64,000 bases of DNA, taken from Lingula anatina (Eukaryota; Animalia; Brachiopoda). The translations under genes and the position numbers were made by a program. The notes under the pieces are model-generated. The model saw nothing but the letters and a program-made list of their open reading frames with translations. It did no database searches and was not told the origin of the DNA. Shown one piece after another: positions 1 to 64,000 of this stretch; the stretch's first letter is position 1; every line of letters begins with the position of its first letter. The stretch lies in contig CM120643.1 in assembly GCA_051362555.1 (NCBI GenBank), positions 6,138,001 to 6,202,000 on the forward strand, given 5' to 3'.

Positions 1-1007
1 GGACAGTAGCAGCAAAAATTCACCCAAATATAAGGCATAACATTGAACTAGATTAAAAACTTGCTAAAAAGCTATAAGCAAACAGCATTGCAAATTCAAA
101 AATTCACTGGAAAGATCCAGAAGACAATGTGATCTACCTTAGAAGATTTAATAAATGCAACTCATGTTGTTATCTGACCATCTTGAAAACTAGTCTGGAG
201 TCATTGTGTTCTGTTGTGGCAGTATAGTCCTGTGCCTCCTAGAACAGTGTAGTAGTCTGGAGTCATTGTGTTCCATTGTGGCAGTATAGTCCTGTGCCTC
301 CTAGAACAGTGTAGTAGTCTGGAGTCATTGTGTTCCATTGTGGCAGTATAGTCCTGTGCCTCCAAGTACAGTGTAGTAGTCTGGAGTCATTGTGTTCCAT
401 TGTGGCAGTATAGTCCTGTGCTTCCTAGTACAGTGTTGTAGTCTGGAATCATTGTGTTCCATTGTGGCAGTATAGTCCTGTGCCTCCAAGTACAGTGTAG
501 TAGTCTGGAGTCATTGTGTTCCATTGTGGCAGTATAGTCCTGTGCTTCCTAGTACAGTGTTGTAGTCTGGAGTCATTGTGTTCAATTGTGGCAGTATAGT
601 CCTGTGTCTCCTAGTACAGTGTAGTAGTCTGGAGTCATTGTGTTCCATTGTGGCAGTATAGTCCTGTGCCTCCTAGAACAGTGTAGTAGTCTGGAGTCAT
701 TGTGTTCCATTGTGGCAGTATAGTCCTGTGCTTCCTAGTACAGTGTTGTAGTCTGGAGTCATTGTGTTCCATTGTGGCAGTATAGTCCTGTGCCTCCAAG
801 TACAGTGTAGTTGTCTGGAGTCATTGTGTTCCATTGTGGCAGTATAGTCCTGTGCTTCCTAGTACAGTGTTGTAGTCTGGAGTCATTGTGTTCAATGAGG
901 AATACCAGCCCGCTTGGCGCCAGGTGTCGCTAGTGTGAATTCAGTCCTTCCACAGTCGCCATGTTGGATATTGTATACGTTGGACTGTGGTACTGGCCTT
1001 AATAAAC

Positions 1008-1351
1008 ATGCCTCAGTATTGTTGTGTACCTGAATGTCAAAGTCGGCAAGGTGGGCATAATTTTCGTGAGGATTCAGGGCTTCGTTTGAAGTGAAGGGTT
1101 GCCCATGTCAACACACCTTCCATGTTAAAGGGACAGTTACAACTTGACCCAGGCACAGTAATTAGGCCCCTAAAGATAGACGAGTTGCCTCAAAAAGAAT
1201 ACACGTAAAAAGGTTAATTGATCTTGGCAGAACTTATAAAGTTTTGGAAAGAGAGCTCCATAGCAAGAAAGTGCCCTTAGGAAGTAAGATTTATCAAAGT
1301 GCGTTTTCTTATGTCCGTAATTTCAGAAGAGTTGTCAGTAAATATATATAA
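1008..1351 (+). pseudogene. ISL2EU transposase relic (THAP N-terminus fused by deletion to DDE_Tnp_4 C-terminus)
   Basis: MPQYCCVPECQSRQGGHNFREDSGLRLK*RVA matches the THAP start (CxVPxC...HxF...RxxW, with W mutated to stop). It is followed by VNTPSMLKGQLQL and, after a frameshift, KDRRVASKRIHVKRLIDLGRTYKVL, matching the Harbinger/ISL2 'RIHVERxI' motif. Confidence 0.85.
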
Positions 1352-1504
1352 GTGCCGGTAGCCTACTACCCACATAAGGTTGTGTTATTAAGTAATATCC
1401 TTTTTTATTGATGTATAGAGCATGACCGGTAATGTTAATTAAATAATTATTTTTATTTAAAATCATTATTCAGTACCTCGTAAGAATCATAAAACTAGGT
1501 ATAG

Positions 1505-2055
1505 TTAGATAATTTATTTGTTCATGTATAGATGCAATTTCTCAGCCAATGGAATAATGCATGTTTGGAAATCTTTTTGTAACAGTTTAAAAAATAAAAT
1601 TTAAAGAAAGAAAACATTTTATAATGAACAGTTTTTGTTCTTTTTTTACAAAATAGCACTTCTGAATTGTTTTACCTGAGTAGAAACACCATATTATTTC
1701 ATCGCTCTGAAAATTCATTAAAAAGCAGCAAAACCAAATATTTAATTTAAACAAAATAATTATCAAGTCCATAGTAAAAACCATGAAACCATGTAATGCT
1801 TAGATAATTTATTTGTGCTATAACTTTCCGGAATATATAGCTGCAATTTCTCAGCCAATGGATTACTGTAGGTATGGCAAACTTTTTGTAACAGTTTAAG
1901 AAATAAAAATTAAAGAAAGCAAACATTTTACAAATTAACACAGTTTTTTGTTCCTTTTCACAAAATAGTACTTATGAATTATTTTACTTGAATAGAACCA
2001 CCACATTACGTCATCACTTTGAAAATTCTTTAAAAAGCAGAAAAACCAAATTATT
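1505..2055. repeat. ~295-bp imperfect direct duplication inside the ISL2EU spacer
   Basis: TTAGATAATTTATTTG...GCAATTTCTCAGCCAATGG...AAAAGCAG.AAAACCAAA appears at ~1506 and ~1800. Confidence 0.8.
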
Positions 2056-2269
2056 TGCTGTAAATACAACTAGCAATTTATTTCATCCCACTAAAAATAC
2101 TTTACAAAATAGCATCATAGGTTTTTTTTAAAAAAACAGCATAAACACGTAAGTACTTTTTGTAAAGAATATAGCACCACCAAATTATTTCATTTTAGTT
2201 AAAACATTTTTTAAAATTGCACTTCAAAATTATGATTGCAGCTAAAACCATCTCATACAGGGGTACTTT

Positions 2270-3465
2270 CTAAAAACTAGTTGACACATACTTCCTATAG
2301 TGTTTTTCATTAAAAAAAGTTATTCTGGGCAAAATACATGTAGAAAAATATCCAGCGTCAGAATGAATCAACCCCACAAACAGATCTTTGAATGTAAACA
2401 CAACAAAATAGCAGAATGGGCGATTTGTAATGAACATCTGGCCTTCTAACTTAGTATAGTATTCGCGGGTTTTCTTTAGGCCCAGATTCGTGCACGAGAT
2501 ACACATTCCAAAAAGGATAAATCGGGTCCGGGTCCAACTGTCATGTGTCTACAATGGTTTTGGACACAACAATGATTCATACAGTTTGTTTATATACTTC
2601 TTCTCTGTGGCTGCAATTATCTCTCCAAACCTGGAAGCAGTGATCTGCCATTGTCTCTCCTTGTGTCAGATTGCGCTCTTTCCTTGTTATAACTTGCTAT
2701 GCTCAGTGTCCTTCGCTGTTTGTTCCTCAACCTGAAATATTCATATCCCATTAAAGCATGGTAGATGGTTACAGCATTAAATATTTAACATACAATATTA
2801 TATTTCTATGAAGTCAGACATCACCTAGTTTGATAATTCTTTCTCATATTTGGGCCTGATTCTTAATATTAGACCTCTGTTTTCACTTACATCATTCCCT
2901 CTATCCATGCATTATTGTTTTCATGGCACTTGGCAATAGTTGTTGTCCATCACAGCCGCCTGTTAGTCAGCTTTAGGGTAGGCATAACTGGTGGCTACAT
3001 CAATCTTTGCCGCTGATGTGAAGTGACGGGTAAGATTCCTGAAGTAATCATTTTATCCTGCTCTTGAAGCTGGCTGTCCTGGGGTCCTGAAATCGACAGT
3101 TTCAGGCTTTGCCCCCAATATATGGGCCTTCTTTGGGTAACCTTATAAAGAAAATAAATAAGTACATTTACTAAGTATACACAATCTTCGTCTTTCGTGC
3201 TACTAAAACAAAATATGAGCGTAGGCCTACTCGTACCTACAATAGTCTACATGTACATAACATGTCAGATTTGACACACACACCTCGACTAATGTTCGAT
3301 TTTTTTCAAGGAAAATAGTTAGCATTCGTGTTTTTCAAGCACTAAATGAAAAGAAAACACATACCTTTCAGTCAATTCACATTTTCATCCAGATGTTATG
3401 GCACCACATTCAAGTAAATTGCGTTTGAGTTGGTTCACTGTCAGCGACGCGTGCACACGCTCCAT
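2270..3465 (-). pseudogene. ISL2EU ORF2 relic: SAP domain plus YqaJ/lambda-exonuclease, spliced
   Basis: Exon 1 from ATG 3465 reads MERVHASLTVNQLKRNLLECGAITSG*KCELTER (SAP motif) and ends at a GT donor. An exon below ~2731 reads QGKSAI*HKERQWQITASRFGEI (YqaJ motif W..R..ITAS.FG). ORF 2270..2506 reads EYYTKLEGQMFITNRPFCYFVVFT (YqaJ YYxQxQGQM..T...C.FVV). Stops are present. Confidence 0.85.
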
Positions 3466-4492
3466 GTTAAACTCTGGTGTAAAACCGTGAGCGAGATTCT
3501 GCGAGATTTAAGAAGGACTGCTTTCACCCCCACGCCATCTAGCGGCAGACCCTTAAAGCGGGTATTCCCCATTGTGGCAGTATAGTCCTGTGTCTCCTAG
3601 TACAGTGTAGTAGTCTGGAGTCAGTGTTCCATTGTGGCAGTATAGTCCTGTGTCTCCTAGTACAGTGTAGTAGTCTGGAGTCATTGTGTTCTGTTGTGGC
3701 AGTATAGTCCTGTGCCTCCTAGTACAGTGTAGTAGTCTGGAGTCATTGTGTTCCATTGTGGCAGTATAGTCCTGTGTCTCCTAGTACAGTGTAGTAGTCT
3801 GGAGTCATTGTGTTCCATTGTGGCAGTATAGTCCTGTGTCTCCTAGTACAGTGTAGTAGTCTGGAGTCATTGTGTTCCATTGTGGCAGTATAGTCCTGTG
3901 TCTCCTAGTACAGTGTAGTAGTCTGGAGTCATTGTGTTCCATTGTGGCAGTATAGTCCTGTGCCTCCTAGTACAGTGTAGTAGTCTGAAAGTCAATGTGT
4001 TCCATTGTGACAGTATAGTCCTATGCCTCCTAGTACAGTGTAGTAGTCTGCAGTCATTGTGTTCCATTGTGGCATTATAGTCCTATGCCTCCTAGTACAG
4101 TGTAGTAGTCTGCAGTCATTGTGTTCCATTGTGACATTATAGTCCTATGCCTCCTAGTACAGTGTAGTAGTCTGCAGTCATTGTGTTCCATTGTGGCATT
4201 ATAGTCCTATGCCTCCTAGTACAGTGTAGTAGTCTGCAGTCATTGTGTTCTATTGTGACATTATAGTCCTATGCCTCCTAGTACAGTTTAGTAGTCTGCA
4301 GTCATTGTGTTCTATTGTGACATTATAGTCCTATGCCTCCTAGTACAGTGTAGTAGTCTGGAGTCATTGTGTTCCATTGTGGCATTATAGTCCTATGCCT
4401 CCTAGTACAGTGTAGTAGTCTGGAGTCATTGTGTTCCATTGTGGCAGTATAGTCCTGTGCTTCCTAGTACAGTGTAGTAGTCTGGAGTCATT

Positions 4493-4706
4493 CACCCCAT
4501 TCTCATAGATTAGATCGACCTACATAGGATCGACCTAACTCCCTGGGGGTTCACGCTAAATAGCTGTCAGCCGGGCGGACACGAAAGTTAATTACCCCTT
4601 ATAGCTTGTAGTAGGCGGGGTGGACACTTAAGGCGGATTATCTGACAGTAATCTAGTGAGACTCCCCGCGGTGATAGATCGATCTAAAAGTTGTGAGAAC
4701 AGAGCC
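4493..4706 (+). mobile_element. ~215-bp PIF/Harbinger (Tourist-like) MITE, family copy 1
   Basis: Inserted in the 62-bp unit with an ATT duplication (4490-4492, 4707-4709). Shares CCCTGGGGGTTCACGCTAAA...TAATTACCCC...CTAGTGAGACTCCCC..GATAGATCGATCTAAAA with the copies at 43494 and 56771. Confidence 0.85.
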
Positions 4707-5033
4707 ATTGTGTTCCATTGTGGCAGTATAGTCCTGTGCCTCCTAGTACAGTGTAGTAGTCTGGAGTCATTGTGTTCCATTGTGGTAGTATAGTCCTGTG
4801 CTTCCTAGTACAGTGTAGTAGTCTGGAGTCATTGTGTTCCATTGTGGCAGTATAGTCCTGTGCCTCCTAGTACAGTGTAGTAGTCTGGAGTCATTGTGTT
4901 CCATTGTGGCAGTATAGTCCTGTGCCTCATAGTACAGTGTAGTACAGTGTAGTGTGGAGTCAGATGATAAACTGGAAAAGACAAAAAAGTCAATGACCAG
5001 GGTTTTTCCTCAAGATCCAGAATATTAGACTTA

Positions 5034-6145
5034 CATTAAACTTGGACATAAAAAGGAAAGGACGTGAAACGCGGCATCTTCCTTTGAAGCTATGTGCGTT
5101 CGGGTAAACATTTGCCCATTGTCTCAGATAAGCTGTTTTGATAGCTCCAAACAAGATTGCCTTTACCACAAAGGGCATTTTGAATTCCTTCATGAACAAA
5201 CATATCAAATTCTCACACAGCTTCCAAATTGACAGAACAAATTGTATTTATACTTAATCTCTATAAGTTTATTGTCTCATCCACCCGAAGGATTGACTCA
5301 CGTTATCACCAACTACCTGCCCCAATGACACAAAAAGTCATTGACAACTGCAATATATATGCTCGCTACCTGTACAGGAGGTCACGTGATCCGAACGCAC
5401 ATGGTTTCGCAAAGTGCTCGCGTAAAGCCGATTATCCTTTGATCTTGCTCTGCATTTCAGGTCCTTCTCTTATTATGTCCAAGCATCAAATAAACTGCAA
5501 AGAAATATTTTATAAAATAAATTTATCAAAAAAAGTGTTGTTGTAAGTTGACGCTCAAGCATACACTGTACCAGTACTGATATTAAAGAGGTGGGTTTAT
5601 GGTGCTTTCTGAAACTCAGGATGGTAGTGCTAGTTCATGTAAGTGGACACGCCATGGGAAGTTTTAGTTGTTCATAGTTAAGTTCATATATTACTATTTC
5701 GACAGATGACTCAAAAGAAACAAGAAAAAGGCCCACTTAAAAATTATATAAGAAGGAATAACGCTAGTTCTTCATTTTATTGCCTCACCTTCATAAGGCA
5801 TTGGGTAATTGCACATGAAAAGGGAATGAAGTAGATGACTGCGTGCAATCTTGCTAGATCTCCAAGAGCGCTTTTAATCTGCAGCGTCAACATTCTGAAG
5901 CATTTTGTAAAATCTTCACCAGCACATTGCATCGTGATGTGAACAGTGAACAACTGACACAGTCCAAACCATATGTATCCGTCACTTTCGATGTCTCATC
6001 CTGAATTCACCGATTAAGTTTGTTAATAGAATCTATAACAAAACCATCTAAGAAAAGTGTCCTGATGTATGGTGAAACTCAGTGTGCAGAACGTTTGATG
6101 AAAATTCCGACTTTTCAACGTCACTCTTTGCCTAGTCTACGCCAT
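5034..6145 (-). pseudogene. Possible degenerate spliced gene of unknown family
   Basis: Three exon-like blocks with plausible splice sites (donors GTGAG ~5788, GTGAGT ~5301, GTAAGT ~5034; acceptor TTTGCAG ~5495). They translate to ...DLARLHAVIYFIPFSCAITQCLMK / FI*CLDIIREGPEMQ... / LCENLICLFMKEFKMPFVVKAILFGAIKTAYLRQWANVYPNAH..., with in-frame stops. No domain recognised. Confidence 0.3.
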
Positions 6146-6159
6146 ATAAAAATTGTTTA

Positions 6160-6442
6160 GTATAGATGGCGCTATGCAAGAGGTGAGACTTAGGATTTGT
6201 AAAGGACTGCGGCCAGTATCAGCAACAGGTTCACCGCCTGCTTTCTAAGAAACTCGTGCGAGGAGGGAGAGAGTTCTGGAACCGCAAGGTCGAGAGCTTC
6301 AAGGAAGTGTCAATCTGATTGGTTTAAAGTTAAGGAAACAATATAGGAACCGTCCAATGAAATTCTTTTATACAATAATTATTCCTGTTTATTGTTTTAG
6401 TAAACAAAGCAAAGAGACAATGTCTACACAGTCGCTGGTAAG
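6160..6442 (+). promoter_or_regulatory. Putative promoter and first exon of the CBM20 gene
   Basis: Locally CpG-richer segment with a CTCF-like TAGATGGCGCT (~6163), CCAAT boxes (GATTGG ~6317, CCAAT ~6354) and a strong donor CTG|GTAAGT at 6437/6438. Confidence 0.45.
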
Positions 6443-6516
6443 TTTTATTTTTATTTTTATTTTTTATTCTGTAGCAAGTTCAATGTAAGCCCACACAGCA
6501 CCTTTTTACCTGTACA

Positions 6517-9500
6517 TAATTGTACCACCAGCGTTAGCGCTGGCGGTACACATGGTTTCGGTCCCGTCCGGATCGTTCCGCCGGCTCCGTTGGCTCCGCC
6601 GGCTCCGCCGGACGGCTACCGTTACCGCTTCTCCTCCTAGACGGTAAGGGCCCCCATACCCATCTCATGGATTTAGGTCACCTATAATCTCAACTCGTTC
6701 CACGTAAAATTTGGGCTTTGTCGGTATTGGGGTCTGGGTGTGGCACTCATTGCAATGCACCCTTGTCTAAAAATGGCAAAATTAAATGCTAATTATCTAC
6801 CCTACGGAAGGAGTTATGGGAAAAATTTCTATAGACGGCTTTCCAAAAGTCATATGTGTAGATTTCAAATATACCCTTGGATTTGACCTTTGACCTCTAC
6901 TTCAAGGTCAAATGGGCCAAAATTTTCAAAAAAATGAAATTTTTTATGAAAAAAAATTTTTTTGCCCTGTTATTCAGACACCACACAGACTTAACCAATA
7001 ATATTATTGGAAAGTGTTACCCTTCAGGTCATCTTTCATCTCCATGAATTTGGGGTCAATCGGTGCATTTTCACAGGAGTAGCGGCCATAAGATACCGAA
7101 ACTGAAAACTGTCTCTAATTCGGGAACCGTTAATGCTAGAGACCCATTCTTTTTTGCATTTTGTAGAGCATGTAAAGCCCAACACTGAAAGTGGTCTCGG
7201 TTTTTTTGTATTCCATACGGTTTTCGAGTTACGCTGTATCAAAAAGTACATATTGGTGGTAAAAGCAAAATGTGCAGTACGGTAATGGATAATAAATTTT
7301 GAACTCTGGAAAAATAAAACATAAGGCTTGGCAAAGCAGACAACTTGTGTTCAAAAATGACATTATTTCATCAAATTTGAACTTCTGAAACTTCAGATCA
7401 CCTCCTATTTCAAGAATTTTGACCAAAATGACATTTTCTTTATTTTAATTAATTTTTTTCTGTACGAAATTTAAGGCACATTATGGTAACTCCAAAATTA
7501 TAACATCTAGTCCCTTATATCTCCAAAACTGGCAGAGATAGGTCCATAGTTACTATTGCAGTTGAATAGGAAATCATATACTGGCAATCTTACTATGACC
7601 TTGAAATTGACCTTTGACCTACTTTTCACCATGAACTGAACTTTGCAAATTTTTCTTCCCTTTTATCTCCAAAACTGGCAGAGATAGGTCCATAGTTACT
7701 ATTGAACTTGAATAGGAAGTCATATACTGGCAATGTAAATGTGACCTTAAAATTGACATTTGACCTACTTTACACCATGAACTGAATTTTGCAAATTTTG
7801 CTTTCCTTTTATCTCCAAAACTGGCAGAGATAGGTCCATAGTTACTATTGAACTTAAATAGGAAGTCATATACTGGCAATCTATATGTGACATTAAAATT
7901 GACCTTTGACCTACTTTTCACCATGAACTGAATTTTGCAAATTTTGCTTTCCTTTTATCTCCAAAACTGGCTGAGATAGGTCCGTAGTTACTATTGAACT
8001 TGAATAGGAAGTCATATACTGGCAATCTAAATGTGACCTTAAAATTGACCTTTGACCTACTTTTCACCATAAACTAAACTTTGCAAAATTTGCTTCCCTT
8101 TTATCTCCAAAACTGGCAGAGATAGGTCCATAGTTACTATTGAACTTGAATAGGAAGTCATATACTGGCAATCTAAATGTGACCTTAAAATTGACCTTTG
8201 ACCTACTTTTCACCATGAACTGAACTTTCCGAATTTTTCTTCCCTTTTATCTCCAAAACTGGCAGAGATAGGTCCATAGTTACTATTGAACTTGAAAAGG
8301 AAGTCATATACTGGCAATCTAAATGTGACCTTAAAATTGACCTTTGACCTACTTTACACCATGAACTGAATTTTGCAAATTTTGCTTTCCTTTTATCTCC
8401 AAAACTGGCTGAGATAGGTCCGTAGTTACTATTGAACTTGAATAGGAAGTCATATACTGGCAATCTAAATGTGACCTTAAAATTGACCTTTGACCTACTT
8501 TTCACCATAAACTGAACTTTGCAAATTTTGCTTCCCTTTTATCTCCAAAACTGGCAGAGATAGGTCCATAGTTACTATTGAACTTGAATAGGAAGTCATA
8601 TACTGGCAATCCAAATGTTACCTTGAAATTGACCTTTGACCTACTTTTCACCATGAACTGAACTTTGCAAACTTTTCTGCCCTTTTATCTCCAAAACTGG
8701 CAGAGATAGGTCCATAGTTACTATTGAACTTGAAAAGGAAGTCATATACTGGCAATCTAAATGTGACCTTAAAATTGACCTTTGACCTACTTTACACCAT
8801 GAACTGAATTTTGCAAATTTTGCTTCCCTTTTATCTTCAAAACTGGCTGAGATAGGTCCATAGTTACTATTGAACTTGAAAAGGAAGTCATATACTGGCA
8901 ATCTAAATGTGACCTTAAAATTGACCTTTGACCTACTTTACACCATAAACTGAACTTTGCAAACTTTTCTGCCCTTTTATCTCCAAAACTGGCAGAGATA
9001 GGTCCATAGTTACTATTGAACTTGAAAAGGAAGTCATATACTGGCAATCTAAATGTGACCTTAAAATTGACCTTTGACCTACTTTACACCATGAACTGAA
9101 TTTTGCAAATTTTGCTTTCCTTTTATCTCCAAAACTGGCAGAGATAGGTCCATAGTTACTATTGAACTTGAATAGGAAGTCATATACTGGCAATCCAAAT
9201 GTTACCTTGAAATTGACCTTTGACCTACTTTTCACCATGAACTGAACTTTGCAAACTTTTCTGCCCTTTTATCTCCAAAACTGGCAGAGATAGGTCCATA
9301 GTTACTATTGAACTTGAAAAGGAAGTCATATACTGGCAATCTAAATGTGACCTTAAAATTGACCTTTGACCTACTTTACACCATGAACTGAATTTTGCAA
9401 ATTTTGCTTCCCTTTTATCTTCAAAACTGGCTGAGATAGGTCCATAGTTACTATTGAACTTGAAAAGGAAGTCATATACTGGCAATCTAAATGTGACCTT

Positions 9501-10161
9501 AAAATTGACCTTTGACCTACTTTACACCATGAACTGAATTTTGCAAATTTTGCTTTCCTTTTATCTCCAAAACTGGCTGAGATAGGTCCGTAGTTACTAT
9601 TGAACTTGAGTAGGAAGTCATATACTGGCATTATAAATGTGACATTAAAATTAACCTTTGTCCTACTTTTCACCATAAACTGAACTTTGCAAATTTTGCT
9701 TCACTTTTATCTCCAAAACTGGCTGAGATAGGTCCATAGTTACTATTGAACTTGAATAGAAAGTCATATACTGGCAATCTAAATGTGACCTTGAAATTGA
9801 CCTTTGACCTACTTTTTATCATGAACTGAACTCTGCTAATTTCTTTCTCTTTTAACTTCAAACTTGACAGAGATAGGTCCATAGTTACTCTTGAACTTGA
9901 ATAGGAAGTCATATACTGGCAATTTACTGTGACCTTGAAATTGACCCTTGACCTACCTTACGAAGAACTTAAATTTGATTGTACCATATATATTTTTTGC
10001 AATAGTTAAAAAATTCTTGTTGATTGCATTTTTACAGCTTGTCAAGCACAAAACTGGTGGCTGTGTCCCTTATTTTGTGTATGTGGGGGTCTATACGAAT
10101 GCGTTTGCTCCAGCTGGTGGTACAATATTTGGAGGCGGTATCGCCTCTCTGATCCTCTAGT
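6517..10161 (+). mobile_element. Non-autonomous Helentron/Helitron2 (HINE) carrying a 146-bp tandem array
   Basis: 5' sub-terminal repeat ATTGTACCACCAGC with an adjacent inverted copy (GCTGGCGGTACA) and (CTCCG/GTCC)-rich microsatellite. 3' subTIR GCTGGTGGTACAAT (10113-10126), hairpin GAGGCG-GTAT-CGCCTC (10132-10147), and terminal CTAG followed by a T run. This is the canonical HINE layout. Confidence 0.85.
7513..9955. repeat. 146-bp satellite-like tandem array (~16-17 copies)
   Basis: The unit CCTTTTATCTCCAAAACTGGCAGAGATAGGTCCATAGTTACTATTGAACTTGAATAGGAAGTCATATACTGGC...TGACCTTTGACCTAC recurs every 146 bp. Spurious ORFs at 8641, 8787 and 8933 are spaced exactly 146 bp apart. Confidence 0.97.
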
Positions 10162-10552
10162 TTTTTATGTGGTTCATTTTTATTCTTAAAAAATTCATGT
10201 CACACGTTTTGCTGATCATTCTGATAATATGGTACAAATGCATACATCACAAACTACCAAATTAAGATACAGAACTCCATGATTTGTATCTTGTTTAACA
10301 TGATTTCATTTATTTATTGTACATATTGCAGATGACAGCAGATATGGGAATTGAAATTAATAAAGAAGAACAGTGTGCTCGTGAGTTGTGTGTGATTGTA
10401 TAATCAGACTGTATGTGTTTTATAATACAATATGGGCCTAAAACTACTCTTGCAATTATTTTTTTGTTACTTAAAATAATAAAAAAACATTTTATTTGCT
10501 CATAATATGAAAATAAGATAGATATATATTTTTCTTTATTCACATTAATTAA

Positions 10553-10928
10553 AGGGATAATAATTAACTCTTTGTATGAGATCTATATTTTACAATAAAA
10601 ACATTGTGAACAACTCGTATATAATATAATATAATATAATATAATATAATATAATATAATATAATATAATATAATCCGTTTTAAATCAAAAACAGCAGTT
10701 ATAGCTATTATTCTGATATCTGAGCATGTCAGCGGACCACGTGAACTCCATAGATGGCTATACTCTGTAATATGAAATTATAACAAAAAAAAAAACTTTT
10801 TAGGAAAAAAAAAACAGGGACTAACTTTGAATGTAAAAATGGATTCATTAACCATTGGTAAGTATGGGAAATTTGTTGTTTACTCTAGGAAAATTCATTT
10901 TTTGGCCAAGACGAACAGTTATTATCCC
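10553..10928 (+). mobile_element. TTAA-flanked non-autonomous DNA element (Kolobok-like), containing (ATAAT)n
   Basis: Starts TTAA|AGGGATAA and ends TTATCCC. The interior (CCATAGATGGCTA..., TTGGTAAGTATGG.AAA, TTCATTTTTTGGCCAA) matches 54050-54382 (reverse) and 61505-61702. (ATAAT)n lies at 10620-10675. Confidence 0.6.
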
Positions 10929-11027
10929 AGTGATCAATTTGAATGTCTGTAGTGTAAATATCAAAAAGATATATTGATAGGATTTCTTTCTGTTTTATTT
11001 TATTTCTTCTTTTTATTTTTATCAGCC

Positions 11028-13274
11028 ATGGCCACAGTCAGAATTGTTTTAAAAAACAATTTATTGAAAGCAAAAGTGGTGGGCAGGGGAACTGCCCTCG
11101 GGGGATGGGACCCCCAGAAAGGTGTGAACCTGTCAAGGTTCACTGATATGGGGGTCCCATCTCTCAGGTCAGAGTTTCTCCTGCCCAAGGGCTCAAATAT
11201 AGAATGGAAATTCATTAAGCCACAAAATGTAAGTATGAGACTTTTTTTTTTTTTTTTTTTTTTTTTACAAAAATAATGATCTCAGGTAAAAATGATTTTC
11301 TTTAAAATTGAAAAAGAAAATTTAAAGTCTGATACATTTAAGTACTTATTAAAACCTTCATTCCTTTCTTCTAGTGTATTTGATTTATCAGTGATTGTAT
11401 ATATTAGTAAACATTTTATTTTTCAGTTTAGACATTAACATATCTTTAAGTTATTTATTTGTTTGTTTTTTCATTCATTCATTCATTCTTTAAATTTATT
11501 CAGCCTTACCACCCTGGGTGTGGCTGGACATGGGAGCCTGAACCCTTTAGGAACAGGTGCCTCCAGGTGACCACTAAGGACAGCATGGAAGTGACCTGTA
11601 CTTGGGGAGAACTGGACATGGAAATAAAAGGTGCTTGAACTCATAATTCTCGTAACCTTTTAAATCTGTCATGTACAACATTTGGAAATAAAAGATTACT
11701 TGATCTCACTATCCTATAAAAAAAACTGTAGAAAAATGATGAAATGGTCCTTTAATATTGTCAAATACATTAAAGACTTTATTTTAGTGTATATCATAAC
11801 TTGTAAATAATAAATAAATGTGCCATCTTATTCCAGAGTGGGACTACATGTACAAGCCTGAAGTCCACACAAGTGGTAAGTCCACACCATTGCTCTATTC
11901 AATCAACTTGACACATTTTTTATCTTTTAGGAAGGATTCATGAAATAAAATTACAACAACATCTTGACACTCAGGGTGCAAGTCTGGACCCTCAGGGGCT
12001 GTTGGCAATGGATTTGGAGACCTAGCTAATGTGCACTAACTCCATGGAAACTCTCACTGAATACAATCAGATTAACAGACTAACATGCTTCTTTTTGTCT
12101 CCAACATACTCCAACATAACTCACATAAATGGTATTACTTAAAATTCAATTCTGTTCTTTCAGGTGATACCAGAGAAGAGAATAATGTAGCAATTGTTAA
12201 GACCCAAAGCATTGAGGAATTAGGTAAGGCTGGAATCATAGTAAAATAATAACATTCATCATCATCATCATTTAGAGCCTATAGTGTTCCACTGTTGGAC
12301 AAAGGCCTCAGCATGCTTTTTCCATTGTTTCCTATCCTGAGCCTCAGATTTCCAGTTTGGCCAAGGTTTCTTCTTCCAAGACTTCCAGTAGTCATCTAAT
12401 TCATCCCTCCATCGTTTGACTGGCCTTCCTCTTTTTCTTTGTCCAATAATAACATTATGAATTTTAATATACTTGCACACACACATACACTAACAAACAC
12501 ACATACACATGCACATACACACCACAAGCATGTTGCTTATGCAAAGTCTATTTTTTAGCATACTTATGAAGATAATTTATTTATTTTTAAGTTAGTTAAA
12601 TCTTTGAATGTGTCTTCATCAAAGTGTAATGGGCCTACTGGATCCTTTTTGAACATGCACAGATATGGAATGTTAAGTTTGTATTTTTAAATTATAAAAT
12701 ATTATTAAAATATCATTTTTTTCTTTAGCTGATATCAAAGACACAAAGAGTGTGTCAGATGCTGAGGGCAGCGAGGAGAGAGGTAAGACAGTAAGGTCAA
12801 TTTAACAGGTGTTCATTTAACACACTTAAAAAATTTACACACACACAAACAGGCTTTCAGACACAAACAGGGGCAAATTGAGGCTGTCTTCTGGGTCTTC
12901 CGCAAGGTGGTTAGAAGTTTACATTGATGGGGATTTAATTTTTTGTCAGAAGACAGTCCACAATGGAGGATGGATCAACAAGTATAATTTGCAAGACTGT
13001 CAGAAAATCTCTCAAGACCCGCCCCTTACAAACATTGTGTTTTTATTCCCTGTTCAGTGATCTAAATCTTTGAATACATCTTTGAATATGGTATTGAATC
13101 CTTGTTGTGCATGGGCATGGAATGTTGAATTTGTGTTCCATTTTTTCCTTCAGTTGATGTCAAAGACACAACAACTACTGTGACAGAGCTCGTGAAGGAG
13201 AGAGGTAAGATAGAATAGAATAGGTCAATAGAACAGGTATCAATTTATGACACTGATGACATGTGATTGTGCAT

Positions 13275-13316
<42 letters not shown>

Positions 13317-14509
13317 AAAGGCACTGTACTTGCATGCACAAGCAAAGTCTGGCCTTTGACATATTTAAGAAGATACTTTATCTTCTGAAAATTAATGTTT
13401 TTGTTGTGTAAAGATTGAACACACATAATGTTGATCTGAAAATTCAATTTAATTCTGTTCTTTCAGTTGATACCAAACTGAAAGACAAGTACAATGTAAC
13501 ACCTGTAAACCCACTAAGTATGGAGGAGATAGGTAAGAGAGGAATCTCAGTAAAATAGTTATATGACTTATAATATACTGTACTTATGAAACATGCATGC
13601 ACACACACACATACACTTACAAACACACATGCACACACACACACACACACCACAAGCATGTTGCTCAAGCAAAGTCTTTAGCATAATTAAGAAGATAATT
13701 TATTTTTAGTCATTTAAATATTTGACTATGTCTTCCATAAATTGTAATACTGAATCCTATTTGAACATGCACAGATATGGAATGTTAAGTTTTTATTCGA
13801 TATCATTTTTCCTTTAGCCAATATCAAAGACTCAGAGATTGTGTCAGATGCTGAGGGCATCAAAGAAAAAGGTAAGACAATAAGCTTAGGACAATCTAAC
13901 GGGGAATTAATTTAACACACTTAAAAATGTAAACACACACAGATGGACTTTAGGGAGGAGACTCTCACACACAAACACTCAATGCAAATTCACTGTTCAG
14001 TGATCTATGTCTTTGAATGGGTCTTTGACTATGTTAAATAATGTATTGAATTCTTGTTGTGCACAGGTATGAAATGTTTAATTTGTTTTCCTGTCTTTCT
14101 TCAGTCAGTATCAATGACGCAACAACTATGAAAGCAGACGTGAAGGAGAGAGGTAAGACAGTAGGGTCAATAGAATAGTAGGGTCAATATTTATTACACT
14201 GATGGAATGTGATTGTGCATGTACACACACGCACACACACACACACTCCTTATGTTGTGCCAACACGGTTTGTGCTTTTGGCAAGTTTAAAATAACATTG
14301 GCAAAATTGTTTATTCCAAATACTGTTAAAAGTGTTTCGTTGAGGCTTCATACATGAAATATGATGTTGCACTGATTTATTGAACATTTTATACTTTTGC
14401 CTCTTAGTAAGTATTATACATTTCAGCTCCAAAGAATCGCCGCCAATCTAGGTGGAGGAGGGTATTGAATTTGTTCACGTCTTGCTTCAGACGGAGTGCA
14501 CGAACATAA
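11028..14509 (+). CDS. CBM20 (starch/glycogen-binding domain) protein with micro-exon-encoded acidic repeat tail, ~260 aa
   Basis: Exons 11028-11228, 11504-11630, 11837-11875, 12164-12223, 12729-12782, 13154-13204, 13467-13532, 13818-13871, 14105-14152 and 14427-14509. All are AG/GT bounded and phase-compatible, totalling 783 nt with no stops. The N-terminus has CBM20 motifs VVGRGTALGGWDPQKGVNL...LPKGSNIEWKF...WTWEPEPFRNRCLQV...CTWG. AATAAA signals lie at ~14933 and ~14956. Confidence 0.85.
12257..12444 (-). mobile_element. 5'-truncated RTE-clade LINE 3' end
   Basis: Encodes GQRKRGRPVKRWRDEL...WKSEAQDRKQWKKHAEAFVQQW (RTE ORF C-terminus) followed by a (TGA)n tail. It has a 12-bp TSD AATAATAACATT at 12245-12256 and 12445-12456. 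Confidence 0.88.
12869..13027 (-). mobile_element. hAT-like MITE (CAGGGGCGGA-type ends), ~160 bp
   Basis: Reverse-complement match to 15529-15686 and 19365-19535. Ends AGGGGC...GCCCCT, with near-duplicated flanks (ACAAAC). Confidence 0.65.
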
Positions 14510-15528
14510 TTGGTTATTATTATTATTATTATTATTAATTAAATAATTCTAAACACTTCAGACATTAAGAAATGAAGAAAAGTCAACAGTATTTTTTAAA
14601 GGATAGATTTATTATACATTTGCAATTTAGTTCTTTTCGTTTGTCTCTTTGTTTTGATGGTTTCATAACTAAGTAAGCTTTCATTTTTTTTAGAGGAAAA
14701 CTATGTCAAACAGATGGTTAAACTGTACATGAAAGCAGTAATTATATCATAGTAAGAGCTGGTGGTTGTAAAGTTACTGTCAACATCTATTTACACCTAA
14801 CTGAATACACATTTTAACTTAATTATATTTTAATATTTTCTTGTTTTATTTTCCAGGGTTGTCAGTGCAGAACTATCATTACCTTTGTAGAAGCCAGTTT
14901 AAAACTGCAAAATGTCATTCTCTTAATTTTACAATAAAATATTAAATTTTTGTAAATAAATGAGTTTTGTTTTTCTTTTCTTAATTGAGGGTACCTTAGG
15001 GGAGAGGTGATCACGGTTCATGGGAAATAAAATCATTAATGTACAAATCACAATAAATGAAACTTTATTTGTATCTCACTGACAATGCTAGTTGAAAATC
15101 CTGAAAATTACAAATTATCAGGTATAAGGCTTTGTTTCAGGAAGGGCAAAGAATAAAAAGCTGCATTTATGAGCCACGGGAATGAGGTGCTTCACGGATC
15201 ACGTTATATAATATGGACATTTTACGCATCTCAGGGAAATAAAAACTGACTGTAACTGGTAACAAGATACACAATGGGACTCTTTTAATCTTTTATTAAA
15301 CCAAAGAAATAAACTATACATGACACAAACTTTTCACTACATTCAAATATATACATAAACACTCACACAAATGTACCCTACCATACGGCTCAATTACTGA
15401 TACTTACGGTTTTATATTTTAGTATGTTCAAGTTTAAATACAATAGATATATAGTTCAAACTCCTAGGAATGTACATGAAAAGTAAACTAACTTTTGACA
15501 AAAACTGTGTTTTTTTAGATCACTTGCC

Positions 15529-15686
15529 AGGGGCAGATCCAGAGATATTTTCTGACAGTCTTCCAAATTATCTTTGTTGATCCATCCTCCATTTTTGACC
15601 GTCTTCCGACAGAAAAAATTAGATGCCCATCAATGATATCTTAAAAATTTGACCATCTTCCAGAAGACGGCCTAAATCCAACCCTG
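15529..15686 (+). mobile_element. hAT-like MITE, same family as 12869 and 19365
   Basis: CAGGGGCAGATCCAGAGATATTTTCTGACAGT...GAAGACGGCCTAAATCCAACCCTG. Confidence 0.65.
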
Positions 15687-16639
15687 CTTGCAACTTTTAC
15701 AGATAAGGAGTCTGTTTTAACTGTTATATGTAATATTGAGAGAATCTGGAAGCTACATTGGTGACAGTGGAGGAACAGGAAAAAACTTCTCATTGTTATT
15801 AACACCACCAGTAAAATAATTTGATGAGATCTCCCCAAACTGGATATCTTGAAAGACAAAATGGAGAAAACAACAAAATGAATTATGGGGATCCCACCCA
15901 TCCAGCAAGTTCTCTTTTTGTATTCCTACCCAGCAATAGTAGACTGTTGACTCTTAATTTATTTAAGGACAGTTGATGGTTTTAAAGTAGTTTTTGACTC
16001 TCTGCAGTATTTAATTTCCACTTTTAGGCCTAGTTCATAATTTTTTTATTGTCCAGTGTTTTATTCTAGTTTTATCTCTCAAAGGGTAACAATTGCCGAT
16101 ATTTATTTTTAAATAATTTTTATTGGCTGAATAAATTCTTACTTTATCTTACCTTACTTGTACTATTGCTATAGCCATGTTACATGTATTATTATTTAAA
16201 AAAAACATTGCAAATAGCGGCAACAAGTTCTTTTTGTAAGACAGTCCCTTTCTTGCCATCTTTCAAAATGATTAAAGGATGTAAAATATTTCACAGGCTG
16301 CTCTTCCCCGTTGCCAACACTCTCAATATTCAGGTATATCATTTGAAATCAAGTGTTTTATTGTATAAAATATAACATGTATAAAGCCAAAAACTTCATC
16401 CAATAATCTAGCTTTGTTTAATACTGTGCATGAACCCAAAATTATGCTATAGTATAATCAAATAAAAATATCAAGACTTCTTGAACAAGAATGATCACAT
16501 TAGAAATCTACCCCCCCCCCCCCTCGTCATCCTGCCCCCTTTGTACTGATACCATTACAAACAAGCCACCTTCCAAACTCAGCGTGGGTTGGAGTGTGAA
16601 GTAGGTCAAAAGCTCGGATATGCCATGTAAGGGTTCTTA

Positions 16640-17103
16640 GGGGAGATAGGTGATGTCCTTTTGCGTTTTTTTTATTCTGCCAAATTTGAGAAAAATATTA
16701 GTATCTTTCATGCCACTTAGTCAGTATAAATTCAAATAAGTAAAGTTTCTTTCCTTTATCACGTAATTCGTCAGATGAAGTTAAATACAACAATGCCTAG
16801 AAAACCTTTACCCCCTCTTGTGAATGCAATGTGACGTCTGCAGAGCTCGGCGTCTGCCACCACGCTGGATGATTCTCGCTTCCCGGGAGCTGAACAGTTA
16901 ACGCGGTCTGAAAAAATTTAGGGAGAGTCAGATGAAATAGAGAGGGACCGTTGCATCTACAATGTTTTACATAGTGAGACTGGAGTTGTGGGCTAATTTT
17001 ACTTTTTTCTTTAAAAATTGCAATATACTCTACCTTTCAGTAACTCTATGATGCCAAAATATTTTTCGGGCATCTTGATACATTTTCCCCTTCTGTCTCC
17101 CCC
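16640..17103. mobile_element. Possible TTAA-specific MITE with GGGGAGA termini
   Basis: TTA|GGGGAGATAG at the left end and CTGTCTCCCCC|TTAA at the right end. Confidence 0.4.
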
Positions 17104-18439
17104 TTAAATGGTCCACACTAAAAAATCAATAATCGTATGGCAATTTTATACAGGCAATTGACCTACTTTTATACCCATACCGCTATACAGCTATCGACGA
17201 GTTTTATGGCTGTGGAGTGAAAACGTGATACACGTCTGTGACATAAAATTTATTTCTAATTACATTATTTACAAACTGTGCGTGTGGATCAAAAGCGTTC
17301 CGATTTTTGAGCAAAAGGGTAAAATTACTTTTTGAAAACAATAAAAAAATTGGAAATAGGTCAAAATCAGAAAAAAAATGCATTTTTTCTCTTATATGCA
17401 AATTAGGTCCCCTGAAGTAATATATGACTTGCCGGAAGTGATGTTCACATCAGAGATTTGTAATAGTGATGATCGTGATTATCTTGATGGTCTTGATGAT
17501 CTTAATGGTGATTAAAAAAATATTATCAAAGTTGTCGTCTGGAGAGAAAGAAATTTTCTGAAATAACAATCATTCCACGAGCGAAGAATATATATTGCAC
17601 CTGCCTCGGAGATGCGCTGCAGACGTCACGGCTTTTGGGTGAAATTCGCACGCGATAAAATTATTATTACGATATATAGTCTAGGTAAAAAAAAAAAAAA
17701 ACTGCGTATCTAATGTTTCCAAGTGAGTGAGAATGGATATCGGCAAACCATTACATTTTGAATGCATTTCTATTTATTTTCTATTTATTGTGTTCGACAA
17801 GGGTGAATTTAATTGGGATATTTTTTGTCTCTCTCTTGCTCTTAGAAATATTTCAAATTATAAATTGATAAGCATCAAATAACGTGCTTCTTAATTACGT
17901 TCTTGATGCACAAATAAATTACGCTCGAACTGAATACCGCCTTGACTTGTGTCAGAATTACCTTTTTATAAAACAATAAATCTTCTCTTACTCTTTAAAT
18001 GCGAAAAATAGACCTGCATTTCGGTTGTAAATAAAGTCAACATATGTCAAGTTGGAAGCATTTGTTTATTTAGCTTATTTTGAGAAGTGGATAACATTTT
18101 CTATATCGCATTTAGTGAAAATAAAACTCAAAGATCTCTATTTCCTTCCCTGCACCACATATTTCTAATTTTAAAATAAAACAAGAAAAGTTAAAAAATG
18201 GAGTAAACTTTGAGTTTTTTTTCTATAAACATCGCAAATGGCACCTATATGTAATACCCGTAAAAAATCAGAATTGTGAAAAGTCACTGTCTTATTTGAT
18301 GTAAATCTTTTCATGTCGATAGCCGAATGTAAATAAACATTACGTTAATTCTAAGTCACCGCTATAATCATATCTACTTCGAAAATACCCTTCTCATGTG
18401 GAGAGAGGTGTGACCCTTATTTGGTTACATGCCTATACA

Positions 18440-18674
18440 TGTACGTCCCCGCACCGATATTCCCCCGCACCGGTACATCCCCGCACCGATACTCCCCCCA
18501 CAATTACAGATATACTGAGGGGGAGTATCGGTGCGGGGGAGTGTCGGTGCGGGGATGTACCATTGCGGGGATCTATCGGTGTGGGGTCGTATCGATGCGC
18601 AAAATACAAAAAATTACTAAGGGGGATTATCGGTGAGGGGGAGCATCGGTGCGGGGGAGTATCGACATGACCCC
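18440..18674. repeat. Foldback-like element made of inverted arrays of an ~18-bp unit
   Basis: Three CCCCGCACCG(A/G)TA units are followed by about five reverse-complement TATCGGTGCGGGG units. Confidence 0.75.
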
Positions 18675-18867
18675 TTTCAAGGGTATAGTCAAAATCGAAT
18701 TCTCAAAGTCATGGACAAAATTACGATTGTGACTGACGTTTATTTATTTGCAAATTAAGCCGGTGACAGGAATGGTAGTCGTAGGAATGTTAGTCCGGGA
18801 TCCCATATGATAAGTAGCCTACAGATTTGGGTTAGTCGGCGTTAGTTGGGGTTAGTACATGTGACGC

Positions 18868-19077
18868 GGGGCAGATCCAGGATTATTTGAAGGTGGGAAG
18901 CCGACTCCCCCCCCCCTTTGGCGTGGGTTCAGGGGCATGCTGAAGGGCCCTGAAAAAAATTGGTATTTTAGAGGGCGAACAGTGCCATTTGGTTGGGTTT
19001 AGAATTATGATTCAGCTAATCAAAATTCTAATTTCAGGACCCCCCCCCCCCCCCCCCCCCCACTAAATCTGCCACTG
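18868..19077 (+). mobile_element. hAT-like MITE (related copies at ~28995 and ~32225)
   Basis: GGGGCAGATCCAGGATTATTTGAAG...AAATCTGCCACTG. The interior matches 28995-29180 (CCCTTTGGCGTGGGTTC, ATTATGATTCAGCTA.TCAAAATTCTAATTTCAGG). Confidence 0.65.
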
Positions 19078-19364
19078 CACAGGATAGCTAGAGGATATCT
19101 ATGGTTTGTGTTTTTTTTTTTTTTGTATTTGTTTCATTTAAATTATCTATTCATTAGAGTATCGTGTCTTTCTTTTTTGATAATAGCTAGTGGCATGAAA
19201 AGTAAAAAAAAACAAGGCAGCAAAGCTGTCAAATGTACAGACAAAAAACAGAAAATAAAGATGCAAAATAGGTCATTTTGTCAATTTTGATGCAATAATA
19301 AATAATGCTGTCAGTCAGTCAGCACTGAATTCTAATCATGCACAACAGGTACCATGGTCAATAA

Positions 19365-19535
19365 CAGGAGCGAACCCAGAGATATTTTCTGACAGTATTC
19401 CAAAGTATCTATGTTGATCCATCCCCCATTTTTATGGTCTTCCAACAGAAAAAAAAAAATAGATACCAGTCAATATAAACTTAATAATCTGACCGTCTTC
19501 CGGAAGACCCAGAAGATGGTCTCAATCCACCCCTT
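19365..19535 (+). mobile_element. hAT-like MITE nested in Helentron copy 1
   Basis: Flanked by duplicated TCAATAA. The homologous empty site GGTCAATAAGATTA is present in Helentron copy 4 (~45052). Confidence 0.75.
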
Positions 19536-19763
19536 CAATAAGATTACAGTTTAAGGACCATGAGAGTTCAAATTCACATGATGAAAGTCTCAATTTTTGA
19601 AAAATGATGACAGTGCATAAAATAATATTACATAATGTTTAAAGACATAAAAAACAATACAACTGCTTATGTGGAAATACAGAAAATGTGCAGAGCCTCA
19701 GGCGGGTGAGAGTTAAAAGTCACAAATGTCAGTGTTTGAAAATTAAAAAGGAAAACATAACAA

Positions 19764-19992
19764 AACAAGAAAAGCACTCTGAGAGCGCAGACCTCTGCCT
19801 AGACAGCAATTGTTGATTATTATTGCTTATTGATTGATTATTGATCTGGACCACCAACACCAATAACTAATCATTGTCCTCCTTGCCCACTTCCGACAGT
19901 TCCTGAAAATTTCATAAAAATCCATCCGTAACTTTTTGAGTTATCTTGATGACAGACAGGGGTGAAAACATAACCTCCTTGGCAGAGGTAAA
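19764..19992 (-). mobile_element. Short HINE (family C) nested in Helentron copy 1
   Basis: ACAAGAAAAGCACTCTGAGAGCGCAGACCTCTGCC...GACAGACAGGGGTGAAAACATAACCTCCTTGGCAGAGGTAA shows hairpin, subTIRs and a (GACA) microsatellite. A related copy lies at 48415-48750. Confidence 0.75.
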
Positions 19993-22490
19993 TATAATTC
20001 CAATGAAGCTGCTATTCAAACCTTTAATCTTCGAGTTTATATATATATAAAAATTAAATTTTCACAAAAAACTGTTTAATTGCCAGAAAAATTTACCAAA
20101 CAGACTGCATTGCCTACTGAAGCTATATTTTAGTCCCATTTCTTTCCTGTAAGTTTGAGAACAGTGAGTGACATGATTTTCCTTAAATGGTCATCATGGG
20201 AGCAGTGCCCAAAATAGGGGTTTCTTCAAATTTTGATGCAATATTACATAATGTTTAACAGCATAATGACCATCAATTATTAATAATAAAATATTAGTAT
20301 CATGGATATTCAGAAAATGTGACTAGCAAAGGTCTTCAGGCCCATGGAACTTCAAAGTCACATCTTGAAAATGCCAAAATGTAAACAAGACAGAACTTTT
20401 CTGAAATGGGTTTATTTCCATTTTTAACACTTTTTTAACATAAAACAAAATTAACAGTTTACTGCCATTTTTATATGACCAACTAAGAAAATTGATGAGA
20501 TGGGAAAAATATCAATAGAACAGTGTTAAATGTCCAATTTCCTCCATTCTGAGATTCTGAACATAGTGGATGATTGAATCTGACAAACTGCAATGATATG
20601 TGTTTATTTCCATTTTTGACACTTCATTACACAATACACGATACCATATTTACCATCATTTTTACATAATCAACTGACAATGTTGTAAAGATGCAGGAAA
20701 TGTCATACAAACACTTTTACGTATCTTATTAGTTCAATAATGAGACTATTAACATACCTAAGAATTGAATCTGAGGAAACGTGAAAAAAAAGCATAACTT
20801 CTAAAATAATGGCCCGATTATGCTGATTTTCATACTCAAGCTATGTTTTAGTAAGATTGACCACTCCTGTGAGCACAATGACAATTGGCCTATCTGTTTT
20901 TCTTATATTGTGTTATCAGTGTTGCATATATGCTGAAAAAAATGAAAAAAACAGCATAACTTCCATAAAAGTGGCTCTATCATGCTGATTTTTTAACTTG
21001 ACCTGCGTATTATAAATACTCATCAGTTCTGTAAGTTTCAAACCAAAAAGTAAAACCGTTTTCCACTTATCGTGTTTACGGTGTTGCATATATGCTGAAA
21101 AAAGTGAAAAAAAAAAGCATAACTTCCCTAAAAATGACCCGATCATGCTCATTTTCAAACTTGACCGGTGTATTATGAATATTCATCAGTTCTGTAATTT
21201 TCAAGCCAAAAGGTAAAACGGTTTTCCACTTATCGTGTTTACAGTGTTGCATATATGCTGAAAAAAGTGAAAAAAAAAGCATAACTTCCCTAAAAATGAC
21301 CCAATCATGCTGATTTTCGAACTTGACCTGCGTATTATAGATATTCATCAGTTCTGTAAGTTTCAAACCAAAAGGTAAAACTGTTTTCCACTTATCGTGT
21401 TTACGGTGTTGCATATATGCTGAAAAAAGTGAAAAAAAAGCATAACTTCCCTACAAATAGCCCGATCATGCTCATTTTCGAACTTGACCAGCGTTTTATA
21501 AATATTCATCAGTTCTGTAACTTTCAAGCCAAAAGGTAAAACGGTTTTTCACTTATCTTGTTTACGGTTAAAGTGCACGCCAAAGGCGACGGCGACGGCG
21601 ACGGCCCCAGCTACAGCGACGGCGATGACAGACGCAGATGACGGCTATATGTACAGACACATCTGTGTCTGTACATAAACGTGTATCCAGTACAGCTAGT
21701 TGAAAGAGCTTCATGTCAGATCTTTGAAAATGGCTTTACCAGTACTTCATAGAAAATGGCTTTTGTTAATAATATATGACATTTCAAAAAATGTATATAT
21801 GAGTTACCATTGAGAAAGGAAAATGTTGCAGATTATTGTTACTATAGTCAGATGAAGATATGACTTTTGATTTCCAGTTAATGTGAACAGTGATCTTGGT
21901 CACTGATGTTAACATGTTTATGACGTAATTTTTTTCTAATTGAAATGCAATTTAAAAGTATTGTAAAGGACTAGAAATTGTATTGTTGTAATAAAAAATG
22001 CAGATACCTTACAGAGGGCAACAGATGGGAATAGATTTTGATTATACTGTATGAAATAAAAAATCTGATGAAGAGGTGTTAGGATAGGACTTTTTTTTTA
22101 ACGAATGTTTAAGTTGATGGTTGATACTGAGTATAACATAATCAGGTATAAAGTATAGAATATATTTCAGTCTGTTTATTAAATTGTTCAACCAACTGGG
22201 TTTTTTCTAGGATTTCCATAGCTTGACTACTTTTTTAAAACGAAAGATTGGTTTTATTCAAATTCGAAATAAACTTAAACAAGCATAATTTGTCATGATT
22301 ATCCATGAAACTTTTGTCTTCTTTTGCAAACTTGTATTCTAATATCTAAAAACATGAGGGTCAGTAAAAGAAAAAGAAAATTCAGAAAATACTCACAAGG
22401 CAGATTTTATTATCACAAATCATTGAAGCTATTTTTAAAAAATGTCTATTTGAAAGTGAATGAGATCATAAATGGCAGTATTTATTAATA

Positions 22491-23623
22491 AAACAAGGCA
22501 GCAAAGCTGTCAAATGTACAGACAAAATAACAGAAAAAAGGATGCAAAAGAGGTCATTTTGCCAATTTTGATGCAATAATAAACAAGACCGTGGAACTTC
22601 AAAGTCACACTTTGAAAATGCCAATATGTGAAACCGTTTAACTGGCAGTAAGAATTACCAAACAGACTGCATTGCCTACTGAAGCTGTATTTTAGTCCCA
22701 TGTTTCTTTCCTGTAAGTTTGAGAACAGTAAGTGACATGGTTTTTCTTAAATGGTCATCATGGGAGCAGTGCCCAAAATAGTTTTTTTTTTTTTTAATTT
22801 TGATGCAATATTACATAATGTTTAACAGCATAATGACCATCAATTTTAATAATAAAATATTAGTATCATGGATATTCAGAAAATGTGACTAGCCAAGGTC
22901 TTCAGGCCCATGGAACCTCTAAGTCACAACTTGAAAATGCCAAAATGTAAACAAGACAGCACTGTTCTGAAATGTTTTTTTTTTCATTTTTAACAATTTT
23001 TAACATAAAACAAAATTAACAGTTTACTGCCATTTTTATATGATCAACTAAGAAAATTGATGAGATGGGAAAAATATCAATAAAGCAGTGTTAAATGTCC
23101 AATTTCTTCCATTCTGAGATTCTGAACATAGTGGATGATTGAATCTGACAAACTGCAATGATATGAGTTTATTTCCATTTTTGACACTTTATTACACAAT
23201 ACACGATAACAAGTTTACCATCATTTTTACAAAATCAACTAACAATGTTGTAAAGATGCAGGAAATGTCAAACAAAAACTTTTATGTATCTTATTAGTTT
23301 AATAATGAGACTGTTAACATGCCTAAGAATTGAATCTGAGGAAATGTGAAAAATATGCTGAAAAGTGAAAAAACAGCATAACTTCTACAATAATGGCCCG
23401 ATCATGCTGATTTTCGAACTTGACCTGCGTTTTATGAATATTCATCAGCTCTGTAAATATAAAGCCAAAAAGTAAAACTGCCTTCCACTTATCGTGTTTA
23501 CAAGGAAAGTGCACGGCGACGGCATCGGCATCGGCATCGCCATCGGCATCGGCATCGGCATCGGCGACGACAGACGCAGGTGATGGCAATATGTACAGAC
23601 ACATCTGTGTCTGTACATAAAAA
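22491..23623 (-). mobile_element. Non-autonomous Helentron family A, copy 2
   Basis: Same termini as copy 1 (AAACAAGGCAGCAAAGCTGTCAAATGTACAGAC ... ATGTACAGACACATCTGTGTCTGTACATAAAAA), with a (GGCATC)n microsatellite. ORF 23323..23604 (ADADAD) is its translation. Confidence 0.85.
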
Positions 23624-23905
23624 GGAGATTCTGATCACATTATTTGCACTGTTGCAATGTATTAAATAGTAAGGCAGTATGTTTGTCTATAAAAACACTT
23701 CTAATCCATAAAAAATTTAAAAGGACAAAGTTCAATACAAAATATTTTCATGATTTTTAATATTTTTCTTTAAATCATAAACATGGCATAGTTTTGCAAA
23801 GGGGATATGAGACCTCCATGAGTCTGTTTGATAAAAGTTCTTGCACTATTTCTGGAATTATATCACTTAGTAAAAGGTTCCACTGGCAAAAGAGCACTGA
23901 GTTTT

Positions 23906-24781
23906 TTAAAACTTAACAAGCTGTTTCTTCTCCTGCCTGTGAGCATCCTCTCCAGCCTCATTTGATGAGAAAAGTAGGCAGTAACCATACACACAAACTG
24001 CCTTCAGTGTCTGGAACACCAATAAGTCCTCCACCAGTGCCACTCCTACCAGAGCAGCCCAGTTGTACACAGCGCTGTCACTCAGCTCTCCACCATACAC
24101 AATGCTGAGATATACTGCCATAGCCATGGAGACGACCAGCAAAATGAATGCTGGATAGATCAAAAAGTGGGGCAACTTTCCGTCCTGCTTTCTGTTGACC
24201 ATCATCTCCAGCGACTTCAGCTCAGTGTATGGCACCTCATCTGATAGTTCTGGAACATTTTGTGTGGAAATGAATTATTGCCAAAAGTATGTGGAAGTTT
24301 AACTACAAAATGATGCCGGCTAATATTACCCCTGTTTAACATCACAATCACTGTTTTAATTATAATAAGGGCAAGGAAGCTTATGTTGGAATCAATGCTC
24401 TAAATATCTTCAAAATGTAAGCTGAAGCTGGATAACATGAAAATGCATTATCCTTTTTTTATATATTCATTCCTTTTTAAAATAATTTACTGAAATGACA
24501 GACATTGATGATACCAAAATGGACAATTACCTTCCCAAATATTAACTGCTACATCATGTGCATTGTCTTTCCTCTTGCTGTTGTCTAAAATTGCATTAAA
24601 CAAGGGATATGTAAAGGGAAATATAAAAAGTTATTTGTTTGAGCCATATATTGCTACTGTTGTACATAAATTAGGAAACAGTAAATCAAAATTTTAGGAT
24701 GTTACATCTGTTCTACGCTATCAAAAAGGATTAAAAAACATCATCATATAGACATGTCTACAGCATAATATAATGGCATAC

Positions 24782-24820
<39 letters not shown>

Positions 24821-27800
24821 TACCTGGGATGAGAAAACTTGGGTTGAAGTGAGCAATGAGACTGTAAAAAGATGCAACATCTGCATTTCTGTAGCTGGAA
24901 ATCTTCCCAGCATGGGATTTTGGGATTTCTGCCTGCATCTCCTTTTGCATATTAGAGTTTAGCCTAGGGTTGTTAGGAGGAGGAGCATATGTGTAGCTGA
25001 GTGTTTTCTGAAATATTGAAAATCATCCAATAATTGATTCTGCTGACTGGTTAATATAGTCAAAATATTCCACAGATGGGGACATTTATTCTGGTGGTGG
25101 TTTGATATTGCACTATAATACCTCAATATTAGTATAATGTCTTTTTATGTTCTTAGTATATGTATATGTGCTTATAAGTCAAGCCAAATATATTGTCAAA
25201 CATTACAGGAATGATACAAGTGTCTGTTTTTACATGTATGTCTCAAAGGCAATCCATGATATCTGTACAGGCACATACATGCATGCACAAACTAAAAATA
25301 GAAAAAAAGTAATAAATACCTCTTTCTTGCTGTCCACATCTCCCATGGCAACCATATCTTCCTTGACAACCAAATTTTCCTTGGCAACCATTTCTTCAAT
25401 CTGTGCCATAGCCTGGTGTTCAACAGTTGCACGTGCCAAATCATAGTCCTTCTCAAAGTCATAAGCCACCTGTTTCATCATGGTCTCCACACTTCCATGC
25501 ACAACTTGTTGAAACCCATCACTGATTGTGCAACTGCAAATAAAAAAAACAAACTAATTAATGAATATTTCTTCAATCAAGAAATGTTGCCAAGAATTAG
25601 TATTATTGGTAGAATAACACTCTGACTATAGTTACTAACTCCATTTACACACTCAGAACATGTGTCACATTAGCAAGAAAATGTGAAATCATTTCATTAC
25701 TGTGAATATTAAACTCAAATGAAATAGTCTATGAAATGAAACAAGTGTCCAGCCCCATACAGAATCAGTCATGGCTATGAGCAAGACCTGTGGTCAACTC
25801 CCAAAACTAAAGACAAATTTAACTTTATTCCAACATAACTGTGAAATGAGGAGTCTTAAAATGAACACACAAAATAAACTGTCTCCTTACATGTCATCAT
25901 ACTGAGGCTCATCTTCCAGGTTCTGCAGCATGGTGTCACCAGTGTCCTCTCTGTCATAGCACCTGATATTGTACATTGCTACATCATATATGCCATTCAC
26001 AAGGAATGTTCCTATATTGACAAGGAGGCTGGAGAGGAAGATACCTCTATCAAGCTGAATGACACCAACAGCACTGAGAAGGATACTGGTAAGCAGCATG
26101 TTTGCAAACATGTAGTTCAAGGTGCTGTTAAACCACAGAAGGACAGGGGCCAGCTTCAAGCTGGAACAGCGTGTCCATCCATGACAAGACCACAAATACA
26201 GAAGGCAAGTTTGCAGTCCAAACCTGAAAAATATTTTAATAAATTAAAAAATGTATATCAAATATCAAAGTACAGACATTTTACATGAAAATTACTACGA
26301 GTACATTCCATGTTGAAGAAAAACTGAATACTACATTAAAAAATCAGAATATGTATCATTATTATTATTATCTTTCATATTTTATTTGTTGATAACTTGT
26401 CAAAGCAGACATTTCAAAGTACATCATATGCTTATTTATCAATTGTGAGAAAGTCTCCAACTTACCTGTAGTTCTTACAAGACTTCAAAGTGGTGTATCC
26501 CACTGTGAGGCATCCATTGCTGCTGAAGTGGGATTCACAGCCAGATACTGTATCATATACTGTTATATCCAGCACATTCCTTCAATGAAAGAAAAATAAT
26601 AATAAAAATTCACTCAAATTTCTTTATACAAAATATGTAAAAATATCTACTATAAATAACATAACAATATGAATATAAGTTAAACTACAGATGCATCCAA
26701 GGTATTCAAGACACAAAGCATATTTCAGAACAATGACAAAAATAATCTTCATTTGATTTGCAGAACTTTCTTTATACAGGTCCAATAGTGTAAATATGTT
26801 TGTGATGTTCCAGTTTGTATTTTTAAAATTACCATTGAGCTCCTGGTCTATCACTGATGTACACCACAACCTTCTTCAGTTTTCCCAGGGACTCTGAGTT
26901 TAAAATAAAAAAGATTCACTATAATGATTAAATGTTAGTGTGTTGTTTTAGAGTACAACATGCATCAAATATAACAGAGTTGTAGTTTAATTCTAAAAAT
27001 AAATTTAGTTAATGCATAACAATACCATAAGAACCCTGTTTTACAAATCACCAAGAATTCTTGCACTAACTCTCTCTGAACATGCTCTGCACTTAACTTT
27101 ATGATAAAAAGTCAACATAACTTAGTTAACATGATACTTTAAGTAATAGTAATCAAATATAATATAGCCACTGACTGAGATGAACAGCAAACTGGGACCT
27201 GATGTTCCAGTTAAGACTGTACATGCTGAATTGAATGTAATAAAGTAAATGGCAGTTAGCTGCTAATAATACTGTTGAATCAATATTTGCAGGAAAAGAA
27301 ATTTATATGTGCGCCAAAATATTCAAGATACTCACCTTTTGTATACAAAAGAAACCATTTCTTCTGTCCTACCCCAAGGAAATTGTGCTTCCTCCCACGT
27401 TCATTCAGATTATATTCAGGAGATACCCCCTGGTCTCCTATCAACTGCAATCTGACTTTGGGTGTCTTTACTGCTACAAAACAACATATTTCTATAGTTT
27501 GGAATAAATACAGTTAAATAACAACTTCAACAATTATATAACTGTAAGACTCGCCTATATTTCTATTTCTATTTTTGTCATTTATTAAAATATATTATTA
27601 TTATTATTTTCTTTCACACAATGATAACTAGTTTAAGCTTTTCAACAAGGATCAGAATCAACAACTTGAAAGATCTTAGCATCACTTTTACCTCTTTTCA
27701 GCCCATTTTGAACTGCTACCATGTATCTATAGTGATGTTCACCAGAATATTTGGGAACAACTATGATACCACTCTGCTTTCTCTGAAATGATAATGACCA

Positions 27801-28358
27801 CTATAATTATAAGACAAAGGAAAAGAAAGGAAATGAAAGGAAAGAAATGTAAATATAAAACAATAATGTTATGAAAATGATTACAGCAGAAACAAAGTAA
27901 TTTCCAGTTCTTCATCATAATTACCTATTTTATATTTTAAAGTTATCTAACACAGAAATTCATAAGAGATAACTGTTTTTATACTTTCATGCAGACTAAA
28001 TTTAAAATGTACAACACAAAATTTTGTTTCAGTACCTTCTTCCAATCGAACCAAATAATATAACTTGTGCTGAGTAACATTATGCCCAAAAACGCAAAGA
28101 TGAATACAAATGTGAGTTTGTGGTACACCATGAACTTTTGTGGAGCTTTTTTCAAGGCAAAAGCTAGCAAAGAAAAGAAAGGATGTAGCTTAAAAATGGA
28201 AAGCAAGGAAGCAACCAAGGGCAAAGAGAAGTATAGAAAAACACGATTAATTTAAATGAATATAAAAAAATAGAGAAAGTAGGGTCTAATGAATTAGTCT
28301 CAAACAAAACAAAACAATAACACAAAGTAAGATGCTGAATGCATGGAACTTTGACAAA

Positions 28359-28391
<33 letters not shown>

Positions 28392-28586
28392 CATCACAAT
28401 TTGTGCTAAATGAATGGTGAAAAAACATTGGTTCCCCGTGAGTTGTTTTAATGTATATCGCCTGCTTTGTAAACAAGAAAGGTGCAAAAGAGTTACATAA
28501 GTCTATAGTTTGATGATATACTTACCTCCATGGAGAGGTTGCATGAGTAGCAACATCAACAAAACTTTGATCTTCAAGTTCTTCAT
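23906..28586 (-). CDS. Truncated polycystin-1 (PKD1)-family protein: signal peptide, TM1, PLAT/LH2, TM2-5; ~555 aa
   Basis: Exons 28586-28526, 28163-28036, 27782-27692, 27473-27336, 26893-26833, 26579-26466, 26223-25891, 25533-25320, 25007-24824 and 24249-23906. All are GT-AG and phase-compatible, totalling 1668 nt with no internal stop. Signal peptide MKNLKIKVLLMLLLMQPLHG; TM1 ending ...IIWFDWKK; PLAT motifs YRYMVAVQNG...KVRLQLIGDQGVS...FLLYTKESLGKLKKV...WNVLDITVYDTVSG...F; PKD1-type TM4-5 LPHFLIYPAFILL...IVYGGEL...NW...EDLLVFQTLKAV. Confidence 0.85.
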
Positions 28587-28729
28587 ACTGGCAATTTTTT
28601 ATATGTTCTCCCTGTATCAAATAATATGAAGCCGTGTACAACAAACACGTATATTTAAAAAAGAAGTCGCGATTCAGCGAATAAACGAGAAATTATCGAT
28701 ATTTCAAACAATTTGGACGGAGTTGACTT

Positions 28730-28800
28730 TGACTTCCGCCCAAATCTCACAAATGTCTGTTGCTAATTGACGTCACAGACACAATCAGCTCACGTGACCA
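28730..28800 (-). promoter_or_regulatory. Putative promoter of the mini-polycystin gene
   Basis: About 150-200 bp upstream of the ATG are an ETS-like ACTTCCG (~28732), an RFX-like half site GTTGCTAA (28759), a full CRE TGACGTCA (28768-28775) and an E-box TCACGTGA (28790-28797). Confidence 0.55.
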
Positions 28801-28994
28801 TTGTGCTGGGATGTGCGTTAAAACAGCCAAATCGATAAAACAATAATAGTTATAAATAACATTCACCTTGATTGGGGCTTTAATAAATTACTTTAAAGAG
28901 GATAAGTATGGTTTATGTTATTTTTCGTATTTGTTTGAATATATGCATATAGATCTACTTAAATAGAAGACAGAGGAAGACTGGCTACGCTAAG

Positions 28995-29217
28995 CAGGGG
29001 CGGATCCAGGATTATTTGAAGAGGGTGTCCGCGGATGCGAAGTCGAGCCCCCCGCCCTTTGGCGTGGGTTCGGGGCCTGCTGAAGATCCCCGAAAAAATG
29101 TTATTTTTTGAGGGCAGACGGTGTCATTTGGTATTGATTGAAATTATGATTCAGCTAGTCAAAATTCTAATTTCAGGAGGGGATCATTGGTGTGATTTTG
29201 TTACAGAAATTGAAAAA

Positions 29218-29251
<34 letters not shown>

Positions 29252-29262
29252 AGGAGCCCCCT
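28995..29262 (+). mobile_element. hAT-like MITE with poly-G tract
   Basis: Starts CAGGGGCGGATCCAGG and is homologous to 18868-19077. A G run lies at 29218-29250. Confidence 0.6.
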
Positions 29263-29837
29263 GAATAAAGGTTAGACATGAATCTCAGCAATATTATTAT
29301 TACTTAAATACATATCTGAATCCTGCACATGTGCACACACACACACGCGCGCACTGGTATATGCACACTATATTGCAGAGCACAATTTAGCCTTTGACAC
29401 AAGAGCTCCGAGAACTGGAGTAGTTTGCAATGGATGTCAACGTAAGCGACGCAGATGTGTCAACCTCATCCACCAGATCCAAAGGCGTTCCAAAATGAGC
29501 CCAACACACTTAAAAACATGTCATACAAAGTTTAAATACCTCTACTGAGTATGTAAAATTCAACAAGTATGTAAAAGTCAAGATTTCGTCGCTGTCAGTC
29601 ACAAGCAGGTACCTCTGTCTAAACGGCCTTGACCTATAATCATATTATTTCACTAGAGTCTATGCCAATCTAAGTGTGCATATATTTAATTTTATTTCTT
29701 CACCATGATTTTCTGTCGCAAAAGATGTCCTAAATAAATAACTAACCACACTAGAATGACTTTATTTTCTAGTTTGATATGAGTGTGGTTTGTGTGACTT
29801 CATTGAGGTGGGTAACAGTTAAGACAATTCCTTTTTG

Positions 29838-30213
29838 AACGGTGACAAGTGGGTCGAGTCCATTCGATTTGAGAAGTTACAGTTAGGACGAGTCCATTCT
29901 ATTTGAGGGGTAACAGGTAGGGCGAGTCTATTCCATTTGAGGGGTTGCAGGTGGGGCGAGTCCATTCCATCTGAGGGGTGACAGGTGGGCCAAGTCCATT
30001 CTTTTTGAGGGGTGGCAGGTGGGGTGAGTCCATTTCATCTGAGGGGTGACAGGTGAGGCGAGTCCATTCCATTTGAGGGGTGACAGGTGAGGCGAGTCCA
30101 TTCCATCTGAAGGGGTGACAGGAGGGACGAGTTCATTTCATCTGAGGGGTGACAGGTGGGGCGATTCCATTCTTTTTGAGGGGTGACAGGTGAGGCGTGT
30201 TCGTCCGATTTGA
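29838..30213. repeat. ~34-bp minisatellite (~10-11 copies)
   Basis: The unit GAGGGGTGACAGGTGGGGCGAGTCCATTCCATCT repeats and degenerates toward the left end. Confidence 0.9.
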
Positions 30214-32257
30214 GGAGCGCATGCACGTAAAATCACCACAAAATTACATTATAATGTCCGTGCAATTAACTTTATAAAATATATTTTTTTAAATATTGTG
30301 TTAGCAAAGTTTTGGGGGGATATAAACTTGTATCATGCAGAATTAATCATAAAATTATTGGTCTTAAAAATTTGCTTTTCCACAATTTCATATAAATATA
30401 ACCTTTTTGTCGGTACATTTGTGACTGTGTAGAAATTAATCTACATCACAAAATTAAATTAAGGGATCAATATATTTAAAACATTTTTTTTAAAGAAGCC
30501 AGTTTCAACTGTTGCCATTTCAAGTGTCTCTCAACTTTCTCATTTTTTCCGTTTAAATTTTAAATTTAAGTATTCATATGATAAGAAGATCGTGAAATTT
30601 AAATCAATTTTCTGCAACAATAACCAGAATCCTTCAAAAATGGACCCATATTAAAATTGAGAGAATGATATCCGGGAGGACGTATTCATTTATTCCAAGA
30701 AATATAAAACAACTATCTAACTACAGAATAAAATACAGAATAGCTTTTCAAAAAGCAAAATCGTAAATTCACACATATTGTATTTATAAATGTGGGCTGT
30801 TGGAAAATCTTGAACGTGTATTCTTAAAATGCTCAAACTCAATAATTTACAAAATACTAGGAATATTTACTAACTTTTTAAAAAAAGCTTTTGGTTTTAG
30901 ATATCTTCTGTTACTGCAGAAATCAACAATCCCAAACACAATATTTACAGATCAGTTTTAGCGGATAAAATTCGAAAGTGCTCAAACATATGAATAGTTA
31001 TCATACCTTTATTATTACCACTATTTTTATCGACATCATTTCATATCAAAGTTAAAGAAACAAGCAATGACAAACTTATCTATCCAGCTTTTATTAAAAT
31101 ACAATAGTTGCATGAATTTGCGTTTGGTTCCAGAAAGTGAATGAAAGGCTTGGTTGCTAGCAGGCGGGTGTTGTGCAGTACTCAGTATCTCAGCTGACTT
31201 CTGAAATGAGAAAGTAATGTAATACAATATTTGACTAAACGGGCAGACTTGGAAAATACAACAAATGCATTTTACATCAAAGAAAAGAGGGTGCTTGAAA
31301 TGATGTGGGTGTTTACTGACTTGTCAGATGTTCAGGCTCAGATAGCACCCCTCAAAAAACCAATCTACATCGTGGTGACCTTACGCCAAAATTAAGATCT
31401 GAGGTTATTGATAAAGATACGGTATTTGAGATTTCTTGCTTTGAAAAAATAAACATTGAAAACAATTCTTTAATTCGTGGAGGTTATTACTAAGGACGTT
31501 AATTTATTTTACCTACTATTCAATGTTGTAATATCGAAAATCGCTATGCAACACGCGTTTGTGCGTCATATTTTGACCATAAAATTGATGTACACGTTGA
31601 TAGGGCACACTTGTCTTTGGACCAAAAGCTCAGAACTGTGGCAAGTACAGTATTATCATCTAAATTAGTCCGTGATTTTTGTGGTAATATTCCCATTTAC
31701 TTTTAAGCTAGCTTATATTCTGAGTGACATAAAAGAAACGACAGGCAAAACATAACAAAGAATCGCAACATAAATACTTTTTAACGTAATTTTCCTTGCA
31801 TTCTTTCACGCTTTGTATATCTACTGACTAAGGTTACTGAAGAAAAAATGATACTTACGGGACATGCATTTGTGTCTTCGCCTCATAAAAGTTCGACCTT
31901 GCAGCTGTACCACACATGCTGTTGCCTCTTCACCCTGATGTGTCCTACTGCCTAGTGAGCATTGGGGAAGACAGCTCGCACTACGATGAGCAACTTATTG
32001 TTATGCAAATTACAGACAGGTATGGCCCATTTTAGGTGAGGGACTGTGGCTGGAACTGTTCACGAATGTTCACTGCCAAAATCATGTATATGAAGATTTG
32101 ACTGAGGTCCACTTGTTGTTAAAATACACCACTTTATTCCACAAATATAGCGCATGCATCTTTAATCATGCGGTTTGATTCAACACTTCCACAAAACTCA
32201 ACGCCAGGGAAAGAGAATGCTGATAGTGGCGGATTTAGAGGGGGCCAGGGAGGTCGT

Positions 32258-32491
32258 GACCCCCTCTTCGGTTTCTGAAAAAATTACACTAATATTCCCC
32301 TCTTGTTTTGATTTTTTTCAATTGAGGCTTACTGTCTGGTAACTCTCAGATTTAGGTTGATGATTTTGAGTTTCTATGACCCCCTCTTCGGTTTCTGAAA
32401 AAGTTACACTAATATTCCCCTCTTGTTTTGATTTTTTTCAATTGAAGCTTACTGTCTGGTAACTCTCAGATTTAGGTTGATGATTTTGAGT
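32258..32491. repeat. Near-perfect ~119-bp tandem duplication next to a MITE end
   Basis: TGACCCCCTCTTCGGTTTCTGAAAAA.TTACACTAATATTCCCC...GATTTTGAGT occurs twice. It is preceded by the MITE terminus TAGTGGCGGATTTAGAGGGG at ~32224. Confidence 0.85.
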
Positions 32492-33140
32492 AACAGCAAG
32501 CTGACTTCAAGTAGTAGACCTAGTAGTTAAAATAGAATAAAGAAAAAATATAAGGTCGCAAATCGCAAAGAGATATTATAGGGAAAGATGATGACGAATT
32601 TTCCGTTTTGAAAAAGAAATTAAAAATAGGTCCTAATGCAATAGGCGATTAAGGACAGTAGTACCAAAAATGCGATCAAAATCCATTTCCGGCTATATTT
32701 TGCTTGTTATACCTTTAAAAATTAATAACTACAGGGTTACTACTTAATACTTTGTTGCTTTTGCATGGGGGCACGTACGAGCGCTCGAGAGAGAGAGAGA
32801 GAGAGAGTATTTATTTAATGTTAGAACGTGATATTAGACTACAATGTGATTTCTTTGACTTTCATTTGAAAAAATGATGTCCTTTTTGAATGTGGCAGGC
32901 ATCATGTTTGTAGAATGTGGCGTCACTTACAATGACCAGTTCGAAAGAAAGTTGAAATAACTAGATTTTGCAAATTAGATAGATAATATATAATAATTTA
33001 TTAAACCAATAAAATACAAATGTATAACATCTGGAAGTTTTTGCCCTGTAATAGCATCATTATTGAATAAAACTTTTTAAATGTACTAAAATGAAATTAC
33101 GTATTAGTGTTAAAAAGAGTTACTGCTGAAGGATAAAAGC

Positions 33141-33337
33141 TACATGAAAGGAAAATCGCCTAATCTTTTAATAGTCTCTCCGCCTCTCACACGCCTCCGC
33201 CCCCCCCCCCCCCCCACCCCATGCATCGTCCCTGCGGGGTACAGTCATTAAATCTCGGCTCCATCGGGACGACACATGGGGAGGCGTGTGAGAGGCGGAC
33301 AGACTATTAAAAGATTAGGCGGTTTTCCGTTCATGTA
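33141..33337. mobile_element. ~200-bp palindromic MITE
   Basis: TACATGAAAGGAAAATCGCCTAATCTTTTAATAGTCT.TCCGCCTCTCACACGCCTCC pairs with GGAGGCGTGTGAGAGGCGGA.AGACTATTAAAAGATTAGGCGGTTTTCCGTTCATGTA. There is TA at both ends. Confidence 0.8.
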
Positions 33338-34800
33338 CGTCCGCCATATTTAGGTCGTGGCTTTGTAGAGCCATGGCTCAACTCGATGTGAATGCGGCCT
33401 AAAATAGACATATTCCTGGTAAAAGCGTTCAATTTCCTTAGAAATTACCTTCACTGTCTTGCCTTTTTAAATCATTTCGTGAAGACACTCATCAATATAA
33501 AATGTGTCTCTCTTTGCTCTCTTTGTCTCTCAAATGTAAAACCGCGTAGTATGACACAAATGAAAAACACAGTCTCACACTAAGGTAATACACATTGCAA
33601 GTAATACTTCTTATTATATATGAACAACTTCATTCTACATTTGTACAGAGGTTCTTTTGTTATTTCGGATCGGTATATAATGAACAAACGTGTCAAGAGA
33701 CGCGTATTAAGACATTTTAACGATATTCTTTAGTGAGATAAATGGTTAAAAACGTTGATTTTATGGACTACTATGTATATTATGTATATATTTACAGCGG
33801 TCAACGGCTTGTCACATCTAGCACATTTCCATTAATTCTGTGGTTGTCGTCACAACCATGTTGAGACAGGACAGACGTCAGAATATACCGCGTATGTGAA
33901 AAAATGTTTTTACGTATGGACCGAGCCCCCTATGCTAAAATATCATTTCCCGAGGAAATGAAATATATATGCATCGCTTCAAATTAGGCCTACATTTCTT
34001 TCATAAGATAATATTAAATGTCATCTTAGAGTTGTACTGGTATGTTGAACAATCATGTGATATATGATATGTGTTGAAGACGTGTGAATGGAAGAGTACT
34101 GACCGCTTGATTTAACTGGCGGATATTGGCGAGGTATAATAGATTGTTACCATTCGCGTAAAATAACTGGTTATTAACTGGTACATGAAAGTATTGGCAG
34201 TTTCAACCTCCCATCACATAATCCCAGCAGTCGAGTTAAAACTGGCGGCGAATGAACATGTGTAAATTTAAAAAGAAAAATAGTATTTTCCATTCATCAA
34301 TACCTCTGGAGATGTCACGTTGTCTTTTGGCGTAGTCACTGTATTACACCTATACTAACTTATCAGTGTAATGATTAACGTGTGTTTATATGACTGTCAA
34401 TTTCATTCAGGGTAGATAAGGTGAGCTGAAAACTTTAATCTCTTTTTTAAACAGCTGTCAGAAGTTCATCATTTTTCTCCAATGAACAAAGCTTATAAGC
34501 TAAGTTATTTTCACCTCACCTGTGATAAAATAGATCGCACTACATGTAGTGTGTTTCACCAGCTAGTGATAATATACATATTTTATACTACGCAAATAAA
34601 GAGTTCCTTTGTTTTCTCCCACTCAAATTTATACTTCTGAGGGCCATGACTCTCTTCGACAGCTTTAGTTATCATCTGAGTGTTAATTGAGATTGGCGTT
34701 TGTTTATGGTAAAATTTGATTTGTTATGTAGGCCTAAATGGTATTTTTCTCTAAGTGGCTTTTGATCCTCTTTTTTTCTGACACTCGCCGCACATTAGTA

Positions 34801-37800
34801 AAACAAGGCAGCAAAGCTGTCAAATGTACAGACAAAAAGCAGGAAATAACTATGCACAAAATAGGCTACTGTCAATTCTGATGCAAAAGTACATTATGTT
34901 AAACTGCAAATTCAACATCAAATTTTAATTATGCTCAACAGGTAATACCAATGTAAGTAAAATGTGTAACAAGCATAAGGCTTCAGGCCCATGGCAGTTC
35001 AAGTTCACACTTTGAAAATGTATAACTTCCAGAAAAAGAAGCCAATTAGACTGCTTTTCCAACTCAGGCTGCATTTTAGTCCTGTTTTTCTTTTTTGAAC
35101 GTTTGGCAATCATCAGTAACATGGTTTTCCCAGAATGGTCATCATGGCAGCAGCACCCAAAATTGTGTTTTTCTTCTATTCTGATGCAATATTACATAAT
35201 GGTTAACAGCATAATGACCGTCAATTTTTAATAATAAAATATACGTATCATGCATTTTCAGAAAATGTGACTAGCATGGAACTTCAAGCCCATGGAACTT
35301 CAAAGTCACACCTTGAAAATGCCAATATGTGAAAAATTAAATTTTCACAAAAAAAACTGTTTAACTAGCAGAAAGAATTACCAAACAGACTGCATTGCCT
35401 ACTGAAGCTGTATTTTAGTCCCATGTTTCTTTCCTGTAAGTTTGAGAACAGTAAGTGACATGATTTTTCTTAAATGGTCATCATGGGAACAGTGCCCAAA
35501 ATATTTTTTTTTCCAAATTTTGATGCAATATTACATAACGTTTAACAGCATAATGACCATCAATTTTTAATAATAAAATATAAGTATTATGGATATTCAG
35601 AAAATGTGACTAGCAAAGGTCTTCAGGCCCATGGAACTTCAAAGTCACAACTTGAAAATGCCAAAATGTAAACAAGACAGCACTGTTCTGAAATGTTTTT
35701 TTTTTTCATTTTTAACACTTTTTAAACATAAAACAAAATTAACAGTTTACTGCCATTTTTATATGATCAACTAAGAAAATTGATGAGATGGGAAAAATAT
35801 CAATAGAACAGTGTCAAATGTCCAATTTCCTCCATTCTGAGTTTCTGAACATAGTGAATGATTGAATCTTACAAACTGTAATGATATGAGTTTATTTCCA
35901 TTTTTGACACCTTATTACACAATACACGATAACAAGTTTACCATCATTTTTACAAAATCAACTAACAATGTTGTAAAGATGCAGGAAATGTCAAACAAAC
36001 ACTTTTACTTATCTTATTAATTAAATAATGAAACTGTTAACATGCCTAAAAATTGAATCTGAGGAAATGTGAAACAAGACAGCACTATTCTGAAATGGGT
36101 TTATTTCCATTTTTAACACTTTTTTAACATAAAACAAAATAAACAGTTTACTGCCATTTTTTTATGATCAACTAAGAAAATTGATGAGATGTGAAAAATA
36201 TCAATAGAACAGTGTCAAATGTCCAATTTCCTCCATTCTGAGTTTCTGAACATAATGAATGATTGAATCTTACAAACTGCAATGATATGAGTTTATTTCC
36301 ATTTTTGACACCTTATTACACAATACACGATTACAGGTTTAACATCATTTTTACTTAATCAACTAACAATGTTGTAAAGATGCAGGAAATGTCAAACAAA
36401 CACTTTTACGTATCTTATTAATTAAATAAAGAGACTGTTAACATGCCTAAGAATTGAATCTGAGGAAATGTGAAAAAACAGCATAACTTATAAAATAATG
36501 GTCCGATTATGCTGATTTTCGAACTTGACCTGCGTTTTAGTAAGATTGATTACTCCTGTGAGTTTCATGACAACAGGCCTATGGGTTTTCCTTGAAATGT
36601 GTTAACAGTTTTGCATATATGCTGAAAAGTGAAAAAACAGCATAACTTATAAAATAATGGTCCGATCATGCCGATTTTCGAACTTGACCTGTGTTTTAGT
36701 AAGATTGATTACTCCTGTGAGTTTCATGACAACAGGCCTATCAGTTTTCCTTGAAATGTGTTAACAGTGTTGCATATATGCTGAAAAGTGAAAAAAACAG
36801 CATAAATTCTACAATAATGGCCTGATCATGCTGATTTTCGAACTTGACCTGCGTTTTATGAATATTCATCAGCTCTGTAAATATAAAGCCAAAAAGTAAA
36901 ACTGTCTTCCACCTATGGTGTTAACGCTGAAAGTGCACGGCAACATGATTGGCGACGGCGACGACAGACGCAGGTGATGGCAATATGTACAGACACATCT
37001 GTGTCTGTACATAAAAATGTGACTAGCAAAGGTCTTCAGGTCTACGGAACTTCAAAGTCACACCTCGAAAATGCCAAAATGTAAACAAGACAGCACTGTT
37101 CTGAAATGGTTTTTTTTTCCATTTTTAACAATTTTTTAACATGAAACAAAATTAACAGTTTACTGCCATTTTTATATGATCAACTAAGAAAATTGATGAG
37201 ATGGGGAAAATATATTGTTTTGAAATGGTTTTTTTTCCATTTTTAACAATTTTTTAACATGAAACAAAATTAACAGTTTACTGCCATTTTTATATGATCA
37301 ACTAAGAAAATTGATGAGATGGGGAAAATATCAATACAACAGTGTTACATGTCCAATTTCCTCCATTCTGAGATTCTGAACATCATGAATGATTGAATCT
37401 GACAAACTGCAATGATGAGTTTATTTCCATATTTGAAACTCTATTACATAATACACGATAACAAGTTTACCATCATTTTTACACAATCAACTAACAATGT
37501 TGCACAGATGCAGGAAATGTGAAACAAACACCTTTACGTATCTTATTAGTTAAATAATGAGACTGTTAACATGCCTAAGAATTGAATCTGAGGAAATGTG
37601 AAAAAACAGCATAACTTCTAAAATAATGGCCCGATAATGCTGATTTTCGAACTTGACCTGCGTTTTAGTGAGGTTGATTACTCCTGTGAGTTTCATGACA
37701 ACAGGCCTATCGGTTTTCCTTGAAATGTGTTAACAGTGTTGCATATAAGCTAAAAAGTGAAAAAACAGCATAACTTCTACAATAATTGCCCAAACATGCT

Positions 37801-38021
37801 GATTTTCGAACTTGACCTGCGTTTTATAAATATTTACCAGCTCTGTAAATATAAAGCCAAAAAGTAAAACTGTCTTCCACTTATCGTGTTAACGATGAAA
37901 GTGCACGGCGACGGCGACGGCGACATCGACGGCGACAGGGACGGCGACAGGGACGGCGACGGCGACGACAGACGCAGGTGATGGCAATATGTACAGACAC
38001 ATCTGTGTCTGTACATAAAAA
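34801..38021 (-). mobile_element. Helentron family A, copy 3, with a duplicated 5' half (35601-37017 and 37014-38021)
   Basis: One 3' terminus at 34801 and two 5' termini (ATGTACAGACACATCTGTGTCTGTACATAAAAA at ~36985-37017 and ~37989-38021). Both duplicated blocks begin AAAATGTGACTAGCAAAGGTCTTCAGG. Confidence 0.85.
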
Positions 38022-38590
38022 CATCTGGAAAAACTTAAAATAGACGTCTTCGTTACCCTGGCCAGTGGTGGAATCACGAACGCAGGTTTTGATAATTATA
38101 CAATATATGGTGACTTGTTGTTCCCCCCCCCCCCCTCCCACCCCATTCAAAGTTGGGGTTTGACAATATATGATAGTCAACATCAATTTCATACACCACT
38201 GTTAACGAACTTTAAATATTGAAGACATTTTTCGGCGTTTTCTTTTGTTACATATTTGTGAGAGTGAGTCAAAATCGTTTTTCAAGTGGTCGCAGGCAGT
38301 GTAACAGGGACACAATTATTGTGTCAATACTATATTGAATAGTATAGGTAGAGCTACACGAAGTGGGGTCGTAGCATTTTCCTGTGAGTCGTCGTTCTCT
38401 GCAGCTGGGCATGACGTACCGTCTGGCCACACGGGGCGCTAGTAGTCTTATCTTGTACAAAAGTATTGAAAAGTGATTTTTAAATACTATTTAAGGGCCC
38501 CTGATATTAGAGGGTAGGCACGCCACTGCTCGTCATCTGTTAAAGGAGAAACTAAAATGATTTTCACTATCAATAACTACTTGTGTGATA

Positions 38591-38735
38591 GGGACCATTC
38601 CCAGACCCTATTGTACTAACTGTGGATCGATCTATCTCCGAGTGGATTCTCGCTAAATTGCAGTTAACTTAAGCGGCTCAGATGTCTATCACGCCTACTG
38701 AAGCTGCTAGGGGGTAATTATCGTTAAGCAGCTTC
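38591..38735. mobile_element. Degenerate relative of the 215-bp Harbinger MITE
   Basis: GGGACCATTCCCAGA...GATCGATCTAT...CGCTAAATTGCAG...CGCCTACTGAAGCTG..AGGGGGTAATTA. Confidence 0.5.
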
Positions 38736-39024
38736 AGTATCGTTCGCATCCACGTACTCAGTGGGAGATCAAATGCCTTGAACATATTCTAAACAATTCC
38801 ATGCGCTGCTTATATCTTCATTTTAATACGTCGGAATCAGGGTGTTGGGAGATCGAATATAGAAATTAGAACGGTTGAGAGAACAGAAAATATTTGATAA
38901 ATCTTTAACTAGAGAGGGGAGTGAAATGATACTATTAGGCTCCATAGAGGCGTTCAAAAAATTGTACTACTGTCGGTATTTCACGAAGTCAGCGCGGGGT
39001 ATTGTAGTCGAGTCGCCACTCCCA

Positions 39025-42000
39025 TAGGCCCAATAGTCGAACCCTGCAATGTTCTTTCCTGTAAACTTTTTTTGCTGAAATGCATTCTTCAGGCCAAGAG
39101 AAGCAAAATTAGCTTGGTTGCTATTTCCGAGACCTTGAGCATTTTTCAATATGGCCGTCAATTTATGACGAAAAACAGAAAAACGACCAGAAGTCGCCGG
39201 GTAAACTTTATTGACAGCCTTTTTGAACGTGTATCCTATCAGGGGAGCACAACAGTACTAGTGAATACGCTTAATCGCGTACCACTGAGCAAAAAACCAA
39301 AATGGCCGTCAAAACATAAGGCAGAAAATGATAAAAGCTGCAGAATCAGTTTGTTTTTTGCATATTTATTTTTATAAAAACCATATCCCCTTTTTATATT
39401 TATGTTAATTATAATATTTTGTTAGTCATGACCCGAAACTCTTGGAGTAAGCTTATCTGACAGTTCACTAACCCCGCCCCCCCCCCCCCCCAAGAGTCTG
39501 TTTGCTACTTCTCCGGGTCCCATAGTCAAATACTTAGAATGTTATTCCCTGAATTTTTAAAAAGAATTTAACACTTTGGGGGTATAAAACCAATTTAATT
39601 TGGGCTTTCTTGGCAGTGGCTAGATATGGAACATTGATCAATTTTCAAAATTCAAGATGGCCGTCAATAATATAAAAATATATTATAATATCATTATATT
39701 ATAAATAAATGATTGTGTAACATAGCAAAGAGTCGAGTTTAAAGTGCATGATATTCCGCATTTCAAATGACCGCTAAAATATGTCCAAAAAGGTACAAAG
39801 CAGATAAATTACGTTGTAAACTGATAATTAGGCGTATAATAAAATGTATCTAACCCTGTTATTTATTGACAAAGTGTACTTGTAAGGTACAGTTATACTA
39901 AGACTCTATAAAAGAGGATCATTGATAGGACTGACCATTACGTAAGTTCTCTTTTTAATACAGAAAGTTTATCAATATCTTTATCATAACTTTTTCAGTA
40001 TGTACATAAAATTTAGCTTTAAAACCTCCCATTCTTTTTATTGAGATTGGCACGTGTAAGAATATTTCATCAGTATATAACATCTTTTCTAGTTTTTCTT
40101 ATTACTGCACTTTTTTCACTTTGCATTTTTAAGAGTCAATAAGCAAAACATCTTACAAATCTTTTGGTTATATACTGACAGCCATTAAAATCTTTAAGGC
40201 CATATTTTTCAAAATAATTGTTATTTTGAAGCTCTAAACTGGATTATTTTCATATGAATCATTTGTTTAGGACATTGGTATACAGAACCAAAAATCTTAA
40301 GTTACATGAATAGTTTCAAAAAAAAAAAAAAAAAAAAATGGCACCAGCCCAACAGAAAGTCACAACGGTCAATAGCCGGTACGATCTCCGCTTGCTTCGA
40401 TGCAGGCGGCGAACTTTTGGCGCATGCTCGGGCAATAAATGTGGATGGGATGGTGTCCTGTGGAATCCTATTCCAGCCTTGTCGTAGTGCCTCGATCAGC
40501 TGCTGCCTTGGCCAACGGACGGCCAAGATATATGTAGTACTTACAAGTGTTCAATCATATCCGGAAAATAAACAGGCCGGGGTAGGACATCCACCCTTGG
40601 GATGTCCTACCCCGAATGTGAACGGGTCATGTCCTGTTGGGAAAAGGTGATACCAGTTTTCTGCTGCATTAACGAGGTTATGTGAGGTTGCAGGATCTGA
40701 TCTATGTAGTGACGAGCAGTTACTGGTATGTTGCCATCAACGACCACCATCGGTTGACCGCCAGCAAGCGTCGACGCACAGTGGGGCTGCTGCTCCGGTT
40801 GTTGTTCCTGCCGGGTGCTTCTTGTGCTGTACGACTGGCATGGCGAAACTGCTCCCGTAGCTGATGCAACCTGGTGTAGCGATCTTGGTCTGGATTTGAC
40901 CTTGGTCTGGATTTGACCTCTCTCGCCCTGGCTGCGGTATATGGCTAACAGAGCCTGGCATGTTGTGGCATTCAACCAGGTTCCTGATTGTGGGGTGGGA
41001 ACAGCCCATACATTGTAGCTCAAATCAGACTCCCCTCACACCCAGTGCCCAGAGATGTACGTTGTTCACATGATAGACATGGCATGATTCCATTCACTGG
41101 ACTAACAGCATGGGTGACCTTTATTGGGCCTTTACAGGCCTCCAAACCCCCAAAATGTGCAGATGCCCACTGAGTATTGCTCAATGTGTATTTGGTCCAT
41201 TTTTGCAAAAAAAAAAAGCTTACCCATGAGCAACGAATGAAGTAGAAAAATGCATACATTACTATCTCAAAGCTTCCATTATCTGTAAGTATATATTGGC
41301 AAAAACAACATTTCGAATACATGATGTCGATGGATAACCCTCGCATATCCCCGTACTATGTCACGTTGTCCTGAATAGCTGACTTCATGGGCCCTAACCT
41401 CTGGGTTTGTATACCCCTGCTTGGATCTCGGTTATTTATAATAAAATTCATTGTTAAACAACAAAAATGCCTTTATCCATAGCTGTTAAAATATTTAAAA
41501 AGTTTACAAGTAAAGGATAAGAATAATCCAACCTGAAGAAAACGATTTGACGCCTTTTTTATTTCAAAATGATTTAGTTACACATACTAGAATGATAATA
41601 CCTTTCATTAATTTTTGATTTAGAATGGAAAACTAGTTGTCAGGACTGAGATATCCGCAATCAATGTTTTGATTGATCATAGAGCAGCATTGACGGACAT
41701 ATTGGTTTTCCTTGTTTGTATCATTTTACCTAAAATATGTTTTATTGTCTGCTGTGTCTTGAACGCAGGTATATCGTTTTTCACTTTAAATATGTATTTA
41801 TATTTGTTCCAGTTAAAGTCTATTTCAGTTAAAAGCCATGTAGTTTTACAGTTGTTTCTTTGCCCTTCCATTATGTTTTGGAGGCCATTTTTATCAAAAT
41901 AACTTGCAAAAATGAAATAAATGATCGCACTTTGCATGGATATAAATATAAATATGCAATGATGAGCAATGGAGTGAAGCATTATTTTTTATTTGAATGT

Positions 42001-42702
42001 ATGGCTCTCGCTATTCACATAACAAATTGACGGCCATCTTGAATTTTGAAAAATTGTTAATATCTCCTACGTATCAATTGGCAAATAAAGTCAAGCTTAT
42101 AAGCTTCTCTAAGTTTTGTAACCCAGATGAAACAATTTCTTTTAAAAAAGCTTGCAAGATATAACATAGCAAGCTTTGACTATGGGGCTCGTCGGAGTGG
42201 AAAATGGACTCTCAGGAGATGGCACCGTCTGCCACCATCTGATTAATGTCAAATAAGCAGTTTCTGAGAGTTTAGGATCATGACTAACAAATTATCATAA
42301 TGGACATAAATAAAAAAAGGCGGAAATGTTTTTAATAAGACTTAATTTGCAAAAAAAAAACGAACTTATTTTGCAGCTATTTTTACTTTCTGCCATATGT
42401 TTGACGGCCATTTTGGCTTTTTTGCTAAATGTAACGGGCTTAAGTGTATTCACTAGTACTGTTATGCTCTCCTGATAGGATACACGTTCAAAAAAGCTGT
42501 TGATAAAGTTTACCCGGCGACTTCTGCTCGTTTTTCTATTTTTTCTCATAAATTGGCGGCCATATTGAAAAATGCTCAAGGTCTCGGAAATAGCAACCAA
42601 GCTAATTTTGCTTCTCTCGACCTAAAGAATGCATTTCAGCGAAAAACGTTTACAGGAAAAAACATTGCAGGGTTAGCGTTCTGGCTACTTGACTATTGGC
42701 TA
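39025..42702. mobile_element. Non-autonomous DNA transposon with ~650-bp TIRs (Academ-like)
   Basis: 39025-39668 is the imperfect reverse complement of 42026-42702; ORFs 39072(+) and 42295(-) translate the same sequence. Termini are TAG(G)CCCAATAGTC...GACTATTGGCTA. Long TIRs beginning TAG fit Academ, but the classification is inference and the TSD is unclear. Confidence 0.7.
40369..41085 (-). pseudogene. Tc1-family (DD34E) transposase relic nested between the long TIRs
   Basis: Frameshifted fragments MPCLSCEQR... (Tc1 MPRLS start), VVVDGN..TARHYIDQILQPH..FSQQDMTRSH (FQQDNAxxH motif), QQLIEALRQGWNRIPQDTI and C-terminal ACIEASGDRTGY*. Confidence 0.85.
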
Positions 42703-43493
42703 TAGTTTTCACTTAGCAATTACCACGCCTTGGTGCATGGGAGTTGTAGATCCCACACTGAAAATGCCAATAAAGAATGAAAATTTACCCCTAAAAATTC
42801 ATTAATTAAAAAAAAAATAATAATGATAAATAAATAAATAATAAAATAAAATAAATAAATAAATAAATAAAATAAACAAATTAAAAAAAAAATCCAATGA
42901 GACTAGTATTCTGCAGTGGGCAGTGGTGGATTTAGAGGGGGGGGGGGGGGTCAGGGGGGTCCTGACAAATTTCACAAAAATTGTCTAACTTTATGAAAAT
43001 TGTTTAATTTAGTAAAATATACATTCCTTTAAGTTTGAAGAGAATAGGTCAAATAGTTTTTCCTCAAAGGGTGTTATCTGCAGACATGAACCTAGGTTTC
43101 AAAAAAAAAAAAAGAAGAATATTAATAATAATAAATAAATAAATAAAAAACCTCTGAACATTTATCATGGGACCCTACACCTAACCACCTAATTAACCAG
43201 CCAGGGGTCTGGGGGCTGCCTTAGGAATTGAATTTAAAAACACAGAAATTCCACGGTTCCATGGAAAAAGCTCATGTCTGTATCTGTATGGCATTTATAC
43301 TGAAGTAAATACAGAAACCAACAACTTTTGAAAAAAATGGTACAACCAAGTTGATTTTCTAACTCCACCTGTACTTAATGAATACTTATCATTTGTATAA
43401 GTTTGAAGACATAAGTTTACATAGTTTTCTAATAATAATATTTTAGTTAAACCATCACTTGAAATACACTGCCACTTTTTGTTGGAGATCTTA

Positions 43494-43708
43494 GGGCGCA
43501 TTCCCATAGATTTTAGATTGATCTATTCCCATGGGGAGTCTCACTAGATTACTGTCAGATAATCCAGCTTAAATGTCCGTCCCGCCTACTACAAGCTGTA
43601 AGGGGGTAATTAACTTCCGTGCGTGGTCGGCTGACTGCAATTTAGCGTGAACCCCCAGGGAGATGGGTCTATCTAGTGAGATCGATCTAAATCTCTGGGA
43701 ATGCCCTC
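43494..43708 (-). mobile_element. 215-bp PIF/Harbinger MITE, copy 2
   Basis: TIR GGGCGCATTCCCA..TGGGAATGCCCTC with TTA target duplication. Reverse complement of the 4493 and 56771 copies. Confidence 0.88.
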
Positions 43709-46700
43709 TTACACTTCCTCTGTAGCTGCTGCTTTAATTGCAATACCTTATGTGAATTGGCTTCAGAATAGATGGTTATTTACTATGTAAGAGAGCAAGA
43801 AAGTTTTATACGTATTTTGTTTCATTTAATTTTTATGGACTTTTTTAAATACAAATTTTTAAAATTATCCTAGTATTTCAAGTAAAGTTTTTAGCTTATA
43901 AATCTTCAGAGTTTAGACAATAACCCATTTCACGCGTTCAAGTTGGATAATTTTATTTTGTTAGTACATCTTTAGGTTTGCTATTTAGAAAATGATTTCC
44001 CATCATATTTGATCTACGTTTCTACCCATAGTAAAACAAAGAAAGCTAAGACGTAGTTATTTAGTGCACAGAGAATTTCGAGTGTACTGTGAGTAAAAGA
44101 GACAAAATGTTATAATTACTTAGTTTACCTTTTCAATATACTTTTAGCTTGAAAATGGTTTTTGTATTGTTATTTTTGCTGAATTTGAGCAACTTTATAC
44201 AACTCTGATGAATAAGCATTATAGGGCAGTCATCACCTACTTTGATGGAATCAAATATTTCTAATAATATTTTTAACATTTTTATTTCCAGACAACATAA
44301 AAATATGTACAATGCTTTACACCTCTAACAATTCAATTAGTGAGATAACAAATCTAACATCAGAACATTCAACATAATTCACCATAAACATTTTCTCTTC
44401 TGTAAGCATTTGCCTCATTTTCAATTTCCATATTACTGTGATTACAAGACCAACCTGGAAGGGGGTGATTAAGACACCCCTGCACACCCCTTAAACAATC
44501 AGAGTGTGCCCCAATAGCTTTAACATTGTCTTCACACCAAATGTCAGTCACTATGTCAGTGCTCAAAGACAATATAAGAAAACAGAATTCATTACTTTTT
44601 AAAGTCACATGTGCATATTCTCAACCATGCATATGCACTATTATGATATGACCTTGTTTATATTACTAGCAAGACCAAGAATAAAAAGGCCTAGTTTACA
44701 GCTTGTGAACTTGGTTTCAGATTATTGTTCAACATTCATTGGCTCCTTTCTTTTTTTTATGTCAGTGGAGAGTTATCAAATCCTTTTCAATGCTGTCAGG
44801 AAGCACTCCAAAGGTCTCCTAATTATTGGATAACCTGTAAAAAAGCAAATGAAAAACTTCAATATTTCACAATGACACACTACGGCTATGTTAATAAACA
44901 AGGCAGAAAAGCTGCCGAATGTACAGACAAAAAGCAGAAAATGAATATGCAGAAAATAAGTCATTTTGTCAATTTTGATGCAATAATAAATAATGCTTAT
45001 GACAGCGTAGTCAATCAACACTAAAATTTAATCATGCACAACAAGTAATATGGTCAATAAGATTATAGTTTCAGGATCATGGGAGTTCAAATTCACATAA
45101 TAAAAATCCCAATATGTGAAAAATGATGACAGTGCATACAATAATATATAATGTTTGAAGACATAAATACCAATACTATTGCTTATGTGGAAATACAGAA
45201 AATGTACAGAGCTTCAGGTGGATGGGAGTTAAAAGTCACATCTTGAAGATGCCAGTGTTTTAAAAAAAAATTAAAACATAACAAAAAATATTCCAATAAA
45301 GCTGCTATTCAAACTTTTAATCTAGTTATATTAGCACAATATGAATAATCCCAGTGAGCATGAGGATAATAAGGCACTGTTTTTCATCTATAGCATTAAT
45401 GTTAGCATTACACATATTTTTTTTTTTCTTTTGTAAAATTATTTGCAATATTAAGCATAATTATCACTCATTCCTAATCATGTGACACTGTTAATTTAGA
45501 TTTTTACAAACTGTATCTGGCAGAGAGCTAAACATTTGGGAGTTTACAGGGAAATCTCAAAATATGTGTTTTATGTAATCTCATTTAATGGCCAGATAAA
45601 TCAACCAATAAGACTTGTTTTCCAGCTAAAGCAGTATTTAAGTCCCGTTTCTTTCCTGTAAGTTCAGACATGCTGAAACTGCAGGTTCAATCAGTAATGA
45701 CCGGCAAAATTTGTCTGGATCGGTAAAAAATTGAACTCTGGCGGTCCAAAGGACCAGCAAGAGTTTTAAGTGCCACCATTTTGAATTTACAGTCCTCATT
45801 TGACATACTTCACTAATAAAATTATATAAAACCCACAGGGTTTTCCCCTGCAGTTACTTATCATGCAAGAAATAAAAAATGATAACATTCACAGACAAAG
45901 TAAGCTAGCCAATCATAGTATCTGTCTCAGAAGAATAGAGTAATTTTCCTATGGGGAAGCCTCCTGCTCCGGATATTATACACTCAGTCATTGGTCTATT
46001 AATTGGGACATACAGACAGCTATTACAAGAGTGGTCCATGCTGCCTAGCAAGGCAAATGCACAGCAAGGCATATGTTTACTGCACAGCAAGGCAAATGTT
46101 TACTGATAAACTTTGATACCTGACTCTTTTCTCAAGAACAGTTATTCGTACAGAAGGCCAGGATAGTGACACCTGACCTTAAAAGGTATGCAGACATCCT
46201 TTTATGTATTTATCTTTTTAAATTTTATTTTTATTATTATTATTATTATTTTTTTTTTTAAATAACATTGTTAGCATAGAAATGGGGTCACCTGATTTAC
46301 TCAGTTTGATTTCCCAATGTTATCAGTGGTAATGTTTATAAGTCTTTTGGATACTTCTGTTTATATTCAGCCTGTTGCATATTGCTGTTTTATGTAAAGA
46401 TAGTTTTAAAGTTTGGTTACTTCTTCGAAAGTGATCCGTGGTGAATGAACATTATTTAAATGTCCAATCAGCATTTACGTATTGAATACACTAGGGGAAG
46501 TTGTCATTACAAGTTCAAGTATTGATATCATCATTTTTTTTATTTTAGAATATGATATCGCTGAGCCCTGACCAGGAAGCCGTTCATTTCCACAGTGAAG
46601 TGGCTAACATGTATCATGTATTAACATTTCCATTTGGTCTACAATCACAAATATGTCCTATTTGTGTAGCATCAAATTTGCAAATGATTTTTGTCGATAA

Positions 46701-47185
46701 ACTCAGGAAAAAGGAATACTGATTTAGTTATTTGCAAACTGGCATGAATGAGAAAGGCCAAAGATTGCTATGTTCAATGGTGCATTTTATTTAAAGGACA
46801 AAGTGTGGAATTTCAGGACATTCAAAGGAAGAAACAAAGTCAAGCACTTCTTAAGGCCTATATGCACCCTGGAACTTGCGAAATGAGAACCACAATAAAG
46901 CAGTGCTTCGAGAGTGTCAATTTTTCTTTTTAAATATGCAACATGTCTAAATTATTGATACTATTTATATTGAATATACACGTACATAAGTTCTTCTATG
47001 TACTACCACGTGAATGAAATGCCACCAAATTAAATGAAAATATTTTGTCCCGCAAAAATCCATTCGATTTGGCAAATTTTTCATTACTGTCAGTCCGAAT
47101 GTCTGGCTATTCTGAAAAGTTTTGAGCATGTCTGACTTAAGATTTGAGAAGAGTAATGCCATGGTTTTCCTTTAATGGTCACCAG

Positions 47186-48155
47186 GGCCCGGTTGCACCA
47201 ACAGGGCGTAAATTTACTTGGCTACGACTGTCGTAAACCGCAATGCCTGGCTTCCATGCGCCAGGTTTACTTACGCCCGTTGCACCAAGACAAAAACTGA
47301 TCGACTTAACTACTGCGAGTAACGCTCCGTTGTGCCACTGGCCAACAATAAGTGGATGGTATAATTGGGCAAATGAGGAGTTCTCAGCTGCAGTCATAAT
47401 GGAATGATGACATAAATAAACACAAAAGGAACATTTCAGTGACGGAGAAATTCATAAGCTTCATTATTCAATTTTGATTTAGAAATAAAACGTTAAAATT
47501 GCTGTTGCCTTGGATATATAGCAATAAAATCGTAATATATTATTATAGTAAAATATTATTATAGTATGCTATTATAGTATGCTGTTGTAAATGAGAAAAA
47601 CGTGATGGAGGCAGTACGTATTCCATTTGTTACTGAATGCAAAAATTGCACCTTTAACGACAACATTGCTTTCTTTTCATAGTTTAACAACAGTGTCGAC
47701 AATTTTATGACCTTTTTTTCTATGGTTACACCGTGAGGTATCATTTAATTAAATTGTGCTTACATCTTGTAGATTAAGAAATACAAGAGACCTAATATAT
47801 ATTATATGAGCCTTAAATTGTTGATATTCTAAGCTTACGTCTCTATGTTTATATATATATATATATATACAGACGGAAGTTTTGAGTAAGAAACAAATAA
47901 CAACCCACATTTTCTACGTTAACTGCATTAATTGTCATCAAACTCTAACTGGGCCAGCCTAGCCATAGTGGAAAACGAGCTACAACCGACTTACTCCACC
48001 TAGCTAGCAGCCGTAAATTTACGACTAAGTTAAGACCGACGTAAACACTATTCCAGTTTGGTGCAACTGGCTTTTCTCGGGCGTAGCATTTTGCGCCCGG
48101 TTTACGCCAGCGCAACTGCTATGCCTCACTTACTACCGGTTGGTGCAACCGGGCC
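47186..48155. mobile_element. PIF/Harbinger-group non-autonomous element with CWG target site
   Basis: 17-bp perfect TIR GGCCCGGTTGCACCAAC...GTTGGTGCAACCGGGCC with CAG duplicated (47183-85, 48156-58). Sub-terminal GTTGCACCAA repeats are present, and the host Helentron sequence resumes after it. Confidence 0.9.
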
Positions 48156-48414
48156 CAGGGCGGCAGTGCCCAAAATAGAGTTTTCTTCAATTCTGATGCA
48201 ATATTACATAATGCTTAACAGCAAAGTCACCACCAATCTTAAACAATGCACTGCAGGAAACATGGATTCTAATAAATGTGACTAGCTAAGGTTTTCAAGC
48301 CCATGAGATTTCTAAGCTACACAATTTCTAAGCTAAGATAGATAGATATATCTGATATAACTGTACTGAAATAAGTTTCTTTCCATTTTCAACACTTTTT
48401 TTTACATAAAACAA

Positions 48415-48750
48415 AAACTAGAAAAGCACTCCGAGACTACAGACATCCGCAAAAGTCGCAATTTTTTATTATTATTGATTATTGATCTGGATCACCACCA
48501 AAAACTAATCACTTCTAAGTTAACCCATTTCTGACCTACCCTGAAAATTTCATCAAAATCAGTCCATAACTTTTTGAGTTATGTTGATGATTATTGATTG
48601 ATTGATTATTGATCCGGATCACCACCAAAAACTGATCACTCCTAAGTTAATCTATTTCTGATCTACCCTGAAAATTTCATCAAAATCGGTCTATAACTTT
48701 CTGAGTTATGTTGATGACAAACAAACAGACAAACAGGGGTGAAAACATAA
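48415..48750 (-). mobile_element. Short HINE (family C), second copy, with two internal ~135-bp repeats
   Basis: ACTAGAAAAGCACTCCGAGA...GATCACCACCAAAAACT..TCAC..CTAAG (twice)...ACAGGGGTGAAAACATAA. Confidence 0.7.
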
Positions 48751-50149
48751 TATCAATAGAACAATTTTAAATGTCATTTTTAATCCATTCTGAGATTCTG
48801 AATGAGGCGAATGATTGAATTTGACAAAATGCAATGATATGAGTTTACTTCTATTTTTAACACTTTATTACACAATACAAGATAACAGGTTTACCATCAT
48901 TTTTATATATTAAACTTACAAAATATTTTAGGTGGGGCATTCCGTGGTGTTCGTTTTGCATTACGGACGGAATTTTAACACTTTAAAAATAAATTCTACA
49001 AAAACTATAATACATACATTGTTCAAATTTGATTAGTGCAAGCCTAAACTTGTGACCAAAAAACTTGAAATAACATGTATTAGTTTTTGAGAAATATTGG
49101 TTATTGATCACCATTACGGACGAAAAAAAATGGACAAGCATTTTTATAATCAACTTCAACTTCAAAACTTTGTGACTTTTTAAAGATGAAACTGCATTGA
49201 CATGGCAATTTCATTATTCTAGTTACTAGAAATGTAAAAGGTTATTAAAAAAAAATTTTTTTTTGTTATGAAATTTTGAAGTTTAAAAAATCATGTCAGA
49301 TTACGTACAGAAAATTACGGACGGAAAATTTGTCCACAGTGCAAAACTTACACAGAAGCCATTAAAAAAGTACAATTAATCATTTATTCATGGTAAAAGT
49401 GAACTATTTACTAAATACGTACATAATAGAAAGTTATTTTTGATGTTGCAGAAAATGCCAAAAGAACACTTTAACATGACTGTCTTTAGAATTAGTTCAA
49501 TAATGACACTGTTATCATGCCTAAGAATCAAATCCGAAGTGGATAAAATATGCTAAAAAAAAAGCAAAAACAGCACAGATTTTGAAAAAATTGTCTGATC
49601 AGACTGATTTTTAAACTTGACCTGTATTTTATGTGTATTCATTAGTTCTGTAAGTTTGAAGACAAAAGGTGAAATGGTTTTCAGTTTATTTGTATAAACC
49701 ATGGATTAAAGATCCTCCCTCCAAAAAAAAAAAAAAAAAAAAAAAAAAAACTGCATAACTTTTTGAAAAATGGTCTGAAAAGGCTGATTTTCAAACTTGA
49801 CCTGTATTATATGAATATTCATCAGTTCTGACAAAAGGTAAAAGAGTTTTATATATTTTATTTGTATAAGGGTGGATAAAAAAATTGGCATGATCTGATC
49901 AGGCTGATTTTCGCATTTCACTTGTGTTTTTATGAATATTTATCAGTTCTATGTGCTAAATGATAAAAGGTAAAACAATTTGCATATTAGTGTACTGGTT
50001 TATAACAATGAAAGTGCATATGGCTATATGTACAGACACATCTGTGTCTGTACAGCAAAAAAATGGTTAGATCATGCTGATTTTTTAATTCGACCTGCAT
50101 TTTACGCGTATTCATCAGTTTGAAGAGAATAGGTCAATGTACATAAAAA

Positions 50150-50445
50150 CTGACACCAATTCCAGTGTTGGGCTTGACAAGCTCTACAAAATGCAATAAA
50201 CAAGACGTCTCTAGCATTTTCTCTAGTTCCAAAATAGGTGTAAGAGAGTTTTCAGTTTTGGCACCAAATGGCTACTTCTCCCATGGAAATGCACCGATTG
50301 ACCTCAAACTTAAGAAAATGAAAAAAGACCGTAAAAGTAACTCTTCATTATAATATGACAGCTTAGGTCTGTGTAGTTTCTGAAAAAAGGCAAAAACAAT
50401 TTTTTTTTGCAGAAAATTCCCATTTTTACAAATTTTTGGCCGGTT
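50150..50445 (-). mobile_element. Diverged internal fragment of the 6517-10161 Helentron family
   Basis: Reverse complement of ~6915-7190 (CAGTGTTGGGCTT.ACA.GCTCTACAAAATGCAA; AAATGCACCGATTGACC.CAAA). Confidence 0.7.
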
Positions 50446-50919
50446 TGATATCAAAAGGATCATTTGCAACAATTGCTACTGGTAAGAAAGCTACTAGTAA
50501 ATAAGAAATGTTTGAAAAGAAGACCAAGAACAACATACATGGACAACATAAAAGAATAAACTGTCAAAAAAAGTATAGTTCAAGTATTTGAGAGATGTGG
50601 TGATCCATGACAGCCAACCTGCCATGAGTGGATGGCACCCAGTGATGATGAAGTACACTCAATTTATAGAACAATTTTGGGTAAATAGTTTTAAGGCCCA
50701 GATCTCAAAACAAGGATGACTTTTATTGTCAGTTATCAATTTCTGTATTCTTAGCTTAGTTATGCCAAAAATTTTAACTTTGTGCAAAATAGGCAGCAAG
50801 CACCCCCCCCCCTCCCCCAATAGCAATAAGATTCTATCACAAAGTGTTACTTCTACTTTGACCTCTTTCACAATATTTTTAAAGAAATACTCTTTCAGAA
50901 AACTTATAGTGTTACTTCC

Positions 50920-53747
50920 TTACCTTATGTGAGGGATTTTTTTCAATTCCTCCCTCAAAAACTTGTGCAAACTTGCAGATTTCCCTTTCACCATACTAAA
51001 AGGCACCTTGAGAACCTCTCTGTATCCTGCTTGATATAGGAATTTTTTGTCAGCCTTTGCTTCACCTGGTGAATAAAGGAAACCAAATCAATGTAACATA
51101 AAACATATTTCAATGTCTTACTGAGAGGAAATGTGTGCCTAAATGCACTGAAAAATTAATATTTACACAAAGAAAACCTATTCATGTCAAAACTTTATCA
51201 CATAGACATATAACACATTCAAATTAAGATGGCCTCTGTTTGAAGCGTGAAATAATATACTGTTACCTGGGAAATATATACCACAGCATGTTGAGATTTA
51301 GTGAGGCAATGGAGTATAGTACTTTTTATTTGACATACATACAGAGAGAAAATACTCATTCCCCCCCCCCCCCCCCCCATAAAAAATTACCAAAAAACCA
51401 AAAAAGGTACATAGCCATAGTCAAATAACATCTTTAGGTATTACTGATAAATGCTGATTGAAATCAACAAGGCAGGTTCACAGCTTGCAACTTACATATG
51501 TTGAATTTATATGAGAAGTGTACTATACAAACATCAGTTGTCTACATTACTCTCTATTGATACATCATTGTTGTCCTTTGTACCCTATTGTTATTCTCAG
51601 TACCCCATTGTTGTTATGGCTATATAAGCTGGCCCTCAGTGGGTAACCAGCAAGTATATAGAAGAAATAGGCTCAATACACTGAAGTCAAGCTTGTGTTA
51701 GTTATAACCCCAAGCTGCTCATGGCAGCAGGGTGGGCTTACTAAAGCTATCTCTACATACAACAACCACATTTTTAACTCACCAGTTAACATTGGCTTGT
51801 TGATAAAGAAATCTTTATCATGAAGAATCCACACTGCTATTCTTCTCCATCTTTCTGGCAAGGCAGACATGTTTTCCATTTTGAGGAATCCATTTTCATC
51901 AAAGACTCTGGGCACCAGCTTCATGTCTACAGGTTCATTCAATTCATTCAAACAGAACTCCACAATAGGTTGATATATAGGAAGTACTGGGATGACTCTT
52001 GCCATGTGGGGACCACCAAGAATTATCTGTACAGCTGCTAAAACAGCCTTCTTTGAGGAATGCTGACATTTATTTTTCAATTTCTCTGCACAGTATTGGA
52101 TACCATCTGCTTTGTAAAGGCTTGGTGGAATCTTCTCAACATACTTGTCAATTTGCTCTATTTCTAACCTTCCACACAACTCCACAATCCTTAAACATGT
52201 ATTTCTTTTTGGCTTCATGACATTTAATGATTCCTCTTTCATCAGACCAGACTGGAAACAACTATCAAGTATTCTACTGAAGACTTCATAATAGCCATGA
52301 CGGCACATCAAATCACAAGAAATGGAAAGCAATTTGAAAGGGGGAATATTTCTCCCTTGGTTTTGCACTAAATCAACCACTTTTTTTAAAAGAGCAATAT
52401 TTGTATTGCAATCCATTCGTAGGTAAGCCTGAACTAATCTATAACCACCGTCCCCATCGATATCTTGTGCATTAGCCACAAAGTTCTCAGCAACTTTCAA
52501 CAGCATTTCATGATCAGAATAATACATTATACCAAATTGCCATGTAATACCAATTTGATGTCTCAATGGCAACAAAGACGCGTGCTTCTTAAATATCTCA
52601 GCAAGTTCTGTAACATATTGTACATCCATGAAACCTTTATTCAACTTCTGCTTTTGGGCTAAGCCCAACATCCACTTAATGCACAGGAATGCACATCTCT
52701 TGTATTCTTCAGTTCCATCACAAAGCAGAATTTCCAACCCCTTCCATAAAATGTCAGATGGCACCAAATATTCAACATTATGACAGAGGCTGACATACCT
52801 GTACACTTCTCTCGGCTCAGAGAATTCACAGTTGAATTTCAGCTCCTGTAAAAAATGTCTTACATCATTTGCATCCACCCATTTTCCTCCCAGTTCACAA
52901 GAATAGTATGTTGCAGAGTGTAGAACACTAACAAGCCAGTGAATTTCTTTGCCTCCAAGTTCTTTCCTCTCTAGCTCTGCCTCACTCATCAAGTGCTTCA
53001 AGAAAATCCTTATCTGCTCTTCGAAGTATTTCTGCTTGTGTAGTAAAGACAGATGTAACCATCCGTATCTACAGTAGCCTCTATTCTAGACTCAACATGC
53101 CATTCGGACCATACCTGTGACATGTGTCTCTCCAGTTCCTTATAAAACTGAAGGATTTCTGGAGATGGCTGAATTAAAACCCCAACTACCAACAATCCGA
53201 TTAACTGACGTGGAACACTTCCCTCCCTCAAACCTTTGTTCATGATGGTTAGCAGGGCTGATGATAACCTGTCATCTTGTAGAAGATGAGTGTTTTGATA
53301 TCTTGGAGAATCCCTCAAACATTTAAGACTAACGACTGCATATATATACCGTAGAACTCCGTCAAGGTCCTTTTTAGCTTCATGAGCTTCGTTCTCGTAA
53401 TCACTAATAATCTCTCCTTCGCTCCTTCCATCTTGAATGAGGTACCACTTCGCGATTTTTTCAAAACGTATTTTTGTGTCTCTGATGATAGCGTTACATT
53501 CATCTTTCATCTTGATGGCGTCATATTCATTGATTGTTTTTGTAGAGTATGACAGCTCAGTCCCAGTGGTAAGTCTCCCCAACGACCAAACCCACATCTT
53601 GTGAGGGCTTCGGAGTTGTGAAACGGCGCATGTAAACCGCTGTGATTGGTGGCATTGTGAGGGTTGTGCCAAACACTGAGCTATTCTACCAACAAAACTG
53701 TGTCGACTACAACTTCGGTAGACATATCTCAGTGCCGAATAAAACAT
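50920..53747 (-). CDS. FAST kinase domain-containing (FASTKD, RAP-domain) mitochondrial RNA-binding protein, ~700 aa, one frameshift
   Basis: ATG 53747 starts an Arg/Ser-rich, acid-free presequence (MFYSALRYVYRSCSRHSF...) followed by a helical-repeat body. The RAP region PVLPIYQPIVEFCLN...RRIAVWILHDKDFFINKPMLTG splices (donor G|GTGAG at 51783, acceptor CAG|GT at 51065) to GEAKADKKFLYQAGYREVLKVPF...LREELKKIPHIR* (stop 50920-22). The frame changes between ~53085 and 53010. Confidence 0.78.
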
Positions 53748-53814
53748 GATTACATGATTAAAACGTTCCCAGTACTGAACACGTCCATGGCCTCCACCTC
53801 GACCACGAGGCAGT

Positions 53815-53915
53815 TGAGGCAAGCTCGCATTTGTAGAAACGGCAGGTCAGGTCACAAAATGGCGGAAAACGGCATCTCAGGCTACGAGAAAAAATGACAT
53901 AAAAAGCGGAACCTC
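53815..53915 (-). promoter_or_regulatory. Promoter/TSS region of the FASTKD gene
   Basis: CpG-richer segment with a YY1 consensus AAATGGCGG (~53857-53865) and ETS-like GCGGAA, ~110 bp upstream of the ATG. Confidence 0.5.
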
Positions 53916-54049
53916 ATACTAGAGAATTAATACCCCTTTCAACGCATTTTTTACGTAAACAGCCAAAACCTGTATTTTTTATATCATGTTACCTTTTCTC
54001 AAGCATCTGCCCTGGCTATAATTAAGGGTACGGGTTCTTTTAAAAACTT

Positions 54050-54382
54050 AAAGAACTGATCATTTTGGCCAAAAAATGAATTTACTGGGGTAAACAACAA
54101 TTTTTCCAGTCTTACTAATGGTTAATGAAAACATCAAGACATTCAAAGTTAGTACCTGTTTTTTTCTTAAAAGTTTTTTTTTTATATTCTCTTAAGCATA
54201 AGAGATTATTACAGAGTGTAGCCATCTATAGAGGTCACTTGGTGTGATGACAAGCACAAATTCCAGAATAATTGCGTTAACTGCCGTTTTTTGAGGTAAA
54301 ATAGAATTTATTACATTTCTATGAGTTGTTTACAATGTATTTATTATGAAATATAGATATCATGCGAACAGTTGTTATCCCT
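54050..54382 (-). mobile_element. TTAA-flanked Kolobok-like MITE, copy 2
   Basis: Reverse complement of 10553-10928, ending GTTATCCCT|TTAA. Confidence 0.6.
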
Positions 54383-54877
54383 TTAAAGTAGGTCCTACAT
54401 GCTGACGCCACAAGATAATAATGAATATGACTCTTGTTAATTACATGTATGTGGACTTTTCTTTTAACAACAACAATTTCTACATAGAATTGACGTCATC
54501 TCTCAGCTGGCCTATGGAAGAAATTAAAAATTAATATATATATATAGAATTGACGTAGAAATTAAAAATAAATATATATATAGAATTGACGTCATCACTC
54601 AACTGGCTCTGGTACAAAGTTATTTTGTAAAGGCATTATTAATTGACAAAAAATGTCTCTTTTAGTTGGAAAAGGCGTCCTTTAAAAAAGAATTCGTCAG
54701 TGGGGATTTTGGGGGATAGTGAAGAAACAATTAAAACTGACAGCTCATCAAAGGGATTCCTGGATAAATGAGATTATCTGTTATCAATATCTCTACCTGG
54801 TGAACATTTTGATCTAAGGCAGGCATTTATAATTTTTCTCAGTGTCACATTGTTCATTTTCATAATTATATTCATTA

Positions 54878-54960
54878 CAGGGGGGATTGTCCGGGGGTCG
54901 GTTGTCAAGGGGGTAATAGCCCGGGGGGGGGGGGATTATCCCGGGGGGGGGGGGGGGGTC
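54878..54960. repeat. G-rich short tandem repeats (G-quadruplex-prone; likely a MITE subterminal array)
   Basis: GGGGGGATTGTCCGGGGG...GGGGGATTATCCCGGGGG. Confidence 0.55.
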
Positions 54961-55996
54961 CTGATAGCTGCGACCACATCGCATCCAGCCACCTAGCGCG
55001 TTCAAATATTTTTTCAATTTGTCATCCTTTCGCTGTCCTTTTCTCGAATCCCTTAATTAATATGTACAGTTAGCAATTATTGATAATCTCACACAAAGTG
55101 GTTGTGGCTTCAAAATACATTTATTTAAGACATATAAAACAAAATACGTATCTAAGCTCACATATAACATGGCACCGACAACAGACGAGGTTGGCCACTC
55201 ACAGGCCAACATAATGTTATAATAATGATATTTATTCTTGCAAATATAAGTTAGATTTTACATGGACTATAGAAAAGTGATAAAAGTAACTAAAACACAT
55301 TATAACATTATCTACTAACAACATAAAGAAGATTTAACTGAATAAATTATGAAATCAATCTGCTCTTTAAAATAGTTCAATAACATAAAATAGGAATTCA
55401 ATTATTAGAACATAAGATAAATCAGTTTAAAGTTTAAAGTATTGACATTTATACATTAAAATCCTTGCGAGTCCATGGGATAAAAGTCTTTGCTCAAACA
55501 AGTTTTAGAATATAAAAATTCTGAGGGTGTCTTGGGGAATGCGAATATTCTATAACTTTTGGTATAAGAAATGATGTGGTTTATGATCTTCCATACATGC
55601 TCTTCCATACACATACATACATACATACACACACACATGAATATTTAACTACTTAAATCATTGCTCTGTTTTGCACAGGAATGGAATTTGTCTCTTTAAG
55701 GCCGGGGTTAACTGGGTGTTTGGATACAGTATCTTAAATATGTAGTGATACATATAGGCAGGACACAAAAAGTTCTAGTAGAAAACAAAATAATTCTCAT
55801 TTATTGCAATTAATATAACAAAAAATGCACATTTGTATGTTTATGTCAGACGAAATGTCACAGTTACAATCTACACGTGTTTGCAGGGACACTCTTGTTT
55901 TAGTCAATTCCTTTTCCATTAAAAGGAAGTTTTTTTTACCCACTAATCTCGCAGACCCCGAAGTTAAACATTGTATTCGGTTGATACAATGAGAAA

Positions 55997-56200
55997 TACA
56001 GGGTGTCCCAGTATAAACGGGGCCGTTTATTTTCTGTTTACAAATTATATACAATTTATATATATCTGAAAACTGCAGAAGTTAGCAAATCTACTGCTAC
56101 AAACAACATGTCACGTGCTCTACTGGCAAAGATTTTGTCGTCATTTATAGAAAATACTCCAAATGTGCTCTGTTATACATTGCACAGTGTCTTTCAATTC
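55997..56200 (+). mobile_element. Possible Tc1/mariner terminal fragment
   Basis: TA|CAGGGTGTCCCA start typical of mariner-type TIRs. No partner end found. Confidence 0.3.
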
Positions 56201-56770
56201 AAAATGTAGTTTTATTAAGTAGTAAACATCAGAATGTCAATTCGAGGACTAGCGAAAACGTTCTTCAAAAGTGTATTGAACGAAACAGATCTGGGCACTC
56301 AACCGTATGTATGCAGTCACAGACTACATATTCCTCCGTTTAAATCGCACCGCACGCACAGTCTGTTCTCACGTGGTCTTCTGACTCACCTGTCCATCAA
56401 TCATCACTGTACTAAATATAAACATATCAATCATACACTGTAAATCTACAAAGTTCATTAAGTTTCCTGTTATAACCTCTCAGCAAAATTGAACTAAATG
56501 TAACGTACACCATCCCACCAAGGAAAATTTCAAATTTTATATTAAAAGAAAAAAAAAGGGCAAATAGAAAAGATCTCATGTTGAGCGATCTTTCAATATT
56601 TGATTTAAGCTTTCAAGTAAGACAATATTTTTTATCAGTGATAAGACAAAAAGAAGATATCCTCCAACAGAAGTAAATATTATTTGTTGCAAATAATAGT
56701 ACTAAGGACTAAGTCGGCTATAAAAACTTTATTTAACTGGGGCCTACCAATAGTCGCATGCAGTGTATAT

Positions 56771-56995
56771 GGGTGTATTCCCAGAGATTTAGATCGATCC
56801 AGAGATTAAGATTTAGATCGACCTAACTCCCTGGGGGTTCACGCTAAATTGCAGTCGGCCGAGCACGCACCATAGTTAATTACCCCCTTACAGCTTTCAG
56901 TAGGCGGGACAGAGGCTTAAGCCGGCTAAGCTGACAGAAATCTAGTGAGACTCCCCACAGGGATAGATCGATCTAAAATCTACGGAAATGGGGTC
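56771..56995 (+). mobile_element. 215-bp PIF/Harbinger MITE, copy 3
   Basis: TAT duplication on both sides; the interior matches the 4493 copy. Confidence 0.85.
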
Positions 56996-59900
56996 TATGT
57001 GTATATAGCTGTACAAGTAAAGCTATCGCCTGCGTCCGTCGTCGTCGCCGTGTATATTTCACTGTTATAGCAGTGAATTGATTATGTGAATCTTTTATTT
57101 TTTATTTTTGTTATTCTCAAACTTACTAGAGTAATCCATATCATGGTAAATACAGTCCACGATCAAATGGCAGATATATTGGGTCTTTTTTCCTTAAATT
57201 ATCCCTCTTTTTTACTTTTCTGTTATATATTGTAATGTAAGATTTGTTAACGCAATAAAATGAAAACCCCGTGACTTATCATACTGAAATTTACAGAATC
57301 ACTTTTTAGCATGAGTATTAGAATACAGGCCAAGGGCAAATGCCAACTTTATCGGACCATTTTTGGCGAAGGTTATCCCATGTCCCCCTTTCCTTCGAAT
57401 GGAATGTGTCGTCTCTCCTGACGCTCTGCTTTCCATAGCGGTTATAGTACAGCTTGCTCGAGTCCGTCTTAACGATTAATAAAATAATTTGTAATCGGAT
57501 AGGCTATACATAAATATTCTGTCGTTAAAGAGTCTAGTTTATGATTTTAGTCGCTACGAGAGAAAATAATAAAATTTGATAAAAGTATTGATCAAATAGG
57601 CCCATGATCATTAATATAAAGCGTGTTATTATAAATAGGTAAGAATTTACAAATAATTAGCTTCTCGATCCTAGACAACGTCTCGACGTGAATTCCCAGA
57701 GAAAAAAATGTATCGCCTGCAGGGGTCTCAAGTAGCCCTACGGTTACCACTGTTACATGGTACTTTTTTTCACATACTAGTAAATGAAATTCATGACATT
57801 TGGACACTCTTGAAATAAGTGCATTCGGTATAAGAAGTTTCGAGTATTAAAAAAAAATATTATGATAATAATAAGAAATTGATCATATCAGCGTCCTATG
57901 TCATTCATCGCTGTCTTTACTAGCACAATATGATGAAATTCATGGACACCGTCATAATCATGTTGAGATAGACTATGAGGTCAAATACTGTAGCATTAAA
58001 ACTGTTGTAACTCAACTTCCTCTATTCTCCCGGACCATTTACATACCTGTCAACAATGACAATTGCCAGAGAGGGAGATTCCCACGCATGCCCTACGTCC
58101 CCCACCCCGACACACACCCATACACACAAACACAAACACACACACGCACACACACACACACACAAAACTATTTTTTATGCTTTGCAAAGTAACGCCTCGG
58201 TTAGAAATGTGTTGTTAGCAGTTTGCTATAGTAGAATACTTTGACTACACAAAATGATACAGAAAAATCAAATCTGCAATTAAGAACTTTATTATATTCC
58301 AATTCAAATCATTCAATGTTTCAAGAAATCAATCAGCTGTTTTACAACTTAGTCATACTAACAGCCTGTTTTAATCAATAATTAAAATAAGTCAATTTTT
58401 GCGCTCCGATATTTCCGTCGCCGTTCTCCGTTATGTGGCTTTCATCGGGATTCAGCTTTTTGCACACCTCAGGTAGAGGTGACACTTACGTCGTTAGCCA
58501 AGCTTTCTGTTACTGGAATATTTTTGAAATATTGTTGAGATTTCTTTATGAAGTACCAAATATCTCACTTCGAAAAAAATTCATTTGTTAATTTTTTTTA
58601 AAAAAAATCATCATTCTGTCCTTCAAACCGCAATCTGTACAACTCTTTTTTTTTTTAGCAAATTGCCTATGCCAATGGGGACAGCTCGGCAAAAGCACTA
58701 AATCTCACTCATTAACACTTCTGTTTTATGTTTTCTGATGTATTCTGGATAATCGGGCAAATAAGCCCCAGTGCATATATGAAAATGTACAATATTTTGT
58801 GTAAGTCGGCAAACATACTTGATGTGATAAGTGCCGACAGTTTGTGTAGTTCAAAAAAAGCAAACTTTGACATCATGTAAATTCTGTCGGCACTTAATGT
58901 TCCATCTGTTACTGACAGTAGGAAACACTGTCACGGCGTAGGGATTTTAAGTCGTTTTTTCACGCGCCATTACGTTGCGTTCGTTGTGTGTAAAAACGCC
59001 AATTTCAATGAAAAATGCCGATAATTTCTTTCTCTTTTAATTTTTTGAAATTTCAATTTCAAGACATGATAGACGAGTATGTAAGCTTCATTTTTTATTC
59101 ATTGGGCCAACATTTCAGAGGAAGAATTTGGTAGAGTAAATCAGCCCTAAATTATAACGTCACGGTGATTTTCTAGCATAACAACAGCATAACATTTGCT
59201 GGAAATTATTTTCATTTTAGTTCCTTTCGTAGCGTTGACGCTTTGCCAGTTAATTTTCTAGAGCGCCGCTTTTAGTAACATTGGCGCTCTTTCTCATTAG
59301 ACGTCATATTTGAATTCGAAGTCCATCTTTGTGAATTACTATAATTGAAACATACGGTAGTTATATAAGTAGAAAAGATAAATCTGAACAGGTTTTTTAA
59401 AGAGACAAAAGTTGTAAAAGTTTGTATAACTTGGTGTGCTAAAGTTAAAGGACAACAGTACACACCCGAACGCAATTTCCCCCAACTCTCCCAAACCTTT
59501 TATACTATCACCATACCCCTTCCCCCCCATCATTTTTGTGCCGTTTAATTTTAACATATTTCCTTTGATCCAACTTTCTCTATTGAATGGTTCGTCGACA
59601 TCTGATTTAAACTAAAATATCATAATGTCATTTCCAATGGCTTATTAGCTAATTTTTGTATGAACTTTTTATCCCCCCTCCTCACCTCGCGTTATGTCTT
59701 CACTAACACAATAGGGTGATATTTGTGGAGTTCGTCACAATCATGGTTGAGACAGCATCAGAATCAAAACACCGCAGTCTCTGTCGTAAGATCTACTTGG
59801 TCAAACATAGCAAAAACTGCTCAGATATTCAAATCAGTGAACCTTATTGAGTCATATCAAGAAAGCCAGTGACCTACATAATGTCGTTTCAATTTGGGGT

Positions 59901-61504
59901 TGATAAGGATCTGAAGTTAATTTTCGTCTGGCATTTTTTGAAATATACTGAACACAATTAAAAGGCGTCCAATGTATTTTTGATGTTGTAAAGTACAAAT
60001 GAAGTTTCATCCATAAAATATTGGTGAGAGTTGTTAAGGAAAGGCGGTCACTTCAGCCTGCCACCTCCCCCTACCATGAATGTAATGGGATGGACAGCCT
60101 GGAAGGAGACGTCACTGCCTCAGTGCTGAGTGATCAGGAAGTGGAGCGAAGGCGGCCTAGATATTAAGTATACCAATATCGTAATTTCAGCCATATCAAT
60201 ATAACGTTTTAAGAAACCAATGTTAGGTATTTGGTGATAAGTTAATTGTGATTTATTTTTGAAAAGTATTTTGACGCCCGTTTGCTTAAAAGTGGTTTTG
60301 AACATTTCCCAACATTTTCCCCACGTACTATTTATTTCCTCCTTCGCTTCATCTCATCACGTCTCATAAAACAAAGGAAGATGCAGTTGCAATTCATGTT
60401 CAGTATTTTGAACTTCGTCGGTAGAAATAATAGTGGCAGTGGAAGTTTACCGTGAGAAATGGCCAAGGAGGGGAAAATGCTGTGAAATGTCTTGTGAGAG
60501 TCTGGCTATTGGTACGTTGATATTTAATGAGCGGTTGGTAGTGGAATTATAGAATATGTCATAGGTATAGTAACAAAACGTCCATTTCCTAAGTAAAGAA
60601 CGTAATCCAGGTATTAAGGGGGTATAGTAATACACTTCCATTTCGAATATTGGCAAGATTCGTAAATTAAGATTTAATATTTCATTTCAATAAAATGTGT
60701 GAGCTAAACTGTGGTTGTATTGATTTCTGCGTGACATGTTATAAGAAGAACCCTTCAAGACATAGGGGGCGAACTGATGACCCGAAATGCTGTTCTGAAC
60801 GGGTTTGAAAAGGTTTTATCCAAAGGTGTCTTTTACGTGTTTTATATCAATATAGCATCACGAATTTGAGGTGATTTACGAATTAAATGTTACATATTTA
60901 AAACGTAATCATATATCAGAAAGCATGGCCATCAGTTAAAAACTTGCTTTATTGTATTGAAGTATTTGTATACTATCGTAGTTTCAAGTTTGTCACACGT
61001 GACAATGTGAAATGGTACTATATGTGGTATTCTTCAGCAAGACAGCAGGGGATGACTTTCTAGTTTACTGTAGATGCGAATTAAGTGCGCAAAAGTATAC
61101 AAATTAAATGTCGGTTTAAAGCCAAATATTTTTCTTTAATATTCAACAATTTCACCTAAATCACCAAGGAACACATTATCGAAACCATTTATAAATTCTA
61201 CAAGTCCGGTGTCGAATTCTTATAATTTCTGTTATTACCAGCGTGAGTATACTCTTCAGTCTCATTCTCCAAATTGACTGAAATCCAGAATATAACGACT
61301 GACGCTCATTGTGTGTCTTTCTTTTAATGTTCAGATGGGAAAAACGGATTACCGCCTCTTGAAATTTAAAGGAATAACAACTGTTTGTGAGATATCCATA
61401 TTTCACAATAAATACATTGTAAAAACTCATAGAAATACAACAAATTCTATTTAACCCCAAAACGACGGTTAGCAAAGTTATTTTGGAATTTGTTCTGGCC
61501 ATCA

Positions 61505-61702
61505 CATCACGTGACCTCCATAGATGGCTACACAAAAAAGAGATTATTACAAAAAAAAAAAAAAAACTTTTTAGAAAAGAAAAAAAACAGTGACTAATTT
61601 TGAACGTGGGAATGAATTCATTTACAATTGGTAAGTATGGAAAAATTGCCCTTTACCCTAGGAAAATTCATTTTTTGGCCAAAATGATCAGCTGTTATCT
61701 CT
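61505..61702 (+). mobile_element. TTAA-flanked Kolobok-like MITE, partial copy 3
   Basis: CACGTGA.CTCCATAGATGGCTA...TTTTTTGGCCAAAATGATCAGCTGTTATCTCT|TTAA. Confidence 0.6.
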
Positions 61703-63075
61703 TTAAGCATTTGCTGTCTTGCTGAGTAAGAGATGCCATTTAACGTATCAAGATCGATTATTTTGTCTCATAAGTGAAGTACTGTATGTAGAATTAAGAA
61801 ATTTCAATTTCCATTTGAGAAAAATCCCTTCTTGAAAAGCTGATTTCGTATATGTAAATACCACTCATGATGGGAAAGAAACTACTTTCGTGTTTTACTT
61901 ACCTCTGAACGTACTAGTAGTTCTTACAACGTAAAATATGTACACGTTTTATCCTGAAATATAATTTTTTGCCATTAATCTGTTGGACAAATACAGGTTC
62001 TGGGTACAAATGATGGGACCATTTATGTGAATGAAAAATATTTAATTTTCCAAATTTAACTGTTTTCGGCAATTCAATCTTACCATCATCCTTCATTCTA
62101 TCGACCAGATGATGCAGAAATTATTGATATTTATTCGAATTTAGAACAATATGTGTTCAGAAGGGTTTTATTTTTCCAATTGAAAATGGATGTAGGAATT
62201 ATGATAAATTTCGTGATCTGTCCTTTGGATTTAACTCAGATTTCATAAGTGAGCATGTAGTTTGTTTTCTATGTAGTTTTTGTAAGGGATTTTTTTAAAT
62301 TTCATTTTAATATCTAACGTCCATTAGTCCTCCCATTTTGTCAATAGCTGTATATACGTCGTATATGTTTTTACGTATGACTTTTGACATTTTTTTTTTT
62401 TTTTTTTTTTGCCAAACATAACGAAAGTGCGTGTCTGTTTTTTTTTCCAGCGATAAGTGTCCGACTTAAATTTTTTTTCAATTTCATATTCCCTATATAA
62501 ACTAGTGTTTATTATTCTGTCCATTTTGTCAATAGCTAGGTAAACGCTGTATGTGATTTTATGTTAGTACTTTTGACACCGAGTCCAGAATGGGTCTCTC
62601 TCCTCGGGGAGGGCGGAGACTACATCCACCATTGTTTTTTTTTAATGAAGAAGTTGGAATATTTTGTTTGTTTCATTAAGATCAAACATAAGACCATTAA
62701 TGTGGTAGACAGTTTATTTGTCAAGTCGAATAGATAAGAACGTTATATTTTTTACACCTGTAAGTGAATTTAAATGCAGACACCAATAATATTCTCAAAT
62801 ATACTTGTAGTAATAAAAAGACAACACAAAGATGTTTTATAGATAAATGTTTTATAAATAATTGAATACAGCAAAATAAATTCGAATTGCTCTTAATAAA
62901 AAAACTTATTGAATATACAAAATGTCTTAGTGTTTTTACTGATGGCTATATTTCTCAGTGGTAGCCTGGGGTTGGGGTTCGATTCCTGGCTCGGGCACTT
63001 TGGAATTACAATGAGGTGCTATTAGAATTTTTCTTTGGTTACTATAAGAAGGAAGTCCACCCGGGGAGGGTGGGT

Positions 63076-63150
63076 GGGAACACTTAGAGAAGTAGGTAAG
63101 GCGCTTGTCTCTGAGACAGAAGGTCCCCAGTTCGATTCCTGGCGCTTCTA
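63076..63150 (+). pseudogene. tRNA-like relic (tRNA pseudogene or SINE head)
   Basis: A-box-like TAGAGAAGTAGGTAAGGCG, anticodon-like arm TTGT-CTCTGAG-ACAG and T-arm CCAG-TTCGATTC-CTGG (B box GTTCGATTC). The acceptor and D stems pair poorly, so it is probably non-functional. Confidence 0.5.
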
Positions 63151-64000
63151 GGTCCCAACAAATTACCTTTTGCAAAAATAAACCCAAATAAACTATTTAC
63201 ACTACTACAAGAGGATCATACGAATGAGGAAAATCAAGCTGAGACAGTAGCTCAATAGGTAAGGCGACAGATCAAGAAAGAGAAGACGTCTAAGTTGATA
63301 ACCAAAGGTTCAAGGCGATTTGAAGACAAGAATGAACAAGCGGCATTTTTTGCACATTTTGAAACTACATCTATTACAACTTTCATGTACGTTTATTAAA
63401 AGAAATACAAGCAATTGCGCCGTACATAAAATAATTTTCATAACGACTGAGCATTTCGAGATGTAAATCAATCTTAAATACAACTATCTACAACTAAATG
63501 TGTGGGAGATTTTATGCACTTTTGAAAAGTGTCGCTCAATATCAATTTCATTTTAATATCTAACGTCCATTAGTCCTTCCATTTTGTCAATAGCTGTATA
63601 TACGCCGTATATGTTTTTATCAATCTTTTTGATTTTGAAAAAGAACATGAAATTTTGGGCTTTTTGCCCAGAGTTTAAAGTGAAAGTTGAAGATTTGTCG
63701 CGATGTACTTTACAGCCATCGTTCAAAGTTGACATTGAAGTATTTGTCTTATGAGTGAGCCAAATTGTAACAGTATTGAAATTCAAAGTGCATATGATCT
63801 CGTGTGAGCGTTCTCCTCGCACGCGGGAACGCATTCATGACCCTACAACTAACTCCATGTTGCCATGCTGATGAGCACACACAACACCAAACAGCAGTCA
63901 AACATTATTCAGCTCGGTAAATTTGCTTTTTTCATAGATAAATAAATATGCACCTGATATTGTGCGTCATTTTTTTCTCTTTTAAATCTTAAAATAGGAT

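Follow-up and report, generated by a model that had tools for sequence, protein, structure and literature searches.

A Lingula anatina PKD1-like gene family with PLAT and membrane helices up to TM5 and no detected REJ/GAIN or channel domain

Can the PLAT-bearing, five-helix part of polycystin-1, a protein known from kidney disease, exist as a gene of its own, with neither a sensor before it nor a channel behind it? The question is raised by a minus-strand gene in a 64,000-nucleotide stretch of Lingula anatina DNA (hereafter, the window). The gene is real, that is, spliced and with an open frame. The original prediction had assembled ten exons into a 555-residue frame, and all ten have AG acceptors and GT donors and join into 555 codons plus a stop, with no internal stop. 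Splice sites and frame thus hold, but an eleventh exon of 54 nt (24584-24531), present in two paralog models, joined to 24249 by four reads and carrying the family motif DVAVNI-x-EE, is also used, giving a frame of 573 aa with one stop.

Coding exon 1 (28586-28526) encodes a predicted signal peptide and ends in a phase 1 donor, and exon 2 (28163-28036) encodes a predicted short outer stub and TM1, a candidate by hydropathy and position. PLAT starts in exon 3 (27782-27692; X1 read depth ~2), continues in exon 4 (27473-27336), which matches a profile of other PKD1-like proteins, and in exon 5 (26893-26833), whose strand occupies the position of WHDN in canonical proteins, and ends in exon 6 (26579-26466), which is 92-95% identical to paralog models and has no reads. 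TM2 and TM3 follow in exon 7 (26223-25891; almost no reads), corresponding helices of the AlphaFold model of paralog P0002 spanning 162-189 and 196-222 at pLDDT ~70-80. Exon 8 (25533-25320) encodes an acidic cytosolic loop, with a long helix predicted in the P0002 model, and exon 9 (25007-24824) a loop stretch predicted to be disordered. The terminal coding exon (exon 10, 24249-23906) carries the pre-TM4 helix, TM4, TM5, a 31-residue tail and a TAA stop. The gene was expected to stop shortly after QTLK, which it does, in a terminal exon whose stop is passed by reads; the distance is 31 residues in the 11-exon frame and not the ~25 proposed. Hydropathy peaks at 6-24 (signal peptide) and at helices ~39-57, 235-255, 258-277, 474-493 and 501-535, and GC content is 0.44 in exons (GC3 0.50) and 0.28 in introns.

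A CpG-rich stretch at 28641..28830 (CpG o/e 1.45, against 0.13 in the gene body) is the likely promoter and 5' UTR, and sense reads of run X1 extend into bin 28649-28835, in agreement with the promoter placed upstream of exon 1. The palindrome TGACGTCA at 28768-28775, which we take to be CRE-type, has three matches in the window against 0.48 expected, and at least three occurred in 1 of 100 shuffles. At the other end, the 3' UTR (23740..23905, approximate end) contains ATTAAA at 23761, from the list of poly(A)-type hexamers. Possible donors lie at 24001 (AAG/GC, right after QTLK) and 23985 (GT). A repeat family occupies 22484-23623, next to the 3' end, and is found again at 35013-38021, and a convergent CBM20 gene lies downstream.

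The proposed N-terminus, signal peptide plus TM1, is best called predicted. RefSeq model P0008 has the start and frame of exon 1, and exon 1 resembles the N-terminus of the older paralog P0015 (z 3.5, reached by 0.4% of shuffles, best of three comparisons). Exon 1 might also have been read as the remnant of a GPS exon; this was set aside, since exon 1 gives no GAIN/GPS match, acts as start exon of model P0008 and is similar to the signal peptide of P0015. Exon 2 fits by hydropathy (the two strands of the window together hold five open phase-1-to-0 pseudo-exons, and no other is TM-like), and its position matches TM1 in P0010, P0015 and P0040, to which its similarity is not significant (p 0.05-0.41). 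However, this TM1 exon is absent from all reads and database models examined, including the sense reads of X1. A second ATG in exon 1, 6 nt before the donor, starts a frame that runs into exon 3. We give roughly even chances to a TM1-skipping transcript as the main form; its protein would begin with PLAT, have four helices and keep the inner topology unchanged.

The family is transcribed, as judged from four of the nine listed runs (X1, X4, X7 and X9), with coverage analysed down to 23600. Expression is low: depth is 1-5 in X1 (~12 million records), X4 yielded a few fragments, and X7 and X9 had no reads over coding exons. Exons 8 and 9 are joined by one read in X1 and four in X4. Depth is 3.3 and then 2.7 across the possible donors 24001/23985 and the stop, and the 3' UTR is backed by four of four reads at 23889-23890. 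Splicing to distant channel exons had been named as an outcome that would refute the prediction; instead, spliced sense reads of the family pass through stop and UTR, although no X1 read is 99% alike to the window copy, and therefore most reads come from other copies or alleles.

The predicted homology to PKD1 is borne out by both exon and family profiles. A profile built only from other PKD1-like proteins, run against 2,924 window ORFs, recovered exon 10 (E 5e-10), exon 4 (E 0.006) and exon 3 (E 0.07), and a profile of eight family sequences had human polycystin-1 as its top PDB match (6a70_B, E 7.5e-12), PLAT aligning first and TM4-5 after it. PDB sequence searches with exon 10 alone or P0002 alone gave no real match, and Pfam gave nothing useful on single exons. 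TM4-5 are thus homologous to polycystin-1 by the exon 10 match, and TM2-3 align by position. Pfam scored PLAT in P0002 just below its cut-off of 23 (E 4.5e-4, 21.3 bits) and in older members at 42-63 bits; PLAT was the sole Pfam domain in P0009, P0010, P0013, P0015, P0040 and P0055.

The AlphaFold model of P0002 likewise supports the proposed PLAT fold, with a sandwich at pLDDT 70-90 that matches a lipoxygenase PLAT (VIA Z 15.3, rmsd 2.0). Foldseek also ranked lipase and lipoxygenase PLATs top, the helices lying outside what that ranking probed. Past PLAT, only polycystin-1 chains align among the 50 matches listed; 8zkt_A aligns model residues 26-554 on 3124-3615 (Z 12.5, rmsd 14.4), in a model with poor helix packing (pTM 0.35). 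An atlas search with P0002 returned PKD1-like clusters with PLAT only at the top (score 0.92; TM 0.48), the 513-residue clusters being whole proteins or fragments, and one with P0010 gave no usable match. A single-sequence fold of P0015, in which an outer fold was sought, was unusable (pLDDT 36).

Ectodomain and channel exons had been predicted to be missing, and none matched in the window. Neither TOP (PF20519) nor the six-helix TRP-like domain (PF08016) matched in the 64 kb, and the same was true of REJ/GAIN/GPS exons; the best channel candidate had E 0.27 and the GAIN/REJ search gave none, while the same method finds three exons of the gene. No REJ domain turned up in the window or in family members, and Pfam found no GPS in P0010, P0015, P0040 and P0055, which run from signal peptide into TM1. 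None of 636 candidates in a word-index search was a longer relative; a second search (0 of 1,439) says little, covering only 3,542-5,000 residues. In nine sequences of the family, 17-31 residues follow TM5.

If stand-alone is taken to mean unique, the gene is not: it is one of at least nine young copies. Eight L. anatina database models, on eight different contigs, are near-identical to it, and some of them may be uncollapsed haplotypes. Five older Lingula loci (XP_013396612, P0010; XP_013409301, P0009; UPI00078A3DE2, P0040; XP_013418419, P0015; XP_013412713, P0019), annotated as uncharacterized or unnamed, are ~30% identical to it and have PLAT as their only domain. They share with the window subfamily a PLAT without WHDN, TM2-5, LED in TM5, the loop motif and a short tail. 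They also have TM1, and P0010, P0015 and P0040 a signal peptide, both of which are predicted for the window gene. The tail after the QPLK-type motif is 22 residues in P0009 and P0010, 23 in P0040 and 17 in P0019, and the 31-residue tail is common to four young paralogs. In contrast to the stub of the window subfamily, the older paralogs have a Ser/Thr/Pro-rich outer region of 85-330 residues, with R-x-K-R/K sites in two, and their loop reaches up to ~1,500 residues, against 195. WHDN-less PLAT, LED in TM5, the loop motif and a tail under 35 residues mark the family, which forms one group in trees. Young and old members fall on one side of a branch (100/100) with a stem of 1.1-1.2 changes per column, and the path between them is ~2 changes per column; frame, helices and loop motif have therefore survived a long divergence. 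The window copy belongs to a young, dispersed, fast-evolving subfamily that has also dropped the short outer region of older members.

PLAT had been called divergent for YISD in place of WHDN. The absence of WHDN holds throughout the family, but the D of YISD is not conserved: three of the four young models covering the site read NISG, and D is therefore not a retained ligand. In addition, PLAT is basic, with K+R 14-19 against D+E 8-10 in five of five family members, compared with 8-13 and 9-17 in canonical PLATs. The motif DV-x-V/I-x-V/I-(x)-EE before TM4 occurs in 9 of the 11 family sequences reaching the region and in none of 41,643 residues of other proteins, a pattern derived from the same family sequences in which it was counted. 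As the consensus of the Sec24C/D IxM export signal includes M (PMC5007090), which the motif does not have, such a signal was set aside and kept as a lead only.

How does this architecture compare with known proteins? Like the polycystin-1 family (PKD1, PKD1L1-3, PKDREJ and the 11-helix SpREJ3-6), the gene places PLAT right after its predicted first helix and continues with TM2-5, a pre-TM4 helix, a W in TM5 and a QPLK-type motif. Unlike them, it lacks REJ, GAIN/GPS, lectin, PKD repeats, TOP, S1-S6 and a long tail, and the whole Lingula family has replaced not only WHDN but also TRVQR before TM2 and FQS in TM5. REJ is also missing in PKD1L3. The description as an undescribed class was too strong, because PKD1-family proteins that end ahead of the channel have been published (PMC5318412, PMC1934368), and some amphibian models end at TM5 as well. 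Ray-finned fish have a "partial" pkd1l3, which in zebrafish has 1,083 aa with C-type lectin, GPS and PLAT and no channel domain (PMC5318412). As in the window gene, the channel domain is absent from the amphibian models P0056 (Pleurodeles, 701 aa) and P0066 (Pelobates, 1,123 aa), which end 43-44 residues past QPLK. These fish and amphibian proteins keep GPS and canonical PLAT/TM2 motifs, whereas the Lingula family does not, and the lectin plus GPS ectodomain retained in the pkd1l3 type was not found for the window gene. On its long branch, the Lingula family stands apart from these proteins in one tree (97/96) and joins them without support in another (58/86).

In sea urchin, full-length cDNAs of SpREJ7 (six predicted helices) and SpREJ1, 2, 8, 9 and 10 encode PKD1-family proteins without channel helices (PMC1934368). 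SpREJ7 is probably the fifth PLAT-bearing SpREJ, going by the counts in that paper. In contrast to the window gene, all six keep a whole or partial REJ, and SpREJ7 has GPS and a predicted coiled coil. Planarian pkd genes were identified by channel domain only (PMC11448475), and Drosophila PRY/CG30048 was set aside as a precedent, its paper giving no domain map. Loss of the channel half is thus already known (ray-finned fish pkd1l3, SpREJ7, amphibian models); what is new is the loss of both ends, together with a PLAT that is basic and lacks WHDN, and with a loop motif that is conserved.

The gene belongs to a Lingula PKD1-like family with PLAT and helices up to TM5, without REJ/GAIN or channel, and we lean towards the view that its product is a channel-independent membrane scaffold. 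Going by PKD1 topology, the signal peptide with TM1 would orient the protein so that PLAT, the tail and the acidic loop between TM3 and TM4 face the cytosol and only a stub of ~13 residues and two short loops lie outside. The basic PLAT may bind acidic lipids without calcium, and the motif before TM4 may be a docking site for a cytosolic partner, for example an adaptor in trafficking. With no GPS, such a protein would not cleave itself, and it would neither conduct ions nor enter a PKD2 tetramer. The PLAT of PC1 binds phosphatidylserine, PI4P and beta-arrestin and controls trafficking (PMC9672506).

Alternatively, function could be confined to the older members of the family. The young subfamily, window copy included, would then consist of transcribed duplicates, segmental or spread by transposons, that evolve under relaxed selection and have so far escaped a stop. 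We regard this as a doubtful but serious possibility. Strong purifying selection, as sought in the proposed dN/dS check, is not seen in the young copies: reads differ at 13 replacement and 2 silent bases (14 codons), and in this small, filtered set, which mixes copies, the differences reject omega <=0.3 (P at most 0.005) but do not reject omega 1 (P 0.18-0.33). These differences look near-neutral, yet 13:2 would fit positive selection too. Constraint among young copies tested weakly, with 9/87 variable at sites shared with old members against 42/224 elsewhere (p 0.09; second test p 0.88), and TM4-5 is the most variable region (21/68). The low expression, the spread over eight contigs and the repeat family adjoining the 3' end are all in keeping with relaxation, as is the state of the young database models, six of eight being incomplete or missing part of PLAT through exon skipping; in P0008, exon 1 is spliced directly to exon 5 and half of PLAT is lost. 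Against this, frame, five helices and loop motif are intact despite the long stem branch, three copies (window, P0002, P0006) are open from PLAT to tail, and indels within exons among young models are whole codons.

It is unlikely that the gene encodes half of a split polycystin, with five helices that would pack in trans against a subunit of PKD2-like or channel-only type and regulate that subunit. Its end does fall at the PKD1L3 NTD/CTD border, TM1-5 against TM6-11 (PMC8357825), and pre-TM4 helix and TM4-5 still align with polycystin-1. However, this suggestion of the original prediction finds no support, because the parts known to form a channel with PKD2 are those missing here: paired with PKD2L1, the channel half suffices for full Ca2+ and acid responses (PMC8357825). 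Moreover, PKD1 and PKD2 associate via coiled coils at their C-termini (PMC1934368), and signalling by the stalk passes through TOP (PMC9672506); all these elements are absent here, TRVQR and FQS are replaced, and the window holds no channel-only gene. That the gene is a fragment of a longer canonical PKD1-like gene, with REJ/GAIN or channel exons outside the window reached for example via the GC donor at 24001, is very improbable: 24001 and 23985 score as possible donors and a repeat dominates the loose ends and read joints among those listed, but read depth continues through 24001, stop and UTR, the 31-residue tail recurs in young paralogs and four old sequences stop at the equivalent place, the CBM20 gene is convergent, and P0008 starts with exon 1, at the CpG transition.

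In PKD1-family proteins the channel half can act with PKD2-type subunits when TM1-5 are missing (PMC8357825), and the role of TM1-5 plus PLAT alone is therefore left as a question. Returning to the scaffold reading, the significance is limited by single-genus evidence, a predicted N-terminus and the near-neutral look of the young copies. Nevertheless, a family keeping only the PLAT and transmembrane module over long divergence is a natural deletion construct. What it conserves (pre-TM4 helix, W and K of TM5, loop motif) hints at features that serve the module, and what it dropped (WHDN, TRVQR, FQS) at features that serve coupling to sensor or channel. Taken with the fish and amphibian proteins that end past TM5, it speaks against dismissing such genes as fragments. 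Tentatively, PLAT plus five helices may be an autonomous unit freed from the channel several times (fish/amphibians, sea urchin, brachiopod), of which Lingula would hold the most reduced form, its signal peptide running straight into TM1 with no sensor: a fast-evolving, multi-copy scaffold with a calcium-independent lipid-binding PLAT and a docking motif, plausibly in sperm or ciliated cells under positive selection. If so, the "partial pkd1l3" genes of vertebrates would have a function and would not be in decay.

The ten-exon gene of the original prediction (23906..28586, minus strand) was rebuilt with canonical splice sites and 555 codons closed by a single terminal stop, and hydropathy gives its product five helices and an N-terminal signal-type segment. 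GC content is 0.44 in exons versus 0.28 in introns, with a GC3 of 0.50. The gene was confirmed and its original interpretation supported in part, with the exon count rising by one: a 54-nt exon (24584-24531) is supported by four reads of RNA run X1 spanning the joint 24249/24531, is also found in two paralog models, and brings the frame to 573 residues.

Searching with exon 10, the terminal coding exon, recovered three RefSeq proteins of Lingula anatina that are 86-96% identical to it (380 candidates); the clusters of these matches added four young proteins and a HMMER library search one more, yielding eight "uncharacterized" loci on eight contigs of differing length (P0001-P0008), none of them labelled as the window's locus itself. 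A library search with P0002 (577 aa; PLAT at E 4.5e-4, slightly below the Pfam cut-off) matched 28 proteins at E <= 0.001, the best after P0008 being the older Lingula proteins P0009 (E 8e-23) and P0010 (E 2e-19); P0013, P0015 and P0019 from Lingula were also matched, beside multi-PLAT and canonical PKD1-like proteins. Homology to polycystin-1 held up, with the human protein as top PDB match of the eight-sequence family profile (E 7.5e-12; PLAT and TM4-5 in order). By itself, TM4-5 did not reach significance in the PDB search with this profile; among 2,924 window ORFs it did so (E 5e-10) when the profile was built from canonical N-terminal domains, a search that returned exons 10, 4 and 3. For P0002, the AlphaFold model (21 rows, mean pLDDT 54, pTM 0.35) shows a PLAT sandwich with confidence, as well as four helical segments in the membrane; a lipoxygenase PLAT matched it at Z 15.3 and rmsd 2.0, and polycystin-1 chains alone aligned over the whole span between PLAT and TM5, though the geometry was poor (Z 12.5, rmsd 14.4).

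As predicted, neither a channel domain nor a REJ/GAIN ectodomain was found: in the window, profiles built from canonical matches gave nothing for TOP plus channel (best E 0.27) and no row for REJ/GAIN, although small or decayed exons could escape both, and no GPS occurs in the outer region of older members. X1 sense depth was 3.3 over 23974-24160 and 2.7 over 23787-23973, carrying on through the possible GC donor directly after QTLK, and 4 of 4 X1 reads extend past the stop, which speaks for a paralog because each carries about nine other differences. TM5 is reached by five of the eight young models, with tails after QTLK of 31 residues in four and 17 in one, and by four of seven older sequences, which end after 22, 22, 23 and 17 residues. 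Of the other three, P0013 and P0015 are incomplete, and P0055 runs off within TM4. PLAT is the sole Pfam domain in P0009, P0010, P0013, P0015, P0040 and P0055, and Pfam found no domain in P0019. Downstream lies a convergent gene (11026-14152, plus strand) with CBM20 in its first exon (Pfam E 2.9e-7, above cut-off). Therefore, the end after TM5 is old and common to young and older Lingula members.

Trees of 14 and 13 sequences, built on PLAT through TM3 together with TM4-5 and with no canonical Lingula gene included, placed young and older Lingula members on one side of a branch with 100/100 support, the stem to the young group measuring 1.1-1.2 changes per column. As shared derived features, both groups have lost WHDN and TRVQR, carry LED in TM5 and have a PLAT that is basic; the divergence noted in the PLAT of this gene extends to the family. 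Within an otherwise unalignable loop, 9 of 11 family sequences carry D-V-[AV]-[VIL]-[DNQ]-[VI], in most cases with acidic residues directly after it, 20-45 residues ahead of the pre-TM4 helix; the motif was absent from 41,643 residues of other proteins examined, and shuffling gave 0.08-0.3% per sequence for this pattern, itself derived from the same sequences. The long stem, shared derived features and loop motif point to a function maintained long-term. The young copies differ from this picture because, among the 15 base differences in their coding reads that stand in the best-supported rows (34 further rows rank lower), 13 are replacement and 2 silent, rejecting omega <= 0.3 and fitting 0.5-1 or more, and because two constraint tests on their protein columns returned p 0.09 and p 0.88. 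Expression was low in runs X1 and X4, and the coding exons drew no reads in X7 and X9. That the young copies are relaxed duplicates is a reading we regard as rather unlikely.

The gene product is likely to act in the manner of polycystin-1's N-terminal membrane domain. WHDN serves calcium binding; a basic PLAT without it would bind acidic lipids independently of calcium, and the loop motif may dock a partner. PMC9672506 describes the polycystin-1 PLAT as binding phosphatidylserine, PI4P and beta-arrestin and governing trafficking, and the stalk as signalling via TOP; PMC8357825 defines the NTD as TM1-5 and reports full channel responses from the CTD alone with PKD2L1. We somewhat favour a channel-independent membrane scaffold, in line with the channel-independent one of the two roles originally proposed. 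The other, a split channel completed in trans by a PKD2-like subunit, appears improbable: PKD1-PKD2 association runs through C-terminal coiled coils (PMC1934368), and a protein that lacks TOP, pore and tail would be unable to enter a channel through the contacts that are known. That the gene is part of a longer one, despite the GC donor, is very improbable beside an end shared across the family.

At the 5' end, CpG observed/expected rises from 0.13 within the gene body to 1.45 at 28641-28830, consistent with methylation of the body and its absence at the promoter, a pattern known from invertebrates. Sense reads cover exon 1 and the upstream bin, in agreement with the gene having its own promoter. 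A TGACGTCA palindrome lies at 28768 (three in the window versus 0.48 expected). The first residues of P0008 and their frame are those of exon 1, which also resembles the N-terminus of the older paralog P0015 (z 3.5) and shows no such resemblance to the starts of P0010 and P0040. In older members the signal peptide is followed by 85-330 Ser/Thr/Pro-rich residues lacking a GPS, then by TM1 and PLAT. In P0010 and P0015, the outer region is predicted to form two amphipathic helical repeats and contains a basic R-K-R-V-K-K/R site, a candidate furin-type cleavage site that could replace the lost GPS. Exon 2 sits at the expected TM1 position with correct phases and is the sole TM-like one among five open pseudo-exons in the window that match it in phase and size; compared with other TM1 regions, it showed no significant similarity (8 comparisons, p 0.05-0.41). 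It is in none of three young models that reach exon 1: P0002 and P0006 begin M-E followed by exon 3, and P0008 joins exon 1 to exon 5. X1 depth is about 2 on exons 1, 3, 4 and 5 and 0 on exon 2, a dip that counts for little because exons 6 and 7 have almost no coverage either. With exon 2 skipped, the signal-peptide frame closes after 34 residues and a second ATG opens into PLAT, which would yield a four-helix protein with its cytosolic PLAT unchanged. Whether the main product includes or skips TM1 is about evenly balanced.

Elsewhere in the window, the CBM20 gene has a CpG-poor body and continues with six phase-1 mini-exons (48-66 nt), apparently a duplicated set of three. A two-long-exon gene (50924-53846, minus strand; ~80-nt intron near 53035-53114, further exon 50924-51065) has no Pfam match, and its helical build and last exon are reminiscent of FAST-kinase/RAP proteins; the other two TGACGTCA sites (54491, 54587) lie just upstream. 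An interspersed repeat family with 159-162-bp tandem units (20049-21679, 22484-23623, 35013-38021, 48156-49830) ends on one side in a (CGGCAT)n or (ACGGCG)n microsatellite, flanks the gene under study on both sides with same-orientation copies, and resembles Helentron-type non-autonomous elements; it may have had a part in spreading the gene copies. Tandem arrays of 146-, 62-, 62- and 34-bp units occupy 7511-9956, 191-893, 3569-4944 and 29834-30215. Isolated exon-like segments with coding-type codon use lie at 31892-32019 (plus strand; no Pfam match), 44383-44489 and 59466-59601 (both minus), and a short repeat at 28995-29200 is transcribed in both directions from many other loci in X1, X4, X7 and X9.

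Unlike the canonical polycystin-1 family, the gene lacks GPS, REJ and channel. Loss of the channel half is not an undescribed class, being already in print in PMC5318412 and PMC1934368: teleost and gar pkd1l3 without it, interpreted as undergoing gene loss (in zebrafish, 1,083 aa with lectin, GPS and PLAT), and, from full-length cDNAs, sea-urchin SpREJ7 with six helices and five other SpREJs with fewer. The newt and frog database models P0056 and P0066 have GPS and PLAT, stop 43-44 residues past QPLK and have similar acidic tails; the scallop database model P0031 stops 84 residues after it. Among P0056, P0066 and P0029, newt and frog PKD1L2-like models stop after TM5 with an acidic tail in common, and in Pelobates cultripes the model joins this same unit to a complete PKD1L gene that comes after it (two GPS and two PLAT), a hint that a channel-less gene lies in tandem with a canonical one. 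Our literature search, which covered main texts mostly outside subscription journals, located no publication dealing with the Lingula family and none describing a form without both GAIN and channel; gene-family tables of the Lingula genome paper may be relevant here. The gene is the most reduced channel-less form we found and belongs to an unnamed Lingula family.
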